Shown: piece after piece, positions 1-64,000 of the stretch
Layout: each line of letters begins with the position of its first letter
Position numbering within the stretch: the first letter of the stretch is position 1
From: Alphaproteobacteria bacterium
GTDB lineage: Bacteria > Pseudomonadota > Alphaproteobacteria > CAAHEQ01 > UBA3637
Length of the DNA stretch: 64,000 bases
Reading direction: 5' to 3'
NCBI GenBank assembly: GCA_015062385.1
Contig: SUUT01000006.1
Span: forward strand, 7,587-71,586
Position numbers and translations under genes: made by a program
Notes under the pieces: generated by a model
Databases searched by the model: none
Seen by the model: only the letters and a program-made list of their open reading frames with translations
What the model was told of the DNA's origin: nothing

Positions 1-1
1 T

Positions 2-757
2 TTTGAAATTACGGGTGTATCCGATATTATGCGAGGCAGTTCTAATGAACGGGAAACCGCAACCGCTGTTGAGAAAAAGACAAATTTTGGTACATTACGT
101 AATCAAGACCGTCAGAATGATATGCAACGCTTTTTGGCAGATTTATATCGTATTAAAGCCGATATGATTTGTACCTGTTTTACCCCGGATACATTGGCCG
201 GTTTTGTAAACGTGAGCGAAGGATATACCGAAAATGTTATTCAAGAAGCCGTATCGCTTTTAAAACAAGATAAATTAAGGGGGATGTTGCTTCATGTTGA
301 ATCAACGGGTATTGTTAATACTCAGGAAGAAATTTTACGTACGACACAGGGCGTTCAGATATTACAAGATTTGTTAAAAGATGCAATGAGTTTTGTATCT
401 GCTCAACCGTTATTGTTACCGATTTATAAGCAAATGATGATGACGGTTATCGGGCAAATGCCACAAGCTCGATCCTTTGAAAGTGTGTTGGATCAAACGT
501 TTTCTCATATTAAGACTGATTTGGAAAAACCGGATATGCAAGGTACGGAACAAATGCAACGCCATACTCAATTAACAGATCATCAAATGCGTATGGAAAA
601 TCAGGCATTGGAACAACAATTGTTTGAGCGAAAATTATCCGTTCGCAAATTACAACAAGAGTATGAATTAACGAAAGAAAAAAATGCCATTGAACGGGAA
701 AAAAATCTGTTGAAACAACGAGAGTTGGATATGAAAGAACATGAAACACAACAGTAA
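2..757 (+). CDS. phage portal protein, C-terminal part (5' end outside window)
   Basis: The frame is open from base 2, so ORF 29..757 is only the tail of a longer gene. It has a long Q/E/K-rich helical C-terminus (QQLFERKLSVRKLQQEYELTKEKNAIEREKNLLKQRELD), like podovirus portal barrels. It lies in a tail/lysis/terminase block. The call rests on resemblance and context only. Confidence 0.45.
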   Translation, partial: FEITGVSDIMRGSSNERETATAVEKKTNFGTLRNQDRQNDMQRFLADLYRIKADMICTCFTPDTLAGFVNVSEGYTENVIQEAVSLLKQDKLRGMLLHVESTGIVNTQEEILRTTQGVQILQDLLKDAMSFVSAQPLLLPIYKQMMMTVIGQMPQARSFESVLDQTFSHIKTDLEKPDMQGTEQMQRHTQLTDHQMRMENQALEQQLFERKLSVRKLQQEYELTKEKNAIEREKNLLKQRELDMKEHETQQ

Positions 758-767
758 AGCGGATTTG

Positions 768-785
768 TAGTTTTGCTATATGTTT
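768..785 (+). promoter_or_regulatory. conserved phage intergenic motif, copy 1 of 6
   Basis: tagttttgctatatgttt lies directly after the portal stop. It shares the consensus TA(G)TTTT(A/G)CTATA(T/A)GTT with copies at 1075, 6180, 8589, 9130 and 9155, all on the + strand. Confidence 0.5.
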
Positions 786-859
786 TTAATTGATATTATT
801 ATTTTAAGTTTTAAGTCATTGTTTTCTTTCCCCACTGTCACATTGGATTTAACATCTAT

Positions 860-1048
860 CGTCAATTTTGGAAAAATGTGAGAGCATTTTATCTGAAATC
901 TTGTCACGATAATGACACATCGTTTGTACTACTTCTAACTTTTCTTAGTTTTTCGTCTCCCTGAATTTATTTCAGAGTCTCGTGACGATAATGGTACATT
1001 TTTTGTGCCTGTTCTTTATAAGAATCTGAAACAAGTTCAGATTGACGG
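860..1048. repeat. two tandem hairpin-rich REP/MITE-like units
   Basis: The units carry terminal CGTCA-plus-hairpin ends (ctgaatttatttcag, ctgaaacaagttcag) and a central GTCACGATAATGG...GTGCC block. The first unit is collinear with 27271-27368. The same family occurs at 8244-8572, 18571-18743 and 27271-27490. Confidence 0.75.
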
Positions 1049-1074
1049 TAAGGGTAAGGAAGAATGAAAATACA

Positions 1075-1092
1075 TACTTTTACTATATGTTT
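1075..1092 (+). promoter_or_regulatory. conserved phage intergenic motif, copy 2 of 6 (left arm degenerate)
   Basis: tacttttactatatgttt begins the 500-bp block that is duplicated at 6180-6680. Confidence 0.45.
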
Positions 1093-1145
1093 GGACCATT
1101 AAAAATATCAATATTTGTTTAATTTTAACAAGAAAGGAAATCAAA

Positions 1146-1741
1146 ATGACAGATTTATCAACTTACGATATCTTAAATGATATCAGAAACGGGAAGACGC
1201 CGGTCAAAAGACAAAATCCGCAACCAGGGAAAGTCCGTATTATTATATTCAGTCTAACGGAGATAAATCATATCTGCCAATAACGGAAAAGAATATTATC
1301 GGTGTAAATTCGGCAGATGAACCCAATCCGCTTTGGCGTAGTACGTTTCAAAAGACAACAAATAAGGGAAGTAGTGAATCAACACCGACAAGTGTTTCCG
1401 ATTTGGTTTTATCGGGAACAGGCGATACATCTCCAACGGATAGTTTGGGAATAAATTCCACACAAACGGATAATTTGGGCTTTAATTCTGTTTCATCAAC
1501 AAATAACACAATGTCTTTGTTTGATACGCCTCAAACAATGTCGTCAATATTAGGCACAAGTTCAACCGGTTCGGTTAATATTGAATCAAAATGGCCAAAG
1601 TTATATCAAGCGGCCCGAGAATTTAACCAACAAGAATTGTGTAATAATATTGCTCGGACAACAAAAGATCGTCCGGATATGATAGAAAGAAACGCTTGGG
1701 GTTTAAATGAATGTTTGCAGGATGATTTTATTCAAAAATAG
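1146..1741 (+). pseudogene. frameshifted orphan copy of the 6251..7354 gene with a different short C-terminus
   Basis: The same RBS and ATG context as 6251 is present (aagaaaggaaatcaaaatgacagat). Where 6331-6335 has GGGGG, this copy has AGGG (1226-1229), one base shorter. The ATG frame therefore stops at 1281-1283 and the homologous frame continues as track ORF 1403..1741. Homology ends near 1574, after which a different 55-aa tail follows. Confidence 0.7.
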
Positions 1742-1756
1742 CTTGCAAGGAGCGGA

Positions 1757-1788
1757 TATTGAGCATATAGTAAGCTATATGCTCAATA
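1757..1788 (+). promoter_or_regulatory. perfect 14-bp stem hairpin/palindrome (tattgagcatatag-taag-ctatatgctcaata)
   Basis: Read directly from the sequence. There is no following T-run. It contains the same ATATAG/CTATAT arms as the six-copy motif and lies between the orphan gene and the tandem array. Confidence 0.6.
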
Positions 1789-1810
1789 TAGTGTCTGGGA
1801 GGAGGGTTGC

Positions 1811-2275
1811 ATGTTCAAGAATAAATTTTTCCATATTTTAATTTGTTTGTGTATGAGTTTTACAGGATACGCCCAAGAACCGACAACTTTTGTAGATGAA
1901 CGGTTTAATCAGGTGTTAAAAGAATATTCATACAGGAGTGGAGATGCAAAGGTGACTCCTGATACTGTGATTAATCCTTACGGAAATGAATATGTTAATA
2001 TTATTAAAGGCGATTGTGAACTGTTAAAAAATGAAATAGGATACATTAAACTGCATTGTCGTACATGGAAAGTGTGTATGAAAACACCCAGTTGTGATGC
2101 TCCGGTAGAGCCTTTTTCGGATGACTTTATTTTTGTGATATTGGATGAAACAACGGAGAGGGAAGGTAAAACATATCGACTGATACACATGCGATATTCA
2201 GGAGGAGGTAGTTTTGAAGATTTTTTTTCCAGAACAACATTAATGATAGAGGAAAAGTCTAATGTTCAAGAATAA
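1811..2275 (+). CDS. secreted 154-aa protein, tandem copy 1 of 3
   Basis: It has a Sec-type signal (MFKNKFFHILICLCMSFTGYA|QE) and four conserved Cys. It is one of three head-to-tail copies with a 451-bp period, each ATG lying 14 nt inside the previous ORF. Confidence 0.7.
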   Translation: MFKNKFFHILICLCMSFTGYAQEPTTFVDERFNQVLKEYSYRSGDAKVTPDTVINPYGNEYVNIIKGDCELLKNEIGYIKLHCRTWKVCMKTPSCDAPVEPFSDDFIFVILDETTEREGKTYRLIHMRYSGGGSFEDFFSRTTLMIEEKSNVQE

Positions 2276-2726
2276 GTGTTTCCATATTTTAATTTGTTTG
2301 TGTATGAGTTTTACAGGATACGCCCAAGAGCCGATAACTTTTGTAGATGAACGGTTTAACCAGGTGTTAAAAGAATATTCATACAATAGTGGTGATGTAA
2401 AAGTGACTCCTGATACTGTGATTAGTGCTTATGGTTATGAATACGTTAATATTATTAAAGGCAATTGTGAATTGTTAGAAAATGAAATAGGATACATTAA
2501 ACTGCATTGTCGTACAAGGCAGAACTGTATGAAATCACCCAGTTGTGATGCTCCGATTAAGGCATTTCAAAATTATTTGAGTTTTGAGATATTGGATGAA
2601 ACAATAGAGTGGAAGGGTAAAACATACAGGCTTGTAGAAATGCGATATTCAGGACGAGATAAATTAGAAGATTCTTTTTCCGGAACAACATTAATGATAG
2701 AGGAAAAGACTGATGTTCAAGAATAA
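2262..2726 (+). CDS. secreted 154-aa protein, tandem copy 2 of 3
   Basis: Paralog of 1811..2275 with the same signal peptide and Cys spacing. Confidence 0.7.
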   Translation: MFKNKCFHILICLCMSFTGYAQEPITFVDERFNQVLKEYSYNSGDVKVTPDTVISAYGYEYVNIIKGNCELLENEIGYIKLHCRTRQNCMKSPSCDAPIKAFQNYLSFEILDETIEWKGKTYRLVEMRYSGRDKLEDSFSGTTLMIEEKTDVQE

Positions 2727-3177
2727 ATTTTTCCATATTTTAATTTGTTTATGTGTGAGTTTTACAGGATATGCTCAAGAGTCGATAACTTTTGTAGATG
2801 AACGGTTTAATCAGGTGTTAAAAGAATATTCATACAGGAGTGGAGATGCAAAGGTGACTCCTGATACTGTGATTAATCCTTATGGGAATGAATATGTTAA
2901 TATTATTAAGGGCAATTGCGAACTGTTAAAAAATGAAATAGGATACATTAAATTGCATTGTCGAACATGGCAAGACTGTATGAAAACGCCCAGTTGTGAT
3001 GCTCCGATTAAGGCATTTCAAAATTATTTGAGTTTTGAGATATTGGATGAAACAATAGAGTGGAAGGGTAAAACATACAGGCTTGTAGAAATGCGATATT
3101 CAGGACAGGATAAATTAGAAGATTCTTTTTCCGGAAAAACATTAATGATAGAGGAAAAGCCACATGGTCAAGAATAA
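2713..3177 (+). CDS. secreted 154-aa protein, tandem copy 3 of 3 (mosaic of copies 1 and 2)
   Basis: The N-terminal two thirds match copy 1 (YRSGDAKVTPDTVINPYGNEYV). The C-terminal third matches copy 2 (IKAFQNYLSFEILDETIEWKGKTYRLVEMRYSG). Confidence 0.7.
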   Translation: MFKNKFFHILICLCVSFTGYAQESITFVDERFNQVLKEYSYRSGDAKVTPDTVINPYGNEYVNIIKGNCELLKNEIGYIKLHCRTWQDCMKTPSCDAPIKAFQNYLSFEILDETIEWKGKTYRLVEMRYSGQDKLEDSFSGKTLMIEEKPHGQE

Positions 3178-3211
3178 ATGTTTCTATGATCTTGCCGGTT
3201 ATTTATAAACT

Positions 3212-3748
3212 TTAATATAATCCGAAAAATGTCGGGTAAAATAATGGTTTATCAATGTTGGAAATTAGCGGAATCAAAATGTTTTGATCGTATGCATATT
3301 CCCATATTCGCCAAACAACGGGAATTAAAATCAATGCCCAAGCCCAGTTTGGATTTTTGCGATAAATATAAATTGACAAGACAATCGCAGGCAAGCATAT
3401 CCCTAAAAACAAACCATTATACAAATAAAATTCTTTTAAACAATGCCAATCCCATCCGCAGGTATAACAACCCCATTTTACCCCGGCTGACAAGCCGTTT
3501 GTCCATACGTCAATAATAAAATAAAATGTTAATGCCAAAAACAACATATCAAAAACAGTTATGCCGATAAACAAAATCTGAAAAATCTTAGCTAAAACAG
3601 AATGTGACGGTTTATTCGGTGTTGTATCAATATCTTTTGATTTTAACCGTTTACGCACTGACGGTAATAACCGATATGATAATGGGACAAAAGCCGATTG
3701 ATAGGCCCGTTTAATATTTCTGGATGATTTGCGAGGCATTACATTCAT
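3212..3748 (-). CDS. integral membrane protein, opposite strand inside the phage block (moron-like)
   Basis: The 178-aa ORF has several hydrophobic helices (ILFIGITVFDMLFLALTFYFII, LFLGICLPAIVLSIYIY, WALILIPVVW). No family was recognised. Confidence 0.5.
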   Translation of the reverse strand: MNVMPRKSSRNIKRAYQSAFVPLSYRLLPSVRKRLKSKDIDTTPNKPSHSVLAKIFQILFIGITVFDMLFLALTFYFIIDVWTNGLSAGVKWGCYTCGWDWHCLKEFYLYNGLFLGICLPAIVLSIYIYRKNPNWAWALILIPVVWRIWEYAYDQNILIPLISNIDKPLFYPTFFGLY

Positions 3749-3913
3749 TCTCCCTGATAGATTTATTCAAAATTCTATCAGGTAATTTTCTGAATTGCAA
3801 CAGAAAAAAACAGGTGTCGCAAAATTTCTTTGTCGGCACTTTTTATTTTAATTTTTAACGGGCGTTATTGTGTTTAAAGCATACAACGCTCTTTTTTTAC
3901 GGAGAAAATAAAG

Positions 3914-4639
3914 ATGAGTACGATTTTAGAAATTTGTCAGGATGTTGCTTCACTGGTTGCAACACAAAAACCGGATACATTGTTTGATACGGATAATCAA
4001 CAATCCGCCATTTTTTTAAGCATTGCCAAAGATACGTTGGAAAGTTTACGGCGTTATGGTGATTGGCAGGAGTTAACCAAAGAGGGCTCTTTAACCGTTA
4101 CGCCTAATAAGTCAATCTATCGATTACGGGATGTTTGTCCTGATTTTTATTCATTGATGAACAATACGGTATATGTGCGGGATACGTCCGAACGGATTAT
4201 CGGGTCCATTACGCCCGAACAATGGATGAATGACCGTTTTTTTAATGTAGGTGTATCGGAAATGCGGTTTAAAATTCAAAATAATTGTTTGCGATTTTTA
4301 ACACCGCCCACACAACGTTGTCGGATTGTGTTTTATTATCGGTCAAGCGTTATTGCGGTTTCATCCGAAACGGATTGTCCATGTGATGAAATTGAAAAAA
4401 CAACCTTAACGGCAGATACGGATATTCCTGTATTTGATGAATATCTGGTTAAGTTGGGTATTATCTGGCGGTGGTATAAACGTAACGGATTGCCATATGA
4501 AGAAGAATTTAACGAATATACAAAGGAAGTGAAAAATCGTTTTAGCAATGGGTTATGTTTAAAAGATATTCCGTTAGCCCGTTGTTTTGATACGTCTTTA
4601 AACGGATTGGGAGGTGTTCATGTTATTACGAAAGCCTAA
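3914..4639 (+). CDS. phage structural protein (head-tail adaptor/tail accessory candidate)
   Basis: The 241-aa ORF has an RBS (ggagaaaataaagatg) and overlaps the next gene by 20 nt. The call is by position only, upstream of a large beta-rich tail-like protein. Confidence 0.4.
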   Translation: MSTILEICQDVASLVATQKPDTLFDTDNQQSAIFLSIAKDTLESLRRYGDWQELTKEGSLTVTPNKSIYRLRDVCPDFYSLMNNTVYVRDTSERIIGSITPEQWMNDRFFNVGVSEMRFKIQNNCLRFLTPPTQRCRIVFYYRSSVIAVSSETDCPCDEIEKTTLTADTDIPVFDEYLVKLGIIWRWYKRNGLPYEEEFNEYTKEVKNRFSNGLCLKDIPLARCFDTSLNGLGGVHVITKA

Positions 4640-6182
4640 TCGAACAAACAAGTCGGTCAACTATGTGTTGCCGTGTCCCAGCGGGGGATTAAATGCCCGT
4701 GATAGTCGGGATAAAATGCAGTTAACCGATGCCATTGTTATGGATAATTATATGCCGTTAAATACACAGGTTTCTTTGCGAAAAGGATATCGTAAATATG
4801 TACCCTTGTCATGTGCAGTAAAAACATTAGTGACATATAATGCACCGGATGGAAAAGACCGTTTATTTGCTTTTGGTGGTGGTACGGTATGGGATATTAC
4901 CAGTGTTCTGGATGTGCGGGATTTGGAAAAAACATATACCGGTAATACATGGCAAACATGTCAGTTTAAAAATCGGTTGTTTGCCGTCAATGGTGTTGAT
5001 GTTCCGCAAACGTATGTGCCGGATGAAACGGGTGTTTCGGTCGGGTCTTGGGAAGATGTGTCTTTTTCGGGTGACAATTTAAATTTAACCAAGCTTGTGC
5101 AGGTTGGTGTTTCAAAACAACGCCTGTGGTTTGTTGAAAAAGGTAGTTTAACCGTTTGGTACACAAGTGGTGTTGCCGAAGTTCAGGGAACATTAATTCC
5201 GTTTGATTTTAGTACCGTTGCTACAAAAGGGGGGCATCTGGTTGCCGTTGGTTGTTGGACACAGGACGGTGGTCAGGGATTGGATGATTTAACTGTTTTT
5301 ATCACATCGGAAGGGGAAGTTCTTGTTTATAGTGGAACAAATCCAAGCAGTGCAGATGGTTGGATTTTACGGGGTGTGTATCAAATCAGCCGACCGCTTG
5401 GGTATGATTGTCTATTGCCATATCAAGGCGATTTGATTGTTTTGTGCGAAGCCGGATATTTACCGTTATCCAAAGCATTATCCTTGCAAAACGCTACCGA
5501 TACCCGTATTGCATTCAGCGATAAAATCAGGGAGCTGGTGCAAGATCGTATTCGGTCCAATCGGGCAAAGGACGGTTGGCAGGGGATTATATACAGTCGG
5601 GGCGGATATGCCTTGTTTAATGTGCCGGTTGCACAGCAATTTGAACAACATGTTGTGAATACTACAACTGGAGCATGGTGTCGGTTTACGGGTATTCGTT
5701 CTTATTGTTGGACGGTTTTTCAAACACGGCTTTATTTTGGAACAGATAATGGAGTTATGCTGTTTGATGAGGGGTATAGTGATGACGGGCAACCGATTGT
5801 CGGAGTTGTGGAACAGGCATTCAGTGATTTGGGTAGTCCGTACTTAAAAAAAGCACAGTTGATGAATCCCCGAACAAAATCATCATTGCCTTATGCTTTA
5901 ACGGTTTACTGGAATACGGATTATCAATCGGTTGAACGTAAAAATGCTTTATCGGTCGGTGATCAGAAAACGGTTTTGTGGAATCAGGTTAAATGGTCCT
6001 CATTAAAAGATAAAAGCGGGACACTTTGGGCAACGTTGAAAGGTCGTATTCGGTCGCAGTGGATTGGTTGCAATGCAACCGGTTTTAAATTGAGTTTGGT
6101 ATTTAAAACCAAAACAAAAGGAACCCTGATTGATTGGTATGAAACAGGTGTTCGCTATGAACAGGGAACCGGAATTTTATAG
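4620..6182 (+). CDS. phage tail hub/head-completion-like protein with beta-propeller-like repeats
   Basis: The start is taken at ATG 4620, behind gggagg. It has repeated beta-strand blocks (LFAFGGGTVWDIT, LFAVNGVDVP, LWFVEKGSLTVWYT, VFITSEGEVLVYSG, LYFGTDNGVMLF). Its size, position and C-terminal GFKL..L.F pattern recall P22 gp10-type proteins. Not verified. Confidence 0.4.
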   Translation: MLLRKPNRTNKSVNYVLPCPSGGLNARDSRDKMQLTDAIVMDNYMPLNTQVSLRKGYRKYVPLSCAVKTLVTYNAPDGKDRLFAFGGGTVWDITSVLDVRDLEKTYTGNTWQTCQFKNRLFAVNGVDVPQTYVPDETGVSVGSWEDVSFSGDNLNLTKLVQVGVSKQRLWFVEKGSLTVWYTSGVAEVQGTLIPFDFSTVATKGGHLVAVGCWTQDGGQGLDDLTVFITSEGEVLVYSGTNPSSADGWILRGVYQISRPLGYDCLLPYQGDLIVLCEAGYLPLSKALSLQNATDTRIAFSDKIRELVQDRIRSNRAKDGWQGIIYSRGGYALFNVPVAQQFEQHVVNTTTGAWCRFTGIRSYCWTVFQTRLYFGTDNGVMLFDEGYSDDGQPIVGVVEQAFSDLGSPYLKKAQLMNPRTKSSLPYALTVYWNTDYQSVERKNALSVGDQKTVLWNQVKWSSLKDKSGTLWATLKGRIRSQWIGCNATGFKLSLVFKTKTKGTLIDWYETGVRYEQGTGIL

Positions 6183-6197
6183 TTTTGCTATATGTTT
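6180..6197 (+). promoter_or_regulatory. conserved phage intergenic motif, copy 3 of 6
   Basis: tagttttgctatatgttt overlaps the stop of 4620..6182 and lies 54 nt upstream of ATG 6251. Confidence 0.5.
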
Positions 6198-6250
6198 GGA
6201 CCATTAAAAATATCAATATTTGTTTAATTTTAACAAGAAAGGAAATCAAA

Positions 6251-7354
6251 ATGACAGATTTATCAACTTACGATATCTTAAATGATATCAGAAACGGGAA
6301 GACCCCAGTCAAAAGACAAAATCCGCAACCGGGGGAAAGCCCATATTATTATATCCAGTCTAACGGAGATAAATCATATCTGCCAATAACGGAAAAGAAT
6401 ATTATTAATGTTAATTCGGCAGAGGAGCCGAATCCGCTATGGAGTAGTGCGTTTCAAAAGACAACAAATACGGGAAGTAATGAGGCAACACAAACAAGTG
6501 TTGCCGATTCGGTTTTATCGGGAACATTTGATACATTTCAAACGGATGGTTTGGGGACAAATTCCACGCAAACGGATAATTGGGGCTTCAATTCTGTTTC
6601 ATCAACAAATAACACAATGTCTTTGTTTGATACGCCTCAAACAATATCATCAATATTAGGTACAAGTTCAAGTGGTTCGGCAAATCCGTTTGGCACATCA
6701 TCATTTCAGCCGGATAATTCATCATTTTCTAACACAATCAATAATTATTTTACACCGAATATGTCGACTGAACAATCTTATCTTGATACCACTGCTCAAA
6801 CACAGAATACAATAGATATTAATACAAATTTAAAAACAAAGGAAAATTATTCAAACGCATATCCAATTATGCGTCCTGATAAAAGAAAATTAGTTCATTT
6901 TCCCCTTACTGAATATGTGAAGTATACAACAGGAAAGTTCGATTCCCCACATCCAAATAATCAAATTTTTGGAGCATTAAGAGATTTCGGAGAAAGTTAC
7001 ATTAATATGCAAAATGCAAATTTAAGAAGTAATCCGGAGACAAGAGAATCAGGAAAAACAATGGATAATTATGTACATTGTATAGCTAATTATAATGCTG
7101 CAAAACGAGGATCGTTAGGGGGGGGAACTGGATTGCTGTTAGGTGTATCTCGTGAGATGATGGATTTAATTAAAAATACAAAAAAAGGAGATATCTATTC
7201 GGCTTTAAAAGATGCTGTAAATGATCTTTCTGTTAATTCTGTTGGAATATTAAAAGGGATGACTAATTGGCATCAGTCAGCCGAAGAGGCTTGCCAAGAT
7301 TACAAACCGGAAAGTTATAATCCGATAGATGTTTATAAATGGTATCGTAAATAA
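6251..7354 (+). CDS. tail-associated protein: conserved N-module, S/T/N-rich linker, serum-amyloid-A-like C-terminal domain
   Basis: The start is taken at ATG 6251 (RBS aaggaaatcaaaatg). The C-terminus FGALRDFGESYINMQNAN...DNYVHCIANYNAAKRGSLGGG...VSRE parallels the vertebrate SAA motifs FDGARDMWRAYSDMREAN...DKYFHARGNYDAAKRGPGG...DARE. Confidence 0.6.
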   Translation: MTDLSTYDILNDIRNGKTPVKRQNPQPGESPYYYIQSNGDKSYLPITEKNIINVNSAEEPNPLWSSAFQKTTNTGSNEATQTSVADSVLSGTFDTFQTDGLGTNSTQTDNWGFNSVSSTNNTMSLFDTPQTISSILGTSSSGSANPFGTSSFQPDNSSFSNTINNYFTPNMSTEQSYLDTTAQTQNTIDINTNLKTKENYSNAYPIMRPDKRKLVHFPLTEYVKYTTGKFDSPHPNNQIFGALRDFGESYINMQNANLRSNPETRESGKTMDNYVHCIANYNAAKRGSLGGGTGLLLGVSREMMDLIKNTKKGDIYSALKDAVNDLSVNSVGILKGMTNWHQSAEEACQDYKPESYNPIDVYKWYRK

Positions 7355-7438
7355 TTTGTTTATGATGTAAAATTTTCTTGTTTATAGATGCATTTTGTTA
7401 TATGAATCTCGTGTAATAAGTGTATTAGGAGTGCCAAG

Positions 7439-8173
7439 ATGTTTTTATTTTGTGTTGTTTGTTTTCTTGTTTTTTTAGGATGGCAGTATCATGTTTATCA
7501 TTCTTTTTTAAGAATGACTAAATCGTGTTGCTTAATTAGTTACAAGGTTATCTTTGCACTTTTTACAATCGTATTATTTTTATTTTGTATCGGATGTTTG
7601 TTGTTATCTGTTCCGATTTGGATAATTTTTTTCGGTGGCTTATGTTTATATGTCTTGATGTTTTGCCTACTGGATATTGTATTATCACGGCAAGTGATAA
7701 AATACCGAAGTTTATGGTTTTTAAAGCCGATATGGATAAGTTTTTTTATCGTTAATTTATTATTTTTAATAATTGGTTTAGGGGAATATATTTCGGTTAT
7801 CGTATGGATTTGGGTACAATTAATGAGTGTTTTTTGGATTTGTTTATCTAAACAACTGTTTTCGTATTCTTTAAATTATACATCTATAAATGGTGTTTTT
7901 AGACGTTTATTTTTTTGTATTTCTTTGTTCTTTTCGGTAGGGATGGGGCTTATATGGATTTTGATATTTTTAAGTGTTTGCTTTTTGCCGATATTTAATT
8001 GGTTACCGGAGAATTCATCAGACACATGTTTGGATTTTGGATATTGTCAATCAGGTTTGGTAATTAAGTATTGCGATAATGATTGTTCGGATATAATAGT
8101 TAGCAAAGATTGGTGCCTATCTCAAAATTTTCATTGGGATGAAAATGGGCAGGCATGTATTTTACATCAATAA
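7439..8173 (+). CDS. polytopic membrane protein with Cys-rich C-terminal tail
   Basis: The 244-aa ORF has at least 6 hydrophobic helices. It ends in CLDFGYCQSGLVIKYCDNDCSDIIVSKDWCLSQNFHWDENGQAC. It lies directly downstream of the SAA-like gene. Confidence 0.55.
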   Translation: MFLFCVVCFLVFLGWQYHVYHSFLRMTKSCCLISYKVIFALFTIVLFLFCIGCLLLSVPIWIIFFGGLCLYVLMFCLLDIVLSRQVIKYRSLWFLKPIWISFFIVNLLFLIIGLGEYISVIVWIWVQLMSVFWICLSKQLFSYSLNYTSINGVFRRLFFCISLFFSVGMGLIWILIFLSVCFLPIFNWLPENSSDTCLDFGYCQSGLVIKYCDNDCSDIIVSKDWCLSQNFHWDENGQACILHQ

Positions 8174-8243
8174 TGTTAAAGATGAAGCTTGGTTATTGCT
8201 TTTTGTTTTGATTGTTGTTTTTCTTATTATATATCCCGCATTG

Positions 8244-8572
8244 CTCTGAATTTATTTCAAGGATTTGGTTACAATAATGGCAGAATGTTTGTGCCAATTC
8301 TACCCGAGATTCCGGACTAAATCCAGAATGACGGTAAGTGTAAATATTTGTTGTTATTTCAATCATTTTTAATGTTTTTCGTCACTCCGGACTTGGTCCG
8401 GAGTCTTGTCACAACAATGGCACACCATTCGTGCCACACCGTCCCGAGAATCTGAAACAAGTTCAGATGACGATGAGTGTAAAGGGGGGGCATCATTTTG
8501 TCCGAAATCTCGTCACGAAATGGCAGCGTGTTTGTGCCGGTTCTATACGAGACTCCGGATGACGATAGCGAT
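8244..8572. repeat. three tandem REP/MITE-like units
   Basis: The units lie at about 8244-8335, 8378-8472 and 8490-8572. Each contains GT(C/T)AC(G/A)A(T/C)AATGGCA-N8-GTGCC and hairpin ends (ccggacttggtccgg, ctgaaacaagttcag, ccggactaaatccag) next to GACG/CGTC. Confidence 0.8.
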
Positions 8573-8588
8573 GACAAACAATGATATA

Positions 8589-8606
8589 TAGTTTTACTAT
8601 GTGTTT
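8589..8606 (+). promoter_or_regulatory. conserved phage intergenic motif, copy 4 of 6
   Basis: tagttttactatgtgttt lies 63 nt upstream of ATG 8669, whose RBS context (aagaaaggaaataaaaatg) matches that of 6251. Confidence 0.5.
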
Positions 8607-8668
8607 GAGGATTTTCAATTCGTCGTTATGTATAAAATTGAGTTGTTTTTTTAAGAAAGGAAATAAAA

Positions 8669-9127
8669 ATGTCAATAAAAACAGATATATTATCTTCCAG
8701 TCAATCGGGAATGAGTGATGTGATATGGGATAAAGATTTATTAACCGTTCCTTGGGCTTGTGCCGGATTGGGGATAAAGCCTTCTGAAATTCGGATATTG
8801 ACGGCTTTAGCATTCTTTTGGCAGGGGCGTTTGGTCGGGTCGTTATTGTTTCATGATGGCTATGCCGGTCGGGATGTTTGGTGGACAATTTATACAGTAG
8901 ATAAACATTGGTGTCAACGGCGTTTTTTACGGACAATTTTTCGGGTTGCGTTTGAAGATTTTCATTTTCGCAGAATAGGAATTATTGTTCGGGCAGACAA
9001 TAAAAAATCATTGTCGTTGGTTCGTCGGCTTGGCTTTGTAGAGGAGGGACGATTTCGTCAAATTGAAGATGACGGAACGGATTGCCTTGTTTTTTCAATG
9101 CTCAAAAATGAAAATCAATTTGTATAA
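8669..9127 (+). CDS. GNAT-family N-acetyltransferase
   Basis: The C-terminal half (FHFRRIGIIVRADNKKSLSLVRRLGFVEEGRFRQ) fits the GNAT acetyl-CoA-binding beta4-alpha3 and beta5 pattern. Confidence 0.65.
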   Translation: MSIKTDILSSSQSGMSDVIWDKDLLTVPWACAGLGIKPSEIRILTALAFFWQGRLVGSLLFHDGYAGRDVWWTIYTVDKHWCQRRFLRTIFRVAFEDFHFRRIGIIVRADNKKSLSLVRRLGFVEEGRFRQIEDDGTDCLVFSMLKNENQFV

Positions 9128-9129
9128 TA

Positions 9130-9147
9130 TAGTTTTACTATAAGTTC
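9130..9147 (+). promoter_or_regulatory. conserved phage intergenic motif, copy 5 of 6
   Basis: atatagttttactataagttc, tandem with copy 6, which lies 25 nt downstream. Confidence 0.5.
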
Positions 9148-9154
9148 AGATATA

Positions 9155-9172
9155 TAGTTTTACTATAAGTTT
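9155..9172 (+). promoter_or_regulatory. conserved phage intergenic motif, copy 6 of 6
   Basis: atatatagttttactataagttt. Confidence 0.5.
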
Positions 9173-9357
9173 TGCTTTTGTTCGTTGTCCGAGACTTGTT
9201 TTATCGTTTTTGGGGGCGTAAAAAGTATTTTAAAGTAATAAAAAAATGTCAAAACAGATACGAATAATGTATCTGAATGATTTGTTCAATCAATTTTTAT
9301 TCAAATTTCAAGTGTGTCAAAAATAAATTTAAATTTTTTAAAAAAGGAGAAAAAAAT

Positions 9358-10056
9358 ATGAGTAAAGCAATTGGTTCGGTCTTAGGTACAAATGTTAAAG
9401 TTGATACCTCTGCCGGAGAGAATTATTTATCTTATTTAAAGTCTTATGATACGTCAACAGCCGATAAAACAAACAACTTAATGGCTCAGGAAGCGTATCA
9501 GTTGGCTTCTGATTTATCTAATCAAGGGCTGGTTTCTGCCGTTTCGGCTTCTGATGAAGCCCGTCAGCGGATGGAAAATGCAACATATCAATCATATATG
9601 GATCGCTTAATCCCGCAACATCAACAACAAATGGCTGATTTGGAAACCCGTTTGGCTAATCAGGGATTGTCGGTTGGTTCACAGGCTTATCAAACAGCCG
9701 TTAATAATTTAATGCAAGAACAAAATGATTCCATTAATCAAGCGACTTACAAGAGCGTTATTGCAGGTCAGGATGCTTATACGCAATCCCTAAATGATGC
9801 CATTGCAGCCGGTAATTTTACAAATACGGCTTATCAAACGGCAATTAATCAGATGAATGCACTCTTGCAAAATAGCCCAACGGGGTATCAAAATCAAGCA
9901 AATATCTATGCTGTTCAACAGGGTGTTGCACAACAACAGGCATCGGCAAAACAGCAAAGCTTAAACAATATGTTTGGCGTGTTGGGTGGGGCTTTAAATG
10001 CAGCGACAACCGCTTATGGTTATTCTCAAATGGGTAAAACTGCTTCAAACGGTTAA
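9358..10056 (+). CDS. Q/A/N-rich helical virion protein (ejection/scaffold-like)
   Basis: The start is taken at ATG 9358, behind aaggagaaaaaaat. The 232-aa product is low-complexity and coiled-coil-like. The call is by position only. Confidence 0.4.
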   Translation: MSKAIGSVLGTNVKVDTSAGENYLSYLKSYDTSTADKTNNLMAQEAYQLASDLSNQGLVSAVSASDEARQRMENATYQSYMDRLIPQHQQQMADLETRLANQGLSVGSQAYQTAVNNLMQEQNDSINQATYKSVIAGQDAYTQSLNDAIAAGNFTNTAYQTAINQMNALLQNSPTGYQNQANIYAVQQGVAQQQASAKQQSLNNMFGVLGGALNAATTAYGYSQMGKTASNG

Positions 10057-10203
10057 TCGGTGTTAACCTCAAATAATGCAGTATATCAGAGTGTTTTTTT
10101 TCTGTAATTTAAGTGTATCTGCATTTGATATTATTTATTTTTAATCAATAAATTAAATAGAATTATTAATGCTTAACATTAATTTAAAAAAAGGAAGGTT
10201 AAA

Positions 10204-11454
10204 ATGACAAATTTTAATTATGTTAATGATATTTTAAACGTTAATCGTCATGCTCCGAAAGCATTGGATTTAACGGGGATTGCCTCATTGCCGAATGCGG
10301 CGATAAATGGTTTACGAAATGGTATGGAGTTGAAAAATACAGTTTTGAAACAGCAGTCAACAGCAGATAGTTTATCTCGTCAACAGGCAGAAAACGATGT
10401 TCGGCGACAATATTTGCAAAATCCGGCTGCAAATACCATTTATGAGCCGTATTTTAACATCCGTCCATCTGGTCTTTCTCAAATGAATGGATATACAGTT
10501 AACGGCACAACTCAATCAGGTACCGATCGTTCTCGGATGATGCCGTCTAATGGATCTTCAATCAATAGTCGGGTAAATACATCCCGTACGCAAATGAGTG
10601 CAAAAGATAAAGAGTGGAATCGATTGACTGAGGCTGGTTTCGCTCCGCAAGAAATTATGTCTGTCTTATATCCGAAAGGTGTTCAAAGTAATGCTGTACA
10701 GCAAGAAAATCAAAAATCTTCAACAATGTTTGATAGATATGATTATTTTAACAAAAACAATCAAATAAATGACATTTCTAATCCAGTGAATGAAGATAAT
10801 TTTTCATCTTCAAACTTGATGAATGTTGGTCAAAATGTTTTTGTTTCTCCTCAACGTACACCGGTGGATTTTTCGGCTGTTGGAACAGATATGACAGTTC
10901 CTTCCGGCATGAATTTTGATACATCGGATGTGGCTAATCCGACAGATTTGAATACGTCATATCGACAAAATGCGTTTTCTTTTCCGCAATCGGATATCGT
11001 AAATGAAAAAACAATACCTATGCAATCGTTTATGTCCACATCTGAAACGGGGCCGATGAGTATGGATACAGTAAGTGATACATTAAATGCTTCCAATCCG
11101 GTAAGTAGTGAAATAAATACCTCAACGATGAGTGGAACAGTTGATAATGCATTTGTGTCAACAGGAACATCATCTGCTCCTACGGTTGAAAATATGCTAT
11201 CGACTTCCCCTGTCGGTTTAGGTGGAATGCATACAACAAATAATTATTCCTCCGAAACACAAAAATCAAGCGGACAAACATCATCGGTTGAAACTCAAAG
11301 CATGCATATGATGCCGTTTAAAACACAAGATGAATTGTATGCTTTTCAAGAAGCTGCTTTGGGAGCTGATTCTTCTTTAACCCCTGATCAACGCAATGCG
11401 CGTATTTTACAGGGCGTGCCAGTGTCTGATACATTTTGGAACAGCTTTGTTTAA
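10204..11454 (+). CDS. S/T/N-rich low-complexity virion protein (ejection/internal protein candidate)
   Basis: The 416-aa ORF has an RBS (aaggaaggttaaaatg) and extended S/T/N/M-rich segments. No family was recognised. Confidence 0.4.
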   Translation: MTNFNYVNDILNVNRHAPKALDLTGIASLPNAAINGLRNGMELKNTVLKQQSTADSLSRQQAENDVRRQYLQNPAANTIYEPYFNIRPSGLSQMNGYTVNGTTQSGTDRSRMMPSNGSSINSRVNTSRTQMSAKDKEWNRLTEAGFAPQEIMSVLYPKGVQSNAVQQENQKSSTMFDRYDYFNKNNQINDISNPVNEDNFSSSNLMNVGQNVFVSPQRTPVDFSAVGTDMTVPSGMNFDTSDVANPTDLNTSYRQNAFSFPQSDIVNEKTIPMQSFMSTSETGPMSMDTVSDTLNASNPVSSEINTSTMSGTVDNAFVSTGTSSAPTVENMLSTSPVGLGGMHTTNNYSSETQKSSGQTSSVETQSMHMMPFKTQDELYAFQEAALGADSSLTPDQRNARILQGVPVSDTFWNSFV

Positions 11455-11473
11455 CCGAATAAAAACCGTTAAC

Positions 11474-11503
11474 TTCCCCCGAAAAGATGTTTTTTCGGGG
11501 GAA
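11474..11503 (+). terminator. strong intergenic hairpin (ttcccccgaaaa-gatgtt-ttttcgggggaa)
   Basis: A 12-bp stem is read directly from the sequence. There is no clear T-run, so it may be a processing or attenuation hairpin rather than a true terminator. Confidence 0.4.
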
Positions 11504-11522
11504 AACGTTTAGGGAGCGGAAA

Positions 11523-11813
11523 ATGGACAGGAGAAGAAAAATGCCAAAATCTATGGATAGATTTTATGAAGTTCTGCATAAAACGGTGACCGGTTTTTTA
11601 ATTCCGCTTGTTTTTTATTTGTTGGGTCAAATCAATGAAGTGAAAAAAGAGGTATCAATTTTTGAGTTGCGGGTTGCCAAAGATTCAGCACAGTATGCCC
11701 TGCGAGATGATATCGTGCGGGTAGAAACAAAAATTGATGAGTTAAAAACACTTATCATACAGGAGGTTAAACGAAATGAGCATTATTACACCGGCTTTAA
11801 AAAAGCGGATTAA
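11523..11813 (+). CDS. holin or i-spanin-like membrane protein
   Basis: The start is taken at ATG 11523, behind gggagcggaaa. It has one TM helix (VTGFLIPLVFYLLGQI) followed by a coiled coil. It lies immediately upstream of, and overlapping, the endolysin gene. Confidence 0.5.
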   Translation: MDRRRKMPKSMDRFYEVLHKTVTGFLIPLVFYLLGQINEVKKEVSIFELRVAKDSAQYALRDDIVRVETKIDELKTLIIQEVKRNEHYYTGFKKAD

Positions 11814-12201
11814 ACGACATGAAGGGATGCGTCTTAAACCGTATCATTGTCCGGCTGGACGACTGACAATTGGCATTGGGCGTAATTTAACTGATGTTGG
11901 TATAACAGAAACGGAAGCTGAGTATTTGTTGGAAAACGATTTGCAATCGGCCGAAAAAAATTGTTCGGATGCGTTTATTTGGTATGAAAAACTGGATAAT
12001 ATTCGAAAAGGCGTGATTGTGGAAATGGTTTTTAATTTAGGATTTGCGGGATTTTTGGGATTCCGCAAATTGATAAAAGCGTTAACGATAGGGGATTATC
12101 TGACCGCTTCGAAAGAAATGTTATCCAGTCGTTGGGCAGCACAGGTGGGGCATCGGGCAGAGGTATTATCGTTAATTATGAAAACAGGAAAGGAGTATTA
12201 A
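11776..12201 (+). CDS. T4-type (GH24) phage lysozyme/endolysin
   Basis: HEGMRLKPYHCPAGRLTIGIGRNL aligns with T4 lysozyme [24 protein letters not shown], including the catalytic Glu and Thr. EMVFNLGFAGFLGF...SRWAAQVGHRAEVL aligns with NMVFQMGETGVAGF...SRWYNQTPNRAKRV. Confidence 0.9.
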   Translation: MSIITPALKKRIKRHEGMRLKPYHCPAGRLTIGIGRNLTDVGITETEAEYLLENDLQSAEKNCSDAFIWYEKLDNIRKGVIVEMVFNLGFAGFLGFRKLIKALTIGDYLTASKEMLSSRWAAQVGHRAEVLSLIMKTGKEY

Positions 12202-12202
12202 C

Positions 12203-12343
12203 ATGAAAGACAGACTATTATTATTTTTAAAAACAAACAAAAAGAAAATGATAACATTTATCGTAACGGGTATTTTAGCGGCGTTAGGTGTAGTAGCCGA
12301 TACAACGGCGTTAACTGAGTTATTGTCCGTTATGATACCATAA
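12203..12343 (+). CDS. 46-aa single-TM protein (holin/antiholin/spanin-like), below the ORF-track cutoff
   Basis: The ATG lies 2 nt after the lysozyme stop, with aggag 8 nt upstream. The product is MKDRLLLFLKTNKKKMITFIVTGILAALGVVADTTALTELLSVMIP, with a basic N-terminus and one TM helix. Confidence 0.5.
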   Translation: MKDRLLLFLKTNKKKMITFIVTGILAALGVVADTTALTELLSVMIP

Positions 12344-12354
12344 AAGGAGTGAAA

Positions 12355-13011
12355 ATGATGATTGTACAGCAAACGAAACCGGCGTTTTATCCGATAACGA
12401 CGGAGGATGTGTCGGCAACGGATATGCCGGAATGTCATCAATTAAATAATCGGATACATTCAGTTGAAAATAAGCTCAAAAAGCAAAATCATTCATCTGA
12501 AATTGTTTCGTCTGTTCAGCGAAAGCCTCAAAAAACTTCCGTTGAACGAAATTTGCAATCAGTTCAGGAAAAAAAGGTTTCTGTTTTTTCCGAACAGGAT
12601 GTATTGCCATCTCAGCGGAAAGCAGAAATGCTTTCCGCTGAACAAATTCAGTGTACAAAGCAAAAACAAACAGATGTTTGTTCTGTCACACAGGATGAAC
12701 CGACCCTTTTTTCATATACGATTGCAGACAGTTTTTCAAAATTATGTGATATTCAGGAAACTGCTTTATCCATGGCACCCAAACCCGATTTTACGGCAGC
12801 GTTAAAGTCGGAGGAATTAAAAGGAAAACTGTTTGGATTATATACGGATAAAAAGGATAAAGAAAAAGGATTTGAAAATTTACCGCAGTTGTTGGTTGAA
12901 TTTATTGAGGTTGATAAAACGGAATATCGAACATCATTCGGCAATGCAACAGCAGATAATAATCATTCGACAGAGGAAAATAGTTTGCCATTTACGGTAG
13001 AATATGTTTAA
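12355..13011 (+). CDS. hypothetical phage protein upstream of the large terminase (small-terminase position)
   Basis: The ATG lies behind aaggag. The 218-aa product has no recognisable motifs. Only its position suggests a small-terminase (TerS) role. Confidence 0.3.
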   Translation: MMIVQQTKPAFYPITTEDVSATDMPECHQLNNRIHSVENKLKKQNHSSEIVSSVQRKPQKTSVERNLQSVQEKKVSVFSEQDVLPSQRKAEMLSAEQIQCTKQKQTDVCSVTQDEPTLFSYTIADSFSKLCDIQETALSMAPKPDFTAALKSEELKGKLFGLYTDKKDKEKGFENLPQLLVEFIEVDKTEYRTSFGNATADNNHSTEENSLPFTVEYV

Positions 13012-13022
13012 GGAGTTTTTTT

Positions 13023-14348
13023 ATGCCAAAAATCAAGGTGTGCATACCGGCGGTTTTTCGTCCGTTGTTAAGTCAGAAAAAACGCATTAAATTTTATTAC
13101 GGCGGACGGGCAGGGGGAAAATCTTATGCTTTTGCCGATAGTTTACTGATTTTAGGGCGGATGAAAAAATTATTTATTGTCTGTTTAAGGGAGATTCAGG
13201 GATCCATTCGGGATTCTGTTCATAAATTGTTATCTGATCGTATTTCGTATTATCAGTTAAGTGATTATAAAGTGACTGATACAAAAATTGAAAATAAAGT
13301 GACCGGAACAGTTTTTGTATTTAAAGGTTTGCGAGATCAGGATCCGCAAAAAATAAAATCATTGGAGGGAGCAGATATTGCTTGGATTGAAGAAGCACAA
13401 ACCATTACCAAAAAATCATGGGATATATTAGAACCGACCATTCGTAAGCCGAATTCCGAAATTTGGATATCCATGAATCGAGAACAGGAAAATGATCCTT
13501 TATGGGTAGCGGTGGCAGTACAACCGGATGAAAATACGCTGGTTCAAAAGGTTAATTATACAGATAACCCCTTTTGTCCGCAGGAAATGAAAGATTTAGC
13601 CGATAAGTGTCGAGAGAAAAATCCGACGGATTATGCACACATTTGGTTAGGTGAACCCATTTTAAACGGAAATAATAAGCTGATAGATTTGCAGTCCGTT
13701 AAAAAGGCTCAATCGGGTCATCTGATTGAAACATCCGGTTCGTTGATTATCGGATTGGACATTGCCCGTTTTGGGGATGATGAAACTGTTTTTTGTTTCA
13801 GGCGGGGGCGTATATGTGAACGGTTTGAAGCCTATCGGAAAAAAGATACGGTAGAAGTGGCAAATATTGTCACGCATTACATTCAGCAATATCAACCATA
13901 TCGCATTTTTTTGGATATTGGCGGACAGGGTGCCGGTGTGTATGATATTTTAACGGACAGAGGATTTCGGGAAGTTGTTCGGGGTATATCGTTTGGGGAA
14001 AAAGCCATTCAATCAGACAGATACGTGAATAAACGGGCAGAAATGTGGGACGGTATTCGTCAATGGTTGACGGGAACGAGTCCTGTTTATTTGCCGAATG
14101 ATACAGCTATTACGGATGATTTATGTGATGTGAATAAAAAATACGATCGGTTGGGACGATTACAGTTGGAAGAAAAAGAAAGTTTAAAACGCCGGTTAGG
14201 ACGTTCTCCGGATTGGGGAGATGCATTAGCGTTAACGTTTGCAGAGCCGATATTTGAACAAGATACGCCGAATTTATATACGAATGATACGGATAAAATC
14301 AGCATTGAAACCTTGTTTTGCGATAAAAGGGAAGGTGCTGGTTGGTAA
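13023..14348 (+). CDS. terL: phage terminase large subunit
   Basis: It has a Walker A-like YYGGRAGGKSYAFA and an ATPase-coupling LREIQGS / IAWIEEAQ (Walker B-like). The C-terminal nuclease-like half has GLDIARFGDDETVF and FLDIGGQGAGVYD. Confidence 0.8.
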   Translation: MPKIKVCIPAVFRPLLSQKKRIKFYYGGRAGGKSYAFADSLLILGRMKKLFIVCLREIQGSIRDSVHKLLSDRISYYQLSDYKVTDTKIENKVTGTVFVFKGLRDQDPQKIKSLEGADIAWIEEAQTITKKSWDILEPTIRKPNSEIWISMNREQENDPLWVAVAVQPDENTLVQKVNYTDNPFCPQEMKDLADKCREKNPTDYAHIWLGEPILNGNNKLIDLQSVKKAQSGHLIETSGSLIIGLDIARFGDDETVFCFRRGRICERFEAYRKKDTVEVANIVTHYIQQYQPYRIFLDIGGQGAGVYDILTDRGFREVVRGISFGEKAIQSDRYVNKRAEMWDGIRQWLTGTSPVYLPNDTAITDDLCDVNKKYDRLGRLQLEEKESLKRRLGRSPDWGDALALTFAEPIFEQDTPNLYTNDTDKISIETLFCDKREGAGW

Positions 14349-14463
14349 TGGGAAAAGTAGGCTGAAAAAGCAGATAAAAGGGATGTGTTTCAGCAATAAT
14401 AAGGGTAGAACGATTTTTTATTAATGAAACACATCTAAAAGGGCAGAAAAAAATCTGCCCTTT
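14316..14463 (+). repeat. 148-bp perfect direct repeat, left copy (terL 3' end plus terminator)
   Basis: Base-for-base identical by eye to 16028-16175. It contains an 11-bp inverted repeat (gatgtgtttca ... tgaaacacatc) and the gggcaga/tctgccc terminator. Confidence 0.9.
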
Positions 14464-14464
14464 T
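14441..14464. terminator. bidirectional rho-independent terminator
   Basis: gggcaga-aaaaaa-tctgccc is flanked by A4 and T4. Confidence 0.75.
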
Positions 14465-14486
14465 CCCAACTTTGAGCCATATGATA

Positions 14487-14551
14487 TTACTGCACCAAAA
14501 TAGCTTGTGCGGTTGCAGATGATACAGTCGGTGTCGCATAAAAAATAAGGC
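14487..14551 (-). pseudogene. relic 3' end of a pilin-like Cys-rich paralog
   Basis: The reverse strand reads ...FYATPTVSSATAQAILVQ*, against ...FYASIDVFSSTAQAILIQ* at the end of 16212..18341. An in-frame stop lies just upstream, so only about 20 codons survive. Confidence 0.6.
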
Positions 14552-14692
14552 TATACATTTAATCGGGTTATTATTTGATGTTATCGAAAATGGTTTTAGG
14601 GACAAAAATGGATAGTTTAAGTTTAAAAATTGGGTAAAAGTTAAACTTAAATAGCATAATATTAAAATAAGTTTAATTGTTCAAACTTAAAT

Positions 14693-15817
14693 TTATAAAC
14701 CGGCTTCAATTATATCCATATACTTTTTGAATATGTATTTTTTATATCTTTTTGTTTGATTGGTTTGGACTAATAATCCTTTTTCCACAAATCCATTTAC
14801 TAATTTATTTGCGGTTGCTTTACTAACTTGTAATGATTTCTCAACTGCTGAAATCTCTAATGTTGGTTTGACGAATAAAAAGTCAAAAAGTTTATACTCA
14901 TTTTCTCCTTTTAAAGTATGGGATAGTTCATTTTTTAACGAATTAATTTGAGTAGTTGTTTGCATAATTTGTTTGCAAACTATTTCTATTCCTTTTAAAA
15001 AGAACAAAATCCAAGTCTCAAAATCATTATTTTCTCTTGTTTTTGTTAAGAGAGTATAGTATTCTTGTTTATGTTTTTTTAAGTATAAACTCAAATATAA
15101 TGTCGGTTGTTCCAAGATGTTTTTGCTTATTAAAAATAAACTGATTAATAAACGTCCAATTCTTCCGTTTCCATCTAAAAATGGATGAATGGTTTCAAAT
15201 TGATAGTGTATTAATGCTAATTTAATAACATCGGGAAGTGTTCCTTCATAGATATATTTTTCTAAATCACTCATTAAATTAATTACGGTATCTTCTTTGG
15301 GTGGAACATAAATTGCGGTAGAGGGATTATTTCCGCCAATGAAATTTTGACTTCTTCTGAATTCGCCGGGGGTTTTGTCGTTTTCTCCACCTCTCACATT
15401 ATTCATTAAAATATTGTGACATTCTCTTAATAGCCTTGATGATAAAGGTAATCCACCATTTTTGATTTGATTGGTGGCATAATTTAAAGCATGCAAGTAG
15501 TTTTTCACTTCTATAATATCTACTTTTATATCATCATTATTATTGTTTTCATTTTGTAAAATTTCCACCATGGTGGATTGTGTCCCTTCTATCTGTGATG
15601 ATAATAATGCTTCTTTTAATGCATATTTTTCAATTAAAAGTTCCGGATTAGGTAATAAAATATTTAATGCATTTAATTGTCCTAATGCCCAAGTTGCACT
15701 GGAGATTGCTTGATATAGATTTGACAAATCCAATTCTTTTTCTATTTGTTGTAATGCATTTGGTTGAAAAGTGTCATATCCTCTGCCAGAATTTACTTTA
15801 CTTCCGGAAATTGGCAT
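14693..15817 (-). CDS. Fic-family protein (class II, N-terminal inhibitory helix, C-terminal wHTH-like domain)
   Basis: It has the Fic motif HPFLDGNGRIGR and the inhibitory motif S-x-x-x-E-G in LLSSQIEGTQS upstream. The C-terminal ~70 aa are winged-helix-like. Confidence 0.9.
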   Translation of the reverse strand: MPISGSKVNSGRGYDTFQPNALQQIEKELDLSNLYQAISSATWALGQLNALNILLPNPELLIEKYALKEALLSSQIEGTQSTMVEILQNENNNNDDIKVDIIEVKNYLHALNYATNQIKNGGLPLSSRLLRECHNILMNNVRGGENDKTPGEFRRSQNFIGGNNPSTAIYVPPKEDTVINLMSDLEKYIYEGTLPDVIKLALIHYQFETIHPFLDGNGRIGRLLISLFLISKNILEQPTLYLSLYLKKHKQEYYTLLTKTRENNDFETWILFFLKGIEIVCKQIMQTTTQINSLKNELSHTLKGENEYKLFDFLFVKPTLEISAVEKSLQVSKATANKLVNGFVEKGLLVQTNQTKRYKKYIFKKYMDIIEAGL

Positions 15818-16027
15818 TTTTATCTCCTTTTTTTAATGTTAATTATTATAATTTATTTCAAAGTATAATGAATTTAAGTTAAAAAAACAAGATAAAATTA
15901 AACTTATTGGCAAAAATATAAGAATAAGTACAGAAAACTAAACTTATATTTTTGCTAATAAAAAAATTTTTTGTAAAGCAGAAACAACTTGTGCGTAAAT
16001 GATTTGATGTTTGCCGGAAAAAAGATA

Positions 16028-16175
16028 TTTTGCGATAAAAGGGAAGGTGCTGGTTGGTAATGGGAAAAGTAGGCTGAAAAAGCAGATAAAAGGGATGTGT
16101 TTCAGCAATAATAAGGGTAGAACGATTTTTTATTAATGAAACACATCTAAAAGGGCAGAAAAAAATCTGCCCTTT
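16028..16175 (+). repeat. 148-bp perfect direct repeat, right copy (detached terL 3' fragment plus terminator)
   Basis: Identical to 14316-14463. Here it is not attached to any terminase ORF. Confidence 0.9.
16153..16175. terminator. bidirectional terminator (copy), serves the gene ending at 16212
   Basis: The same gggcaga/tctgccc hairpin. On the minus strand it is followed by tttt. Confidence 0.7.
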
Positions 16176-16211
16176 AATTGTTCCCCTCTTTTTTATTGAA
16201 AAAAAAACAGT

Positions 16212-18341
16212 CTATTGTATCAAAATCGCTTGTGCGGTTGATGAGAATACATCTATTGATGCATAAAACGTATTGGCAGGTGCTAGATCTTTATTGGTAT
16301 TTACCTGTGCCAATACAACAAGTTGATTACCTTTTGGTTTTTGTAATGCCATTAATAAATGTTGCCCATGATTATCATAGCATCCGGTATCTTGATCATA
16401 ATGAACCGGTACAAAATTTGAAATAGTTGTATTTGTTAAGATTATCTGATTGTTTGTTACAGTTAAACGACCGCTCCATCTTGGACAGCTTCCTAATTGA
16501 ACACTTGTAGAAATATCTGCTTTTTGATTTGTTCCGATTAATTGCCATACACCGGTTGTAATTGTTGTCGGAAAAGTAAATATTAACGAATTTCCTTTGG
16601 TTAATGAATATGTTCCAACATGATTAGCAATATCTTCATAATATCCGCCTGTTTCAATCGAAACGGTTACGGCACACGCTTTATGTTCATCATTCCAAGT
16701 TGCCCCCTCCGGACACGTAATACACGTTCTGCCATTATCATGTGAACCGGTCGGACAAGTACATCCTGTTTGTGTGGCATTTATGATATACGGTGCTGTA
16801 CACGTTGCACAGGTTGTCCCTGTATCATATGTTCCTGTCGGACAGACACATTTATCGCCTTCACGAGTATAGGGGGCAAAGCACATCGGGCCCCAATCCC
16901 GACATAATGCGTAGTGCGGTCCACCATGATAATCCGTAGAAGAGCTTTGATGTGTATTAACTTTGTTTTGAGATAACCAGAAACAGGCTCGTTGACAAGT
17001 CATATTGCCACTCTGACTCCAAGGATTATAGGTAATCCACGGACCACTTGAATATCCGGCATTTATTAAATTGGTTGTAATTATCTTATATACTGAACTA
17101 TCATATCCGCTACATGTTTGGGCCTGATTGTCAATTGCTAGATTGTTTGTACATCCTAAATCAGGAACGGATACCATTTGTTTCCCCAAAGCTGTACAGA
17201 AGTTAATGGCTGATTCCCAACCTTTATTGCCGTCTCCATAATCTTTTTTAGAGAAATAAAAGTTGACACCGTTAATTTTGAAAGTGATGAAATCCAATTT
17301 TTCACAACGAGCATTGCTAAATGTTCCCGTTTCACAAATATTATCCCCCCGTGTACAGAAATAATTTGTATCATTATTGTACAGTTTATGACAATCATCA
17401 TTCGATTCGCATTCATTCGGCGAACATTCTTTACCATTCCAATACGGCGCAGAACTTGGACAGGCAATACATTCGTTTGTATTAACGGCAAAAACCGGTG
17501 TTGCATCCGGACATTTTTCACATTTGTCTGGATTTGTACTGTTCACATTATAAAATGGGCGTTCATCCGGACACGATTTGCAGGTATTATTTGATGTATC
17601 ACAGACAAGGTTCGGAATTTGACACGTACTGTCATCGATGCATTCAACACATTCTTCATTATGCCATACAGGTGTCATATCCGGACAACGACACGTTGTT
17701 TCATCTTCAAACCATTCTTTGGGCGGATAACACCGTTCGCAATTATCTCCAAATTCATATTCGTGACGACAAACACAACCATATGTACCATCTTCTTTTT
17801 GTCGCCATACCATTTTATCGGGGCAGGATTGCGGTTCAATATTTGGATTATCCGTTTCTGTTTCAGTGGTTCCGCCGAAATGACTGTCTGAATTAACAAC
17901 CGGAATTGCATTAAAAGAAAACACCATATTTGTTTTGCTGTTTGGATTTCCGCACGTTCTTGTTAAAATTGAAATACCCATATCATTCAATATACCTTCC
18001 TTTTGAAGGAGTTTTTCACAAACCTTATAAACCACTTTAAATGTCGTTACCTGATAATTACTATTAACCAACTTGACCATGGACTTTTTGTCATCAGGGA
18101 CATATTCGGAAAGTGCTGATTTAATAAACCGATTGACTTCCAATGCATGAGAAGCCCGAGAATCTGTTTGTGCCAATGTTTTGGCTTTTCCGAGAACATC
18201 CTGCACTTTGCCGGCTTGATAAGCCGTTAACGCATATTGGTAAGTAGCAACACCGGCAACAGATAATACACCGATAATTGCCAATACCCCTAGCATTTCC
18301 ACCATACTTCGTCCGGTTTCATTCAGTTTGATTTTAAACAT
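16212..18341 (-). CDS. type IV pilin-like N-terminus fused to Cys-rich ectodomain with lectin-like insert
   Basis: MFKIKLNETG|RSMVEMLGVLAIIGVLSVAG has a Gly, Glu at +5 and a hydrophobic helix. The RBS is gggaggag. It has dense C-x-x-C / C-x-C repeats, a W-x-S-A-x-x-F-C-x-x-x-G module, and a Cys-poor beta-rich C-terminal ~140 aa. Confidence 0.8.
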   Translation of the reverse strand: MFKIKLNETGRSMVEMLGVLAIIGVLSVAGVATYQYALTAYQAGKVQDVLGKAKTLAQTDSRASHALEVNRFIKSALSEYVPDDKKSMVKLVNSNYQVTTFKVVYKVCEKLLQKEGILNDMGISILTRTCGNPNSKTNMVFSFNAIPVVNSDSHFGGTTETETDNPNIEPQSCPDKMVWRQKEDGTYGCVCRHEYEFGDNCERCYPPKEWFEDETTCRCPDMTPVWHNEECVECIDDSTCQIPNLVCDTSNNTCKSCPDERPFYNVNSTNPDKCEKCPDATPVFAVNTNECIACPSSAPYWNGKECSPNECESNDDCHKLYNNDTNYFCTRGDNICETGTFSNARCEKLDFITFKINGVNFYFSKKDYGDGNKGWESAINFCTALGKQMVSVPDLGCTNNLAIDNQAQTCSGYDSSVYKIITTNLINAGYSSGPWITYNPWSQSGNMTCQRACFWLSQNKVNTHQSSSTDYHGGPHYALCRDWGPMCFAPYTREGDKCVCPTGTYDTGTTCATCTAPYIINATQTGCTCPTGSHDNGRTCITCPEGATWNDEHKACAVTVSIETGGYYEDIANHVGTYSLTKGNSLIFTFPTTITTGVWQLIGTNQKADISTSVQLGSCPRWSGRLTVTNNQIILTNTTISNFVPVHYDQDTGCYDNHGQHLLMALQKPKGNQLVVLAQVNTNKDLAPANTFYASIDVFSSTAQAILIQ

Positions 18342-18380
18342 TTGGCTCCTCCCTACAAAAAAACTACTACTTTATATTAT

Positions 18381-18536
18381 AAAAAAAGGTACCTTTTTTT
18401 CCCGCTTCGAATCGAAAGAATCGGATTTTTAAGAAAATGAAAAATTATTGTTTTTATTGAATTGGTTAGTTAAAATCAAAAAAAATGTCAAAATGTGAAA
18501 AAAATTGTTGCATTTATACGTACCTTTTTGTACAGA
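18381..18536 (-). promoter_or_regulatory. conserved upstream element, copy A
   Basis: This is the reverse complement of 27526-27678. It ends in the perfect palindrome aaaaaaaggtaccttttttt (18381-18400). It also contains an A8/T8 tract and the tctgtacaaaaaggtacgta box. Confidence 0.75.
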
Positions 18537-18743
18537 CATATATTTTTTATTATGGCATTCTTTTGAACCTGCCGTCTGTCCTGTTGAACTTGTTTCAACA
18601 TTGCGGATAGAATTGGAATGGATATTTTTTTACCATTATCGTAATGAACCGCTGAAACAAATTCAAGGTTGTTGCTTAAAAGTGTGATAAATAAATGACG
18701 AAAAACTAAAAAGAGGGAAGAATCAGCACAAATAATATGCTAT
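18381..18743. repeat. left arm of a ~360-bp inverted repeat (upstream element plus REP units 18571-18743)
   Basis: The reverse complement aligns with 27322-27678 with only scattered mismatches and small indels, by eye. Confidence 0.85.
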
Positions 18744-18961
18744 TTTACATAAAAACCCTAAAATAATGCAAGAATAAGGGGCAAAAGTGTAAAAATACAC
18801 AAAAAAATTAATCACTGTAATGCTAAAAAATATAAAGAATAAATCTGATTTAGAATAGAAACAAAAAAAATACAAAAAAATTTAATATATTTTTTATTTA
18901 AAGAAAAAAAATTATTTTTTTTTGAAAAAAATGCTTTATGTACTTGCATAATTAAAAATTT

Positions 18962-19231
18962 TAAGATACATTACCTTTCGTAAAGATGGCCAATCTTTAC
19001 AGGGATTTTGCGATCCGAGACTTATGTACAGAATTTGAACGAAAATTTATCACGTTCTATAAGTTTTATCAACTAAAGTTCTGTTGGCATCCTCTTACGA
19101 GAAGTAAAAAAAATACCTATCTCTGGGTGGATGCCTGCCTAATAAGGGGGACTCCCCAAATAAGCAGGGCTATTCTCACATAAGTCGTAGTTGCAAACAT
19201 CCACCCACCTTTTAACAGGTGGGTTGTTTTT
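18962..19231 (+). ncRNA. structured 5' leader or small RNA with competing antiterminator and terminator helices
   Basis: tgggtggatg (19124-19133) pairs with catccaccca (19198-19207), enclosing a nested hairpin (cctgc..ggggg-act-cccc..gcagg). The 3' strand overlaps terminator stem acccacct/aggtgggt (19203-19224), which is followed by tgttttt. An 8-bp hairpin gtaaagat-ggcca-atctttac lies near the 5' end. The 5' boundary is a guess based on a weak promoter-like ttgaaa...cataat at 18922-18952. Confidence 0.5.
19203..19231 (+). terminator. rho-independent terminator within the leader
   Basis: acccacct-tttaac-aggtgggt is followed by tgttttt, 31 nt before ATG 19262. Confidence 0.7.
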
Positions 19232-19261
19232 AGTGTTTAACCGTCAACCCATTCGTGTTCA

Positions 19262-19687
19262 ATGTATAAACAATGCTCTTTTTATGAATATGGTTTTCAA
19301 AAATTATCAATTCTTGAAAAACAACAGCTGATAAATATTATCAGTATGTTAATTATTAATTATGATGTAAATGCATTTTACATCAATCCACAGAATGAAT
19401 TTAATCTCGAAGCGGCATCAATTATTTGGAACATAAAAAAAGGTCTTCAAAATTATATTCAACTGGATCTTTTTCCCTTAAATACCGAAGCACACGATTC
19501 GGTATCAATTAAGCAACCATCTCAAATTCAGTATAAAGTTGTTTACGCTAATACCAAACATCACAGTACGTTTTACATTCAAAAAATACAAGACAATAAA
19601 ATTACTTTGTTACATTCAGCCGATATTTTTATTGAAACGGAAAATGATAAAATTATTTCCCGACAACGACATTCGTTATTACAATAA
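19262..19687 (+). CDS. hypothetical protein (141 aa)
   Basis: An ORF with no recognisable motif, first gene after the structured leader. Confidence 0.45.
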   Translation: MYKQCSFYEYGFQKLSILEKQQLINIISMLIINYDVNAFYINPQNEFNLEAASIIWNIKKGLQNYIQLDLFPLNTEAHDSVSIKQPSQIQYKVVYANTKHHSTFYIQKIQDNKITLLHSADIFIETENDKIISRQRHSLLQ

Positions 19688-19787
19688 TCTATCAGTAGCA
19701 ATGTGTTTTTTGTTGACATTTTTCGCAATATATGATACATATTTGCACATAAACATCAATTAAATGTGATAACAAAAGGGACAATGT

Positions 19788-20423
19788 ATGTCAAAATCGT
19801 TGCTTCAAAATCCGATTTTTCTTGAATCATTTCAAATTAACAACAATCGCCTTTCTTTTGTGTATGCCAATATGCCTGCACAAGAAATACTGCCTGTTAT
19901 GCCTGTTTTATTAGTTCGAGGACAAAAAACAGTTTCGCATCCTAATGAATTGACACGAATTGAAAAAATCGGATATACAACGTATGGACAAGTCCTCAAT
20001 TACTTAAATCAACACCAAGCTGACACGCCTGATTATCCCGAAAACAACAACGTGGAAAAATTTTTGATTCAAAAATCCATTGATGCCCATCAAAACAAAC
20101 ACATTACTTATTTATTGCCGATACAAGACATTCAACGGCATCCGTTAGGCGGAATGCTTTTTATAAAAACCCGCATGGCAGACGGCACAAAGCATACCCG
20201 TTTTGTCGGCACAGTCGGCATGATGAAATTCCAACTGTTAAAGCACAAAGCCATTCCGTTGGATAAAGCACCGTTATACCCGTTCAAAACAGATGAAAAA
20301 CCGATTATTCCGGATACATCATTTACATTTTCTAATTATCGGTTTGTTCCAATTACACCAAATTTAACAAGCGCCGTTAAATTAGCTCGTATCAGATATG
20401 CCTGTCAACATCAACCGGAATAA
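19788..20423 (+). CDS. hypothetical protein (211 aa)
   Basis: An ORF with an RBS (aaagggacaatgtatg). No family was recognised. Confidence 0.5.
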   Translation: MSKSLLQNPIFLESFQINNNRLSFVYANMPAQEILPVMPVLLVRGQKTVSHPNELTRIEKIGYTTYGQVLNYLNQHQADTPDYPENNNVEKFLIQKSIDAHQNKHITYLLPIQDIQRHPLGGMLFIKTRMADGTKHTRFVGTVGMMKFQLLKHKAIPLDKAPLYPFKTDEKPIIPDTSFTFSNYRFVPITPNLTSAVKLARIRYACQHQPE

Positions 20424-20428
20424 AAAAA

Positions 20429-20947
20429 ATGTCATTTAAAACAAACGATACTTTATGGGATACAGTCAAACGCTTTATTAGCGGTATTTTTTGGCAATTA
20501 CCATGGTTGAGTGCCGTTGGTGGTGGTTCGTGGTTTGTTAAACAAAATTTACAAACATATTTGGAAACTTATTTTGATTTATTTTTATATCAAAAAAACG
20601 CCATTGATTTACAAGAACGAACCGAAGCCGTTCAGGCAACATTATCCTTAACAAATCCGTTACGCTATGCCGATTACATCTCGGCACTATCGGCAAGTAC
20701 GTTTGCTTCTGCCAAAGCCTCAACAGTAGAACAAGCTATTCATTTAATCAGCGGATTGACAAACGGTATTTTATCCGTTGTTTGGGTTATTGCCTGTATT
20801 TATGCCGTTATTCGTGTGTTTAAACATGTCAACCAAAAAACAATGGAAAATGATATTGCTAATCAGGTTGTGGAAAAATTATTACCTATTTTGGAAGATA
20901 TTCAATATCAGTCTTATCAGGCAAACACGTCAAAAAAAGCAGAATAA
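20429..20947 (+). CDS. hypothetical membrane protein (172 aa, 2 TM)
   Basis: It starts 5 nt after the preceding stop. The TM helices are FISGIFWQLPWLSAVGGGSWFV and ILSVVWVIACIYAVIRVF. Confidence 0.5.
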   Translation: MSFKTNDTLWDTVKRFISGIFWQLPWLSAVGGGSWFVKQNLQTYLETYFDLFLYQKNAIDLQERTEAVQATLSLTNPLRYADYISALSASTFASAKASTVEQAIHLISGLTNGILSVVWVIACIYAVIRVFKHVNQKTMENDIANQVVEKLLPILEDIQYQSYQANTSKKAE

Positions 20948-21035
20948 AAATCTGATACCTTATCTCAAAGAATGGTATTTTAGCATTTAATGATACTTAT
21001 TATTGATTTTTTTACCGAGTTCTCATAGTAGAATT

Positions 21036-21590
21036 TCATTTATTCCACGGACATTTCATCAACATTTTTTCAATTTGATTTTGTCCCAAAATACCCTGTA
21101 TAATTAAAATAAAACCAATCATTACGGGCAATATTAAAAAAATCATACTCATTAAAAAACACAATACAAAACCTGTTAAAATAATAATGCCGACAATCAG
21201 GTCTTTTTGTTGTTGCATATTCCAGTAATGATGTTCAATCATTCGTAAACCACTTGTTTTTGCTTGTATAATACCACCGGTAAGAATGGCAACATTTGGA
21301 TAATCTGCCTCAATAAATTTTTGTGCCATTTGTCGTGATTTTTCACCTGTCGTACACAAAATATATAATGTTTTTGAACCATCTAAATGATATTGTCTTA
21401 TAAATTCTTTGGGATTAACATCATCAGCTTCAACATGCCAGTGTGGATATTTTAAAGCTATTTTGGAATGACGGATATGAGAACGAATATCTAAAATCAA
21501 ATCAGTTTCTTTTAATTGACGAGCATCTATTTGTTTGATTTTAGTCCGATTGAGTTCTGAATTTTTAAATGTTTTTAAATTTTTTATCAC
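21036..21590 (-). CDS. membrane-anchored rhodanese-domain protein (YgaP-like)
   Basis: The rhodanese fold has the active-site loop LCTTGEKS. The C-terminal pair of TM helices (LIVGIIILTGFVLCFLMSMIFLILPVMIGFILII) matches the architecture of E. coli YgaP. Confidence 0.7.
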   Translation of the reverse strand: MIKNLKTFKNSELNRTKIKQIDARQLKETDLILDIRSHIRHSKIALKYPHWHVEADDVNPKEFIRQYHLDGSKTLYILCTTGEKSRQMAQKFIEADYPNVAILTGGIIQAKTSGLRMIEHHYWNMQQQKDLIVGIIILTGFVLCFLMSMIFLILPVMIGFILIIQGILGQNQIEKMLMKCPWNK

Positions 21591-21679
21591 AACGCCCCCA
21601 TTCTGATATTATAAATAATCTGTACATTATGAATGTCAATCCAACCAAAAGCATCATCAACAATCAAAAATTTTGTATT

Positions 21680-21843
21680 TCTGTAAAAAAAGGGACGTAT
21701 AATTGCAACACTTTTTTTCACTTTTTAGCATTTTTTTTGATTTTAACTAACTTATTAAACTAAAAGAATAATCTTTCATTTTTGCCGAAAGTTGATTTTC
21801 CCGATTCGAATAGGGAAAAAAAGGTCCCTTTTTGTATACACAA
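21680..21843 (+). promoter_or_regulatory. conserved upstream element, copy D (most diverged)
   Basis: tctgtaaaaaaagggacgtataattgcaacactttttttcac...T8...gattttaactaa...gattcgaatagggaaaaaaaggtcccttttt is collinear with copies A-C. The palindrome is degraded to ggtccc. Confidence 0.65.
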
Positions 21844-21873
21844 TTAGTGTACAACCAAACACATGGAGGAAAT

Positions 21874-22242
21874 ATGAAAAAAATACTATTATTAGCAACT
21901 CTTTCTATCATCTTGCCAAGTATAGCATGGGGAGCCTGTGAAGGTGGAGAAGAATTTACCGGTAAAAATGGTCATGTATATTGTAAAAGCAATCAATATA
22001 TGAATTGGTGGAGTGCTTTTGCTTGGTGCAAAGCAAACGGTCGTCATTTAGTGACTTTGGATGAAGCATGCAATAATAATTCTTGGATAAACGGTTGTCC
22101 AAATATTTTTTTAGACGTAGATCGGTTTGGTTGGACTTCAATCGCATCAGGGGATCAACACGCCTATCGTGTTCATTTTAAATATGCCACTGTTAGCACA
22201 GCAGGGAGAGCTGGCGAGTACTGTACTGCTCTTTGCTATTAA
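21874..22242 (+). CDS. small secreted Cys-rich lectin-like protein
   Basis: The start is taken at ATG 21874, behind ggagga. It has a Sec signal (MKKILLLATLSIILPSIAWG|A). NWWSAFAWCKANGRHLVTLDEAC ... EYCTALC parallels GWESAINFCTALGKQMVSVPDLGC ... HYALC in 16212..18341. Confidence 0.6.
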   Translation: MKKILLLATLSIILPSIAWGACEGGEEFTGKNGHVYCKSNQYMNWWSAFAWCKANGRHLVTLDEACNNNSWINGCPNIFLDVDRFGWTSIASGDQHAYRVHFKYATVSTAGRAGEYCTALCY

Positions 22243-22346
22243 ATTTGTCTGAAAATGTTATTTTAATTAATGAGTGATAATTAATTGAATTGAATCCGTT
22301 TTTAATGACTGTATAAATTTTTCTTAATAAATAGATGACCCTAATA

Positions 22347-22380
22347 TAAAAAAACGCCGATATAAATCAGCGTTTTTTTA
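22347..22380. terminator. bidirectional terminator between convergent genes
   Basis: aaaaaaacgc-cgatataaatca-gcgttttttt. Confidence 0.7.
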
Positions 22381-22431
22381 TTACGTAAAAAGACAAATGA
22401 CACATTGTTTCTGTGTCGCCCCCTAAAAGGT

Positions 22432-23208
22432 TTAATCATCCATATATTTACGGCCGGATTTCCAGTAATCATAACCGGTCATAACCGTTAAAATAGCAGC
22501 CCCCCATAAGGCTAACTGTCCAACATAATAAAACACATCAGAAAATTGTCCGCTGACCCCCGGTTCGGAAACCATTAACATCGGCAAGGCACACATTTGA
22601 CAGGCTGTTTTCCATTTTGCTAAACGAGTGACCGGACAACCGACTTTAATTTCTGCCAAAAATTCACGCAGACCGGAAACCAAAATTTCACGGCACAAAA
22701 TAATAACTGCCGGAATAATACCGTAATCGCCTAAACGTGCCGTAAATGCCAACATCAACAAAATAGCCCCGACAAGCAATTTATCGGCAATCGGATCTAA
22801 CACCCGACCAAAACGGGACAACTGATTTAAATGTCTTGCCAAATAGCCGTCCATATAATCACTAATACCGGCTAAACCAAACAAAACAACGCCTATCCAA
22901 GCCGCAGTCGGTTTATCAAAAAAGAATGTTGCGACAATAGCCGGAATGGCCCAAATGCGAAACAATGTCAACATGTTGGGAATATTAACCTGTTTATGTA
23001 CCTTTTTTAAGGTATCAATTGTTTGCGTTGCTTTTTCTTGAATCATTTCTTTTACATCACTCGGGGCAGAAATAACGACTTCTTCCGTTGTGGACGATTC
23101 GGAAACACCTTGGGTTTCGCTTTGAATTTCTTCCGATATTTCCTGCACTTCTTTTGTATTGTTTTTTAAGACTTTTTTATCTTCTTTTGTTATTTTTTTG
23201 TCTGCCAT
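22432..23208 (-). CDS. pgsA: CDP-diacylglycerol--glycerol-3-phosphate 3-phosphatidyltransferase with acidic N-terminal extension
   Basis: It has the CDP-alcohol phosphatidyltransferase motif DYMDGYLARHLNQLSRFGRVLDPIADK and multiple TM helices. About 70 extra E/K/S-rich residues sit at the N-terminus. Confidence 0.85.
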   Translation of the reverse strand: MADKKITKEDKKVLKNNTKEVQEISEEIQSETQGVSESSTTEEVVISAPSDVKEMIQEKATQTIDTLKKVHKQVNIPNMLTLFRIWAIPAIVATFFFDKPTAAWIGVVLFGLAGISDYMDGYLARHLNQLSRFGRVLDPIADKLLVGAILLMLAFTARLGDYGIIPAVIILCREILVSGLREFLAEIKVGCPVTRLAKWKTACQMCALPMLMVSEPGVSGQFSDVFYYVGQLALWGAAILTVMTGYDYWKSGRKYMDD

Positions 23209-23256
23209 TTTTTATCCTCTCACCCTAATAAAATTACGCTCTTTTATCTTTATAAC

Positions 23257-25083
23257 TCAATCATGATAAAATGTATAGACTTTTTTTGCAATTTTTTCAC
23301 TTATTCCTTCAACACGCTGAATTTGTTCCAAAGAAGCCCCCGCAATTGCCTTAGGAGAACCAAAATGTCGCAATAATGCTTTTTTTCTTTTTTCCCCGAT
23401 TCCTTCAATATCCAATATGGTTTCATGAAACATATTTTTTGCCCGTTTCATTCGGTGCGTTCCAATAGCAAATCGATGGGCTTCATCTCTTAACCGCTGA
23501 ATTAAATGAATTAAATCACTTTTTAAATCTAAATGAATGGGGGTATTCGGATTACTGCCGTGAAAAAGCGTTTCTTTACCGGCATTACGTTGTTCCCCTT
23601 TGGCAACAGCCAACAAGGCGATTGAATGAATACCCAATTCGTCCATCATTGCCTGAACGGCAGACAGTTGTCCTTTTCCACCGTCAATCAACATGGCAGT
23701 CGGTAAATCTTTTTCAACTACACCCCGAGATAATCGCCGATACATAACTTCTTTCATCATACCGAAATCATCATTTGTTTTAGCCCGTGAGCCGTCAATA
23801 TTATACCGCCGATACCATTTTTTTTGAAAACCGTCCTGATTGGCGGCAATCATGGCACCGACAGCTGCTGTTCCCTGAATATGACTGTTATCATAGACTT
23901 CCACCTTTTCCAAAATGGGAACATTTAACAACTGCCTTAATTCTTCCCATACCTGTGCTTTAATTTCTTTTTCGTTTTGTGTTTGTTTAAAAGAACGTTT
24001 TGCGTTTTCAAGTGCTTGCTCCATTAATTTTTTACGAGTTCCTTTAAACGGCCCTGTTCCGATGTGAACAGTATAACCGGCTTTTTGAGAAAGAGCCTCA
24101 GCCAATCCGTTTTCGGGTAAAATGGATAAATAAATTTGTCGGGGAGCCGGAATCTTGTCATACACTTGCATCAGATATGAGGATAAAACCTCATTTAAGT
24201 TGTCATTATTTATATCTTGAAAAAACTGAATTAAATTACCTTCCGCTCGACCCGTTCGATATAAAAACACCTGAATACACCCTTTTCCGTTTTCGGTATA
24301 AACGGCAACAATATCCGTTTGTTTTAAAGGCGTAGCGGAATCCGTATCCTGAATATGATTTAACGCCAATATCTTATCCCGAACGACAGCCGCTTCCTCA
24401 TAGCGAAAATCAGCCGCCAATTCATCCATCTGTTGTTGCAGAACCTTTTGAATACCGACATGTTCGCCCCTCATAAATGCTTTTGCATTTTGAACGCTTT
24501 TTTCATAATCTGCCGATGATATACATTGACAACACGGACCGGAACACCGTTTAATTTGGTAAAGCAGACACGGTCGAGAACGATTTTTGTAATAGGTGTT
24601 ATTACAGGTACGCAATCCGAATATTTTTTGTAGCTCTTTAATGGTTTGATTAACCGCCAAAACAGATGAAAACGGACCAAAATATGTTCCCTTTATCCGT
24701 CTTTCTCCTCGATATTTCAACAAACGAGCAGGCGTTTCATCCGTTAACACAATATACGGATAACTTTTATCATCCTTCAAAAGAATATTGTAAAATGGCT
24801 TATATTGCTTAATTAAATCATTTTCCAACAAAAATGCTTCCGTTTCACCGGCGGTTTCAATCACAATCAAATCGGCAACCTGCGAAACCATTTGACGGAT
24901 ACGATTAGATAACCGTTCCGTTTGAGTATAATTTGTCAGTCTGTTTTTTAAATTTTTGGCTTTGCCGACATACAAAACCGTGCCGGTCTCGTCTATCATC
25001 CGATAAACACCGGCTTTGTGTGAAACATACTTAATTTTTTGGCGTAATATATCAACGCCTTGTAATTTGTTTTCAGTACCCAT
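23257..25083 (-). CDS. uvrC: excinuclease ABC subunit C
   Basis: It has an N-terminal GIY-YIG domain (GVYRMIDETGTVLYVGKAKNLKNRL), a UVR domain, an endonuclease V-like domain and a C-terminal (HhH)2. Confidence 0.95.
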   Translation of the reverse strand: MGTENKLQGVDILRQKIKYVSHKAGVYRMIDETGTVLYVGKAKNLKNRLTNYTQTERLSNRIRQMVSQVADLIVIETAGETEAFLLENDLIKQYKPFYNILLKDDKSYPYIVLTDETPARLLKYRGERRIKGTYFGPFSSVLAVNQTIKELQKIFGLRTCNNTYYKNRSRPCLLYQIKRCSGPCCQCISSADYEKSVQNAKAFMRGEHVGIQKVLQQQMDELAADFRYEEAAVVRDKILALNHIQDTDSATPLKQTDIVAVYTENGKGCIQVFLYRTGRAEGNLIQFFQDINNDNLNEVLSSYLMQVYDKIPAPRQIYLSILPENGLAEALSQKAGYTVHIGTGPFKGTRKKLMEQALENAKRSFKQTQNEKEIKAQVWEELRQLLNVPILEKVEVYDNSHIQGTAAVGAMIAANQDGFQKKWYRRYNIDGSRAKTNDDFGMMKEVMYRRLSRGVVEKDLPTAMLIDGGKGQLSAVQAMMDELGIHSIALLAVAKGEQRNAGKETLFHGSNPNTPIHLDLKSDLIHLIQRLRDEAHRFAIGTHRMKRAKNMFHETILDIEGIGEKRKKALLRHFGSPKAIAGASLEQIQRVEGISEKIAKKVYTFYHD

Positions 25084-25209
25084 ACCTTAATAATATGGCA
25101 TTTATCGTAAAAATCAATTATTATTCTTTAAAAATTAAAAAAAAGTAATTTGTTTAACATCTGTTAATTATTTATATTGTATAAATGTAAAATATATAGA
25201 GGGGATTTT

Positions 25210-27111
25210 ATGCGTTATTTAATGAGTTTGGCTTTGTGTTTTATTTTGTTTTGTGCCTGTGAGGCACAAGCCGTTGTTTCAACCTTAGTTGCTGACACAA
25301 AAAGCGGAACAATTTTATCTTCTAAAAATGCACAAAGAAAACAATATCCGGCATCACTAACAAAAGTAATGACTCTATATTTAACATTTAATGCCTTAGA
25401 TAAAGGGTTGTTAAAAATGGATGATAAACTGCCGATTTCTTTACATGCGGCAAAACAACCCCGCTCAAAAATGTTTTTAAAAGCCGGCGATACAATTCGG
25501 GTTAAAGATGCCGTTATGGCATTGATAATTAAATCGGCAAACGATGCTGCCGTTGTTTTGGCGGAAGCACTGGCCCCATCTGAAAAAGAATTTGCCAAAA
25601 TGATGACGCAAACTGCACATCAACTGGGGTTAAAAAACACACAATTCAGAAATGCATCCGGTTTGCACAATCCCGAACAGGTCACAACGGCAGAAGATAT
25701 GGCTTTATTGACAATCGCTCTGATTAATCATTATCCTGAATATTACAAATTGTTTTCAAAGGGAAAATTTTGGTATAGGGGAAAAGAATATCGATCACAC
25801 AATCAGGTAACACGTTCATATTCAGGGGCCGAAGGATTAAAAACAGGTTATATTGCCGCAGTCGGTTATAACATTATTTCAACAGCAAAACGCAATAATG
25901 ACCGATTGGTAACGGTTGTTATCGGACATAACACATCCAAATCACGGGACAAACAAGCGGTTCGTTTATTGGATAAAGGATTTTCTTTGATGAAAAAATC
26001 CCGTTCTGTTTTAAAAAAATTGTGTGCACAAGGTAAATATCGCACGTTAAATTATGCACAAGCATCACGCAAACCAAACCTAACAGCACAATTAAAAACC
26101 ATGGAAAAAAGATTGGCGTATACCCGCCAAACGGTAACAAATGTACAAAAAGAACGCTTATTGGCCTTACAAAAAACCGGTGTTTTGGATAGATTAACCG
26201 TTTCAAAAGCAATGAGAGAAACAATAGAACAAGGCGATAGCAATCTTGGAACTGCTACCGTATCAAATGAAACAGATTCAAATACATCCATTGAAAAAAG
26301 TTTGGCTTTATCTCCGACCATATCGGATGAGATACGGGCAGAACTGGCTGACAACATAACGGAGCAAACCGCACTTTTGACAGAAAATGAACAAGCAAAT
26401 TTACCAATGGCAACATTTACGCCTGTTTATGGTTGGAAATTAGATGAAAATACAACTGATGAAATCACACATATCTATATCTCGGCAAATCATACACCGA
26501 TTGATTTAAACAGATATCCGCTGTCGGTTGTGCAAAATCAACTACAAACAATGGATAACATATCAAACGAAGAGACAAGTGCTGTTGTCTTACAAACAAA
26601 AGAAACGGAAAAGCCCTCAGAAACAATCATTGCATTACAAGAAATAGAAACAAGCGATAAATTCTCCTCTTTGTCGTCAGAAGCCATTGAACAACCCTCC
26701 AAAACAGTTCAAGTTACCGGTTTAATGCCGATTGCACCAACGCAAACAGAAACCGAAAAGGAGATATCAACAAATAAGACAATAACAAAACCTCAACCGA
26801 TAATATCAGCACAAACACAGCAAAATAAATCTGTTAAAAAAGAAAGAAAAAGCGTTCAAACAGCTCAATTACGCAAAAAAGGATGGGGGGTACAGGTAGG
26901 GGCTTTTTATGAAAAATCACAGGCACAAAAACAAGCTCAAAAAGCCTTAAAATCCATTTCTAAAAAAGGGAAGAAAATAGCTGTTTCACCCAACAAAAAA
27001 GAAACGATATATCGTTCCCGCATTTATGGATTTCAATCCAAAAAAGAAGCCCAGCAAGCTTGTCGTGTATTAAAACGCTCACAAAATATGAATTGTTTGC
27101 CTGTTTTATAG
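25210..27111 (+). CDS. D-alanyl-D-alanine carboxypeptidase (S11) with long linker and C-terminal SPOR domain
   Basis: The start is taken at ATG 25210 with a signal peptide. It has SLTKVMT (SxxK), SANDAA (SxN) and KTGY (KTG) motifs. The C-terminal WGVQVGAFYEKSQAQKQAQ...YRSRIYGFQSKKEAQQACRVLK fits a SPOR domain. Confidence 0.85.
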   Translation: MRYLMSLALCFILFCACEAQAVVSTLVADTKSGTILSSKNAQRKQYPASLTKVMTLYLTFNALDKGLLKMDDKLPISLHAAKQPRSKMFLKAGDTIRVKDAVMALIIKSANDAAVVLAEALAPSEKEFAKMMTQTAHQLGLKNTQFRNASGLHNPEQVTTAEDMALLTIALINHYPEYYKLFSKGKFWYRGKEYRSHNQVTRSYSGAEGLKTGYIAAVGYNIISTAKRNNDRLVTVVIGHNTSKSRDKQAVRLLDKGFSLMKKSRSVLKKLCAQGKYRTLNYAQASRKPNLTAQLKTMEKRLAYTRQTVTNVQKERLLALQKTGVLDRLTVSKAMRETIEQGDSNLGTATVSNETDSNTSIEKSLALSPTISDEIRAELADNITEQTALLTENEQANLPMATFTPVYGWKLDENTTDEITHIYISANHTPIDLNRYPLSVVQNQLQTMDNISNEETSAVVLQTKETEKPSETIIALQEIETSDKFSSLSSEAIEQPSKTVQVTGLMPIAPTQTETEKEISTNKTITKPQPIISAQTQQNKSVKKERKSVQTAQLRKKGWGVQVGAFYEKSQAQKQAQKALKSISKKGKKIAVSPNKKETIYRSRIYGFQSKKEAQQACRVLKRSQNMNCLPVL

Positions 27112-27270
27112 ATAAACTATTCATTTGATTATGTTGTATATCCTAATCATACTGATTTTATTTTAAAAACAATCTTTGTATTTAAATCAGATTAATGTGA
27201 TAAATTCAGAATAATCAGAATATTACGTGTGGTTTCAGCAATATAACATGATAGCAAATGTAAAGATTTA

Positions 27271-27490
27271 TCATCATTTTGGAAAAATGCGAAAGATTTT
27301 ATTCAAAATCTTATGACAACAATAGCATATTATTTGTGCCGTTTCTATCCTTTTTTTAGTTTTTCGTCATTTATTATATCACACTTTTAAGTAACAACCT
27401 TGAATTTGTTTCAGCGGTTCATCACGATAATGGTAAAAAAATATCCGTTCCAATTCTATCCGCAATGTTGAAACAAGTTCAACAGGACGG
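27271..27490. repeat. two tandem REP/MITE-like units
   Basis: Collinear with 860-1048 (tcatcattttggaaaaatg..., ...gttgaaacaagttcaacaggacgg). The part from 27322 onward also forms the inverted repeat with 18571-18743. Confidence 0.8.
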
Positions 27491-27678
27491 CGGGTTCAAA
27501 AGAATGCCATAATAAAAAATATATGTCTGTACAAAAAGGTACGTATAAATGCAACAATTTTTTTCACATTTTGACATTTTTTTTGATTTTAACTAACCAA
27601 TTCAATAAAAACAATAATTTTTCATTTTCTTAAAAATCCGATTCTTTCGATTCGAAGCGGGAAAAAAAGGTACCTTTT
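27322..27678. repeat. right arm of the ~360-bp inverted repeat
   Basis: See 18381-18743. Confidence 0.85.
27526..27678 (+). promoter_or_regulatory. conserved upstream element, copy B
   Basis: tctgtacaaaaaggtacgtataaatgcaacaatttttttcacattttgaca-T8-gattttaactaacc...cgattcgaagcgggaaaaaaaggtacctttt. Confidence 0.75.
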
Positions 27679-27726
27679 ATTACACTCACTTTATAAATGC
27701 AACTTTATAATTGTGAGGGTAAGATT

Positions 27727-30700
27727 ATGCGAATCAAACTGAATGAACATGGACGAAGTATGGTAGAAATTCTTGGTGTGTTGGTTGTTATTGGCATATT
27801 GTCTATTGGGGGTATGGTTGGATATGAATATGCCTATTCGGCATATCAAGTACATAAAATTCAGGATGTTTTGCTAAAAGCAAAAGCACAGACAGACACC
27901 AAACGTCGAAATTCCCGAGTGACAAGCATTAATCGTTTTGTTAAAAGTACATTAAGCGAATATGCTCCGGATGATAATACACCAATGGTTTCTTTTGAAG
28001 AAAATGTTCATTATGTCGATTTATACAAAGTATCGGATGTTATATGTAAAATGTTGTTTGAGCGACAAGAGTCATTGAGCCGAGTCGATATTTATCTAAT
28101 AAAACCTAACAGTATCGAAAATTGTACCAATCAAGAAAATCGTTTAGTGTATTCATTTGACAAAGTTGTTGATACAGATGACACGTCAACCTCCGATTGG
28201 ACTGATGAACCACTGAATTCTGATATTCCCGACTGTGAATATCCCCGTCAGATAATAGATGGGATTTGTACTTGTGCCTCTCCGACAATATGGAGTGATG
28301 TATATAACGATTGTATTTGTGATGAAGAAAATTATGCTGATATGTGTGCTGCTTGTCCGTTGCCTCGTAAATGGGTTTCCGGAGAATGTGTTTGTGCCGA
28401 TTCGGATAAGGTTTGGGATGAAGAAAATAACGCTTGTGTTTGTAAAGATGAAAATGCAGAAGAAGATGCATCCGGTAAGTGTATTCTTTGTGAATCTCCG
28501 AATACATACGACCCAATTGAAGATAAATGTGTTTGTATAGAACCGGAATGTGTATGCGAAACACCTCGTCAGATTATAGATAACGAATGTAAATGTTCAG
28601 ATAATCAAAAATATTTAGAAAGTGAAAATATTTGTGTTGAATGTCGTCACAATAATGATTGTATGGATGAGTACTATTGTGATGAAAATCATACCTGTCA
28701 ATTGTTGAATTGTGATGAAATGGGTTTTCCGATACGGTCCTTTTATTGCAGTTATGTGGATTTTGACAGTAATGCCGGTTATACCCCGTGGATGTATGTA
28801 AATAAGTATTATCAAACGGGGAGGGGAAATTGGACACTTGTATCTGGTTGCCAAAATTCTGTTTTGATTGTTCCAAAAGATTTTAAAGGTAATGTTTCTT
28901 TGGGTTCTTGTCGAGTTGGATGGGTTATTATTGACGGACAAAAATATTCATTAAATTCAAGCAAAACAACAGAGATTGATATTAAAAAAGGGAAATATTC
29001 CATTACATTCGGAACATCTCGTAATAAAGGTCGGGAAGGATGTAATATTAATTTCCATAGAAAACTCGGATGGGATATCTGTATGGCAAAGCAAAATAAT
29101 TGTCCTGCCGGATTTTATTGCCAACCTGACAGTCATAAAACAACTATTTGTCCAGTGGGGCATTATTGTCCCCAAAATTCATTTTTAGGGCCTACGCAAT
29201 GTCCGGTCGGAACATATAATCCTGAGGAAGGAAAATCGGCAAAAAGCGATTGTATGACGTGTTCATTAGGTAATTATTGTGCCAAAGGTTCTATTAATCA
29301 AACTCCTTGTCCGGCAGGATATTATTGTACATCAGCTTCTAAACAGACAGCATGTCCGAAAGGAACGTACAATCCGGATACGGGTAAAACGGCAAAATCT
29401 GATTGTATTGTCTGCTCGGAAACATCTTATTGTCCGGCGGGATCTGTACAGGAAATTACGTGTCCCGCAGGATATTATTGTACAGAAACAGCTCAAACAG
29501 CTTGTCCTGCAGGAACGTATAATCCGAATGAGGGCGCAACCGATAAGAGTGCCTGCTTAAAATGCGAATCCGGTCATTATTGCCCGAAAGCTTCCGTTAC
29601 CCAAACAATCTGCCCAAAAGGTCATTATTGTTCTTTGACAACAGCAACGGCTTGTGGGGCAGGTAAATATAACAATTTAGAAGGACAAACAAGTAGTAAG
29701 GCTTGTTTAGCTTGTCCGGCAGGTTCCTATTGTCCAAAAGCATCGGCTGAACCGATAATTTGTCCGAAAGGATATTATTGTTTGGCAAGTAAAGGGGCAG
29801 CAACTGTTTGTCCGAGCGGAACTTATACTGTTGGCGAAGGGGCAACGGCAAAAACAGATTGTATTGCTTGTACAACTGGTATGTATTGTGCAACGGGTGA
29901 AAGCGGAGATTGTCCGGCAGGATATTATTGTCCGACCCCCAAGACAAAAACAGCATGTCCGGTTGGTACTTACAACCCAACACCCGGAGCAACAAGCAAA
30001 GATGCTTGTATTGCATGTGATGACGGTATGTATTGTGCCAAAGGTTCTACCGAACAAACGCCTTGTCCGGCGGGGTATTATTGTACATCTCCTTCAACAA
30101 AAACGGCATGTCCGGCCGGAAAATACAATCCGAATGAACAGGCAACCAGTAAAACAGATTGTATTGCTTGTACAAGCGGATATTATTGTTTAAAAGGGGC
30201 TATTGAACAAACACTGTGTTCTATAGGGTGTTATTGTTCATTAACAAAAGAAACTATATGTTCTGCCGGAACTTACAACTTAAAAACGGGACAAAGCAGT
30301 TCTTCTGCTTGTTTGGCTTGTCCGGTCGGAATGTATTGTCCAACAACAACCAAAGAACCGATTACTTGTCCGGAAGGGTATTATTGTCCGGCAAAATCAG
30401 CGACGGCAAAAGCATGTGCAAGTGGTTATTTTAGTGATGTTGGTGCAAAAGTCTGTACAAAATGTTTAGCGGGGTCTTATTGTCCTGATGGTAAGAACTC
30501 AACAATAAAAACGTGTCCAATCGGGCATTATTGTGCTGCCGGATGTACTTCTCCGGTAAAGTGTGCAGAGGGGTATTATAACGGACAAACAGGACAATCG
30601 GCTTGTACAAAGTGTCCGGCCGGTTCATACTGCTCGGGAACGGGAAATACGCAAACAACGGTTTGTCCGGCGGGGGCATATTGTCCGGCAGGAGCAACTG

Positions 30701-31344
30701 CACCGACATTGTGTGCCGCCGGAAAATACAATCCGAATACAGGCGGAACGGCAAGCACGGCTTGTAAAACATGTCCGGCCGGTTCCTATTGTCCGACAGC
30801 GGGAACAGTGACTCCTATAACTTGTAAAGCCGGAACTTATTGTGTTGCCGGAGCAACGGCAGAAAAAGTATGTGCTGCCGGATATTACAATGGGCAAACA
30901 GGACAATCGGTTTGTACAAAGTGTCCGGCTGGTTCATACTGCTCGGGAACAGGCAATACACAAATGACTGTTTGTCCGGCGGGGGCATATTGTCCGGCAG
31001 GAGCAACTGCACCGACATTGTGTGCCGCCGGAAAATACAATTCGAATACAGGCGGAACGGCAAGCACGGCTTGTTTAAAGTGTCCTGCTGGTTCATACTG
31101 CTCGGGAACGGGAAATACGCAAACAACGGTTTGTCCGGCGGGGGCATATTGTCCGGCAGGAGCAACTGCACCGACATTGTGTGCCGCCGGAAAATACAAT
31201 CCGAATACAGGCGGAACGGCAAGCACAGCTTGTTTAAAGTGTCCTGCTGGGTCTTATTGTGGGAAAGGAACTATAACGCCGATTGCTTGTCCGGATGGAA
31301 AAACATCAGTTGCCGGTTCGGATGCTTTAAGCGATTGTAAATAA
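27727..31344 (+). CDS. type IV pilin-like N-terminus fused to giant ephrin-receptor-like/GCC2_GCC3-like Cys-repeat protein (1205 aa)
   Basis: The start is taken at ATG 27727 (RBS gagggtaagatt). The N-terminus is MRIKLNEHG|RSMVEILGVLVVIGILSIGG. About 14 units of ~50 aa follow, with CPxGxYC ... CPxGTYNPxxGxxxxxxCxxCxxGxYC. Confidence 0.85.
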   Translation: MRIKLNEHGRSMVEILGVLVVIGILSIGGMVGYEYAYSAYQVHKIQDVLLKAKAQTDTKRRNSRVTSINRFVKSTLSEYAPDDNTPMVSFEENVHYVDLYKVSDVICKMLFERQESLSRVDIYLIKPNSIENCTNQENRLVYSFDKVVDTDDTSTSDWTDEPLNSDIPDCEYPRQIIDGICTCASPTIWSDVYNDCICDEENYADMCAACPLPRKWVSGECVCADSDKVWDEENNACVCKDENAEEDASGKCILCESPNTYDPIEDKCVCIEPECVCETPRQIIDNECKCSDNQKYLESENICVECRHNNDCMDEYYCDENHTCQLLNCDEMGFPIRSFYCSYVDFDSNAGYTPWMYVNKYYQTGRGNWTLVSGCQNSVLIVPKDFKGNVSLGSCRVGWVIIDGQKYSLNSSKTTEIDIKKGKYSITFGTSRNKGREGCNINFHRKLGWDICMAKQNNCPAGFYCQPDSHKTTICPVGHYCPQNSFLGPTQCPVGTYNPEEGKSAKSDCMTCSLGNYCAKGSINQTPCPAGYYCTSASKQTACPKGTYNPDTGKTAKSDCIVCSETSYCPAGSVQEITCPAGYYCTETAQTACPAGTYNPNEGATDKSACLKCESGHYCPKASVTQTICPKGHYCSLTTATACGAGKYNNLEGQTSSKACLACPAGSYCPKASAEPIICPKGYYCLASKGAATVCPSGTYTVGEGATAKTDCIACTTGMYCATGESGDCPAGYYCPTPKTKTACPVGTYNPTPGATSKDACIACDDGMYCAKGSTEQTPCPAGYYCTSPSTKTACPAGKYNPNEQATSKTDCIACTSGYYCLKGAIEQTLCSIGCYCSLTKETICSAGTYNLKTGQSSSSACLACPVGMYCPTTTKEPITCPEGYYCPAKSATAKACASGYFSDVGAKVCTKCLAGSYCPDGKNSTIKTCPIGHYCAAGCTSPVKCAEGYYNGQTGQSACTKCPAGSYCSGTGNTQTTVCPAGAYCPAGATAPTLCAAGKYNPNTGGTASTACKTCPAGSYCPTAGTVTPITCKAGTYCVAGATAEKVCAAGYYNGQTGQSVCTKCPAGSYCSGTGNTQMTVCPAGAYCPAGATAPTLCAAGKYNSNTGGTASTACLKCPAGSYCSGTGNTQTTVCPAGAYCPAGATAPTLCAAGKYNPNTGGTASTACLKCPAGSYCGKGTITPIACPDGKTSVAGSDALSDCK
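30571..31233 (+). repeat. near-identical in-frame intragenic repeats
   Basis: 156-bp units at 30610-30765, 30919-31074 and 31078-31233 encode KCPAGSYCSGTGNTQ(T/M)TVCPAGAYCPAGATAPTLCAAGKYN(P/S)NTGGTASTAC and differ at only a few bases. 30571-30765 is repeated at 30880-31074. Confidence 0.9.
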
Positions 31345-31510
31345 GTATATAACAGACCACCGACTTTGAATGCGTTATAATAACGTATTTGAATGGGGAT
31401 TGTCTGTTTATAAAATAAACAATAGACGATATTTTGAAAAAAAGTTAATTTTTTCTTAAAAAAAGAGTTGTGTTTTTTTTGATTATCGTGTAAGACTGTA
31501 AAATATATGA

Positions 31511-32599
<1,089 letters not shown>

Positions 32600-32626
32600 T
32601 TTTAAACACAATATTTTTGAAATACA

Positions 32627-33487
32627 ATGGAAAACAAGTTCTTTCGGTGGCAGCGGTTTAAAGGGCAGTTAAAAAAGTTTGTGCCAATTCCGTTTTTATT
32701 GGGGGGACTTGTTTTATTTGTTTTCACAGCATTGAATACGCCTTTGATTATGCATCTGAAAGAACACACAATTTCTGCGGTTGCCCCCTTGATAGCCGGT
32801 GTTTCCGCTCCGCTCAATTATTTTAGACAAGTTGGCGAAAATATGTCTGATTATTGGCATGTGTATGAGGAAAATAAACGCTTGAAAGCAGAAAATGAAA
32901 TCTTGCGAGATTGGCGAACATTGGCAATAAAGTTATCGTTTGAACATCAGGAATTGTCAAAACTGCTTAATTATCAACAGGTAGCCGAGGGACGGGAATA
33001 CGTTGTACAGATATTATCCGATTATAACAGTCCGTTTTCACAATCGTTGATTTTGAATGGCGGGCGGAATATTGGTGTTCAAAAAGGCGATGTGTTGGTA
33101 TCTAACAATGGATTAATCGGGTTTGTACAGTCTGTCGGTTCAAAAACAGCACGTGCTTTAAAAGTGACAGATTATTATGCCCGATTGCCGGTTTATATTG
33201 GCGTTAATCGGTATCCGGCCATTATGTCCGGTGATAATTCTGCCTTTCCGAAACTAAACTCTTTGCCCGAAGAAGCCCGTTTATCGGACGGTGATTTTGT
33301 GATGACTGCCGGTACGGTTGGTGTGTATCCGGCGGGAATTCCGATTGGAACGGTAAAAACGGATGTAAACGGTGAATTATGGGTGGATTTATTTGAAAAA
33401 GTGCATAATTTAGAATTTGTTCGGGTCATTGATTTTGGATTGGAAGGTTTATTGCCGGATACCTGCCAAGGAGCTTCCGAACAATGA
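32627..33487 (+). CDS. mreC: rod shape-determining protein MreC
   Basis: It has an N-terminal TM helix, a coiled coil (ENKRLKAENEILR) and a beta-rich C-terminus (GDVLVSNNGLIGFV, GIPIGTV). It lies between mreB and mreD. Confidence 0.85.
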   Translation: MENKFFRWQRFKGQLKKFVPIPFLLGGLVLFVFTALNTPLIMHLKEHTISAVAPLIAGVSAPLNYFRQVGENMSDYWHVYEENKRLKAENEILRDWRTLAIKLSFEHQELSKLLNYQQVAEGREYVVQILSDYNSPFSQSLILNGGRNIGVQKGDVLVSNNGLIGFVQSVGSKTARALKVTDYYARLPVYIGVNRYPAIMSGDNSAFPKLNSLPEEARLSDGDFVMTAGTVGVYPAGIPIGTVKTDVNGELWVDLFEKVHNLEFVRVIDFGLEGLLPDTCQGASEQ

Positions 33488-33990
33488 CGGTTAATCGGTT
33501 AAAATATTATTGTTTACAGCTTTTTCCGTTTTTTTTAATTTGCGGTTTTGTTTTTTTTAAAAGTCTTTCTTTTAATTTATTCGGTTTTTCACAATCATAT
33601 TTAACGAATGTTTATGCGGTTATTTTTTATTGTGCAGTTTTTAATGCAACTGTTTTAAATATTTTTACAGTATTTTTCTTGGGGATATTGACGGATATAT
33701 TATTGGATATCCCATTTGGATTATCTCCATTTTTATATAGTTTTGTCTTTTTTATCGGTTATTTTAACCGCCGATTTTTACGACAGACAAGTTTTAATAA
33801 ACAATGGTTTGTGTTTAATGGCGTGATAACCTGTATTTTTCTGTTTGGATTGGGTTTTTTAAAATTTTTATATGGGGGTATTCCGCATATTCAATATTTG
33901 ATTGTTGAATGGTTATTGTTGATGTGTTGTTATCCGTTGGTTGCTGCCGTAGTCGGATACGTTAATCAAAGAATGGGACGATATATATGA
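33484..33990 (+). CDS. mreD: rod shape-determining protein MreD
   Basis: A small polytopic membrane protein that overlaps both mreC and mrdA by 4 nt. Confidence 0.7.
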   Translation: MTVNRLKYYCLQLFPFFLICGFVFFKSLSFNLFGFSQSYLTNVYAVIFYCAVFNATVLNIFTVFFLGILTDILLDIPFGLSPFLYSFVFFIGYFNRRFLRQTSFNKQWFVFNGVITCIFLFGLGFLKFLYGGIPHIQYLIVEWLLLMCCYPLVAAVVGYVNQRMGRYI

Positions 33991-35855
33991 GTACGCCTTG
34001 GAAATATGAAAAAGAACGTATCTTGCATCAACGCCTGATTTATTTAATCGGAATATTTGTTTTTGTTATTTTTTTATTGATTTGTCGGATGTTTTATTTG
34101 CAGATTATTTGTGGAGACAGATATAAAGAAATGGCTGATAAAAATCGGATATCCGTTCGGTTGACATTGCCCGGTCGTGGGTATATTTATGATCGAAACG
34201 GTGTTAAATTGGCCGAAAATCGAAAAACATTTCAGGCGGTTTTGTTTCGGGAAGAAAGTAAAACATATCGCCAAAGTATTGAAAATTTTCAAAAATTAAT
34301 TCCGTTAGAGGAAGATGAATTAAACCGTATTGATAAAGAAATCAAGCGTAAAAGACAATATATGCCCATTCGGGTTAAAAATAACCTGTCATTTGAGGAA
34401 GCTGCACTTATTCAATTAAACGCTGCCGATTTAAAAGGAATTCGTATTGAGGAAGAATTAACCCGTTTTTATCCGTTGAAAGAAAATGCGGCCCATTTAA
34501 TCGGCTATGTATCATTTTTAACGGAAAAAGACGTTTCGGATGATAAAGATTCACCGTTATTGGATTTGCCGGGGTATCGTATTGGCAGAATCGGTGTTGA
34601 AAAAGGATGGGAAAAAACGTTGCAGGGTATGCCCGGTATGCGTGAAACGGAAGTTAATGCGTTTGGACGATCGATTCGTGTTTTAAAAGAAGAAAATGCA
34701 CAAAAGGGTGAAAATTTAACTTTAACAATTGATTCTCGTTTACAGGAATTTGCTTTAAAAGCAATGGGAGAAGAAGCAGGTTCAGCTATTGTCATGGATG
34801 TGCATAGTGGTGCGATTTTAGCTCTTGTTTCTGCTCCGTCATTTGATCCAAATATATTTACCCGACCTATTCCTCAAAAAATTTGGAATCCGTTGATTCA
34901 AGATGAGAAAAAACCGCTTCAAAATAAGGCAATTAACGGATTGTATTCCCCCGGTTCCATTTTTAAATTAGTTGTGGCTTTGGCAGGATTGGAAAGTGGT
35001 CATATTACAGCTTCTCGCAAGGTGTTTTGTTCGGGACGAACACAAATCGGAAAACAATATTTTCACTGTTGGAAGCGGGGCGGACACGGAGCTTTAACCA
35101 TTGAAGAAGCCCTTATGCATTCGTGTGATGTTTATTTTTATGAATTAGCACAGGAAATCGGTTGGAAAAAAATTATTTCCGTTGCTAAACGATTGGGATA
35201 CGGTATTGAAAGTTCACTCAATCTGACAGGCGAAAAAGCGGGTATTTTGCCCTCGCAGGAATGGAAAAAAGCAAAATTTAAAGATGATTGGCGTAGAGGT
35301 GATACATTAAATTTAAGTATCGGGCAAGGCTTTTTATCTGCTACACCTCTTCAAATGGTTTTGGCAACGGCACGGATTGCAAATGGTGGTTATGCAGTTG
35401 AGCCGGGTTTGGTTTTAAGTCAAATCCGACAAAAAACATCTGAAAGTTTAGGATTTTCACCATATCATTTAAAATTAATTCGTTCCGGTATGAGTATGGT
35501 TGTTAATAAAAATGGTGGAACAGCCTATAAAGCCCGATTTGATATAAACGGTCAGAAAATGGCCGGTAAAACGGCAAGTACACAGGTGCGGCGTATTACA
35601 ATGAAAGAACGGGAAAAAGGTGTGCGTTCACAAGAAGATTTACCATGGAAATATCGAGATCATGCTATGTTTACGGCATTTGCACCGCTGGATAATCCGC
35701 AGTTTGCCGTGATTGTTGCCGTTGAACACGGTGGTGGCGGTTCTAAAACGGCAGCTCCGATTGCATCACAAATTTTACAGGAAACATTACGTTTGTATCC
35801 GAACGGCTTGACGGAACGCAAATCGGATGATATGAATAATGTACAAACCGATTGA
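33987..35855 (+). CDS. mrdA: penicillin-binding protein 2 (elongasome transpeptidase)
   Basis: It has an N-terminal TM helix, a PBP dimerisation domain and a transpeptidase domain with SPGSIFK (SxxK). It lies in the mre-rodA operon. Confidence 0.9.
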   Translation: MSTPWKYEKERILHQRLIYLIGIFVFVIFLLICRMFYLQIICGDRYKEMADKNRISVRLTLPGRGYIYDRNGVKLAENRKTFQAVLFREESKTYRQSIENFQKLIPLEEDELNRIDKEIKRKRQYMPIRVKNNLSFEEAALIQLNAADLKGIRIEEELTRFYPLKENAAHLIGYVSFLTEKDVSDDKDSPLLDLPGYRIGRIGVEKGWEKTLQGMPGMRETEVNAFGRSIRVLKEENAQKGENLTLTIDSRLQEFALKAMGEEAGSAIVMDVHSGAILALVSAPSFDPNIFTRPIPQKIWNPLIQDEKKPLQNKAINGLYSPGSIFKLVVALAGLESGHITASRKVFCSGRTQIGKQYFHCWKRGGHGALTIEEALMHSCDVYFYELAQEIGWKKIISVAKRLGYGIESSLNLTGEKAGILPSQEWKKAKFKDDWRRGDTLNLSIGQGFLSATPLQMVLATARIANGGYAVEPGLVLSQIRQKTSESLGFSPYHLKLIRSGMSMVVNKNGGTAYKARFDINGQKMAGKTASTQVRRITMKEREKGVRSQEDLPWKYRDHAMFTAFAPLDNPQFAVIVAVEHGGGGSKTAAPIASQILQETLRLYPNGLTERKSDDMNNVQTD

Positions 35856-35874
35856 TTTCGGTTGAAAGGTTAAA

Positions 35875-37035
35875 ATGTTTTTTAAAGAAAGAAACTGTTA
35901 TTTAAAAGATTATAATTTATCTTTAAAAGAAAAGATAAAGCGGTTTAATTTTCGGTATCTTTTTTTAATCTGTACCGTTGTTTTTATCGGCATCGGAACG
36001 TTGTATTCTGCCGGAAACGGTAATTGGACTCCTTGGGCAGATAAGCAATTTGCCCGTTTTTTGTTGAGTTTGAGTGTTTTGTTTTTTGTGGCTTTTATTA
36101 ATTTAAGAACATGGATGAAATATGCCTATTGGATTTATGCATTGGGTGTAGCGGCATTAATTGGTGTGGAATTGTTTGGTTCGGTCAATATGGGGGCTCA
36201 ACGGTGGCTTAATTTGGGAATTATGAATGTACAGCCGTCCGAGGTGATGAAAATAGCCCTTATTTTGGCTTTGGCACGTTATTTTCATTCGGCTTCGTTA
36301 TCGGATATTCAATCGGTTCAATATATAATACCGCCGATGTTGCTGATGGGACTTCCTGTTGCATTGATTATGAAACAGCCGGATTTAGGGACAGCTTTAA
36401 TGTTGGTTTTTGCAACCGGAGCCATTTTTTTTGTTGTTGGTGTTCAGTTGTGGAAATTTTTGGCGGTTATTTTATCGGTTGGATGTTCAATACCGATTTT
36501 ATGGACGTTTTTACACGATTATCAAAAACAGCGGGTTTTGACGTTTTTAAATCCGGAAAATGATCCGTATGGAGCAGGGTATAATATTATTCAGTCTAAA
36601 ATAACGCTGGGTTCAGGTGGATTATTCGGAAAAGGATTTATGGAAAGTACACAAGGACGATTAAGCTTTTTGCCCGAAAAACAAACGGATTTTATTTTTA
36701 CGGTTTTATCCGAGGAATTTGGTTTTTTGGGTTCTTCGGCTTTAATTGTTTTATATTTGATTATTATTTTATACGGATTTTATATCAGTTATCAATCTAA
36801 TAATTTTTTTGGGAAAGTATTGGCAATTGGATTAACGGTTAATTTTGCCCTATATGTATTTATAAATATCGGAATGGTTAGTGGCATGTTGCCGGTTGTG
36901 GGTGTACCATTGCCATTAATTTCATACGGCGGAACGGCGATGTTAACCTTGTTCGCAGGATTTGGGTTGATTGAATCGGTTTATATCAATCGGGAAATGG
37001 TTATCGGTCGACGTGGATCTATTGAGGATGAATAG
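35875..37035 (+). CDS. rodA: SEDS-family peptidoglycan polymerase RodA
   Basis: It has NPENDPYGAGYNIIQSKITLGSGGLFGKG, LPEKQTDFIF and PLPLISYGGT signatures. Confidence 0.9.
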   Translation: MFFKERNCYLKDYNLSLKEKIKRFNFRYLFLICTVVFIGIGTLYSAGNGNWTPWADKQFARFLLSLSVLFFVAFINLRTWMKYAYWIYALGVAALIGVELFGSVNMGAQRWLNLGIMNVQPSEVMKIALILALARYFHSASLSDIQSVQYIIPPMLLMGLPVALIMKQPDLGTALMLVFATGAIFFVVGVQLWKFLAVILSVGCSIPILWTFLHDYQKQRVLTFLNPENDPYGAGYNIIQSKITLGSGGLFGKGFMESTQGRLSFLPEKQTDFIFTVLSEEFGFLGSSALIVLYLIIILYGFYISYQSNNFFGKVLAIGLTVNFALYVFINIGMVSGMLPVVGVPLPLISYGGTAMLTLFAGFGLIESVYINREMVIGRRGSIEDE

Positions 37036-37047
37036 GAGAATAAGTAA

Positions 37048-38841
37048 ATGAGTGATATTGATACCTCTTTGGATGCGGCTTTTCAGGCGTATAACAATCA
37101 TCAGTTTGATATGGCGGAAGATTTGGTTCGTGATGTATTGACAATTTCGCCCACAAACGGAGATGCCTTGTATTTGTTGGGATTAATTGCTTATCGAGCA
37201 AATGCCTATGAGCCGGCAGAAAAATTGCTTTATGAAGCAGTTAAATTCTATCCGCAACAAGAAAACTACACATTGGCGTTGGCAAGTGTTTTGCAAAAAA
37301 CAGGGCGATTGGATGAAGCATTAAGCTATTATTCAAAGTATCCGAATAATGCAACAGGAATGGCTCAAACAGGATATATTTATTTGCAAAAAGGACAAAC
37401 CGATTTTGCCGGAAGTGCTTTTAAAAAGGCATTGGAATTGGATAAAAAATGCTTGACAGCATTTATCGGAGAAGCGTTGATTGACCGTCAAAACGGAAAT
37501 CATACAAATGCACTGAAAAAATTAGTACAGGCTCAATCAATCGGTGTGAATGCCGAGTTGAACTATCAGTTAAGTGTTCAGTATCGTTTAAATGGTAATT
37601 TTGCATTGGCTTTGGATTATATTAATTTAGCTTTGGCAGATGAAACGACAGCTTCGTTTTTAAATGAAAAAGGATTGGTTTTTGAAGCACTGCAAGATGA
37701 TATATCTGCTCAAAAAGCATACGAGGAAGCCATTGAGTTGAATGCTTATGCACCGGACAGTTTTTATAATTTGGGTAATATTTATCTGCGACAAGAAAAT
37801 TATCGTCAGGCAGAGGATTATTATAAAAAAGCATTGGCATTGGATGCTGATTTTTTAAATGCACATCATAATTTGGCGATTGCTCTTTGTAAACAAAATC
37901 GCAAACCGGAAGGGTTGGAACATTATCGGGAAGCACTTATTATTCAACCGACACATATTCCGACATTATATAATTTAGCAATGATGTTGGAAGAAATGGG
38001 TGATTACAGTGAATCAGCGGGACTTTATTTTAATGTGTTAGCATTAAAAGCAAAGCCTGATATGATAGAATTTCGTATTGCAAATACGCTGGCAGCATTG
38101 TCGGAAATCGGAAAGAAAGAATCAAAAGAAGCTATTGATTTTGCAAAAGGATGGGTAAAGCATTTTCCGGAAAGTTTAGTTGCTCAACATACGTTAAATG
38201 CCCTAACGCATACGATTAAAGATACGTCAAAAATAACAGCATATGCTAAGCAATTATATGATTTATTTGCTAAAACGTATGATTTAACAATGGAAAAATT
38301 AGAGGCACAAGGATTATTAACGGTATTGAGTTATATCAATCAATTGCCGGATAATACGTTGGGAGATGTATTGGATTTAGCCTGTGGAACAGGTATGTTT
38401 TCTGTCGGGTTAAATAAACAATTTATATCCTTGACCGGTGTAGATATTTCTGCTGAAATGTTAAAATATGCCAAACAGAAAGAAAAATATACATCTTTAA
38501 TTGAACAGGATGTTTTAACTTATTTGGAAACAACGGATAAACATTATGATTTGATTTGTGCCGTAGAATTAAGCGGATATGTTGCAGATATTGAACGATT
38601 GATTAAGCAGGTTAAAAATCATTTAAAGGCGACAGGGCGATTTGTTTTAACCATAGAAAATACGGCAACGGACAAAGTTTATTTGTCGGAGCAGGGCCGA
38701 TATCTGTATCGACCGGATTATATTCAAAACATCCTAAAACAAAACGGATTTCAGTCGATTGATAAGCAGGAAATTCATTTGAGAAAAGAAGGAACGGGCA
38801 ATCAAACCGTTATCGGAACTGTTTTTTACGCCACTGTATAG
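37048..38841 (+). CDS. TPR-repeat protein fused to class I SAM-dependent methyltransferase
   Basis: It has multiple TPR units (e.g. AYEEAIELNAYAPDSFYNLGNIYLRQENYRQAEDYYKKALALD). The C-terminal domain carries motif I VLDLACGTGMF. Confidence 0.75.
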   Translation: MSDIDTSLDAAFQAYNNHQFDMAEDLVRDVLTISPTNGDALYLLGLIAYRANAYEPAEKLLYEAVKFYPQQENYTLALASVLQKTGRLDEALSYYSKYPNNATGMAQTGYIYLQKGQTDFAGSAFKKALELDKKCLTAFIGEALIDRQNGNHTNALKKLVQAQSIGVNAELNYQLSVQYRLNGNFALALDYINLALADETTASFLNEKGLVFEALQDDISAQKAYEEAIELNAYAPDSFYNLGNIYLRQENYRQAEDYYKKALALDADFLNAHHNLAIALCKQNRKPEGLEHYREALIIQPTHIPTLYNLAMMLEEMGDYSESAGLYFNVLALKAKPDMIEFRIANTLAALSEIGKKESKEAIDFAKGWVKHFPESLVAQHTLNALTHTIKDTSKITAYAKQLYDLFAKTYDLTMEKLEAQGLLTVLSYINQLPDNTLGDVLDLACGTGMFSVGLNKQFISLTGVDISAEMLKYAKQKEKYTSLIEQDVLTYLETTDKHYDLICAVELSGYVADIERLIKQVKNHLKATGRFVLTIENTATDKVYLSEQGRYLYRPDYIQNILKQNGFQSIDKQEIHLRKEGTGNQTVIGTVFYATV

Positions 38842-38892
38842 ATTTTTTTTCTGATTTTAGTGCGTTTTCCTGTTGTTGTGTAAAATATCCGT

Positions 38893-38950
38893 TATACAAA
38901 AAATGGTATTTAAAGAAATATGACGTTTCATCAGAACCATTTTTTGTATA
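38893..38950. terminator. long bidirectional hairpin between convergent genes
   Basis: tatacaaaaaatggt ... accattttttgtata forms a 15-bp stem with a 28-nt loop. Confidence 0.5.
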
Positions 38951-38959
38951 AGGGCTGGA

Positions 38960-39565
38960 TTAGTTGATTCTTTCAACAACAATTGTTACATTTGTAATGA
39001 AAATTTTAAAAGCAATGGCAAGAAGCAAAATTCCAAAGAATTTTTGAAGCATATAAATAACGCCTTGACCTAAAAATGCGGCAATTTTTTCTACAAAAAA
39101 CAAGATTAAGCTGATAATGACAATGTTGGCAGCAATGGCTAACAAAATATTGATATCGTGATATTGGGCTCGAATGGTTAAAAGTGTTGTTAATACACCG
39201 GCTCCCGTTAATAACGGAAAAACAATCGGAATAAAGGTTGCATCTTTTGATGATTTGGGTCCTCCGCTTTTAAAAATTTCAATATCCAACATCATTTCCA
39301 AACCGAAGAAGAAAATAACAATAGAACCGGCAATGGCAAAGGTGGAAATATCTAAACCAAACAAGGATAAAAAGGCTTCTCCGATATAAAAGAAACTAAA
39401 CATCATAATTGTTGCATATAATGTTCCTGTTTTAGGGTTGATAATCCGTCCTTTTTCCTTTGAATTTAAAATAACAGGAATACTGCCGACCGCATCAATG
39501 GCGGCAAACAGAATCAGAAATGCACTTAAAAATTGTTGAAAATTAATTTGTTGTAAAAAAGACAT
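38960..39565 (-). CDS. MarC-family (UPF0056) membrane protein
   Basis: A six-TM protein with an N-terminal FLSAFLILFAAIDAVGSIPVIL, typical of MarC/YhgN proteins. Confidence 0.75.
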   Translation of the reverse strand: MSFLQQINFQQFLSAFLILFAAIDAVGSIPVILNSKEKGRIINPKTGTLYATIMMFSFFYIGEAFLSLFGLDISTFAIAGSIVIFFFGLEMMLDIEIFKSGGPKSSKDATFIPIVFPLLTGAGVLTTLLTIRAQYHDINILLAIAANIVIISLILFFVEKIAAFLGQGVIYMLQKFFGILLLAIAFKIFITNVTIVVERIN

Positions 39566-39754
39566 TTTTTTCTCCGTTTATAAAAAGGTTAATTTTTAGG
39601 TTTCATTTTGAAAAATGAACAAAAAATATGCTTCTTTTTATAAATTGTCAAGCCTCTTTTTGATGCTGTCATAAAATTTTAAAATGTCGTTTTTCAAAAA
39701 AATATGCCTTGAATTTAATCAAGGCATAAAGGCTTTGAATTTTTTTTTTAATTA

Positions 39755-40150
39755 TTATTGTGTATTGGTGTTCTGTCCTGTTTTTTGGAACAATAATTCT
39801 TTATCGTTTTTCAAAATCAAGATTAAATATTTTTCGGCAATTTTAAAGCGTTCCACATTAGATAAATCTTTAAAATAAGCGTGTTCTGCTTCCATTTCGG
39901 CAGGTGCTCCGGCCATTTGTGTCATACCGCCGGCATTTAACGTGATTTTATTACCGTTTATTTCATATGTGCCAAAGTAATTGTTTAAGGCTTTACCGTA
40001 ATACTTATTTTCGACATTGTCAAAGGCCAATGTAATCGGCATACCTTGTGGACTGGTTGATAATGTATAAACATTTCCTTTAATGGATGGTTGATGACAA
40101 CCCGTTAAGGCAACTGTTGATAAAATAAGGGCAAATAAGTTTTTTTTCAT
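39755..40150 (-). CDS. META-domain (HslJ-like) lipoprotein
   Basis: It has the lipobox ALTGC and the pattern NNYFGTYEINGNKITLNAGGMTQMAGAPAEMEAEHAYFKDL, typical of META domains. Confidence 0.7.
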   Translation of the reverse strand: MKKNLFALILSTVALTGCHQPSIKGNVYTLSTSPQGMPITLAFDNVENKYYGKALNNYFGTYEINGNKITLNAGGMTQMAGAPAEMEAEHAYFKDLSNVERFKIAEKYLILILKNDKELLFQKTGQNTNTQ

Positions 40151-40275
40151 AATTTCCTCCGATTTGTTTTATTTCAATATAAGTGGTTTTCAAAAAAAAA
40201 TCAAATAAAATGAAAAAATAACTTTACTTTTTCCGGAAAAAAAATAAGATACATAGAAATTGGAGGAGTAAAACA

Positions 40276-40875
40276 ATGATTGTTGGTTTAACGGGTGGTA
40301 TTGCAACAGGGAAAACAACGGTGACAAATCAACTGTTGAAAGATGGGTTTGTTGTTGTTGATGCGGATGATATAACACATCAATTATATCGTGAAAATAA
40401 GGACCTGATTGAAAAAATAAAAACTTTTTTCCCCGAAGCGGTGGAAAACGGTATGATTAATCGCCAGACACTGGCACGTTATGTCATTCAAAATCCGGCA
40501 CTGATGACACGGTTGGATTTTTTAACACACGGCTATATTGTTCGAGCAATACAGGATAAAATGGATGAATTATCCCAAACAAATGCGATTGTTATTTTAT
40601 CGGCTCCGTTGTTGTTTGAAACGGGTATGTATCATTTATGTGAAAAAGTTATCGGATTATATGCCGATTTAACGACACAGTATGATCGGGCACTTATGCG
40701 TAGCGGTATGACGTCCGATAAATTGGAATTGCTTATTTCCAAGCAATGGGCAAATCATCAGCGGGAAGTTTTATCTGACTTGTGGGTTTCTACCGATACG
40801 CCGTTTGAAGAAACGTATCAAACCGTTTTAGCTTATTTAAGAAAATTGGAAAAATCGGTTTCAAAATCCAAGTAA
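40276..40875 (+). CDS. coaE: dephospho-CoA kinase
   Basis: It has MIVGLTGGIATGKTTV (P-loop), VVDADDI and PLLFE motifs. Confidence 0.9.
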   Translation: MIVGLTGGIATGKTTVTNQLLKDGFVVVDADDITHQLYRENKDLIEKIKTFFPEAVENGMINRQTLARYVIQNPALMTRLDFLTHGYIVRAIQDKMDELSQTNAIVILSAPLLFETGMYHLCEKVIGLYADLTTQYDRALMRSGMTSDKLELLISKQWANHQREVLSDLWVSTDTPFEETYQTVLAYLRKLEKSVSKSK

Positions 40876-41292
40876 AGTCTGTTCGGGCAGAAATGATGTT
40901 TTGAGTGTTTGTTTTTCAGATAAATATGCTTTGAATTTTTGGTAATTAATCTCGTCAAACAGTAAATCTTTAACAGATACCTGTTGTGTATCTGCCGGAG
41001 CAATAAATTTATAGTTTTGGGGTTTTAATTTAGAAACGGTTGCTGTTCCCTGATGTAAAATTTTACACGAATCATACGTTGCCAGATAAAAAGGACCTGT
41101 TAAATAGAGGGTTTTAATGGCATATTTCTGTGTTTTTTCATTAATCAGTGTAAAATCAAAAAAGTATGTCTTTAAATTTTTGCAGTGAATGCATAATTCC
41201 ATATCGGTACTGAATAATCCGTCCAAAATATCACTTGGTGATAGATTGTATCGGATACAAAGTGTATTGAGTGAATGATATGTTTGTGTCAT
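40861..41292 (-). CDS. hypothetical protein (143 aa)
   Basis: ORF only. Its 3' end overlaps the end of coaE by 15 nt. Confidence 0.4.
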   Translation of the reverse strand: MTQTYHSLNTLCIRYNLSPSDILDGLFSTDMELCIHCKNLKTYFFDFTLINEKTQKYAIKTLYLTGPFYLATYDSCKILHQGTATVSKLKPQNYKFIAPADTQQVSVKDLLFDEINYQKFKAYLSEKQTLKTSFLPEQTLLGF

Positions 41293-41413
41293 TTGTCCCC
41301 CTTTGAACGTGTCTTTTTAGGTGGGTTTGGTTTGTGATAATGTCAAGTTAGCCGATAAATAAATTGACGAATGTTTATATTGTGCTATAATGCCTGTATT
41401 CAGTTGAAAGGAT

Positions 41414-41815
41414 ATGCTTATGAAACCGATAAAATTAATTTTTTGTTTAAGTGTCGTATGCTGTTTGATAGGATGTCAGCGTTTAACCGTTCCGCAACAA
41501 GCGACACAGGAAAATTATAAAACCCTTTTAAACGGTTGGTTGGGGGAGAATAAAGATTCCTTGTATCAGGTTTGGGGCGAACCGGCACATGATTACTGGA
41601 AAGAAAATGCCAATTATGTGATTTACATTAAAACACAGGTGGAAGAAACGGCACAAGGAGCGACGATTAACCGAATGCCTTATATGGCAAATACGCATGC
41701 ATTTTATGAAAAACCGCAAAGTCTTGTCACAAAATCATGTACAACATTATTTAAATTGGAAGACGGTATTATTTCCACTTGGAAATTTGAAGGCAATGCG
41801 TGTGTTGCATATTAA
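41414..41815 (+). CDS. hypothetical lipoprotein
   Basis: It has a signal peptide with the lipobox CLIGC. Confidence 0.5.
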   Translation: MLMKPIKLIFCLSVVCCLIGCQRLTVPQQATQENYKTLLNGWLGENKDSLYQVWGEPAHDYWKENANYVIYIKTQVEETAQGATINRMPYMANTHAFYEKPQSLVTKSCTTLFKLEDGIISTWKFEGNACVAY

Positions 41816-41970
41816 AAACTCTTATATTTATCGTTATTTATCACAATAATAATTTTGAGTGTTAATTTTATTTGTTAAGATGTTGGATAAAATCCGGCAT
41901 GATAACTTGAAACATCGGACTAAATCCGGCATGATACAATGAGCGTATGAGCGAAGATATGTAAAAGGTA

Positions 41971-43557
41971 TTATTCTTTTACTTTTAAGAATTTTAAATC
42001 AGGATTATCTTCCATCGCTTTATTTAAATGCCATGCATTTCGGGCTAAAAAGACAGCATCCATATCGTGATCCGTTGCCATAGTTGTTGCATTGATATCG
42101 GAAAATCTTTTCACTTTATCCGAATCACCGGCAACCCAACGGGCAGTATAATATGACGTTGGTTCAAAAATAACGGGAACATCAAATTCTGTTCTGATAC
42201 GATCTGCCAATACTTCAAATTGTAAAACACCGACAACACCGACAATCCATTCAAATCCGTGAATGGGTTTAAAAACGCTAGCACCGCCTTCTTCCGCAAT
42301 TTGATCTAATGCTTTTGCTAAATGCTTTGTTTTAAGCGGATCAACGGCACGTACTTTTTTCAGCAATTCCGGTGCAAAAGACGGAATGCCTTTAAATTGG
42401 ATTAACTCGCCTTCTGTAAATGTATCACCGATACGCATGCCCCCGTGATTGGGTAATCCGATGATGTCACCGGCAAATGCTTCTTCCGCTACTTCTCGAT
42501 CTTGGGCCAAAAACATAACAGGGTTGTGTAATATCATCTGTTTTTGTGAACGGGAATGGAGTAATTTCATCCCCCGTTTAAAGTGTCCGGAACATAAACG
42601 CATAAAGGCAATTCTATCCCGATGTTTGGGATCCATATTGGCTTGAATTTTAAAAATAAAGCCACTTACTTTATCTTCATCGGGTTCAATGATGCGTTGA
42701 GGTGTTGCCTGTGGTTTGGGGGCAGGGGCAAAGGCAACTAATGCATCCAATAATTCTTTAACACCGAAATTGTTGACTGCTGAACCGAAAAAGACAGGTG
42801 TTAATGTGCCTTCTAAATAAGCGTTTTTATCAAATGTCGGACACAATGCCCGTACCATTTCTACATTTTCCCGTAATTGAGATACTTGTTCGGTTGGCAA
42901 AACTTCATCTAATTTGGCATCATCTACGCCGTGAATGGTTGCAACAAATTCCGGCTTGGTAGATTTATCGGCTCCTTTTTCAAATAAATTCAGAGAATCA
43001 TCCAATAAATTAAAGCATCCTTTGAAATCCCGTCCCATACCGATAGGCCAAACGGCCGGAGAAACATCTAATGCCAATGTTTGTTCAATTTCTTCCAACA
43101 AGGCAAAAGCATCTTGTCCGTCACGGTCTAATTTGTTAATGAATGTAATAATGGGAATATCTCTTAATCGACAGACCTCAAAAAGTTTTTTTGTTTGTTC
43201 TTCAATCCCTTTGGCACAGTCAATGACCATTACGGCCGAATCAACAGCCGTTAAAACACGATAAGTATCTTCGGAAAAGTCTTCGTGCCCAGGGGTGTCA
43301 AGTAAATTGAATGAGCAACCACCGTATTCAAAGCTCATAACAGATGATGCAACGGAAATTCCCCGTTCCTGTTCTACTTTCATCCAGTCGGAATGTGCAC
43401 GTCGGTTTTCACCCCGTGCTTTAACTGCTCCGGCTTGGTTAATGGCACCGCCGAATAACAATAATTTTTCGGTTAATGTTGTTTTACCGGCATCCGGATG
43501 GGAAATAATGGCAAACGTTCTGCGTTTTGATACGGTTTGTTTTAATATGTCACTCAT
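41971..43557 (-). CDS. prfC: peptide chain release factor 3
   Basis: It has RRTFAIISHPDAGKTTLTEKLL, DTPGHEDF and NKLDR GTPase motifs, and RF3 length. Confidence 0.95.
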   Translation of the reverse strand: MSDILKQTVSKRRTFAIISHPDAGKTTLTEKLLLFGGAINQAGAVKARGENRRAHSDWMKVEQERGISVASSVMSFEYGGCSFNLLDTPGHEDFSEDTYRVLTAVDSAVMVIDCAKGIEEQTKKLFEVCRLRDIPIITFINKLDRDGQDAFALLEEIEQTLALDVSPAVWPIGMGRDFKGCFNLLDDSLNLFEKGADKSTKPEFVATIHGVDDAKLDEVLPTEQVSQLRENVEMVRALCPTFDKNAYLEGTLTPVFFGSAVNNFGVKELLDALVAFAPAPKPQATPQRIIEPDEDKVSGFIFKIQANMDPKHRDRIAFMRLCSGHFKRGMKLLHSRSQKQMILHNPVMFLAQDREVAEEAFAGDIIGLPNHGGMRIGDTFTEGELIQFKGIPSFAPELLKKVRAVDPLKTKHLAKALDQIAEEGGASVFKPIHGFEWIVGVVGVLQFEVLADRIRTEFDVPVIFEPTSYYTARWVAGDSDKVKRFSDINATTMATDHDMDAVFLARNAWHLNKAMEDNPDLKFLKVKE

Positions 43558-43969
43558 TTATTCATAATCCTTAAAAAATATTAAAATTTGCAATAGTATA
43601 TATAGTTTTTTGTTTTTTTTCAAGTAAAAAAGATATTGTTGTTTGTTTTCAAAAAAACAGGATGCATATTTTTTTATATGTACAACTGATTGTTTTAGCT
43701 GAAAGATTTTTTTTGTATGTAAAAAAGATAAAAAAATATGTTGTTTAGGGGTTGCATTTTTTATTTTATTTGCTACAATCAACAAAACTTTTTAAGAGAA
43801 CGAAAGCAAATGCATTATTTACTGTTTCATATTAAGCAGAAAAAAAAGCGTTATTGTGATATCAATTTTGCTTATCGTTTTTTGCCCCCTGTTTATCAAT
43901 TTCAAATTTTAAGTTCTTGTTGGCCAAAACAAGGGCTTTTTGTGTTTTGTTTTAAAGGAGTATAATGTT

Positions 43970-45595
43970 ATGACAAAATATGTTTTTATATTAGGCGGTG
44001 TTGTTTCTTCATTAGGGAAGGGAATTGCTTCTGCTGCTGTGGGCGGATTGTTAAAATCACGGGGATATTCCGTTCGTATGCGTAAAATGGATCCGTATTT
44101 AAATGTTGACCCTGGGACGATGTCTCCTTATCAACATGGTGAAGTTTTTGTGACACAGGATGGGGCTGAAACAGATTTGGATTTAGGGCATTATGAACGA
44201 TTTGCTGATGTTAATTGTCATAAAACAGACAGTATTTCCGGTGGACGTATTTATTATAATGTTATTCAAAAAGAACGGCGGGGAGATTATTTGGGGGCAA
44301 CCGTTCAGGCTATTCCGCACGTTACAAATGAAATTAAAGATTTTATTCGGTCCGATTTGCACGGAGAGGATTTTGTCTTGTACGAAGTCGGGGGTACGGT
44401 TGGCGATATTGAAGGAACACTTATGTTGGAAGGTATTCGCCAATTCGCTAATGAAGTCGGGCGTGAAAATGTTTTGTTTATTTTCTTAACGTTATTGCCA
44501 TATATCGATACGGCGGGAGAGTTGAAAACAAAACCGACACAACATGCCGTTAAAACGCTTTTGGAAGCAGGTATTCAGGCTGATATTTTGTTGTGTCGCT
44601 CGAAGGTTCAATTAGGGGAAGAAGAACGGCGTAAATTGGGATTGTTCTGTAATGTTAATCCGGATAATGTTGTTGTGGCGTTGGATGTTGACAACATTTA
44701 CAAAGTGCCGTTGTCTTATCATGAGGAAGGATTGGATGTGCAGGTTTTGAAGCATTTTAAAATGTATGAACAATCTCCGGAGCCGGACTTAACTAAATGG
44801 CATGAAATTATTAAAGTTACCGAAAATTATGAAAAAGAAGTGAAAATTGCCGTTGTCGGAAAGTACTGTGGATTATTGGAAGCCTATAAGTCTTTACAGG
44901 AAGCTTTGGTTCATGCCGGTATTTCCAATAAAGCAAAAGTACGGATTTCATGGATTGAAGCGGAAGAGTTAGAGGCATTGACCGATACGGAATTGTCAGA
45001 TAAATTAAAACCGTTTGATGGTATTTTAGTGCCGGGTGGATTTGGTATTCGAGGTATTCAGGGTAAAATTCGTGCTGTTCAATATGCCCGTGAAAACAAC
45101 GTGCCGTTTTTCGGTATTTGTTTGGGTATGCAAATGGCTGTTATTGAAGCATCTCGTCATTTATTGGGTATTGAAGATGCATCATCGGCAGAGTTTGGAT
45201 TAAAATGCACACCGGTTATTTCCAAAATGACGGTATGGGAAAAAGATGGGATTCAACACATTCGTCCGGACAACGGTGATATGGGGGGTACAATGCGATT
45301 AGGGGCTTATCCTTGTATATTGGATGAAAATTCTTTGGCACACAAAATTTATGGTGTGCGGGAAATTGCGGAACGGCATCGTCATCGGTATGAAATGGAT
45401 ATTGCTTATGCCGGTAAGTTACATGAAAAAGGATTTGTTGTTTCCGGAAAATCACCGGATGGATTGTTGCCTGAAATTGTAGAGATTCCGAATCATCCGT
45501 TTTTTATTGGTGTTCAGTTCCATCCGGAATTTACGTCTCGTCCGGGAAAGCCCAATCCGATATTTAAGTCGTTTATTGCGGCGGCAATGAAATAA
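43970..45595 (+). CDS. pyrG: CTP synthase
   Basis: The start is taken at [18 protein letters not shown]. It has the glutaminase GICLGMQ and HRHRYE motifs. Confidence 0.95.
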
Positions 45596-45606
45596 AACGA
45601 ATTGTA

Positions 45607-45648
45607 AAATAACGACAGTCAGTCATGGTTGTCGTTATTTTTTTTATT
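45607..45648 (+). terminator. rho-independent terminator after pyrG
   Basis: aaataacgaca-(12 nt)-tgtcgttattt is followed by a T-run. Confidence 0.8.
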
Positions 45649-45712
45649 TTTAGTATGAGGTGTAAAAAATACTTTACTTTTTCTTTTTGTTTTGCATAAT
45701 GGAGAAAAGGGA

Positions 45713-46180
45713 ATGAAGAAAATGATTTATTGTGATTTAGATGGTGTATTGGCTGATTTTAACGGAACATTTAAACGATTAACGGGATGTCATCCCAGAG
45801 AGTTGGAACGTCCGCAATTGTGGCAAATTGTAAAAGGTATGCCTTTATATTGGGGAATATTGGATATGATGCCTGATGCAACGGATTTAATTTCATTTTT
45901 AAATACACACTCCTATCAAATTTTAACCGGTTTGCCGGTGGATGGTTATCAAAAGGCGGAAAAGGAAAAACGGGAATGGGTGGAAAAATACATTCATCCG
46001 GATTTGCCTGTTATTTGTTGTTTAAGTAAGGATAAAGCCGTTTATTGTAATAAGGGGGATATTTTAATTGATGATTATCAACCGAACATTACCCGTTGGG
46101 AAAAAGCAGGTGGTATCGGTATTTTACATAAGGATGCACAAACAACAATCGCCCGTTTGAATGAATTGGGTTTTAAGTGA
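45713..46180 (+). CDS. HAD-superfamily 5'(3')-deoxyribonucleotidase-like protein
   Basis: It has HAD motif I (IYCDLDGVLADF), a later LIDD motif and a small size. The start is behind ggagaaaaggg. Confidence 0.6.
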   Translation: MKKMIYCDLDGVLADFNGTFKRLTGCHPRELERPQLWQIVKGMPLYWGILDMMPDATDLISFLNTHSYQILTGLPVDGYQKAEKEKREWVEKYIHPDLPVICCLSKDKAVYCNKGDILIDDYQPNITRWEKAGGIGILHKDAQTTIARLNELGFK

Positions 46181-46265
46181 GTGTTAAATTTATCGGGATT
46201 TTTCTTGATTTTTAAAAACCTTCTTTTTATACTAATTAAAGAATTTAATAAAAGGAGAATAAGTG

Positions 46266-47213
46266 ATGCGTAAACATAAATATATGGATGAAATCGATGA
46301 ATTGGGTAATCGGGAAGGCGTTGCGGATGAAACACCGACAAAAGGACATTCTACCCGTAAATTATTGAGAATGACATCTATTGTTGCTTTAAGTGTTTTA
46401 TGTATAACAGGTGGTGTTTTAATTCATCAGCTGAATCATGAAAAAAACAAGCAACACATGGAACGAACGCCGATTAATCATATGATTGCAAAAAAAATGC
46501 CGTTAATTAAAAAAGAGCCCATCCCTTCTTTTCCAGTGCCGGAAACAATGACAGATTCTCCCTTGTTGCCTGCAACTGCATCTGAACCAATCATTTCTTA
46601 TAAACCCGAACCGGTACGCATTATCCCAAACGAAACGAACGTATCTGATGTGACAGAAAACAGTGTTGAAAATCAACAAATTGTTGTTTCTTCATCTGCC
46701 GATTCCGGTTATACAATGCGTCAGGCATTGATGTTTAAAGACAGATTTTTAACAGGGTCTTCCTGTTATACGGATTATCAGGCATTAATGCGAATTGCGA
46801 ATAAAACACCGCAAATGAAAGAAGTTTTGAATAATTTATCGCCGTATTGTCTGCGTTTGATTCCGGCCAATGAATCGGTTAAGAATGCATTTTTAAAAAA
46901 CAAAAGACAAGCTTTGGTTGCAATGTATCAGGCTAAAAGTCCGTTATGGTTATCATATTTAAAAACGGTTTTGGTTTATTTAGTTGAAATTCGTAAATTA
47001 AATCCGACAACCTCCCGTCCGAAAGATTTGTTGTATAAAGTTCAAAATGAAATTTATCAAAATAATATTACCCAAGCAGACAAATTAGCTAAACAGTTGC
47101 CGATACATATGCAAAGGGCATTACCTGATTTCTTTCGGGAAGCTGAAATTTATTTGCGGGCGGAAGAAAGTTTAAATAAATTGATTTTGTCTTTTGGAAA
47201 AGAAGGAAAGTAA
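46266..47213 (+). CDS. alphaproteobacterial Mic60 (mitofilin)-like membrane protein
   Basis: It has an N-terminal TM helix (IVALSVLCITGGVLI) and a C-terminal block LVEIRKLNP...DLLYKVQNEIYQNNITQADKLAKQLP...FFREAEIYLRAEESLNKL of the mitofilin-domain type. It lies immediately upstream of a HemY-like gene. Confidence 0.45.
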   Translation: MRKHKYMDEIDELGNREGVADETPTKGHSTRKLLRMTSIVALSVLCITGGVLIHQLNHEKNKQHMERTPINHMIAKKMPLIKKEPIPSFPVPETMTDSPLLPATASEPIISYKPEPVRIIPNETNVSDVTENSVENQQIVVSSSADSGYTMRQALMFKDRFLTGSSCYTDYQALMRIANKTPQMKEVLNNLSPYCLRLIPANESVKNAFLKNKRQALVAMYQAKSPLWLSYLKTVLVYLVEIRKLNPTTSRPKDLLYKVQNEIYQNNITQADKLAKQLPIHMQRALPDFFREAEIYLRAEESLNKLILSFGKEGK

Positions 47214-47216
47214 CTC

Positions 47217-48401
47217 ATGTTAAAGTTAATTATATTTATAGTCTCCTTAATTTTAATCGGTTTTTTGATTGTACATGATAATTGGATGATGACGTTTTCC
47301 GGTTTTGGATATGAAATTACCATTTCAACTATTTTATTTGGGGCTCTGGTTATTTTGTTATTTTACGGTGTTCATTTGGTTAAAAAGCCGTTTATGTGGT
47401 TAAGTGGCGTTCGTTCAAAAATGAATGTGAGCTATTATGCCAAAAGGGAAGCCTATTTGGCACGGGTATTGCACGCTGTTTTGGCAAATGATACAGATAA
47501 TATCCAATCTTTAATGAAACAAAAGAAGTCCCTTTTTTCAAAACAGGATAAAAAACATTTGCTTGTTGCAGGATTAATTGCTCCGCATACGGATATTTTT
47601 GAAGAAATGAGTAAAAATCCCGAAACGGAATTAGCCGGATTGAGAGGACTGTATTTGGAAGCTCAAAAGAAAGGTGATGTGAAAGAACAGGATAAAATTT
47701 TGCAAAAAGCCATTGAAAATTATCCGCATGTCCATTGGGTTATACAGGCACAATTTGATTTGCAAATTCTTCAGAACGATTGGGAGGAAGCATTAAAAAC
47801 ATTGGATATCTTGAAAAAACATCAGTTAATAACAAAAGAGGCTTATACAAAAGGGAAAGCGGGATTATTATTTAAAACCGGTCATTATGCCGAAGCTTAT
47901 GCCTTAGATAAAACCAATCCGCAATTTGCTATATCGGCGGCACAAGTCAATCCGAAAAAAGCGGCGGATATTTTATTGGATAGCTGGCGGATAACACCTG
48001 CAAAAGAAGTATATACAGCTTATATGGACGTATTTAAAAACGAAACTGCCGTCAAGCAAATGAAAGCCGTTAAAAAACTGATTTCAAACAATCCGACTGG
48101 TAGGCAGGCTTTGTTGGCACTGGCTGATACAGCTATTCGATTAGAATTGTGGCAAGAAGCGAAGGAAACATTGCAGGTTTATATGGCAAGTTATCCGTTA
48201 ACGAAGGAAGTTGCTGAATTAATGGCTACGGTAATTCGGGAAGGGTGGCATCATCCGGAAGAAGCTCGAGAATGGGAACAAAAAGCAACGGAAAGTGAAG
48301 ATAATAGTGGTTGGCTATGTGGTAAATGCGGTCAAAAAACGTACGAATGGCAAGTGACTTGTCCGCATTGTCAGACATTTGATTCGATTTTGTATCGTTA
48401 A
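47217..48401 (+). CDS. HemY-like TPR membrane protein with C-terminal zinc ribbon
   Basis: It has two N-terminal TM helices (HemY_N type) and TPR-like helices. It ends in CGKCGQKTYEWQVTCPHCQ. Confidence 0.65.
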   Translation: MLKLIIFIVSLILIGFLIVHDNWMMTFSGFGYEITISTILFGALVILLFYGVHLVKKPFMWLSGVRSKMNVSYYAKREAYLARVLHAVLANDTDNIQSLMKQKKSLFSKQDKKHLLVAGLIAPHTDIFEEMSKNPETELAGLRGLYLEAQKKGDVKEQDKILQKAIENYPHVHWVIQAQFDLQILQNDWEEALKTLDILKKHQLITKEAYTKGKAGLLFKTGHYAEAYALDKTNPQFAISAAQVNPKKAADILLDSWRITPAKEVYTAYMDVFKNETAVKQMKAVKKLISNNPTGRQALLALADTAIRLELWQEAKETLQVYMASYPLTKEVAELMATVIREGWHHPEEAREWEQKATESEDNSGWLCGKCGQKTYEWQVTCPHCQTFDSILYR

Positions 48402-48423
48402 CAGCTGATATCAAATATTAATG

Positions 48424-48458
48424 CAACCTCGTAAAGTGATACGGGGTTGTCTTTTTTT
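48424..48458 (+). terminator. rho-independent terminator
   Basis: caacctcg-(10 nt)-cggggttg is followed by tcttttttt. Confidence 0.8.
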
Positions 48459-48468
48459 ATTATTATCG

Positions 48469-48530
48469 TTATGCCGGATTTAGTCTGATTTTTAAGCCTG
48501 TCGTCATGCCTGATTCAGTCCGGTATCTTG
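48469..48530. repeat. partial REP/MITE-like end units
   Basis: atgccggatttagtc and cgtcatgcctgattcagtccgg match the terminal hairpin modules of the 8244-8572 units. Related half-units occur at 41884-41935. Confidence 0.55.
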
Positions 48531-48600
48531 GGTAGATGTAGCATAACCGATTTGAATTTTTTATGATTACAACGTAGGTAAGAGATTTCTGTTGTTTGTG

Positions 48601-48756
48601 TCTGTACAAAAAGGTACGATTAATTGCAACACTTTTTTTCACATTTTTGAATTTTTTTTAATTTTGAATAACATATTCAACTAAAACAATAATTTTGCAT
48701 TTTATCAAAAATTTAATTTTGCTGATTCGAATAGGGAAAAAAAGGTACCTTTTTTT
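48601..48756 (+). promoter_or_regulatory. conserved upstream element, copy C
   Basis: tctgtacaaaaaggtacgattaattgcaacactttttttcacatttttgaa-T8-aattttgaataac...gattcgaatagggaaaaaaaggtaccttttttt. The 20-bp perfect palindrome lies at 48737-48756 and is followed by tataat. Confidence 0.75.
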
Positions 48757-48798
48757 ATAATATGTTTTATAAGAATCATTTTATAAAAGGGGAAAGAT

Positions 48799-50019
48799 AT
48801 GAAAATTAAAATTAATGAATTCGGTCGTAGCATGGTGGAAATGCTAGGTGTACTTGCCGTTATCGGGGTATTAAGTGTTGCCGGTATTATGGGATATAAG
48901 TATGGTATGATGAAATATCGGGTCAATGAAACTGTGAATGAACTCAACATTATGGCAAACACATATGGTGTTCAAATGCAACAGATGACAGAAGAACAGA
49001 CAATGCCGACAAACGGAGAATTACTGAGTGAAGAAGGGGCAACGACTCGTATGGGCTATGGATATGAAGTGCTGGGTTTTGATAATCATTTTGAAATAGC
49101 CTTATTGAATATCCCGACAGAAGAATGTGAACAACTCCAAAAAACAGGGTGGGCTATGCCGTATGATATACAAGTTGCAGAAGTGACAGCAGAAAACTGT
49201 GGCGAAATTGTATATTATATCAACAATGATTTAAGCGGATTTGCTCCGGAAACAGATAGTTCAGATGAAGATGATACAGATGAGGAAGAATCTCCGCTTG
49301 ATTGTGGTTTATATGGAACATTGATTGATAATACTTGTCAATGCGATGATGGATATACGGGAAATACATGTAATCGATGTGATACATCAAAAGGGTATAA
49401 GAAACAAGATTCTAATGGTAAATGTTATCAGGATTGTCAAATAACAAACAGTTGTACAAATGAAAATTATTGCAATGGAAATGCATTTCATACGGTAATT
49501 GGAGGCGATGGTCTTTTTTATTGTAAGCATTGCAAAGATGGGTATTGGGGAACACATTGTGAAAATTATGATCCTTCAGGCGATGCTTGTAATGGTCAAA
49601 GTAAAAGTTATGGTTGGATGAATTCTAATGTTGTAAATGGATGTGCTTGTGATAATAATCATTGGGGAGATCATTGTGAATATTTAAAATCAGAAAAGCC
49701 TGAATGTCATGGTCACGGAACAGTATATGGTTATGGACATTGTACTTGTGATGAAGGTTATTCCGGAGAATATTGTGAAAAGGAAGAACCAGCTGTTGAA
49801 TGTGGTATTACACTGGATTCTTATGGTTCTAAAAGTGGGTATATGATATATGAAAATGGTACAGCCTATTGTCAATGTGTCAATGGTTATACCGGTTCAG
49901 ATTGTAAAACTCCGCCAACCCAAGAATGCAAAAATGGTTATTGGGCTTATTATGAGGAAAATCCGACATGCGTTTGTTATAGTGGATGGTCCGGACCTGA
50001 TTGTAATACTCGGAATTAA
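48799..50019 (+). CDS. type IV pilin-like N-terminus fused to EGF-like repeat protein (406 aa)
   Basis: The N-terminus is MKIKINEFG|RSMVEMLGVLAVIGVLSVAG. Repeats CQCDDGYTGNTC, CTCDEGYSGEYC, CQCVNGYTGSDC and CVCYSGWSGPDC fit the EGF-like C-x-C-x2-G-[FYW]-x4-C pattern. Confidence 0.85.
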   Translation: MKIKINEFGRSMVEMLGVLAVIGVLSVAGIMGYKYGMMKYRVNETVNELNIMANTYGVQMQQMTEEQTMPTNGELLSEEGATTRMGYGYEVLGFDNHFEIALLNIPTEECEQLQKTGWAMPYDIQVAEVTAENCGEIVYYINNDLSGFAPETDSSDEDDTDEEESPLDCGLYGTLIDNTCQCDDGYTGNTCNRCDTSKGYKKQDSNGKCYQDCQITNSCTNENYCNGNAFHTVIGGDGLFYCKHCKDGYWGTHCENYDPSGDACNGQSKSYGWMNSNVVNGCACDNNHWGDHCEYLKSEKPECHGHGTVYGYGHCTCDEGYSGEYCEKEEPAVECGITLDSYGSKSGYMIYENGTAYCQCVNGYTGSDCKTPPTQECKNGYWAYYEENPTCVCYSGWSGPDCNTRN

Positions 50020-50031
50020 TACCTAAATGCT

Positions 50032-50057
50032 AGCCTGTTGTTGAAAAATAACAGGCT
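50032..50057. terminator. bidirectional terminator between convergent genes
   Basis: agcctgtt-gttgaaaaat-aacaggct. Confidence 0.65.
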
Positions 50058-50084
50058 GAGTTCTTTTAACAATATCAAAACAGG

Positions 50085-53015
50085 TTAATGGGCTTCTTTC
50101 CAGTTGTCACCAGATTGAACTTCGGCAATCAGCGGAATGGAAAGACGAGTGGCATTTTCCATTGTTTGTTTTATCAATTCCATTGCTTGTGGAACATCGT
50201 TTTCTTTAACTTCAAACACCAATTCATCATGTACTTGCAATAATAATCGGGCATCTAAATTTGATTTTTTAAGTGCTTTATCAACATCAATCATTGCCCG
50301 TTTTATAATATCGGCAGCTCCGCCTTGAATAGGGGCATTAATGCCGGCCCGAACCGCAAAACTTTTTGTTTTTGGTACATTATATCCTTGAATAAAACAT
50401 TTACGTCCCATATGTGTTTTCACATAACCGTTTGTTAAAACCTGTTCGGTCATATTATCCATATATGTTTTTATTTCCGGATAATGCTCAAAATAAGTAT
50501 TAATATATTCTTTTGCTTCTTTTTGTCCAATTCCTAATTGGCGAGCCAATCCAAATCCCGATATGCCGTAAATTAAACCAAAATTAATGGCTTTTGCCCG
50601 TCGACGTAAATCCGCATCAACTAAATGAAGGGGTTGTCCGAAAATTTGTGAGGCAGTTCGGGCGTGAATATCTTCATTTTTTAAAAATGATTCTTTGAGT
50701 TGAGCGACATTTGCAACATCAGCCATTAAACGCAATTCAATTTGTGAATAATCGGCACAAACAAGTTTATACCCTCGTTTCGCAATAAAAGATTTTCGAA
50801 TTTCTTTTCCGGCACTTGTCCGAATGGGAATGTTTTGTAGATTAGGATCAACGGATGATAATCGTCCCGTATTGGTAATTGTTTGCAAAAAGGTTGTATG
50901 AACCCGATTATTTTCATCTGCTTGGGCTGTTAAAGCATCAATATAGGTTGATTTTAGTTTGCCGTATAATCTGTATTCTAATATTTTTTGTGCAATCAGA
51001 TGACCATCTTCTGCCAAAGCCGTCAATGTTTTAACATCGGTTGCATATGTGCCCGAGGCTGTTTTTTTGCCGGCACTTAATTCCAATTTATCAAAAAGAA
51101 TATGGCTGACTTGTGCCGGAGAATTAATATTGAAAACTTCACCGGCAAGTTCATAAATTTGATTCATTAAGTGATCTAGTTCTTGAGTGAACAGTTCACG
51201 CAAATGGGATAAGTGGTTTTTGTCAATTAAAATGCCAGTTTTTTCCATTTCAAACAAAATCGGAATAAGTGGTAAATCCAAGGTGTGATAAATAATTTCG
51301 GCTGTTGAGTTTTGCATTTGCACGGCAAGAAGATTGTGTATTTGGATAGTGGCAGATACTTCTTGCATGCAAACAGGAGCTTTTGTTTCCAGTTCAATTG
51401 TTTCGAAACGGACTTTATTTTTGCCGGATCCAAGTAAGGCAGATATGTTTATAGAACAATCATTTAAATAGTGTAAACGCATATCGGATAAAGTGTGTGT
51501 GACATTTGAGCCGTTTAAAACATAACTTTCAAGCATAATATCGTGAAAGTTATTTAAACAAATATTTTTCATGCCTTGTTTGCTGAGTTGATGACATAAA
51601 GACTTTAAATCACAACCGATTGTTAATACGGATTTATCAGATAACCAATTTTGTACATAATTGAGGGCGACTGAACGGGAAATACCGTTTGATTCAGTGT
51701 TTTGGAACGAAAATAAATCCAGCGGTTTTTCTGCTTCGGCATGAGTTAAGGGTACATAAAATGCGTTTTTTTCATCTACTGCAATGGCTAAACCATCCGA
51801 AGGCGAATTTGGTTTGTCATTATCACACGGATAAAGTAAAATAGCACATTTTTTTGTTTTCTGAATCCGTTGAATGAGAGTATTAAATTCCGATTGCGTT
51901 TTGATAATGGTATATTCTTTATCTTTATTTACCATGCTTTTGAGTGTGTTCGAAGCAGAATCTTTTGAAGATTCAGAATAAAACGCAGGGCTTTTTTCCG
52001 AAATGATACCGGAAAAGACTGTATCGGATTCAGATGACAGACAGTTTTCGGGTGTTTGAAATAGCACTTTTTCTGTTTCATCCGGTTGTTTTGTACAAGC
52101 TATTTCACAAACGGATTTCTCCTCACTTGTTGAATCTGAACCGTATTTTGCACACCAGTGTTGCATTTTGGGAAGAAGACTTTTAAACTCGTTTTGAATA
52201 AGAAAATCCATAACGATTTGTGTTTGAACAGGTTTTGCTTTGAATTGTTCTAAATCCGGTTGAACGGGTGCATATTCATTTAATAAAACTAATTGTTTGG
52301 AAATAAAAACCTTTTCTTTATCCCTTTCCAATCCCTCTTTACGTTTGGGGCTTTTGATTTCATCCAAGTGTTGATATAAATTTTCAACGGAATTAAATTG
52401 ATTGATTAATTCTGCCGCTGTTTTGGGTCCGATACCGCTTGCACCGGGGACATTATCTGTTGAATCGCCCATTAAAGCCTGAACATCAACAACTTTATCC
52501 GGTGTGACACCAAATTTTTTTAACACATCTTCATTTGTCAGTTCTTTCTTTTTCATTGGGTCGTATAAGGAAACATTATCCCGCATTAATTGCATTAAAT
52601 CTTTATCGGCCGAAATAACACGGGCTTTAAATCCGTTTTCTACGGCTAAGCGGGCATAAGTAGCAATCAGATCGTCTGCCTCATATCCTTCCATTTCCAA
52701 ATAAGGAACGTTTAATGCCGTACAAACGGCTCGTATCAGAGGAAATTGCGGAATTAATTCCGGTGGTGTTTCTTTTCGGGTTGCTTTGTATTCCGGAAAA
52801 ATATCGTTCCGAAAATTTTTGCGTTTGGCATCAAATACAACAACAATATGCGAACAACGATTGGTATCAATCAGTTGTGTTAACATATTAAAAAAACCGT
52901 ACACCGCATTAACAGGAGTTCCGTCACTGTGGCGGGTCATTGGGGGCAGGGCATAAAAAGCACGAAAAATATATCCTGAACCGTCAACCAAACAAATTGT
53001 TTGTTGCGTGTTCAT
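50085..53015 (-). CDS. polA: DNA polymerase I
   Basis: It has a 5' nuclease N-terminus (LVDGSGYIFRAFYA), a 3'-5' exonuclease-like middle, and polymerase motifs DYSQIELRLMA and QVHDELVFEV. A low-complexity insert follows the 5' nuclease domain. Confidence 0.95.
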   Translation of the reverse strand: MNTQQTICLVDGSGYIFRAFYALPPMTRHSDGTPVNAVYGFFNMLTQLIDTNRCSHIVVVFDAKRKNFRNDIFPEYKATRKETPPELIPQFPLIRAVCTALNVPYLEMEGYEADDLIATYARLAVENGFKARVISADKDLMQLMRDNVSLYDPMKKKELTNEDVLKKFGVTPDKVVDVQALMGDSTDNVPGASGIGPKTAAELINQFNSVENLYQHLDEIKSPKRKEGLERDKEKVFISKQLVLLNEYAPVQPDLEQFKAKPVQTQIVMDFLIQNEFKSLLPKMQHWCAKYGSDSTSEEKSVCEIACTKQPDETEKVLFQTPENCLSSESDTVFSGIISEKSPAFYSESSKDSASNTLKSMVNKDKEYTIIKTQSEFNTLIQRIQKTKKCAILLYPCDNDKPNSPSDGLAIAVDEKNAFYVPLTHAEAEKPLDLFSFQNTESNGISRSVALNYVQNWLSDKSVLTIGCDLKSLCHQLSKQGMKNICLNNFHDIMLESYVLNGSNVTHTLSDMRLHYLNDCSINISALLGSGKNKVRFETIELETKAPVCMQEVSATIQIHNLLAVQMQNSTAEIIYHTLDLPLIPILFEMEKTGILIDKNHLSHLRELFTQELDHLMNQIYELAGEVFNINSPAQVSHILFDKLELSAGKKTASGTYATDVKTLTALAEDGHLIAQKILEYRLYGKLKSTYIDALTAQADENNRVHTTFLQTITNTGRLSSVDPNLQNIPIRTSAGKEIRKSFIAKRGYKLVCADYSQIELRLMADVANVAQLKESFLKNEDIHARTASQIFGQPLHLVDADLRRRAKAINFGLIYGISGFGLARQLGIGQKEAKEYINTYFEHYPEIKTYMDNMTEQVLTNGYVKTHMGRKCFIQGYNVPKTKSFAVRAGINAPIQGGAADIIKRAMIDVDKALKKSNLDARLLLQVHDELVFEVKENDVPQAMELIKQTMENATRLSIPLIAEVQSGDNWKEAH

Positions 53016-53018
53016 TTG

Positions 53019-53816
53019 TTATTTTCCTTTTTTTTCGGTTGAACCGACTTTTTTTGATGTTTCTTTTGTCGTTGATTTTATCGGTTTTGTTGAAACGGGT
53101 TTTGCCGTTGCTTTTTCAGCCGATTTTTTCGGCGCTTTTGGATTTGGTTTTGCCGGTGTTTTGACCGGTGTTTTCGGTTTAGGTTTGATTGGAGCCTTCG
53201 ATACAGATTTTGCAACTGTTTTTGCTTCTGTGTTTTCCGTTGTCTTTACCTGTTTTTTTTGCTTTTCAGTCGATTTATCCGTTTTAGCCGGATTTTTTGA
53301 AACGGCAACCGGTATTTGTTCGGTATTTAAAGCCTGTTCTTTGCTGTTTTCATTGTTTTTCATAGAGGTTGTTTCTTGAGCATCTTCCGGCAATACATTT
53401 ACCAGTTTTGATGGATCAATCGTGTTTTTTGCGTTTTGCATGGTTAATTCTTTAAGAGAAGTATATGCTTTTTTGCAATGCTCGGCACAATAGGGTTTTC
53501 CGGTTTTAACTTCTTTACCGCAAAAATGAAAATCCGAATGATCCGGTTCGCCAATCGGCCAACGACAAGAATTGATTTTTAAATCAACCAAACGAACCCA
53601 TTCCATACGCATTTTGGCCTGCTTGGACATACGGGCTTCTTTTCTCAGTCGTCTCATTGGGGATTCGCGATTATTTAATCCCAACCGGTGTGCTTTGCCG
53701 ACAACGGCATTTTTGGAAATACCCAATTCTTTGCCGATTTCAATCGTGCTTTTACCTCTGTCCCATAATTTTTTTAATGTTCTGATGGCTTCCGGTGTCC
53801 AAAACATAGCAGACAT
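53019..53816 (-). CDS. gcrA: GcrA cell-cycle regulator with ~150-aa Lys/Pro/Thr-rich C-terminal extension
   Basis: The start is taken at MSAMFWTPE, behind aaggag. The N-terminus is WTPEAIRTLKKLWDRGKSTIEIGKELGISKNAVVGKAHRLGL. The conserved CRWPIGEPDHSDFHFCGKEVKTGKPYCAEHCKKAYT box is present. The tail reads KAPIKPKPKTPVKTPAKPNPKAPKKSAEKATAKP. Confidence 0.85.
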   Translation of the reverse strand: MSAMFWTPEAIRTLKKLWDRGKSTIEIGKELGISKNAVVGKAHRLGLNNRESPMRRLRKEARMSKQAKMRMEWVRLVDLKINSCRWPIGEPDHSDFHFCGKEVKTGKPYCAEHCKKAYTSLKELTMQNAKNTIDPSKLVNVLPEDAQETTSMKNNENSKEQALNTEQIPVAVSKNPAKTDKSTEKQKKQVKTTENTEAKTVAKSVSKAPIKPKPKTPVKTPAKPNPKAPKKSAEKATAKPVSTKPIKSTTKETSKKVGSTEKKGK

Positions 53817-54044
53817 TCTTGATAACTCCTTTATTGAATGAAACATAATTATTAAAAAAATATACCTTTTTGTGTCGATAGTCAAGTAAAATCAGTAATC
53901 TGATAATTAAAAATGCCAGTTTTTCCATTTAAATTATTACACAAAAAAGATATTTTATCTTGGGCAATCAGAAATTTGCCATTTGTAATTATTTGTTTTA
54001 TTTTCGAATAATTATTTGTTGTCTTTTTATGTATAAAGAAAGGA

Positions 54045-55187
54045 TTAATCTAATGAAATCGGCAATCCGATAACAATGTACAAGTCATTTGTCCACATAG
54101 ATTGCCATTCTTTACCGTTTTTAAGCATATAAATAGCATCGCCCGGTGCAGCATTATACATTTCATTATACATTTGAATGGAAAGTAATTTTTCCCCTTT
54201 TTTAATTGGATAATCTCGTCGCATTTGATATAAAACCATTGCTTGCGTTAATTCCATTTGTGAAACACGATAGGCCTTTAAAGCGGTATCCGTTTTTGTG
54301 ATAAATTCTTCTTCGTTTTGCCAGCCGTGGTCTTTTAAAAATTGTGTAAAACCAATACGTCCCTTTGTTTGCTTTAAATTTTTTACCCATTCACGAATAG
54401 GGTGAACCATCATTATTTTTAAATTATCTTCGGTAATAAAATCCCGCAGTTGACTAGGTAATTCTTTATCTGTTTTAAAGACATAAATTGGCAAATCGGC
54501 AAGTGTTGCTGAAATTCGGGCTAAATCACCGTCTTTAAAAATGGTTTTGTTATAATTTTTGCGTGTTTCTTCGGATAGTTGATAAGAATCTCGCAGTGAT
54601 TTAACTTTGTAATTGAGATTGGGTTTAGAGTCTTCTATTTCCAATAACGGTAAATCATTTAAATTTGGCATTGTAATGATTTTTTCAAGCGTTTGTCTTT
54701 CTGTTGTCCGTTTCCATTTGTCCGGATCCAAGTGCGGATAGAAGTATGCCGGTAAAGCATCTAAATGTTTTTCGGCAAATTCTTTTAATTGAGGCGGTAA
54801 AACAGTTGGTTTCTTGCCTTTCCAGATAATAATTTCCGGATGGGAGGTAATTTTATGTGGTAATATAATTAATTCATGAACAGCCGGAAAATAATATTGC
54901 CTTTTTTCTTCCGGAATAGTTAACAGTTTATCCAGTACATAATCAGCTGATGTAAAATAATCTTTGTTTGCATCAAACACTTCCTGTACTTCCCGTAAGG
55001 ATAATTCATTATGCGGATCAAAATGAATTGGATTGAATGACTGTGCTTGTGCGGAAACAAATGAAAAACCGATAACTGATACGGTCATTGTTAAAAAAGC
55101 AATCCGATGGCGAAAATGTAAAACCGGCATCTTTTTAAATAACAGACGTATCTTGCTTTGAAATGGCGTTGTTATCGGTTTGTTCAT
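54045..55187 (-). CDS. hypothetical exported protein (380 aa)
   Basis: It has a signal/anchor (IAFLTMTVSVIGFSFVSAQA). No family was recognised. Confidence 0.5.
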   Translation of the reverse strand: MNKPITTPFQSKIRLLFKKMPVLHFRHRIAFLTMTVSVIGFSFVSAQAQSFNPIHFDPHNELSLREVQEVFDANKDYFTSADYVLDKLLTIPEEKRQYYFPAVHELIILPHKITSHPEIIIWKGKKPTVLPPQLKEFAEKHLDALPAYFYPHLDPDKWKRTTERQTLEKIITMPNLNDLPLLEIEDSKPNLNYKVKSLRDSYQLSEETRKNYNKTIFKDGDLARISATLADLPIYVFKTDKELPSQLRDFITEDNLKIMMVHPIREWVKNLKQTKGRIGFTQFLKDHGWQNEEEFITKTDTALKAYRVSQMELTQAMVLYQMRRDYPIKKGEKLLSIQMYNEMYNAAPGDAIYMLKNGKEWQSMWTNDLYIVIGLPISLD

Positions 55188-55310
55188 GTTGACTCCCTTT
55201 GTTGTTTTTCTTTATTAATAAATTATTTTGAAAACATTTGTCAATCAGTAAAATTACTTTAACCTGATAAATGTAAGTGTTAAATTTTTATCTTTGTTTG
55301 TATTTTTTTA

Positions 55311-56795
55311 TTAATAAATTACTTTAACCTGATAGGTTAAAACAGTTTCTCCTTCGGCGGGAACGGCAATTTTCCATTGATAATTGCCGGCATTTTCCTG
55401 TGTATAGTTGTGACTTGTTTTTAAAATAGAACTTTGTGCCGGATAGGTTTCTTTTAAGACGACTTCTTTTGCATTTTTGGCACCATTTTTAAATGTTATT
55501 TCATATGTTGCCGTATAATCCCTTTTGCCGATACGTTGATATTCCGTTTGTTTGGCGTTGGCATAGACATCAAAAGCATCTCCCATTTGCATTTTTACCG
55601 TTGCCGTGTTAGGCGTATGCGTTATTCTATTTTCTCCGACAAACAAAGGCTTGCCGTCTGCTGTGTTTTTATAAAACCGAATAACACCGGCGGGTAGAGC
55701 AATGCCCAGTTGATTATCTTTTGTATTGTTGAATTGATAATGAATGGTTGCTTTTGCATTTTCAATCGGTGTTTCAGAAGGACGCAGATAATTGAAAACG
55801 TATGTTTTTTGAATGCCGATATCATTGCCCGTTAATAAAGAAACTTGTTTTGTTTGGCGGGCATTGACCGTTGTTTTTGTGGGTAGTGTATATACGTAAA
55901 AATCGGCAACATCTTCTACCGTTGGCATCGCTCCGGCACTTTCTATTGTGTCCATAGCCATGGCATTCATTGCTTTATACCGTCGAACAGTTTGAATGCG
56001 TGGAGCTGTTTTAACATCACCTGCAACTAACTGTAAATCGGCATTTTTAAATGTTGAATTTGTTTGGTTGCTTAATGTAATATATCCGTTTAAATTCATT
56101 TTATCTTCATTCTCATTGAGTAATGCAACGTAGTTAGCTTGCCAAGAAAGTCCGTTTGTTAAATAATTTAAGTGTAATTTTTGTTCTTCAGTTTTACCGG
56201 CATTTATTCGTAAATTAAGAGACGGACGGGAAATTAACCCATGTGGCATATCATTTAACAAAACGGTACCAACTGGATTAATAACGATTTGATTGTTAAT
56301 TTCTAAAATGGCACCACTGTTGCCGGCATTTGTTGATGCGTTTTCATTCAATGCGGATAAAACAGCGGTGGGATTATCGGCATTAATTGTATTTGTTCCT
56401 GTAAAGGCAAGCAATTTGGCCGGTGTTTGAATTTTTTCACCGGAATCGGTTGTTGTTTGTAAGATGACATTTTGTCCGATTGATTTTTCCAATAATGAAG
56501 ACCGTGTAATTAAATCATAGTTAAAGTTTTGCTCTAATGTTGTAATGTTCGTTCCTTTTAACAAAGCACTTTCCGGAATAAGTTGGGCAGATATTTCTTC
56601 AAAGGAAATATCATTTATTCCTTGTGTCAAAGAAACGGTGCGTACATCATCAACCAGGGCAGTGTTTTGATTGTAAATGGCAATGTTTAAATTCGTTTGT
56701 TGAGATAACGGAATAATGGTTTGTGCTATTGCCGGAATACTTAATGCTGATAAAAGTAAAGCCTGAGTCACAGATAAAATCGTTTGTTTTTTCAT
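55311..56795 (-). CDS. DUF4139-type exported protein
   Basis: It has a signal peptide. The LNYLTNGLSWQANYVALLNENEDKMNLNGYITLSNQTNSTFKNADLQLVAGDV pattern is typical of DUF4139 (MuiA-like) proteins. Confidence 0.65.
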   Translation of the reverse strand: MKKQTILSVTQALLLSALSIPAIAQTIIPLSQQTNLNIAIYNQNTALVDDVRTVSLTQGINDISFEEISAQLIPESALLKGTNITTLEQNFNYDLITRSSLLEKSIGQNVILQTTTDSGEKIQTPAKLLAFTGTNTINADNPTAVLSALNENASTNAGNSGAILEINNQIVINPVGTVLLNDMPHGLISRPSLNLRINAGKTEEQKLHLNYLTNGLSWQANYVALLNENEDKMNLNGYITLSNQTNSTFKNADLQLVAGDVKTAPRIQTVRRYKAMNAMAMDTIESAGAMPTVEDVADFYVYTLPTKTTVNARQTKQVSLLTGNDIGIQKTYVFNYLRPSETPIENAKATIHYQFNNTKDNQLGIALPAGVIRFYKNTADGKPLFVGENRITHTPNTATVKMQMGDAFDVYANAKQTEYQRIGKRDYTATYEITFKNGAKNAKEVVLKETYPAQSSILKTSHNYTQENAGNYQWKIAVPAEGETVLTYQVKVIY

Positions 56796-56829
56796 TTGTT
56801 GTCTCCCTTTTTTTGTTTTATTCTTTCGT

Positions 56830-58545
56830 TTAATCCTGTTTATTTAAAGATGGACAGTGTTGACCTGCGTTTTTCCTCCATTGTTCGGAAAAGTTTAAAA
56901 CACGAGCGTACGAATAATTTTTTAAATATAAATTATAAACGGATTGTTCCGATAAACCATAAAAAATTGTATCATTGAGTAATTTTTGACGGAAACGAAC
57001 TGTTTCCCTTAAAATTTCTCGTCGTCCGATGTATCGGAAAAATAAGATTGTTAGAATAATCGTTGTTGAGATAATCAAGATGTATTGAGTAATGGTTAAA
57101 TCAATGTCATGTTGTTGAATAAAACAAAAACAGCCGATTAACAGTAAAATATCCGTTATCCAGTATTCGCCGGATAATCGTAAATATCGCATAAGCGAAA
57201 AAATATATTTAAATCCGAAACGGTTATAAAAACGGGTTTTGTATAATTTGCATTCTAATGGCTTTTTTTGTTTAAATTGACTGGAAAATCCATCCAAATC
57301 TGTCAAAAGAGCAGTGTTTGGCACAACACGATATAAACGGTCCAATGTTAATGGATGATATTTATATATAAAACGTTGTGTGTTTTTTGTGTGTTTTCGG
57401 ATGAGTAAAATATATCCTGCGGATAACAGTAAAAAGATAAGAACAGAACTGATTGAAAACAAAATACCAAACAAGGGGAGATGATTTTTCAATATATCTT
57501 CAAATTGTGTTTGATGAAATGCAGCCGGATGAAAAGACGCATAAATTGACGCGGATGCATAGGCGGGTAATAAATTATTTAAAATAAAGAGTGAATTGCC
57601 TTGTTTATCCGTTGTTATTTGGGTTGAATCCTGAATGGAGAGTTTATTTTGTCCGAATAAAATGTCTTTTTCAAACAGAACTGTTTGTTTGGGAAATGTT
57701 AAATAGGCAACAAAGCGATTAATCGGTAAATTCCAGCGACCGCCGGTCATGTCATGCATAATGTAACCTTTTCCGTCTTTTACTAAGACACTTCCTTTTG
57801 TTAAATAACGTAAGTAAATAGTGTGAAATCCAGCAGGCAGGTAATCTTTATTCGTCAGAATAATTTCTTTACTGTTTTGGCGGGAAATAATCGGTTGAAT
57901 TGTTTTGCCGTCAACCTTGACTTCCAATAATTCAAACGGATGAGCTATTTTTGAAGTGTTTATCGGTTTGTTTAACAATATAGAACGGACAAATGGTACA
58001 TTTTTTGTTTCAATAAAATAAATATGTTCTTCAATTAATAGTGTTTCTCTATCTAAAACACGAATAATGCTCACAAAATCGGTTGTGTGTGGAATAAATT
58101 GACTTGTTTGTGTATTGCCAAAGGGTGTTTTATATGTAATTTCTTTAAATAACGGCGTGTTTGCAATTCTGAAATTCGGTTTTTGAGGGGATAAATTGGC
58201 AATTTGACCGCCATTTGGTAATAATTCCGTTTTAGTAATTTGTGTTGTGCCAAATAGACGTTTTTTTTCTTCATCCATCCAGCCAGAGGCTTTTTCTTCC
58301 TCGGGGGCTCCAATTGTTTTGCCGATATAGACAAATGGGGAACCGAAATGGGCTTGTTGTTTTTTACCTCTGTTTTTTATATCCAATAAAGAAGCACTTG
58401 GCATTTGTTTTGCTTGTTGCAAAGCCTGACTGACTCCTTTTATTGGATACATTTTATTTTGTTGAGCAATGGACATCCCGCTATAAAAAAACAAGCAAAT
58501 AAACAAAGTTAAAGACAGAAAGCGGATAAAATTTAAAATAAACAT
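56830..58545 (-). CDS. DUF2207-like membrane protein
   Basis: It has a signal peptide, a beta-rich ectodomain (GFHTIYLRYLTKGSV ... MTGGRWNLPINRFVAYLTFP) and then several C-terminal TM helices. Confidence 0.5.
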   Translation of the reverse strand: MFILNFIRFLSLTLFICLFFYSGMSIAQQNKMYPIKGVSQALQQAKQMPSASLLDIKNRGKKQQAHFGSPFVYIGKTIGAPEEEKASGWMDEEKKRLFGTTQITKTELLPNGGQIANLSPQKPNFRIANTPLFKEITYKTPFGNTQTSQFIPHTTDFVSIIRVLDRETLLIEEHIYFIETKNVPFVRSILLNKPINTSKIAHPFELLEVKVDGKTIQPIISRQNSKEIILTNKDYLPAGFHTIYLRYLTKGSVLVKDGKGYIMHDMTGGRWNLPINRFVAYLTFPKQTVLFEKDILFGQNKLSIQDSTQITTDKQGNSLFILNNLLPAYASASIYASFHPAAFHQTQFEDILKNHLPLFGILFSISSVLIFLLLSAGYILLIRKHTKNTQRFIYKYHPLTLDRLYRVVPNTALLTDLDGFSSQFKQKKPLECKLYKTRFYNRFGFKYIFSLMRYLRLSGEYWITDILLLIGCFCFIQQHDIDLTITQYILIISTTIILTILFFRYIGRREILRETVRFRQKLLNDTIFYGLSEQSVYNLYLKNYSYARVLNFSEQWRKNAGQHCPSLNKQD

Positions 58546-58547
58546 AT

Positions 58548-59321
58548 TTATTCTCCTTTTTTCGTCTTTATTGGTGCGTTTTTTTTAACTTTTTTTGTTT
58601 CTTTTGGTACTGTTTTTTTGATACGCTTTTCGATGTTGTTTGATGTGTTGTTTTTTTCCATTGATGTACAAACATCATATATCGGGCATTTGTGACAATA
58701 TGGTTTGCGAGCTGTACAGGTATAACGACCATGTAAAACCAAGGCCAATCCAACATCTGCCTTATAAGAATCAGGAACTAGCTTGTTTAATTTGTGTTCA
58801 ATTTCCTGTGGGGTTTTTCCGGTACAGATATTCAGCCGATGACATAACCGAAAAACATGTGTATCAACCCCGATAGAGGGGGCATGTAATAAAATGTTTA
58901 AAAATACGTTTGCCGTTTTACGACCAACTCCAGGTAAAGTAATTAATGTATCAAAATCTGTCGGTACTTGCCCGTTATATTGATTAAGCAAAACATTGGC
59001 TAATTGAACAATTGATTTTGTCTTATTGTTAAAGTAATTGATTGATTTTGTATATTGTTTAAGGTTTTCTTCGCCTAATTCGAGTATTTTTTGAGGCGTG
59101 TCAGCCACGGGAAACAGTTTTTCTGTCACTTTGTTTACGCCTTTGTCTGTGCTTTGTGCCGATAAAATAATGGCGACCAATAAGGAGTACGGATTTGTCC
59201 AATTCAGTTCACAACGGGGATTGGGATATGCTTTATCCAATGCTTTAAAAAATGTTTCCCTTTGTGTTTTATTCATTAAAGGCATATGAGCTCCTGTTTT
59301 TTTATTTGTCACGTACGGCAA
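58548..59321 (-). CDS. nth: endonuclease III with Lys-rich C-terminal tail
   Basis: It has the HhH-GPD motif LPGVGRKTANV and the 4Fe-4S cluster loop CTARKPYCHKCPIYDVC. The tail is KRIKKTVPKETKKVKKNAPIKTKKGE. Confidence 0.9.
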   Translation of the reverse strand: MPYVTNKKTGAHMPLMNKTQRETFFKALDKAYPNPRCELNWTNPYSLLVAIILSAQSTDKGVNKVTEKLFPVADTPQKILELGEENLKQYTKSINYFNNKTKSIVQLANVLLNQYNGQVPTDFDTLITLPGVGRKTANVFLNILLHAPSIGVDTHVFRLCHRLNICTGKTPQEIEHKLNKLVPDSYKADVGLALVLHGRYTCTARKPYCHKCPIYDVCTSMEKNNTSNNIEKRIKKTVPKETKKVKKNAPIKTKKGE

Positions 59322-60495
59322 TATATTCGGTTAATGATTTTAGCAATGCGGCCCGTTCTCCGAATATTTCCAGTTTTTCCAAAGCCTGTTTACATATTTC
59401 TTGAACACGTTCAACCGTTTTTTCTGTTCCGTATAAACTGACAAAAGTTGATTTGTTTGCTTTTGCATCTTTGCGAACGGATTTGCCGATTGTTTGTTCA
59501 TCTCCCCATGCATCTAATAAATCATCTGTCATTTGGAATAAAATACCCAATAAATGGGCGTATTCCACTAATGCAATTTTTTCTTCCATCGGACAATTAC
59601 TGATAAAACACGGAGCAATACAGGAAAAATGAAGCAATTTTCCAGTTTTTAAAGCCTGCATTTGATAAATTTCTTCTTCGGAAAGTTGTTTCGTTTCACC
59701 ATACATATCAATCATTTGTCCGCCAATCATTCCGGAAGCCCCGGCACATTTTGCCAATTCGCAGATAATTCGACATTTTTGTTGTGCTAACATCGGACAG
59801 TTCGGTTCGGATAAAATTTCGAAAGCTTTTGTCAATAATCCGTCACCGGCTAAAATTGCCGTTGCTTCGTCAAAAGCGATATGGCAAGTTGGCTTCCCTC
59901 GTCGTAGGGTATCATTATCCATTGCCGGTAAATCATCATGAATTAATGAATAGGTGTGAACCATTTCAACGGCACAGGCAATTCGGCTTAATGCTTCCGG
60001 CAAGCAATCCAGCATTTGTCCGACTGTCCATACCAAAAACGGACGAAGGGCTTTCCCGTCCGATAATGCACTATAACGCATAGCTTCCCAAACACGATTA
60101 GTCAAATCATTTTGTTCAGGTAGAAAATGGTTTAAATCTTCATTCGTTTGAGTTCGCACAATTTCAAATTTGTTTGTTAATTGGTCCACCCGAGATAAAA
60201 CGGATAACAATTCGGGGGATAAATGAGCAAATGCCGTTGTGCGTGATTTTTTGAGAGATTTTGTTCCGTCTGATGTATCAGCTTGCATAAAATCTTCTGC
60301 CTCATGAGCTTGTGATAAAGCTTTTAAAAAATCAAAAGAAATAATGTTTGCAGGTGTTCCGGTCGAAATGGATAAGCGTGATTTTGGTTCAAAACGAGAA
60401 GCTATTTCATCAAAAGAAATAATGTTTGCCGATTTTTTCGGTTTTTTATTTTGTGTTTGAGAAGAATATGAGTTTTTCTTTGTCATTGTCCGCAA
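59302..60495 (-). CDS. ispA: farnesyl-diphosphate synthase with ~100-aa N-terminal extension
   Basis: It has the first and second Asp-rich motifs LIHDDLPAMDND and FQMTDDLLD. It lies next to xseB, as in many bacteria. Confidence 0.9.
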   Translation of the reverse strand: MRTMTKKNSYSSQTQNKKPKKSANIISFDEIASRFEPKSRLSISTGTPANIISFDFLKALSQAHEAEDFMQADTSDGTKSLKKSRTTAFAHLSPELLSVLSRVDQLTNKFEIVRTQTNEDLNHFLPEQNDLTNRVWEAMRYSALSDGKALRPFLVWTVGQMLDCLPEALSRIACAVEMVHTYSLIHDDLPAMDNDTLRRGKPTCHIAFDEATAILAGDGLLTKAFEILSEPNCPMLAQQKCRIICELAKCAGASGMIGGQMIDMYGETKQLSEEEIYQMQALKTGKLLHFSCIAPCFISNCPMEEKIALVEYAHLLGILFQMTDDLLDAWGDEQTIGKSVRKDAKANKSTFVSLYGTEKTVERVQEICKQALEKLEIFGERAALLKSLTEYIAVRDK

Positions 60496-60510
60496 TAAAT
60501 TGTTTGTTTT

Positions 60511-60768
60511 TTAACCATTAATTTGATTTTCAAAATTTTCCGTACCGATAGGTGTATCATTTTTTAGAATGAGTAAATCGATTTTTGATTTTGCCGATTG
60601 TAATTTTTCGGCACAGTGATTTTTCAACTGAACACCTCGTTCGTATGTTTGAACGGCATCTTCCAGTTTGATATTGCCACTTTCAAGTCTGCGGACAACA
60701 CTTTCCAATTCCGTCATTGCTTCTTCAAATGATAATTCAGCAATCGGTTTTAAATTTTCCGTATTCAT
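60511..60768 (-). CDS. xseB: exodeoxyribonuclease VII small subunit
   Basis: FEEAMTELESVVRRLESGNIKLEDAVQTYERGVQL is the canonical XseB helix pair. Confidence 0.9.
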   Translation of the reverse strand: MNTENLKPIAELSFEEAMTELESVVRRLESGNIKLEDAVQTYERGVQLKNHCAEKLQSAKSKIDLLILKNDTPIGTENFENQING

Positions 60769-60795
60769 TATATTAATCTCCCGTCATATTTATGA

Positions 60796-61338
60796 TTAAT
60801 GACATTTGCAACAGCAACAGGGTTTATCGGTTGTTGTTTCTTTTTTGTCATTCGAACAACATTTTGCAGGGATATCTTCCTTACAATGGGAACAGTGAGA
60901 ATCATTTTCACAGGTACAATTATCGGAACAACGGTGTCCGTCATGACAATGACAATTATTGCCACAGGTACAGTCGCTAGAACAATGACATACATCTTTA
61001 TTTGATTCTTTATCGGAACAATGACATTTTTTAGTTGTACTGTCTGTACGGCAACAATTTGTTTGTTTATGATAGGATTTTTCTTTTACTTCTAATTCTC
61101 GCAAGGCAATTTCATTCATGGTATTCCAAACGGCTTCCCGTGTGTCAAATAATTCCCGCATAGCTTCAACATTTCGCTCCGTTAGTTCGGCAGCATCCAA
61201 TAAGGACATAATTTCTTCTTGTAAATCAAAAGCTTTTTCGGAAACGATCCGCATTTCTTCCAATAAAATCTTTTTATTATGGGCTGTTTCGTTTAATTTG
61301 TTTAATTGATATAATTTTTCTTCGATAATTTGTTGCAT
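60796..61338 (-). CDS. coiled-coil protein with Cys/His-rich metallothionein-like tail
   Basis: The start is taken at MQQIIEE, behind aaggag. The last ~88 aa contain about 22 Cys and 9 His in C-x-C / CC / CCCC clusters (CHCSSDCTCGNNCHCHDGHRCSDNCTCENDSHCSHC...PCCCCKCH). Confidence 0.6.
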   Translation of the reverse strand: MQQIIEEKLYQLNKLNETAHNKKILLEEMRIVSEKAFDLQEEIMSLLDAAELTERNVEAMRELFDTREAVWNTMNEIALRELEVKEKSYHKQTNCCRTDSTTKKCHCSDKESNKDVCHCSSDCTCGNNCHCHDGHRCSDNCTCENDSHCSHCKEDIPAKCCSNDKKETTTDKPCCCCKCH

Positions 61339-61508
61339 GGTTTTCTCCTTTTTTTGTATTTTACTCAATCGATAATATAATTACAAGTTTTTTATTGCGA
61401 AAGCATCAAAAAAATTGACTTTTGTCATGCAACATTTTAATATACCGATAAAAATAATTTGAACAATTTTTAAAATATTTCGTTTTAACTGTTTGAAGGA
61501 GCTTAAAA

Positions 61509-62870
61509 ATGATGATAAAAACAATTTTAAAAACCGGTTGTGCTGTTGCCTTGTTAATATCGGCAATTCCTGCTGTTGCCTTAGATCCATTTTCGGTTTA
61601 TCGGGCAAATGCTCCTAAGGATTGTATCGATAAAGATATCGGAACGGGTCAGTTAGGTTTATCCGAGTTGCTGGAAATCGGCTTGTGTAATAATCCGGCA
61701 CTTAATCGGGATTATATGGGGGTTAAATCTTCAGAGGCTTCTTTGGGAAAATCTAAATCGGAATATTTACCGAATATTGATGTAAGCGGTTCTTTTTCCG
61801 ATACCGTTTCAAAAAAAGAATCCCTAGATTCACATCAGAGTAATCCATATAGTGCAAATGTTGCTTTATCATGGTTGTTATATGATTTTGGCGGAAGAAG
61901 TGCTCGTATCGAACGGGAAAAAGAATATTTAAATCAAACGCTTTTTTCATACAAATCAACAGTTCATAATACGATTTTAGCCATTCAAAATGCTTATTTG
62001 GATTTATTGGGAAGCGAAGAAGTTTTAAAGAGTGCCAAAACCAGTGAAGCCAGTTATAAAAAATCATATGAAGAATCAGCACGCAGATATGAGTTGGGAT
62101 TGGTTTCTTTAAGTGATAAATTGCAGGCAAAAACAAGTTATGAACAATCAAAACTGGATGTTGTTACGGCACAAAACACCGTTAAGCAAAATCAGGGTAA
62201 TTTAGCTGTTTTGCTGAATATTTCGCCGGATGCAACTTTTAATTTGAAGCATCCGCCCAAGGATAAAACGAAGAATTTTGCAAAATTGGAATCCGGTGAT
62301 TTGTCAGTTCAGAAATTAATGGATATGGCTTTGGACTTACGACCCGAAATTAAAAGTGCACAAAGTGCTGTTCGGGCATCAAAAGAAGGTATCGGTGTTG
62401 CCAAATCAAAATTGTATCCGTCTTTTTCGGCAACAGGACGTTTGTCGGTTGGAGATGACTGGAAATACGATAATCCGTATGAAACCGGATCATCGGTGGG
62501 TTTAAATGTATCTGTTCCCTTGTTTACAGGGTTTTCAAATACCTATAATATAGCACAGGCAAAGTATCAATATAAACAGGCTGAATATTCTTTGGCGGAT
62601 ACAAAGGAAAGTGTTAAAAATGAAGTATGGAGTGCTTATCAAAATTATAAAACAGCAGTTACTGCCCATGAAATCAGTGAAAAAGTCTTGGAAAGTGCCG
62701 TTGAAGCTGAACGGGTAGCATTTGCCATGTATCAAGTTGGCAAAGGGGATATTTTAACATTATTAACAGCCGGTTCAAATTTGGCATCAGCCCGAAAAGA
62801 GGTTATTGTCGCTTACTATGCCGTTTTAAAGAGTAAAGCCAATTTATATCGGGCAGTTGGGCAGTTTTAA
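61509..62870 (+). CDS. TolC-family outer membrane efflux protein
   Basis: It has a signal peptide and two OEP-type repeats (LSELLEIGLCNNPAL..., LMDMALDLRPEIKSAQ...). It lies upstream of an adaptor gene. Confidence 0.85.
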   Translation: MMIKTILKTGCAVALLISAIPAVALDPFSVYRANAPKDCIDKDIGTGQLGLSELLEIGLCNNPALNRDYMGVKSSEASLGKSKSEYLPNIDVSGSFSDTVSKKESLDSHQSNPYSANVALSWLLYDFGGRSARIEREKEYLNQTLFSYKSTVHNTILAIQNAYLDLLGSEEVLKSAKTSEASYKKSYEESARRYELGLVSLSDKLQAKTSYEQSKLDVVTAQNTVKQNQGNLAVLLNISPDATFNLKHPPKDKTKNFAKLESGDLSVQKLMDMALDLRPEIKSAQSAVRASKEGIGVAKSKLYPSFSATGRLSVGDDWKYDNPYETGSSVGLNVSVPLFTGFSNTYNIAQAKYQYKQAEYSLADTKESVKNEVWSAYQNYKTAVTAHEISEKVLESAVEAERVAFAMYQVGKGDILTLLTAGSNLASARKEVIVAYYAVLKSKANLYRAVGQF

Positions 62871-62914
62871 CGAATAAAACGGATAATTTTAGTTAAGAGA
62901 AAAAAGGAAAGAAG

Positions 62915-64000
62915 ATGATAGCAAAATTAAAAACGATTTTAAAAAACATTTGGCAGTATAAATGGATACGGCGGGGATTGATTTTGTTGATTGTTTGTGT
63001 TTTGGTTTTTCCTTTTTTGGGTAGAAAGGGAGGTGTTGACGAGAAAAATTTTGAGCAAACCGTTTTGGAAAAAGGAACTATTGTTGAACGTGTGACGGCA
63101 ACCGGTAAAATTCAACCGATTAATACGGTAAGTGTCGGTACACAGATTTCCGGTATTGTGGAACAGGTGTTGGTTGATTATAATGACGAAGTATCCCATG
63201 GGCAACTGCTTGCCCGACTGGATACGGCGTTGTTAACGGAAAATAAAAATGATGCCGAAGCTCGTTTGACACTTGCTAATGCTAAAAAGAAAGTAGCCCA
63301 ACTCAATTACGATCGATATAAAAAATTATATCAAGATAAATTAATTGCGAAAGCAACGTTTGAAGAAGCCGAAGTTGAATTAGCCTCAGCCGATGCGGAG
63401 GTCTTATCGGCAACGGCGGAGGTAAATAAAGCCAATCGTAATTACGGATATGCACAAATTACATCCCCTGTTTCGGGAACAGTTATTTCCAAAGAAGTGG
63501 AGCAGGGACAAACCGTTGCTGCCAGTTATCAGACACCGACGCTGTTTTTAATTGCCGAAGATTTATCAAAAATGCAAATTGAAGCCAATGTTGCCGAGGC
63601 AGATATCGGTTCCATAAAGGCTAATATGTCGGCAACATTTACGGTTGATGCGTATCCGAATGATACATTTAAGGGGGAAGTTAAACAGATTCGTTTATCG
63701 CCGACAGAAGATTCAAATGTTGTTATGTATACAGTTGTGATTGATGTGGATAATTCTTCTCGTAAATTATTACCGGGGATGACTGCCTTTGTAAACATTG
63801 ATGTGCGAACGGCAAAAGATGTTGTTCGTTTGCCGACAGGTGCTTTACAATTTAAACCGAATGCCCAACTAAAACAATTGGTTGAAAAACGAAAAATAGA
63901 ATTAAAGCCTAATGAAGGTATGGTTTATCAGTTTAAAAACGGTAAATTGATACCGATTGTGTTTGAGCGGGGTATTTCTAATGCTTCTTATATGGAAGTG
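62915..64000 (+). CDS. HlyD/MacA-type periplasmic adaptor subunit (3' end outside window)
   Basis: The ATG at 62915 lies behind aaggaaagaag and the frame stays open to base 64000. It has an N-terminal TM helix, a lipoyl-like TVSVGTQISGIVEQVLVDYNDEVSHGQLLARLD, a coiled-coil hairpin and a beta-barrel (GEVKQIRLSP). Confidence 0.85.
   Translation, partial: MIAKLKTILKNIWQYKWIRRGLILLIVCVLVFPFLGRKGGVDEKNFEQTVLEKGTIVERVTATGKIQPINTVSVGTQISGIVEQVLVDYNDEVSHGQLLARLDTALLTENKNDAEARLTLANAKKKVAQLNYDRYKKLYQDKLIAKATFEEAEVELASADAEVLSATAEVNKANRNYGYAQITSPVSGTVISKEVEQGQTVAASYQTPTLFLIAEDLSKMQIEANVAEADIGSIKANMSATFTVDAYPNDTFKGEVKQIRLSPTEDSNVVMYTVVIDVDNSSRKLLPGMTAFVNIDVRTAKDVVRLPTGALQFKPNAQLKQLVEKRKIELKPNEGMVYQFKNGKLIPIVFERGISNASYMEV

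Follow-up and report, generated by a model that had tools for sequence, protein, structure and literature searches.

A modular type IVb pilin-like gene with a C-type-lectin-like insert in an uncultured gut alphaproteobacterium

Introduction

What does a bacterium gain from a protein that starts like a pilin, continues as a long cysteine-rich arm with a lectin-like insert and ends in a domain of its own, and where would such a protein be displayed? This question is raised by a locus of an uncultured gut alphaproteobacterium, lying within a stretch of 64,000 nucleotides that was analyzed as a whole (hereafter the window). No Pfam or NCBIfam model names the protein above its cut-off. Little is established about how uncultured commensal gut bacteria choose what they attach to. 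We examined the build of this gene, its family and its surroundings.

Results

A protein built from a pilin module, stalks and heads

The ORF described in the initial annotation is real and intact. Its product can be divided as follows, with positions given in the window.

16212..18341, minus strand: whole gene, a modular type IVb pilin-like protein of 709 aa, intact in the ORF list, with the stop codon at 16212-16214
18312..18341, minus strand: class III (prepilin) leader MFKIKLNETG, aa 1-10, ending in a Gly(-1) that is invariant in the alignment of N-terminal domains
17877..18311, minus strand: mature part of the type IVb pilin module (aa 11-155), made up of a hydrophobic alpha1 with Glu+5 and a globular region in which Cys108 and Cys130 are conserved (hhalign)
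17832..17876, minus strand: Cys-free acidic Thr/Asn-rich linker, aa 156-170, delimited by composition and 60 % identical to homologs P0002 and P0003
17427..17831, minus strand: Cys-rich stalk 1, aa 171-305, with seven C-x(1,2)-C-P... units, identical to P0002 at 100 % of aa and 97 % of nt
17304..17426, minus strand: six-Cys "knot", aa 306-346, with conserved Cys columns C7, C13, C25, C32 and C42 in the family alignment
16884..17303, minus strand: non-canonical C-type-lectin-like domain of the CTLD superfamily, aa 347-486, from a profile against the PDB, AF2 and Foldseek
16674..16883, minus strand: Cys-rich stalk 2, aa 487-556, with four units and 98.6 % nt identity to P0002
16215..16673, minus strand: C-terminal all-beta head domain, aa 557-709, with Cys619, Cys654 and a conserved end ...TAQAIL[IV][QE]

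Full-length homologs share 71 %, 66 % and 37 % identity with the protein. GCA_017481685.1 and MAG RGIG7750, two genomes of this lineage, carry the nearest relatives identified. The Cys-rich repeats noticed earlier in its middle were recovered by unit dissection, which placed seven C-x(1,2)-C units in aa 189-306 and four in aa 498-556. Stalk 1 has no Pfam match and stalk 2 a weak TNFR-like one. The stalks contain no tandem repeats at the DNA level, and stalk 2 of P0003 and P0121 carries a two-unit (29-aa) deletion.

The N-terminal module is related to type IVb pilins

The leader and the start of the mature protein, MFKIKLNETG followed by RSMVEMLGVLAIIGVLSVAG, comprise a short basic stretch up to Gly(-1), Glu at position +5 and a hydrophobic alpha1N of ~20 residues. 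Across 34 diverse N-terminal domains of the family, G10 R11 S12 M13 V14 E15 never vary, and at least 90 % of the members keep Cys108 and Cys130; a profile alignment superimposes V14-E15 on I4-E5 of solved pilins. Residue +1 of the protein is an unusual Arg. In type IVb pilins, +1 is variable.

Searched against the PDB, the profile of the N-terminal domains matched type IV pilins alone, and weakly. A firmer connection runs through short pilins encoded in pilus operons of related genomes, with which the N-terminal domains align over 123 columns (hhalign 99.9 %, E 2.9e-34). These short pilins in turn match bundlin (1zwt, 5e-12), PilS (1q5f, 7.5e-7), TcpA (8uhf, 1.7e-6) and CofA (9iuf, 1e-3). The Pfam PilS cut-off is exceeded by one short member, and the same model matches 1/34 N-terminal domains (3e-4). 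Judged from these profiles, homology of the pilin module to solved type IVb pilins appears indirect but strong, which bears out the pilin leader first proposed and sharpens it to a type IVb pilin module. The Pfam N_methyl model (PF07963) does not reach its cut-off on the protein (13.5 bits versus 21.2) and matches 23 of the 34 members below threshold only. Since it is the N_methyl signature that catalogues modular pilins, a family falling below it would have been missed.

The same leader had been reported in two further ORFs of the window, and a six-frame scan with the N-terminal HMM confirmed both (E 1e-42 and 1e-36, respectively).

27727..31344, plus strand: paralog of 1,205 aa with the same pilin module and stalk, then ephrin-receptor-like Cys repeats (BLASTP, Pfam)
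48799..50019, plus strand: paralog with the same pilin module, then EGF-like repeats (EGF_Teneurin 38.5 bits, above cut-off); upstream element at 48599-48763

The larger paralog is 34 % identical to our protein over aa 2-329 (BLASTP, E 4e-40).

A type IVb machine is encoded in related genomes

In three related genomes (L050, L065 and L083), a short family member closes an operon that also encodes TcpQ (4e-16), Secretin, PAP_PilO, a T2SSE ATPase (1e-64) and T2SSF, the pilin itself being Bundlin-like. Many MAGs of the lineage carry the ATPase, with 82-95 % conservation. When the locus-tag prefixes of its homologs were checked for genomes with modular pilins, sister MAGs (E7004, E7010, E7019) were the only ones retrieved. 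No prepilin peptidase was seen in the three operons, and the 64-kb window contains neither a pilus machinery gene nor a prepilin peptidase. The modular genes are scattered through unrelated contexts with no machinery adjoining.

The insert and the CTLD superfamily

The module W-x-S-A-x-x-F-C...G-x-x-M-V-S ... Y-A-L-C, in which a likeness to C-type lectins had been seen, is recurrent: it occurs in 56/120 relatives, and throughout the family the lectin-like domain sits behind the six-Cys knot. At the level of the CTLD superfamily, the likeness held. Of 51 matches of the insert family profile in the PDB, 50 were CTLDs (best E 6e-5), including PLA2R (6.3e-5), CLEC4F (1.2e-4), CLEC2D (1e-3) and snaclecs over ~90 columns. 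An AF2 model of the insert (pLDDT 84.7, pTM 0.85), in which the six-Cys knot also has high pLDDT, shows the order b-b-a-a-b-b-b-b, and its top five Foldseek matches are Ly49 CTLDs (prob 0.69-0.97, TM 0.35-0.50), the remainder being noise. In alignment, Cys382 of alpha1 corresponds to CTLD C1 and Cys480 of Y-A-L-C takes the C4 position; the family alignment has a conserved C2-like Cys449 and no conserved C3.

The likeness did not extend to Lectin_C or to the motifs for sugar and Ca. With Pfam PF00059, neither the protein nor 34 module sequences gave a match at E <= 1. EPN and QPD motifs occur nowhere in the protein, its sole WND (aa 549) belongs to stalk 2, outside the insert, and the long-loop region of the insert is not conserved in the family. 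Sugar binding is therefore not implied, given that the insert has no Lectin_C match, no conserved C2-C3 disulfide and no EPN/WND motifs. Altogether, profiles and model support the insert as a putative distant member of the CTLD superfamily, "lectin-like" in its predicted fold, on evidence that we grade as modest (E 6e-5, TM 0.37-0.50).

A compact version of this domain is encoded nearby.

21874..22242, plus strand: small secreted protein, compact version of the lectin-like domain (module HMM E 2.3e-6); upstream element at 21662-21838, 80 % identical

Its likeness to our protein, which the initial annotation had suggested comparing, goes beyond cysteines: it is seen in the profile match (E 2.3e-6), in a whole-length alignment and in the common upstream element.

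A rare all-beta domain at the C terminus

The C-terminal domain had been described as a Cys-free beta-sandwich. It contains Cys619 and Cys654, and Cys is absent from the last 55 aa only. Its all-beta character is supported by an AF2 model with 11 strands in the last 153 aa (pLDDT 71), but a sandwich is not, as no credible fold match was obtained: Foldseek returned noise both against the PDB (best prob 0.25) and against BFVD (prob <=0.85, best TM 0.41). The domain is very rare, with 11 clusters in 1.84 billion representatives by exhaustive HMM search, none of them with a credible Pfam domain. It always forms the extreme C-terminus behind a stalk, in pilin-leader and Sec-signal proteins alike. 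Its relatives P0127 and P0128 have ordinary Sec signal peptides, and P0122 is a chimera that joins a phage-like protein to the last 83 aa of the domain.

An upstream element common to the family

The gene is preceded by a family-specific element.

18342..18538, minus strand: upstream element, consisting of a conserved block of ~165 nt, a variable leader and an RBS (alignments)

Its 5' motif lies at 18519-18538 and a palindrome, AAAAAGGTACCTTTTT, at 18383-18398. The window holds four copies versus 0 expected, 80-99 % identical and located before the three pilin paralogs and 21874..22242, and 15 further copies were found in other genomes. The copy of 27727..31344 (27524-27682) belongs to an upstream region that is 99 % identical over 181 nt. 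A search of the window with Rfam at gathering thresholds found no structured RNA or riboswitch. The inverted pair AAAAAGGTAC / GTACCTTTTT within the element was considered as a possible invertible promoter and set aside: 19/19 copies are collinear with their gene and 0 are inverted, so these 19 sequences offer no evidence of inversion.

A mosaic gene in a large family

Compared with its closest relative, the gene is 97-100 % identical in the stalks and 45-54 % in the heads. Nucleotide identity to P0002 likewise alternates between 97-100 % and 57-63 %, and synonymous differences from P0002 affect 1.5-8 % of conserved codons in the stalks and 30-36 % in the heads. The best reading of these alignments is that heads would be swapped by homologous recombination through the conserved segments. 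At least 557 loci of the family were confirmed. In 80 loci, 82 ORFs with the leader were found, 101-994 aa long, and a single MAG can hold up to 8 of the top 80 loci.

A phage-associated duplication at the 3' end

Downstream, the gene faces a phage terminase gene across the following features.

14487..14558, minus strand: relic of the last ~21 codons and stop of a P0002-type allele (C-terminal-domain HMM E 3.7e-6)
14316..14463, no strand: copy 1 of a 148-nt direct repeat (100 % identity), spanning the final 33 nt of the terminase gene, the intergenic DNA and the terminator
16028..16175, no strand: copy 2 of the repeat (100 % identity), directly downstream of the gene
16149..16175, no strand: palindromic GC-stem hairpin GGGCAGA...TCTGCCC, an inverted repeat between the convergent terminase and pilin genes

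The relic, first reported at 14487-14551, is real (C-terminal-domain HMM at 14490-14558, E 3.7e-6; DNA 73 % identical over 56 nt). Its peptide is the C-terminus of P0002, not of the resident gene, and 142 nt of the region, including the terminator, match the P0002 locus at 78 % identity. It is not an isolated remnant, however: it adjoins a perfect 148-nt direct repeat and is part of a 1.7-kb duplication that is associated with a phage and contains a Fic gene. This Fic gene, between the two 148-nt copies, is of phage type (phrog_5978, E 8e-90), and in L004 and L003 the terminase and the gene are linked by a single repeat copy and Fic is absent. The hairpin region is also kept downstream of P0002, and the hairpin is likely to act as a bidirectional terminator. 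The suggestion that the family has been turning over at this locus survives in spirit, although the relic on which it relied is part of a phage-associated duplication; stronger evidence of turnover comes from the recombination mosaic of the gene itself.

As an attP test, we looked for a free phage with the relic and Fic by its terminase. INPHARED contained no close phage, and relatives in IMG/VR, 59 % identical, pass from terminase to portal without the relic, Fic or such a gene.

The CTLD-like fold and the 3' repeat also prompted the idea of a DGR target. This candidate was rejected, as mismatches between relic and gene are of all types rather than adenine-specific, the repeat (as a TR/VR pair) would cover the C-terminal beta domain and not the CTLD, and no RT is apparent by eye in the ORF list.

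Discussion

We consider that the gene probably encodes a modular type IVb pilin, an interchangeable adhesin displayed on a pilus. Prepilin peptidase would cut the protein after Gly10, and alpha1 with its Glu+5, together with the small and putatively disulfide-bonded pilin head (aa 11-155), would insert it into a type IVb pilus. This pilus would be built by the TcpQ/secretin/PilO/ATPase/platform machine, with the short ~190-aa family member as its major subunit; the bulky C-terminal part makes a position at the tip most likely. The remainder would serve as a display arm, in which a rigid disulfide-rich stalk, the CTLD, a second stalk and the distal all-beta head follow one another and ligand binding would fall to the two globular domains. 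With a CTLD devoid of Ca and sugar motifs, glycans and protein or other non-canonical ligands are equally likely. The gene would be one of many interchangeable versions per genome that have the promoter/operator element, leader and stalks in common and differ in their heads. Passage through the secretin of a disulfide-rich subunit of 709 aa, and all the more of the 1,205-aa paralog, weighs against the pilus reading, as do the lack of machinery and peptidase genes in the window, the three operons in which no peptidase was seen, the sub-threshold N_methyl score and the Arg at +1.

A pilin-type leader might instead serve only for export and membrane anchoring. In that case alpha1 would, once the leader is cleaved, keep the protein in the inner membrane or make it part of a short pseudopilus of the type II secretion kind, and the Cys-rich arm would work in the periplasm or at the cell surface, outside any long pilus. 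The scatter of the modular genes away from machinery would fit this arrangement, as would the very large subunits (up to 1,205 aa) and the Sec signals of P0127 and P0128, according to which the heads need no pilus. We nevertheless find it unlikely, considering that the pilin module is conserved well past the leader (123 columns) and is the same module as the short pilin of the type IVb operon, that rigid stalks and distal heads suit display, and that the modular and minor pilins known so far are carried on filaments (PMC8179133, PMC6048534). If the insert were a true Ca-dependent carbohydrate-binding C-type lectin, the protein would be a glycan-specific adhesin, for mucin or host glycans, in keeping with the gut habitat of the organism, with animal CTLDs as nearest relatives in both sequence and fold, and with the frequency of lectin modules on pilins (PMC8179133). 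The absence of EPN/QPD and the confinement of the only WND to stalk 2 make this improbable, as do a long-loop region that the family does not conserve and the Ly49 proteins that give the best fold matches, which are protein-binding receptors; the lectin domain of CofB, too, proved to bind a peptide and not a sugar (PMC6048534).

The neighboring prophage suggests yet another origin, in which the gene is phage cargo (lysogenic conversion) or functionally tied to the phage, for instance because the phage delivers a pilus adhesin variant of its own or integrates at the 3' end of the gene. In four independent contigs, namely the window, L003, L004 and L006, ~150 nt separate that 3' end from a terminase gene, which belongs to the same phage each time, and both the duplicated unit of terminase end, terminator and 3' end with its phage-type Fic gene and the chimera P0122 favor such a tie. 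Yet the four contigs may represent one lysogenic lineage, the L004 phage being 99 % identical, and P0002 and P0003 occur in non-phage contexts, where homology to the window is limited to 16129-18536, the stretch made up of the gene with its promoter and terminator. No PHROG matches the protein, its upstream element is common to chromosomal paralogs 10-30 kb away, and the related IMG/VR phages carry no such gene beside their terminase. We regard a phage role as improbable.

The reading as a modular pilin displayed on a pilus lends itself to a wider proposal, which we offer as a tentative possibility. In uncultured Alphaproteobacteria of the gut and rumen, one conserved type IVb machine may serve a large repertoire of interchangeable tip pilins, perhaps dozens in each genome, whose eukaryote-like heads would be recombined between constant leader and stalks and whose expression would be coordinated, perhaps in a mutually exclusive manner, via the ~165-nt element. 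The heads may be C-type-lectin-like, EGF-like, ephrin-receptor/TNFR-like or the orphan beta domain, and the operator-bearing promoter element may also drive free secreted CTLD proteins. If true, this would be a system of programmable adhesin display or antigenic variation for pili, alike in logic to Neisseria pilE/pilS and Giardia VSPs and different in build. The family would give an abundant, unstudied lineage a pilus with exchangeable heads from domains of the animal cell-surface type. It is a pilin family without any Pfam or NCBIfam model at cut-off and below the N_methyl signature, with hundreds of genes now labeled "hypothetical", and it offers testable handles: a defined pilin module, two heads that can be expressed separately, a palindromic operator and a recombination mosaic.

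Several known systems resemble parts of this gene. With CTLDs (animal lectins, NK receptors such as Ly49, and snaclecs), the insert has in common the core beta1-alpha1 motif W-x-x-A-x-x-x-C...G-x-x-L-[AV]-S, an invariant Trp at the WIGL position, the terminal ...A-L-C and a predicted order beta-beta-alpha-alpha-beta4 with Ly49 as best fold match. It differs in its unconserved C2-C3 disulfide, additional conserved Cys residues, the six-Cys knot ahead of it, the absence of an EPN/QPD/WND Ca-sugar site and TM values of 0.37-0.50.

PilV of the R64/IncI thin pili has a constant N-terminus, and its shufflon-switched C-termini set binding specificity (PMC9045228). The machinery of that system is of the same type as the L050, L065 and L083 operons (PilO, PilS-like pilin, secretin, ATPase). 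In PilV, however, a site-specific invertase acts on one plasmid-borne gene, whereas the system described here is chromosomal and lineage-wide and consists of complete paralogous genes with recombination mosaics; no sfx-like or significant inverted repeats were found around the 3' part of our gene, and no Rci-type recombinase gene is adjacent to it.

CofB is a tip pilin with a lectin domain that starts assembly and mediates attachment (PMC6048534). Like our protein, CofB, TcpB and LngB of enteric pathogens begin with a type IVb pilin domain and continue with beta-rich domains that end in a lectin fold. There is no sequence likeness to CofB/TcpB past the pilin module, and neither the insert, the N-terminal nor the short-pilin profiles match these proteins. 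The lectin fold of CofB is H-type and the insert C-type-like; where CofB has a beta-repeat domain, our protein has Cys-rich stalks; and CofB/TcpB genes belong to a pilus operon, while ours lies outside any and its family is multi-copy. The protein falls outside the CofB/TcpB class, and a putative functional analogy remains.

The closest parallel is with the modular pilins described by Raynaud et al. (2021), in which an N-terminal pilin "carrier" is joined to modules that are not pilus-specific (PMC8179133) and for which exposure at the tip and a role in adhesion are predicted (PMC8179133), such as the vWA module of S. sanguinis PilB and the ConA-like lectin module of PilC (PMC8179133). Our protein is likewise a pilin module fused to other modules. 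It differs in that the pilin module is type IVb, comes from a diderm alphaproteobacterium and falls below N_methyl/IPR012902, in that its modules are CTLD-like, Cys-rich stalks and a beta domain set in multi-module arms, and in that its family is large in each genome, shows cassette mosaicism and has a common upstream element. On this reading, the gene adds a variant to the known modular pilins.

Pilin module and stalks

The query gene is an intact ORF whose N-terminus recurs in two other ORFs of the window. A six-frame scan of the window with an HMM of the family N-terminal domain returned exactly these three, which bears out the shared leader proposed in the initial annotation:

16212-18341, minus strand: query, 709 aa (E 1e-65)
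27727-31344, plus strand: paralog of 1,205 aa (E 6e-43), 34% identical to query aa 2-329 (E 4e-40)
48799-50019: paralog of 406 aa (E 1e-36), resembling the query in its first 58 aa only

The Cys-rich, stalk-like repeats are likewise real. They form two sets of units, seven between aa 189 and 306 and four between aa 498 and 556, which open with C-x(1,2)-C and often continue with P-x3-P-x-aromatic; no DNA-level tandem repeats were found in the query stalks. The first 330 aa of the 1,205-aa paralog parallel the query (pilin module and stalk). This paralog consists mostly of about 30 CP-x-G-x-Y-C units with sub-threshold Ephrin_rec_like/GCC2_GCC3 matches, and has near-identical internal repeats in its last ~500 nt.

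Pfam and NCBIfam gave no match above threshold on the query (N_methyl, 13.5 bits against a cut-off of 21.2). An N-terminal domain of ~155 aa is nevertheless common to all 120 relatives listed, and an alignment of 34 diverse examples shows an invariant G-R-S-M-V-E and conserved Cys108 and Cys130. The only PDB matches of its profile, all weak, are type IV pilins, whose I4-E5 align with V14-E15; cleavage is therefore predicted after Gly10, with Glu at +5.

In three loci from other genomes (L050, L065 and L083), a family member of ~190 aa is the last gene of an operon encoding a TcpQ-like protein (4e-16), a secretin, PilO (PF06864), a T2SSE ATPase (1e-64), a T2SSF platform protein and a Bundlin/PilS-like pilin. 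This terminal ~190-aa protein scores above the Pfam PilS cut-off, and a profile of 16 short pilins matches bundlin (5e-12), PilS (7.5e-7), TcpA (1.7e-6) and CofA (1e-3) in the PDB. The same profile aligns with the modular N-terminal domain over 123 columns (99.9% probability, E 2.9e-34), beyond alpha1 as far as the strand with a conserved Cys. On these profile comparisons, we take the query N-terminus to be a type IVb pilin module. The operon ATPase is 82-95% identical over many MAGs of the lineage, and the 10 kb around the three operons showed no gene for a prepilin peptidase. Immediately before the GRSMVEML pilin, each operon carries a second, Bundlin/PilS-like protein of ~200 aa without the family leader at its N-terminus, a candidate second pilin or accessory protein (L050 9263-9859, L065 9234-9857, L083 3032-3658).

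Scanning species-representative genomes with the N-terminal profile gave at least 583 pattern matches, at least 557 of them confirmed. Among the matches listed, nearly all confirmed loci come from uncultured gut or rumen Alphaproteobacteria MAGs (buffalo, goat, sheep, deer, rabbit, human), and the 80 best loci include up to 8 from a single MAG. Genomes hold many alternative versions with differing heads, among them EGF-like domains, which pass the Pfam cut-off, and ephrin-receptor-like repeats, which fall short of it.

A distant C-type-lectin-like domain and an orphan beta head

The module at aa 305-486 is present in 56 of the 120 relatives listed, occasionally in two copies and mostly as the C-terminal end of 400-480-aa proteins. 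Its alignment shows an N-terminal six-Cys knot followed by W-x-S-A-x-x-F-C-x-A-L-G-K-x-x-V-x-x-S-D-L-x-C, an invariant Trp and a terminal Y-A-L-C. C-type lectin domains make up 50 of the 51 PDB matches of its profile (PLA2R 6.3e-5, CLEC4F 1.2e-4, also CLEC2D, langerin and snaclecs), and the alpha1 Cys falls on the canonical CTLD Cys. An AF2 model built on this alignment is confident (pLDDT 84.7, pTM 0.85), with secondary structure in the CTLD order beta-beta-alpha-alpha-beta4; in Foldseek, only CTLDs of Ly49 NK receptors rose above noise (E 6.5e-3, prob 0.97, TM 0.35-0.50). However, none of 34 module sequences reached Pfam Lectin_C, the module alignment has no conserved partner for the C2-type Cys, and the query domain has no EPN, QPD or WND motif. 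We conclude from profile and model that the insert belongs to the CTLD superfamily as a distant, non-canonical member; the initial description as lectin-like holds for its fold, but nothing supports calling it a lectin by function.

The module HMM also matched the small protein at 21874..22242 (plus strand) in a six-frame scan of the window (E 2.3e-6). Its whole mature length aligns as a compact module that retains W-W-S-A-x-x-W-C, the Trp and A-L-C, where BLASTP alone found a 30-aa match. The suspected kinship of the two proteins thus extends beyond cysteines.

The C-terminal domain is not quite Cys-free as first described, since Cys619 and Cys654 lie within the last 153 aa. Structure prediction for aa 557-709 gives an all-beta domain of 11 strands (pLDDT 71, pTM 0.67), which agrees with the beta part of the proposed beta-sandwich, but Foldseek found no credible fold match among PDB and viral models. 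The domain is very rare: a word-indexed search gave three further proteins, all truncated, and an exhaustive HMM search of 1.84 billion representatives gave 11 clusters. Two distant carriers have a pilin leader and stalk without the CTLD (P0126, P0130); another two, P0127 and P0128, start with an ordinary Sec signal peptide. All four carry the domain at the extreme C-terminus immediately after a Cys-rich repeat, which makes it a distal head on a stalk.

Mosaic of stalks and heads

The closest full-length relative, P0002 (718 aa), is 71% identical to the query overall, with identity alternating along the protein.

Identity between the query and P0002 by segment (amino acid; nucleotide)
Pilin module: 86%; 87%
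Stalk 1: 100%; 97%
Knot: 70%; 78%
CTLD: 54%; 63.5%
Stalk 2: 97%; 98.6%
C-terminal domain: 45%; 59%

In sliding 30-codon windows, codons 1-60 are 100% identical in nucleotides. Among codons encoding the same amino acid in both genes, synonymous differences affect 8% and 1.5% in the stalks but 36% and 30% in the heads. Synonymous divergence thus alternates in step with protein identity, which selection confined to the heads would not bring about. The alternation therefore reflects segments of different ancestry, brought together by recombination in which leader and stalks were the homology arms. Stalk 2 carries a clean two-unit (29-aa) deletion in the relatives P0003 and P0121.

A shared upstream element

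An element of ~165 nt precedes four window genes, the small CTLD gene having its own copy:

18342-18538, minus strand: query
21662-21838, plus strand: small CTLD gene 21874..22242, 80% identity
27524-27682, plus strand: 1,205-aa paralog, 99% identity over 181 nt
48599-48763, plus strand: 406-aa paralog, 84% identity

This conservation (80-99%) far exceeds that of the coding sequences: the element of the 1,205-aa paralog is 99% identical to that of the query, although the proteins share only 34%. Fifteen further copies precede family members in other genomes. The block opens with AAAAAAAGG[GT]ACGTATAA (that is, AAAAAAAGG[GT]AC...) and ends with GGGAAAAAAAGGT[AC]CCTTTT, then TATAAT or TATACT, ~35-45 nt before the RBS. 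Near its end, before the TATAAT-like box, lies the 16-nt palindrome AAAAAGGTACCTTTTT, found four times in the window against none expected by chance. There are no inverted copies of the element, and an Rfam search of the window returned nothing. The element is probably a family-specific promoter with operator-like sites, which would imply co-regulation.

The relic lies at a phage junction

The relic of a paralog 3' end (14487..14558, minus strand) was recovered by the C-terminal-domain HMM in a six-frame scan. It encodes the peptide ...YATPTVSSATAQAILVQ*, exactly the sequence with which P0002 ends, and with the adjoining terminator it is 78% identical to the P0002 locus over 142 nt. It adjoins a perfect 148-nt direct repeat (14316-14463 = 16028-16175) that takes in the 3'-terminal 33 nt of a phage terminase gene (13023..14348), an intergenic stretch and the hairpin that follows the pilin gene. 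Between the copies lie both the relic and a Fic gene (14693-15817; phage family phrog_5978, E 8e-90).

In L003 and L004, two contigs otherwise collinear with the window, the same terminase is ~150 nt away from the ortholog, the repeat is present once and the Fic gene is missing; the L004 phage is 99% identical to that of the window. L006 matches the window in its Fic arrangement, and many metagenome contigs of 1.5-1.8 kb are the Fic unit alone, as expected if assemblies break at the 148-nt repeat. Together these suggest that the Fic unit (14316-16175) is polymorphic, being inserted or deleted through the repeat. P0002 and P0003 are found in non-phage surroundings, and their homology with the window ends at 16129 and ~18536-18539. 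The relic is real, but it forms part of a 1.7-kb duplication, polymorphic and phage-associated, where phage and gene meet; for the family turnover first drawn from it, the mosaic described above is the better evidence. The duplication may plausibly have arisen by serial integration, or through recombination between related phages with a copy of the gene 3' end; no free phage with such a copy was found in INPHARED or IMG/VR.

Window 1-14348 (plus strand) is a prophage or remnant, with no integrase seen in the window. Its last gene, beside the pilin gene, is the large terminase; in related IMG/VR phages the portal gene directly follows the terminase, which makes this an unusual place for the element to end. 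Further features of the phage region, all on the plus strand, are:

1811-2275, 2262-2726, 2713-3177: three tandem paralogs, 154 aa each, with signal peptide and conserved Cys; neighbours overlap by 14 nt
3914-4639: SU10-type adaptor
7439-8173: 244-aa multi-pass membrane protein with a Cys-rich C-terminal tail (...CLDFGYCQSGLVIKYCDNDCSD...), no PHROG match
11776-12201: lysozyme
13023-14348: large terminase

Elsewhere, P0122 (165 aa, on a 734-nt ENA contig) is a chimeric ORF. Its N-terminal half looks by eye like phage HK97-gp10-type proteins (...GTKDIPARPFMR...) and continues in frame into the final 83 aa of the C-terminal domain, making it another junction of phage DNA with the 3' part of this gene.

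Host, model and known systems

An ORF that by eye resembles a GcrA-type cell-cycle regulator (53019-53885, minus strand), mreBCD, a PBP2 gene and rodA (31544-37035) and a GC content of about 36% point to an alphaproteobacterium of low GC, matching the MAG names of all homologs. A 190-aa protein (60796-61368, minus strand) has a dense Cys/His array in its C-terminal half (CHCSDK...CHCSSDCTCGNNCHCHDGHRCSDNCTCEND...CCCCKCH) and is possibly metal-binding. Large ankyrin-repeat proteins adjoin family members in other genomes (L001 1-743 and 12246-13949; L082 5010-6287), with Pfam Ank matches in L001 and L002 and an ORF family in seven loci (for example L082 5010-6287) judged ankyrin-like by eye. Together with the EGF, CTLD and ephrin-like modules, the ankyrin proteins hint at a lifestyle tied to eukaryotic cells.

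We infer a protein of two parts. The constant carrier (promoter element, leader, alpha1/pilin module and stalks) would, once processed, insert the protein into the type IVb pilus of the lineage, most likely at the tip because of its bulky arm, and would keep two variable, putatively adhesive binding domains clear of the filament.

Database names of the family are all "hypothetical protein", and the leader motif does not occur in the indexed literature. The architecture (type IVb carrier, disulfide stalks, CTLD-like domain and orphan beta head), the family size and restriction to uncultured gut Alphaproteobacteria, the cassette mosaic and the shared upstream element all appear undescribed. Modular or minor type IV pilin adhesins as a kind of protein are already known: modular pilins are a precedent for this logic of carrier and module (PMC8179133), which the query also shares with the CofB tip pilin and its lectin-fold domain (PMC6048534) and with the alternative PilV adhesins of R64-type thin pili (PMC9045228).

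Follow-up and report, generated by a model that had tools for sequence, protein, structure and literature searches.

A c4- and sRNA-Xcc1-like leader RNA with a terminator-overlapping core and private long-range complementarity in uncultured Alphaproteobacteria

A structured leader upstream of a YpsA-like operon

The window, by which we mean the whole 64,000-nucleotide stretch of DNA analyzed here, carries a three-gene operon on its plus strand, the first gene of which encodes a degenerate YpsA/SLOG-like protein (Table 1). The BLASTP partner of this protein is a YpsA-like protein located behind the same leader in a relative, and that protein passes the Pfam cut-off for YpsA (PF06908, 30.1 bits). 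Upstream of the operon lie, in order, a likely promoter, two adjacent hairpins, a b1-like site, a further hairpin (B), a second complementary site (site II), a core of three stems (P1, P2 and P3) and an intrinsic terminator that takes the last 4 nt of P1 into its 5′ arm. The minimum free energy (MFE) z-score of a 279-nt stretch is −6.2 relative to shuffles. A sequence-only reading of this DNA described a 10-bp helix enclosing a nested hairpin with symmetric internal loops, and an overlapping terminator; all of these are present and conserved, with strong covariation (see below). The third stem, P3, is an element that this reading had overlooked.

The likely promoter was read from the sequence. 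In the window its −35 box matches the consensus at only 3 of 6 positions and the promoter is absent from the promoter-scan output; homologous leaders carry TTGnnn-17-TAnAAT-like boxes positioned 10–15 nt before hairpin 1. Transcription is predicted to start near 18979, and the locus likely yields a leader RNA of ~255 nt (~18979–19231) with its own predicted promoter and terminator. The 5′ limit of 18962 proposed earlier is approximately right, since the likely promoter sits just before the conserved upstream hairpins, and the proposed length of ~270 nt agrees with the ~255 nt of the predicted RNA.

Table 1. Features of the leader and the downstream operon (positions in the window)
Feature	Position	Strand	Description
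Likely sigma-70 promoter	18944..18972	+	−35 TTGCAT 18944–18949, 17-nt spacer, −10 TACATT 18967–18972; inferred, read from sequence
Hairpin 1	18980–19000	+	GTAAAGAT / GGCCA / ATCTTTAC; perfect 8-bp hairpin
Hairpin 2	19002–19016	+	GGGA UUUUGCGA UCC; loop bears a1-like UUUGC 19007–19011, complementary to J3/1
b1-like site	19018–19033	+	core GACTTATGT 19019–19027, complementary to P3 loop ACATAAGTC 19178–19186
Hairpin B	19037–19057	+	GAACG / 11-nt loop / CGTTC; between b1 and site II; in MFE fold
Site II	19082–19097	+	TGTTGGCATCCTCTTA; complementary to P1 and P2 5′ strands (motif nt 1–15); in MFE fold
Three-stem c4/sRNA-Xcc1-like core	19125–19206	+	82 nt; covariance model R1 score 80.8 bits
P1	19125–19133 with 19198–19206	+	GGGTGGATG with CATCCACCC; 9 bp; tenth pair T19124/A19207
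P2	19134–19138 with 19164–19168	+	CCTGC with GCAGG; nested within P1
P2 internal loops	19140–19145, 19158–19163	+	TAATAA, AAATAA; conserved AAUA/AAUA across copies
P2b apical hairpin		+	GGGG/CCCC stem; caps P2
P3	19170–19173 with 19187–19190	+	CTAT with GTAG; 13-nt loop
P3 loop (b′)	19174–19186	+	pairs with b1-like site
J3/1 (a′)	19192–19197	+	UGCAAA; pairs with a1-like site
Intrinsic terminator	19203–19231	+	8-bp stem, 6-nt loop TTTAAC, T tract; terminator scan
Terminator arms	19203–19210 with 19217–19224	+	ACCCACCT with AGGTGGGT, then TGTTTTT to 19231
Three-gene operon	19262–20947	+	141, 211 and 172 aa; ORF list
First ORF	19262–19687	+	degenerate YpsA/SLOG-like protein; BLASTP E = 8e-6

Conservation and distribution of the leader family

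A DNA search revealed that only the 3′ ~100 nt of the leader are conserved in sequence in relatives, where they often occur in multiple and tandem copies, sometimes ~330–490 bp apart, with many copies at contig ends. An alignment of 34 distinct cores gives a three-stem consensus with compensatory changes. Using a covariance model (CM) built from the core alignment (R1), we identified three copies in the window's own genome and copies in 70 of the 80 genomes and 13 of the 16 genera of this gut alphaproteobacterial family; an order-level search repeats the family search, as the order contains only this family. Some ~1-Mb genomes carry 15 to ~36 copies. A broader model (R2) adds 18 further alphaproteobacterial genomes from ~11 other families. 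On a 401-genome sample of the phylum, R2 matched two genomes, both alphaproteobacterial and one of them the window's own, and none of another class. When one genome per species was scanned with a sequence pattern, all true copies came from metagenome-assembled genomes of uncultured gut and rumen Alphaproteobacteria; pattern matches in Stenotrophomonas, Mucilaginibacter and Mycobacteriales all fall within coding sequence and were rejected as chance.

In an alignment of 63 distinct homologues, which was fitted to the covariance model and is thus somewhat favorable to covariation statistics, 93.7% of the paired cells hold pairs, compared with 30–42% when the partners are slid by 1–3 columns, and 17 of the 23 pairs show compensatory double changes, with 0 of 500 shuffles reaching the observed values. 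The covariation check proposed in the sequence-only reading therefore shows the helices to be conserved. The invariant features of the core are the AAUA/AAUA internal loop, the CUAU/AUAG base of P3 and an "AAC" before the P1 3′ strand; the helices and the pairing addresses differ from copy to copy. The core begins with a G (+1) in 78 of 79 loci, and P1 is directly followed by R-C-Y in 76 of 79 (ACC, 19207–19209, in the window).

A terminator-like hairpin begins inside the P1 3′ strand in 76 of the 79 loci. Of these, 59 share 4 nt with P1 and 11 share 3 nt, so that 70 of 79 keep an overlap of 3–4 nt. The mutually exclusive arrangement of a P1 antiterminator and a terminator that had been proposed for the window is conserved across hundreds of copies, in support of a structured leader. 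Of 79 distinct loci, 65 have a Shine-Dalgarno (SD) sequence and the start codon of a co-oriented ORF behind P1, the median distance being +48 nt; three loci (L016, L020 and L022) are without a nearby downstream ORF. In one subfamily the SD region (GGGTGGAT) is identical to the P1 5′ strand. Sequestration of the SD by the P1 3′ strand was considered and rejected as not general (cognate rank 0.40).

The genes behind other copies encode type IV pilin-like cysteine-rich proteins, lipoproteins, an OMP beta-barrel protein and a family-2 glycosyltransferase. Two other copies in the window's genome precede ankyrin-repeat proteins, and copies in tandem units precede 62-aa ORFs. By our own reading of the N-terminus, some copies may also precede endonuclease-I-like proteins; a Pfam search with a 77-aa fragment of this kind gave no match.

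Multiple copies, tandem spacing and location at contig ends are also what a repeat acting at the DNA level would display, whether a MITE or REP element, an integron attC site or the inverted repeats of an invertible segment, and nested inverted repeats do exist in the DNA. We consider such a repeat extremely unlikely. G-U pairs, which make up 16% of the long-range pairs described below and of which many lie within the core, fit one strand only, and on the window copy CM R1 scores 21 bits for the reverse strand against 81 bits for the forward strand. The G-U content and the poor score of the opposite strand argue for pairing at the RNA level, on the plus strand. The orientation of the copies and their distance to downstream start codons are fixed, the terminator ends in a T tract, and the stretches between the repeats lack the conservation of a mobile unit. 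Tandem arrays of small ORFs brought integron attC sites into consideration; the copies have no R′/R″ boxes, lie upstream of their gene and contain a terminator. Invertible DNA and MITEs were ruled out by the G-U content and the strand specificity.

Long-range pairing and possible modes of action

In the upstream half of the leader, relatives carry a variable hairpin directly before hairpin 2, as in the published c4-a1b1 alignment, and a hairpin at the position of hairpin B (e.g. AGTCG...CGACT). Hairpin 2 in relatives takes a form resembling GGG(C/U)GUAGNAACCC, and that of the window resembles the published CGGAUUUAGCGAUCCG. Comparison of the 6-nt J3/1 with the hairpin-2 loop gave a Watson-Crick complement of 5–6 nt in all loci compared (66/66); among non-cognate combinations of J3/1 and loop, 1.3% reach 5 nt.

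Almost all loci have their b1 site just behind hairpin 2, on its 3′ side; it is complementary to the P3 loop over 8–13 bp, with a sequence that is different at nearly every locus. The mean energy of the duplex between the P3 loop and the upstream region is −10.7 kcal/mol for cognate and −6.1 kcal/mol for non-cognate combinations, and 71% of the cognate duplexes beat all 12 sampled non-cognates. These addresses are private: 19 loci in one genome have 19 different pairs of J3/1 and P3 loop. Site II provides a 10–14 bp complement 3–45 nt upstream of the motif and tracks every P1/P2 variant (mean duplex energy −18.7 kcal/mol cognate, −15.8 kcal/mol non-cognate). A cognate versus non-cognate comparison of the P2b hairpin gave no specificity that would make it an address.

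The a1, b1 and site II sequences pair with the core in nested order, so that the leader can be drawn as one long interrupted hairpin. The MFE structure of the whole leader is this front-end-captured fold together with the terminator (−87.1 kcal/mol), compared with −57.8 kcal/mol when P1 and P2 are enforced.

The overlap of P1 with the terminator had suggested to the sequence-only reading the expression platform of a riboswitch. An ON riboswitch for a metabolite or second messenger, with the three-stem core as aptamer and a ligand that stabilizes P1 against the terminator, would account for the conserved three-way junction, the invariant unpaired nucleotides, the covarying helices and the overlap itself, and c-di-GMP riboswitches likewise occur in multiple copies before adhesin-like genes. 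The metabolite reading nevertheless appears very unlikely, because the downstream genes are heterogeneous (YpsA-like, pilin-like, lipoprotein, OMP, ankyrin, GT2 and nuclease-like) with no metabolic theme. Each copy has 8–13 bp of private complementarity to its own leader, and we know of no riboswitch class with this property; such a private long-range address is the hallmark of antisense regulation and not of ligand sensing. The core is moreover related to antisense RNA families, and no Rfam riboswitch family matches it.

Our preferred reading, which we regard as probable rather than secure, is that the leader acts as a self-addressed two-state attenuator of the c4 class, in which the RNA pairs with itself and the output is the terminator. 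In one state, the core (19125–19206) would fold alone as a three-stem, tRNA-like "c4 fold", and P1 would take the first 4 nt of the terminator and compete with it, making read-through into the YpsA-like operon possible. In the other, the front end would capture the core through a1 with J3/1, b1 with the P3 loop and site II with P1/P2, leaving the P1 3′ strand free for the terminator and yielding a short RNA. The alternative pairings would be 1:2, site II with the P1 5′ strand; 2:3, the P1 antiterminator; and 3:4, the P1 3′ strand with the 3′ arm of the terminator. Site II would act as an anti-antiterminator, and contacts a and b as two extra, private ties between leader and core. Termination is probably modulated, with the leader deciding on read-through into the downstream genes.

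The trigger and the sign of this switch may be set by the RNA itself, acting in trans as a processed copy, by a protein that reads the invariant AAUA loops, or by folding kinetics. A processed copy occupying the a1 and b1 sites of nascent transcripts would constitute a self-specific feedback loop, in keeping with addresses that are private and with searches that found no other target. RNase P may trim the RNA 5′ of the G at +1: the near-invariant G and the R-C-Y after P1 are compatible with such processing and with a tRNA-like acceptor end, and c4 is reportedly a precedent for an RNase P cut (Citron & Schuster 1990; Hartmann et al. 1995).

The stability of the captured fold, ~29 kcal/mol below the alternative, means that termination could also be constitutive. 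In that case the locus might be a free-standing sRNA gene with a constitutive terminator, which would make a 255-nt self-masked precursor of a mature c4-like RNA acting in trans elsewhere. We judge this unlikely, and hold the same of its further parts, in which RNase P would cut the 5′ end of the precursor and the downstream operon would be expressed separately. It would agree with a thermodynamically favored fold that includes the terminator, with the G at +1 and the R-C-Y after P1, with the three loci lacking a nearby downstream ORF, and with the description of sRNA-Xcc1 in the literature as a trans-acting sRNA. Against it stand the co-oriented SD and start codon at ~+48 nt in most copies and the precise overlap of P1 and terminator, which is kept despite sequence divergence.

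The search for other targets also speaks against a separate sRNA gene, as specific partners for a′ and b′ were found in the same leader only. In a search for an a2/b2 copy near the downstream ribosome-binding site, no cognate-specific site was found 15–120 nt downstream (mean longest match 4.43 nt for cognate and 4.43 nt for non-cognate), and exact complements of the P3 loop within 600 nt downstream are no longer than background. Exact 9–10 nt words complementary to the P3 loops of the three copies in the window's genome occur in their own loci, at the b1 site (9 nt) and as scattered short words. With three search approaches returning none, c4-type downstream a2/b2 sites were rejected.

The self-pairing attenuator model leaves the invariant AAUA loops unexplained. 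A protein-dependent antiterminator or attenuator, in which a common RNA-binding protein reads the invariant features of the c4 fold and stabilizes P1 to give read-through, would explain why the AAUA/AAUA loop, CUAU/AUAG and "AAC" are constant when the helices and addresses differ, and would suit a large set of copies before genes for surface and secreted proteins. The distal face of Hfq binds (ARN)n motifs, which the A-rich loops resemble. We nonetheless find this reading, which the sequence-only reading had also raised, quite improbable: no candidate protein was identified, a protein alone would leave the private a/b addresses unexplained, and sRNA-Xcc1 of unrelated bacteria keeps these loops, so that a lineage-specific regulator is not needed.

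An extension of the preferred attenuator model, which we think doubtful, is that each copy forms a self-addressed RNA feedback loop giving heritable, gene-by-gene ON/OFF control. The short RNA, once freed (e.g. by RNase P), would bind only the nascent a1/b1 of its own locus; with a1/b1 occupied, the front end could not capture the new core, P1 would form and read-through would follow. If true, pilin-like, lipoprotein and other surface genes would be under bistable, phase-variation-like control by RNA rather than by DNA inversion, and the family would offer dozens of orthogonal, programmable RNA switches as a natural library. For the attenuator itself, if the switch works as proposed, surface and secreted proteins would be controlled gene by gene through private RNA addresses, with relevance to host colonization and as a source of orthogonal synthetic parts.

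Relation to c4, c4-a1b1 and sRNA-Xcc1

The sequence-only reading had left the leader unclassified. This does not hold, as the core is a distant relative of sRNA-Xcc1 (RF02221) and C4 (RF01695) with c4-type a1 and b1 sites upstream. An Rfam scan of the whole window at gathering thresholds returned nothing relevant, and at E ≤ 10 on the local region (151 nt) the window copy was matched by neither RF02221 nor RF01695. The leader matches no known riboswitch class, in agreement with the earlier reading. Relatives do give sub-threshold matches to these two families. RF02221 (gathering score 53 bits) matches other members over their full length at 33–41 bits, exactly on the motif in five loci, and gives 49 matches of 22–42 bits in 13 of the 14 motif-bearing genomes, none over the cut-off, compared with 0 in 14 control genomes. 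Several of the 49, top ones included, coincide with matches of our own model. RF01695 (gathering score 45 bits) matches a relative (L122) at 28.4 bits; as a positive control, phage P1 scores 68.8 bits with this model. All copies stay below threshold with every Rfam model.

For the upstream half, c4-a1b1 (RF03163) gave no Rfam match. A covariance model built from the published c4-a1b1 alignment matched weakly (7–14 bits, E > 0.1) and missed the window copy; 9 of its 18 matches lie on the right strand within ~110 nt upstream. The layout of c4-a1b1 is nonetheless found here: of two adjacent hairpins, the second holds a1 in its 8-nt loop and is directly followed by b1, which is the form and placing described for the published motif (Weinberg et al. 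2010, PMC2864571, supplement). The core likewise has the C4 architecture, in which P1 closes two hairpins and J3/1 is single-stranded. In phage P1, as annotated, a1 in the hairpin-2 loop pairs with J3/1 of c4, and b1, located 7 nt after hairpin 2, pairs with the P3 loop. On the strength of this layout above all, the window element is an unannotated alphaproteobacterial variant of the c4/sRNA-Xcc1 kind.

Annotation with Rfam misses a probable regulatory RNA that is highly abundant in uncultured Alphaproteobacteria of the gut and rumen, where most genomes of the family have it and ~1-Mb genomes carry tens of copies. Through this RNA, sRNA-Xcc1, for the most part regarded as an orphan "virulence" sRNA that acts in trans, is connected with the antisense design of phage P1 c4. 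The RNA represents a variant in which the only specific partner found for the antisense RNA is its own leader and the output would be an intrinsic terminator. The long-unexplained role of the c4 a1 and b1 sites becomes testable in a system without another pairing partner.

Compared with c4 of phages P1 and P7 (RF01695; RF03163; immI operon), the order of elements is the same: a promoter, two adjacent hairpins and a three-stem RNA closed by P1, with a′ in J3/1 and a1 in the hairpin-2 loop, b′ in the P3 loop and b1 just 3′, and an R-C-C-like tail after P1. In some c4 RNAs the 3′ half of P1 also overlaps the 5′ half of a terminator (Weinberg 2010, PMC2864571 supplement). In contrast to c4, the window family is without a2/b2 at the downstream ribosome-binding site, so that its mode of action may differ, and it has an additional site II that pairs with the P1/P2 5′ strands. 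P1 is 9 bp long here and ~17 bp in c4, and P2 contains the conserved AAUA/AAUA internal loop where c4 has a simple tetraloop hairpin. The copies are chromosomal, number up to ~36 per genome and precede surface and accessory genes, whereas c4 precedes icd-ant.

With sRNA-Xcc1 (RF02221) the window family shares a 9-bp P1, a P2 with an AAUA.../GAAUAA loop and an apical hairpin, an adjacent P3 and a J3/1 of the form UUUNGAN. sRNA-Xcc1 occurs in Xanthomonas integron cassettes, a Xylella genomic island and plasmids; as in the window family, it is found in multi-copy tandem arrays spaced by a few hundred bp (PMC12189769) and upstream of a co-oriented gene (bioRxiv 10.1101/2025.06.18.660453). In two bona fide sRNA-Xcc1 plasmid loci (70–73 bits) we located, by eye, a1 in the loop of an upstream hairpin and b1 just after it. 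Unlike the window family, these two loci also show, again by eye, a b2 that overlaps the following gene's SD (CACAAAGGAGG in L140, AAGCAGAGG in L142), and the window family is further set apart by the terminator overlap of P1 and by site II.

As in classical attenuators such as the trp leader, and in the platforms of ON riboswitches, four successive segments would adopt alternative pairings. Unlike in classical attenuators, neither a leader peptide that is conserved nor a ligand is evident, and the antiterminator would be a whole structured RNA domain tied to its leader by two private contacts.

Genes and signals next to the leader

The first open reading frame behind the window's c4/sRNA-Xcc1-like leader encodes a diverged YpsA/SLOG-like protein, in which CSFYEYG stands in place of the usual N-terminal CxFFGHR, so that its nucleotide-binding signature may have been lost. 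Two further leader copies in the same genome precede genes for ankyrin-repeat proteins, possibly secreted host-interaction factors.

In the L025-type YpsA leaders, which form a subfamily, the Shine-Dalgarno (SD) region reads GGGTGGAT(N)ATG. This sequence is identical to the 5′ strand of P1 (the closing helix of the core); the P1 3′ strand and the upstream pairing site II could therefore also mask the ribosome-binding site, and translational control could thereby be added.

Several genes of the window's own genome carry a repeated box, (T)TATGTGAGAATAG, about 10-20 nt upstream of the SD and start codon; it looks like an extended −10 promoter element. The box by chance matches the complement of the window's P3 (third stem) region.

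Features and their locations
Feature	Location	Context
Diverged YpsA/SLOG-like protein	window 19262-19687	first ORF after leader
Leader copy (L063)	own genome C40:127460-127538	before ankyrin-repeat protein
Leader copy (L064)	own genome C42:52271-52346	before ankyrin-repeat protein
Repeated box (T)TATGTGAGAATAG	own genome C33:27698, C33:29250, C42:60717, C6:7430	
L025-type YpsA leaders	L012, L032, L046, L056-L058	subfamily loci
Leader and start of YpsA-like gene	L012 1043-1200, L013, L021	genomes G034, G022, G023
Tandem leader units	L005 1501-2401	G004:C5
Tandem leader units	L006 1011-1911	G012:C4
Bona fide sRNA-Xcc1	L140 400-760	plasmid, Nitratidesulfovibrio vulgaris
Bona fide sRNA-Xcc1	L142 400-760	plasmid, Pseudomonas aeruginosa

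Possible transfer, and copy number

Three genomes from three genera share about 160 nt at 100% identity, running from the leader into the start of the YpsA-like gene, which suggests recent horizontal transfer of this cassette. Many leader copies lie no more than a few hundred bases from contig ends (genomes G080, G088, G100 and G062). Short-read assemblies seem to be broken by the leaders or by the paralogous genes behind them, and leader copy numbers are therefore probably underestimates.

Plasmid sRNA-Xcc1 loci and tandem units

The two bona fide sRNA-Xcc1 loci on plasmids (70-73 bits) have sites in the style of C4 antisense RNA: a1 in the loop of an upstream hairpin, b1 directly after that hairpin, and a b2 copy overlapping the SD of the next gene, which in P. 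aeruginosa encodes a BRO-family protein. The C4 clan of Rfam does not include sRNA-Xcc1.

Loci L005 and L006 each hold three leader units in tandem, spaced about 330-490 bp apart. Every unit consists of a c4-like core, a terminator and a 62-aa ORF (MKENNDTLNQVMLKCAWELS...) whose tail is hydrophobic, and the b1/P3-loop address is separate for each unit. This tandem habit matches that of sRNA-Xcc1 in Xylella, for which five tandem copies have been reported (PMC12189769).

Follow-up and report, generated by a model that had tools for sequence, protein, structure and literature searches.

To date, the best-documented cases of surface variation by DNA inversion come from Bacteroides and mycoplasmas. 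The fimS switch of E. coli is a single 314-bp locus with 9-bp inverted repeats, a promoter inside, and the FimB and FimE genes adjacent to it. In Bacteroides, a gut commensal, many dispersed promoters carry common inverted repeats, are inverted by recombinases whose genes lie elsewhere, and undergo extensive secondary inversions between sites; the promoters lie wholly within segments of about 170-230 bp, and their cargo is mostly polysaccharide operons and SusC/D-like proteins. The recombinases that invert the Bacteroides promoters act globally (PMC2268961). The mpl (P35) family of Mycoplasma penetrans comprises 38 surface-lipoprotein genes in several clusters, each with its own invertible promoter (PMC2268961, PMC10502178), and Xer-like tyrosine recombinases encoded near the mpl genes are candidates for the inversion (PMC2268961). 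Inverton catalogues compiled with PhaseFinder and DeepInverton describe inverted repeats around an invertible promoter, enriched near surface-structure genes, in gut bacteria (PMC11602134, PMC11892184).

Here, we describe a family of short repeated elements upstream of pilin-like, cysteine-rich (Cys-rich) genes in uncultured Alphaproteobacteria. Each copy is very probably an inverton, in which a 127-bp segment is flipped in place by a site-specific recombinase. The closest known system is M. penetrans mpl, followed by the multi-locus promoter inversions of Bacteroides. Like the elements described here, mpl combines a large surface-protein family with one private switch per gene, and its invertible element is of similar size. 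The two systems differ in their hosts (a mollicute as opposed to an alphaproteobacterium), their cargo (lipoproteins as opposed to pilin-like Cys-rich proteins), and their sequences, which are unrelated. In addition, the -10 hexamer of the present elements appears to be fixed outside the flipped segment, beyond the 9-bp core of the repeat.

Dispersed promoters with common inverted repeats, a gut host, and inversions between sites are shared with Bacteroides, whereas the repeat sequences are different, the segment is 127 bp long, and the cargo is pilin-like. The resemblance to fimS lies in a short invertible segment with 9-bp repeats that controls a fimbrial or pilus subunit gene, but the present family extends over more than 30 loci, uses a 127-bp segment without an adjacent recombinase, and probably relies on a split promoter. 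The definition used in the inverton catalogues also covers these switches, and single instances may be included there without description. A literature search found no description of this family or of invertons at pilin-like Cys-rich genes in Alphaproteobacteria. The type of mechanism is already known and the family is new, with another lineage, other cargo, and unrelated sequences; the split promoter may be a further difference.

Four copies of the element in the window

The window, by which we mean the whole 64,000-nucleotide stretch of DNA analysed, contains four collinear copies of an element of about 155 bp, at the positions that a previous sequence-only reading had assigned to them. The two most conserved blocks of the element each have four matches in the window at three or fewer mismatches and none in 100 shuffles, and an nhmmer profile built from all copies finds only 18376-18537 (minus strand), 21680-21842 (plus strand), 27525-27690 (plus strand), and 48600-48762 (plus strand) in the window. 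We refer to these as the 18-kb, 21-kb, 27-kb, and 48-kb switches.

In the 27-kb switch, the left inverted repeat, which faces away from the gene, occupies 27528-27542 (plus strand; TGTACAAAAAGGTAC) and is complementary to the right inverted repeat on the gene side at 27670-27684 (plus strand; GTACCTTTTATTACA). The 9-bp core of the left repeat lies at 27534-27542 (plus strand; AAAAGGTAC). The invertible 127-bp segment at 27543-27669 (plus strand) is in the majority orientation, which is proposed to be OFF. Inside the segment, a -35-like TTGCAT on the minus strand (27549-27554) adjoins the left repeat and is followed by T-tracts at 27557-27563, 27568-27571, and 27577-27584. The fixed -10-like TACACT (27681-27686, plus strand) lies past the 9-bp core, within the extended repeat. 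The downstream gene (27727-31344, plus strand) encodes a 1205-aa pilin-like protein (MRIKLNEHGRSMVEILGVL...) with many CxxC and GTYNP Cys-rich repeats.

The 18-kb switch lies on the minus strand (18376-18534), with the left repeat at 18520-18534, the segment at 18393-18519, the right repeat at 18378-18392, a -10-like TATAAT at 18376-18381, and a -35-like hexamer at 18508-18513. Its gene (16212-18341, minus strand) encodes a 709-aa pilin-like Cys-rich protein. The 21-kb switch (21682-21840, plus strand) is of the GGGAC/GTCCC type and consists of a left repeat at 21682-21696, a segment at 21697-21823, a right repeat at 21824-21838, and the fixed hexamer TATACA at 21835-21840 (plus strand); its gene (21874-22242, plus strand) encodes a 122-aa Cys-rich protein that has a classical signal peptide and is not pilin-like. 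In the 48-kb switch (48603-48761, plus strand), the left repeat (48603-48617), segment (48618-48744), and right repeat (48745-48759) are accompanied by a -10-like TATAAT at 48756-48761 (plus strand), upstream of a gene (48799-50019, plus strand) for a 406-aa pilin-like protein with teneurin/laminin-type EGF repeats. An identical copy of the 48-kb switch, in equal orientation, is present on a JGI contig.

All four copies precede Cys-rich genes, and the earlier view of the element as a regulatory device associated with a secreted, Cys-rich gene family is supported. The -10-like hexamer that had been placed at a constant offset is found there in four of four copies (TATAAT at 18 kb, TATACA at 21 kb, TACACT at 27 kb, and TATAAT at 48 kb), with a distance of 33-40 nt between hexamer and start codon. 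Over 197 nt, the 18-kb and 27-kb copies share 99% identity. They belong to a more extensive inverted repeat (18166-18744 and 27321-27899; about 580 bp), which corrects the sequence-only reading.

Architecture of the inverted repeat

The element had originally been defined by a terminal A7-GGTACC-T7 palindrome. A perfect 20-bp palindrome (aaaaaaaggtaccttttttt) is indeed present in the 18-kb and 48-kb copies, but it is shorter in the 27-kb copy, broken (GGTCCC) in the 21-kb copy, and broken in 24 of the 32 copies in the alignment, and thus it is not the hallmark of the element. Complementarity between the two ends is kept instead, including in the 21-kb copy. The conserved feature is a long-range inverted repeat, AAAAGG(G/T)AC ... 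GT(C/A)CCTTTT, whose 9-bp core is part of a longer match of 15-19 bp. Two main types occur, AAAAGGGAC ... GTCCCTTTT (type 1) and AAAAGGTAC ... GTACCTTTT (type 2), and locus L009 has a third matched state, AGTAC ... GTACT.

In the alignment of 32 copies, virtually every cell of the 9-bp core is paired, and the variable repeat position co-varies between the arms (G/C in 24 copies, T/A in eight, broken in none). Pairing between the element ends is found in 87% of cells, compared with 38-59% when the partner columns are slid. The interior between the cores measures 127 bp in 25 of 28 measured copies and 126 bp in one, with 151-bp variants reported as three. The co-variation of the repeat arms may reflect just two or three evolutionary events.

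In the right-hand block of the element (CGATTCGAAGCGGG), a direct repeat of TCCGATT precedes the near-palindrome CGATTCGAAGCG, and GGGA7GG comes last; the block may be an operator for a dedicated regulator. The stretch from GATTCGAA to GGGAAAAAAAGG owes some of its invariance to the pattern with which the copies were collected. The four T-tracts of the left half start 9-11 bp apart, and the spacing of T/A-tracts gives a Fourier peak at 9.5 bp that is marginally above random placement.

A structured 5' UTR had been offered as another candidate for the role of the element. Rfam returned nothing on the whole window at the gathering score and nothing on the element at E<=1, and the element occurs in both orientations relative to its gene. 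RNAalifold, applied to the 32 copies, gives no internal helix, just the repeat stem and trivial helices of 2-3 bp, and so a structured RNA was rejected. A scan for tRNAs and tmRNA found none. For the leader region that separates the -10-like hexamer from the ribosome-binding site, no hairpin is predicted by RNAalifold. A hand-drawn leader helix, which lies outside the element, is 78% paired compared with 39-56% in slid controls and shows a few compensatory pairs, for moderate support.

Copy number and placement

The sequence-only reading had suggested searching for further copies, and these were found. The right-hand block, searched against 185,579 species-representative genomes, returned 28 copies, all in a single metagenome-assembled genome (MAG), Alphaproteobacteria bacterium RGIG7750 from water-buffalo rectum; a profile search of the RGIG7750 loci raises the count to at least 31. 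Three further copies lie in GCA_017435925 (the third MAG) and others on JGI and ENA contigs, and a metagenome scan by element pattern yielded one true copy and three chance matches.

The placement of these copies is non-random, in line with the earlier view that the element is linked to its genes. Most adjoin pilin-like Cys-rich genes at a fixed distance, nearly all lying 33-50 nt upstream of them, and in most the pilin motif is found 71-80 nt past the right repeat. This placement bears on a further possibility, a miniature inverted-repeat transposable element (MITE) that landed beside these genes facing one way or the other, which the terminal inverted repeats, length of about 155 bp, and many copies per genome bring to mind. 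The fixed start-codon distance to one gene family, and hence the non-random position, speaks against insertion of this kind, as do the flanks outside the repeats, which are conserved and asymmetric, and the occurrence of one locus in both orientations with identical flanks. Target-site duplications were looked for beside the repeats, and none were found. We therefore regard a MITE as extremely unlikely.

Evidence that the segment inverts

At two loci, L005 and L019, the pilin motif lies beyond the left repeat, at 70 and 76 nt, and on the other strand. The genes at these loci are intact and pilin-like (470 and 693 aa). Relative to the interior, the flanks have traded places, GTCCCTTTTATTACAC/G... 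being typical of the gene side and ...TATCTGTAA... of the far side, and the inversions are precise, with a reverse-complemented interior between the repeat cores and untouched flanks. A third copy, L018, also appears flipped, on a contig that ends at that copy. In total, two to three of about 31 copies in RGIG7750 are flipped, compared with none of the four in the window.

The gene P0121 provides both orientations at a single locus. It is the closest relative of the L005 gene (93% identity) and is found on three Logan contigs that share an identical P0121, an identical leader, and a common downstream neighbour and that derive from three runs within a single SRA accession series. Two of these contigs (L037 and L038) begin with GGGAAAAAAAGG joined to TCCCTTTTATTACAG, and the other (L039) begins with TTGTTGCAATAATACG joined to TCCCTTTTATTACAG. 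These are the two junctions predicted for an inversion of the interior by crossover inside the repeat core, and the junctions of the flipped contigs fall inside the gene-side repeat. In L005, which comes from an independent assembly, the entire flipped element is present at the gene orthologous to P0121. We infer that an assembly artefact at P0121 is unlikely because the repeat, at 19 nt or less, is shorter than usual assembly k-mers. The two P0121 junctions, together with the flipped L005 element, therefore point to a family of invertible switches, very probably of promoters (invertons).

Ten other assemblies of the window's 16-31-kb region show the 18-kb, 21-kb, and 27-kb switches oriented as they are in the window, and the 48-kb locus is matched by one further contig; thus, no switching was seen at the window's own loci. 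This uniformity of three loci is what would be expected if the element were a static upstream region, either promoter plus operator or 5' UTR, that was duplicated along with paralogous genes, the flips being rare fossil rearrangements. The element is always found with paralogous genes and could have spread with them, and the near-palindrome of the right-hand block could serve as an operator. However, P0121 is found in both orientations within one SRA series, an independent MAG carries its orthologue in the flipped state, the flips run precisely from repeat core to repeat core with intact flanks, and the repeat arms co-vary. Nor does the element have the Rfam match or internal RNA helix of a conserved leader. 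A static region consequently seems very unlikely.

The sequence-only reading had also raised phase variation through slippage of the homopolymer tracts. Phase variation does appear to be involved, given both orientations at P0121, but its mechanism is inversion of the segment rather than slippage. Several homopolymers of 7-8 nt are present, and length changes in T8, T7, or A7 could in principle vary expression; across ten assemblies of the same loci, tract lengths are constant except for a single A7/A8 difference in the far-side repeat of the 21-kb copy. The T8 and A7 lengths are also equal in nearly all 32 copies, and in the present orientation the tracts do not lie between -35 and -10. Slipped-strand variation is accordingly a most improbable explanation.

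A putative promoter split across the repeat

The hexamer following the gene-side repeat behaves as a real -10, as had been suggested from the four window copies. Of 30 copies in the majority orientation, 29 carry A at position 2 of the gene-side hexamer and 29 carry T at position 6, whereas T occupies position 6 of the far-side mirror hexamer in 1 of 30. The TAnAnT pattern is thus specific to the gene side, where both flipped copies have it as well. This asymmetry is unlike what recombinase binding to a symmetric repeat would produce, and fits a -10 fixed beside the gene.

At the other end of the element, the hexamer adjoining the left repeat reads TTGCAn on the opposite strand in 31 of 32 copies. 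When the segment is inverted in silico, the spacer between this hexamer and the fixed hexamer is 17 bp in 32 of 32 copies, and the 18-kb copy becomes TTGCAT-17 bp-TATAAT. In the majority orientation, the -35 position is occupied by CGGGAA (two of six matches). Flipping would also turn the T7, T5, and T8 tracts into A-tracts at about -39 to -45, -49 to -53, and -58 to -65. These positions are those of the UP-element subsites of sigma-70 promoters, the UP element being an A/T-rich booster upstream of some -35 hexamers. A pilin paralogue that has no switch is preceded by TTGTCA-17-TATAAT, 35 nt before the ATG, and therefore the organism appears to use such promoters at such a distance. A simple promoter scan, with a background of about 1.7 chance sites per 320 nt in AT-rich DNA, scored TTGCAA + TACACT at 8 of 12, below threshold, and called neither this candidate promoter nor the one considered below.

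From these sequence patterns, we think it probable that the promoter is split across the gene-side repeat, with the window orientation OFF and the flipped orientation ON. The -10 (TAnAnT) would be fixed in the leader, and the -35 (TTGCAn), together with a UP-like A-tract region, would be carried at the far end of the invertible segment. Inversion would bring the -35 next to the -10 across a 17-bp spacer containing the repeat core, giving the ON state, while the orientation of the four window copies, with CGGGAA at the -35 position, would be OFF. This assignment of states also fits the tally of orientations, in which few copies of the MAG and none in the window are flipped. Most family members would then be silent and few expressed at once, resulting in phase and antigenic variation of surface pilin-like proteins.

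A different arrangement would place a whole promoter (TTGACA-17-TAAnnn) inside the segment, firing toward its GATTCGAA end, so that the window orientation is ON and the rare flipped orientation is OFF. Such a promoter would match known invertons, since fimS and the Bacteroides PS loci have the promoter inside the invertible segment. Reviews describe the same position for the promoters of the M. penetrans mpl invertons (PMC2268961). The candidate combines a -35-like hexamer (mean of 4.3 of 6 matches) with TAAnnn at a constant 17-bp spacer and is directed toward the gene in the majority orientation. It is weaker than the split promoter because its -35 coincides with those columns of the left half that are conserved least and the critical T at position 6 of its -10 is present in just 15 of 32 copies. 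An internal promoter would also leave the gene-side TAnAnT and the exact 17-bp geometry after flipping unexplained, and would imply that some 90% of the genes in the family, which numbers more than 30, are ON simultaneously. We consider this arrangement unlikely, although it deserves consideration.

A sigma-54 promoter, as found for many pilin genes, would draw its GG from the left repeat and its TTGCA from just inside the segment. The sequence AGG(G/T)ACGTATAATTGCA resembles TGGCACG-N4-TTGCW and is directed toward the gene in the majority orientation. The separation between GG and GC, however, is 11 nt in all aligned copies compared with an invariant 10 in the consensus, and about 368 kb of related loci, which cover part of the genome and hence give weak evidence, contain no RpoN-box protein. 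We judge sigma-54 control of these genes to be very improbable.

Cargo proteins

Three of the window genes (at 18, 27, and 48 kb) encode a prepilin-like N-terminus, KLNExGRSMVEMLGVL..., followed by Cys-rich repeats of the EGF/ephrin-receptor-like kind. The visible prepilin motif is G/RSMVE(+5)MLGVLAIIGVLS, also written KLNExG/RSMVEMLGVLAIIGVLS, in which the Glu is at +5. Matches to the Pfam N_methyl family (E=0.012-0.04, below the cut-off) were obtained for the paralogues at 18 kb and 48 kb, and none for the 27-kb protein; the NCBIfam prepilin-dependent pilin model gives E=0.08. PulG, PilE, or FimT are named in the sources as distant homologues of the pilin-like proteins. For the repeats, the 27-kb protein has a match to Ephrin_rec_like below threshold, and the 48-kb protein matches EGF_Teneurin at E=1.2e-9. 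No Pfam family was found for the 122-aa protein of the 21-kb switch. The most likely role of the switches is to vary the expression of a large family of Cys-rich surface proteins, putatively pilin-like, in an uncultured gut alphaproteobacterium.

Relatives of the 18-kb gene (83-94% identity) in the third MAG, GCA_017435925, likewise have an upstream switch. The internal DNA repeats of the 27-kb gene fall into families D2, D4, D6, D9, and D10. The Cys-rich repeats of the pilin-like proteins recall those in the variant surface proteins of Giardia.

Recombinase search and implications

A Pfam scan of 40 window proteins, drawn from outside about 32.6-38.8 kb and 60.5-63.8 kb, found no recombinase. 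A motif scan and tblastn with Hin, FimB, and XerD queries found no switch recombinase in the window and part of the related loci. The single recombinase gene in about 368 kb of related loci is XerC/D-like and lies beside priA at locus L020; it may be a housekeeping enzyme, although in mycoplasmas enzymes of the Xer type do operate switches like these (PMC2268961).

We tentatively hypothesize, with rather less confidence than we attach to the individual switches, that in a gut alphaproteobacterium with a small genome these elements form a genome-wide system in which a few surface proteins are expressed at a time. More than 30 private split-promoter switches would each control a large pilin-like protein, a global recombinase, perhaps of an undescribed type, would be encoded elsewhere, and the switch sites would also drive large inversions and reshuffling of the switches themselves.

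If true, uncultured gut and rumen Alphaproteobacteria vary a very large repertoire of pilin-like Cys-rich proteins by DNA inversion, which would suggest that immune, phage, or adhesion pressure on such proteins is strong. The consensus of repeat and interior is a precise probe, with which ON and OFF counts could be obtained per locus in existing metagenomes and the recombinase sought via co-occurrence. If the promoter is split as proposed, the switch would also be a compact design, a 127-bp cassette carrying only a -35 and UP module, and as such relevant both to how invertible switches are understood and to their engineering.

Rearrangements between switches

The 18-kb and 27-kb switches delimit an 8.6-kb segment (18745-27320) that is bounded by the long inverted repeats at 18166-18744 and 27321-27899 and contains uvrC, a D-Ala-D-Ala carboxypeptidase gene (dacA-like), the 21-kb switch, and other genes. 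The repeat pairs that bound it are I1, I4, I5, and I7. In four contigs (L040, L043, L044, and L045), the segment is arranged as in the window, with the carboxypeptidase gene adjoining the 27-kb gene. In three others (L041, L046, and L047), it is inverted: the carboxypeptidase gene adjoins the 18-kb gene, and orf141 (a 141-aa ORF at 19262-19687) is followed by the 27-kb gene with mreB. In L041, the single junction that was read base by base, the variants that distinguish the repeat types remain on the gene side, and therefore the crossover took place at the inner edge of the long repeat. The 8.6-kb inversion may be one old event that separates strains.

Recombination between switch repeats, or between the longer homologous repeats around them, would appear to generate both large inversions and chimeric switches. 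The switches help to explain why assemblies of these genomes frequently break off at these loci or close to them. The switch beside orf141 in L042 combines a flipped interior with flanks of the far-side kind at either end and adjoins another region of the genome, while L007 and L022b have leader-like flanks on both sides. We infer that these three loci are reciprocal products of recombination between the repeats of two different switches.

Large-Scale Rearrangement at the Switches

The 18-kb and 27-kb copies of the switch, the proposed invertible promoter element ahead of the pilin-like Cys-rich genes, enclose an 8.6-kb segment (window 18745-27320) bounded by long inverted repeats at window 18166-18744 and 27321-27899. 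The segment carries uvrC, a dacA-like carboxypeptidase gene, a CDP-alcohol phosphatidyltransferase gene and the 21-kb switch. Both of its orientations occur among metagenome assemblies, the window-like one in four and the inverted one in three. The crossover of this inversion seems to be located at the long repeat's inner edge, a placement taken from locus L041 only, the sole junction checked base by base.

Chimeric switches were also observed. The copy at L042 9100-9290 has two flanks of the type found at the far side, away from the gene, together with a flipped interior, and it forms a junction between the part of the genome on the 141-aa ORF side (window 19262-19687) and an unrelated one that contains a HIT-family gene and glycosyltransferases. 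The opposite arrangement, in which both flanks resemble the gene-side leader, is seen in L007 and L022 (329-492).

Switch Variants and a Possible Leader Hairpin

A variant switch with a 151-bp interior, instead of the usual 127 bp, was found at L009 1747-1927, L015 4106-4290 and L020 5614-5797. Both repeat ends, the -35-like TTGCAA block and the -10-like TACACT hexamer are retained, while the middle has diverged; the variant has a long leader (~150 nt), which includes a GC hairpin (ggcggaaaaccgcc), and is followed by a gene for a small pilin-like protein of 186 aa. In the copy at L054 1300-1470, a C replaces the G just before the right repeat (AAAAACGTCCC), so that the perfect inverted repeat grows inward to 14 bp (AAAAAAAGGGACGT / ACGTCCCTTTTTTT).

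The leader at window 27687-27726 and its equivalents elsewhere hold, after the -10-like hexamer and before the ribosome-binding site, an AT-rich palindrome, or hairpin, with 78% pairing compared with 39-56% in slid controls. RNAalifold returned no prediction for this leader hairpin. The 3' arm and the ribosome-binding site overlap, and the loop is often TGCAAC, a motif also found beside the left repeat.

Contig Breaks and Neighboring Sequence

Contig boundaries in several assemblies fall inside a switch or 30-270 nt from one (the starts of L037, L038 and L039, and the ends of L001, L003, L007, L010, L012, L016-L020 and L022). Such breaks are expected because the sequence is repeated and possibly heterogeneous, and they lead to fragmented MAGs in this lineage. 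Downstream of another switch-controlled gene, L050 and L051 differ at ~9400-11200 by a ~1.8-kb indel of small ORFs. L051 also encodes, at 12840-13917 and ~5 kb from the switch-controlled gene, a 561-aa DUF6538/Phage_integrase protein, probably a mobile-element integrase.

Many 150-153-nt DNA repeats, encoding CPxGxYC…GTYNP units, occur within the 1205-aa pilin-like gene (window 29250-31311). The L041 orthologue of this gene encodes 1049 aa, indicating that repeat number differs among strains.

Window 1-14400 is a prophage-like region with an SU10-type adaptor (3914-4639), a phage lysozyme (11776-12201), a large terminase (13023-14348), three tandem 154-aa ORFs of 90-93% DNA identity (1811-3177), and a duplicated block of ~450 bp (1074-1526 and 6179-6632). 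Two 148-bp direct repeats, 100% identical (window 14316-14463 and 16028-16175), bracket a minus-strand Fic/DOC-family gene (14693-15817), and window 14488-14543 holds a degenerate duplicate of the 18-kb pilin-like gene's 3' end. The arrangement has the appearance of a recent duplication or insertion.
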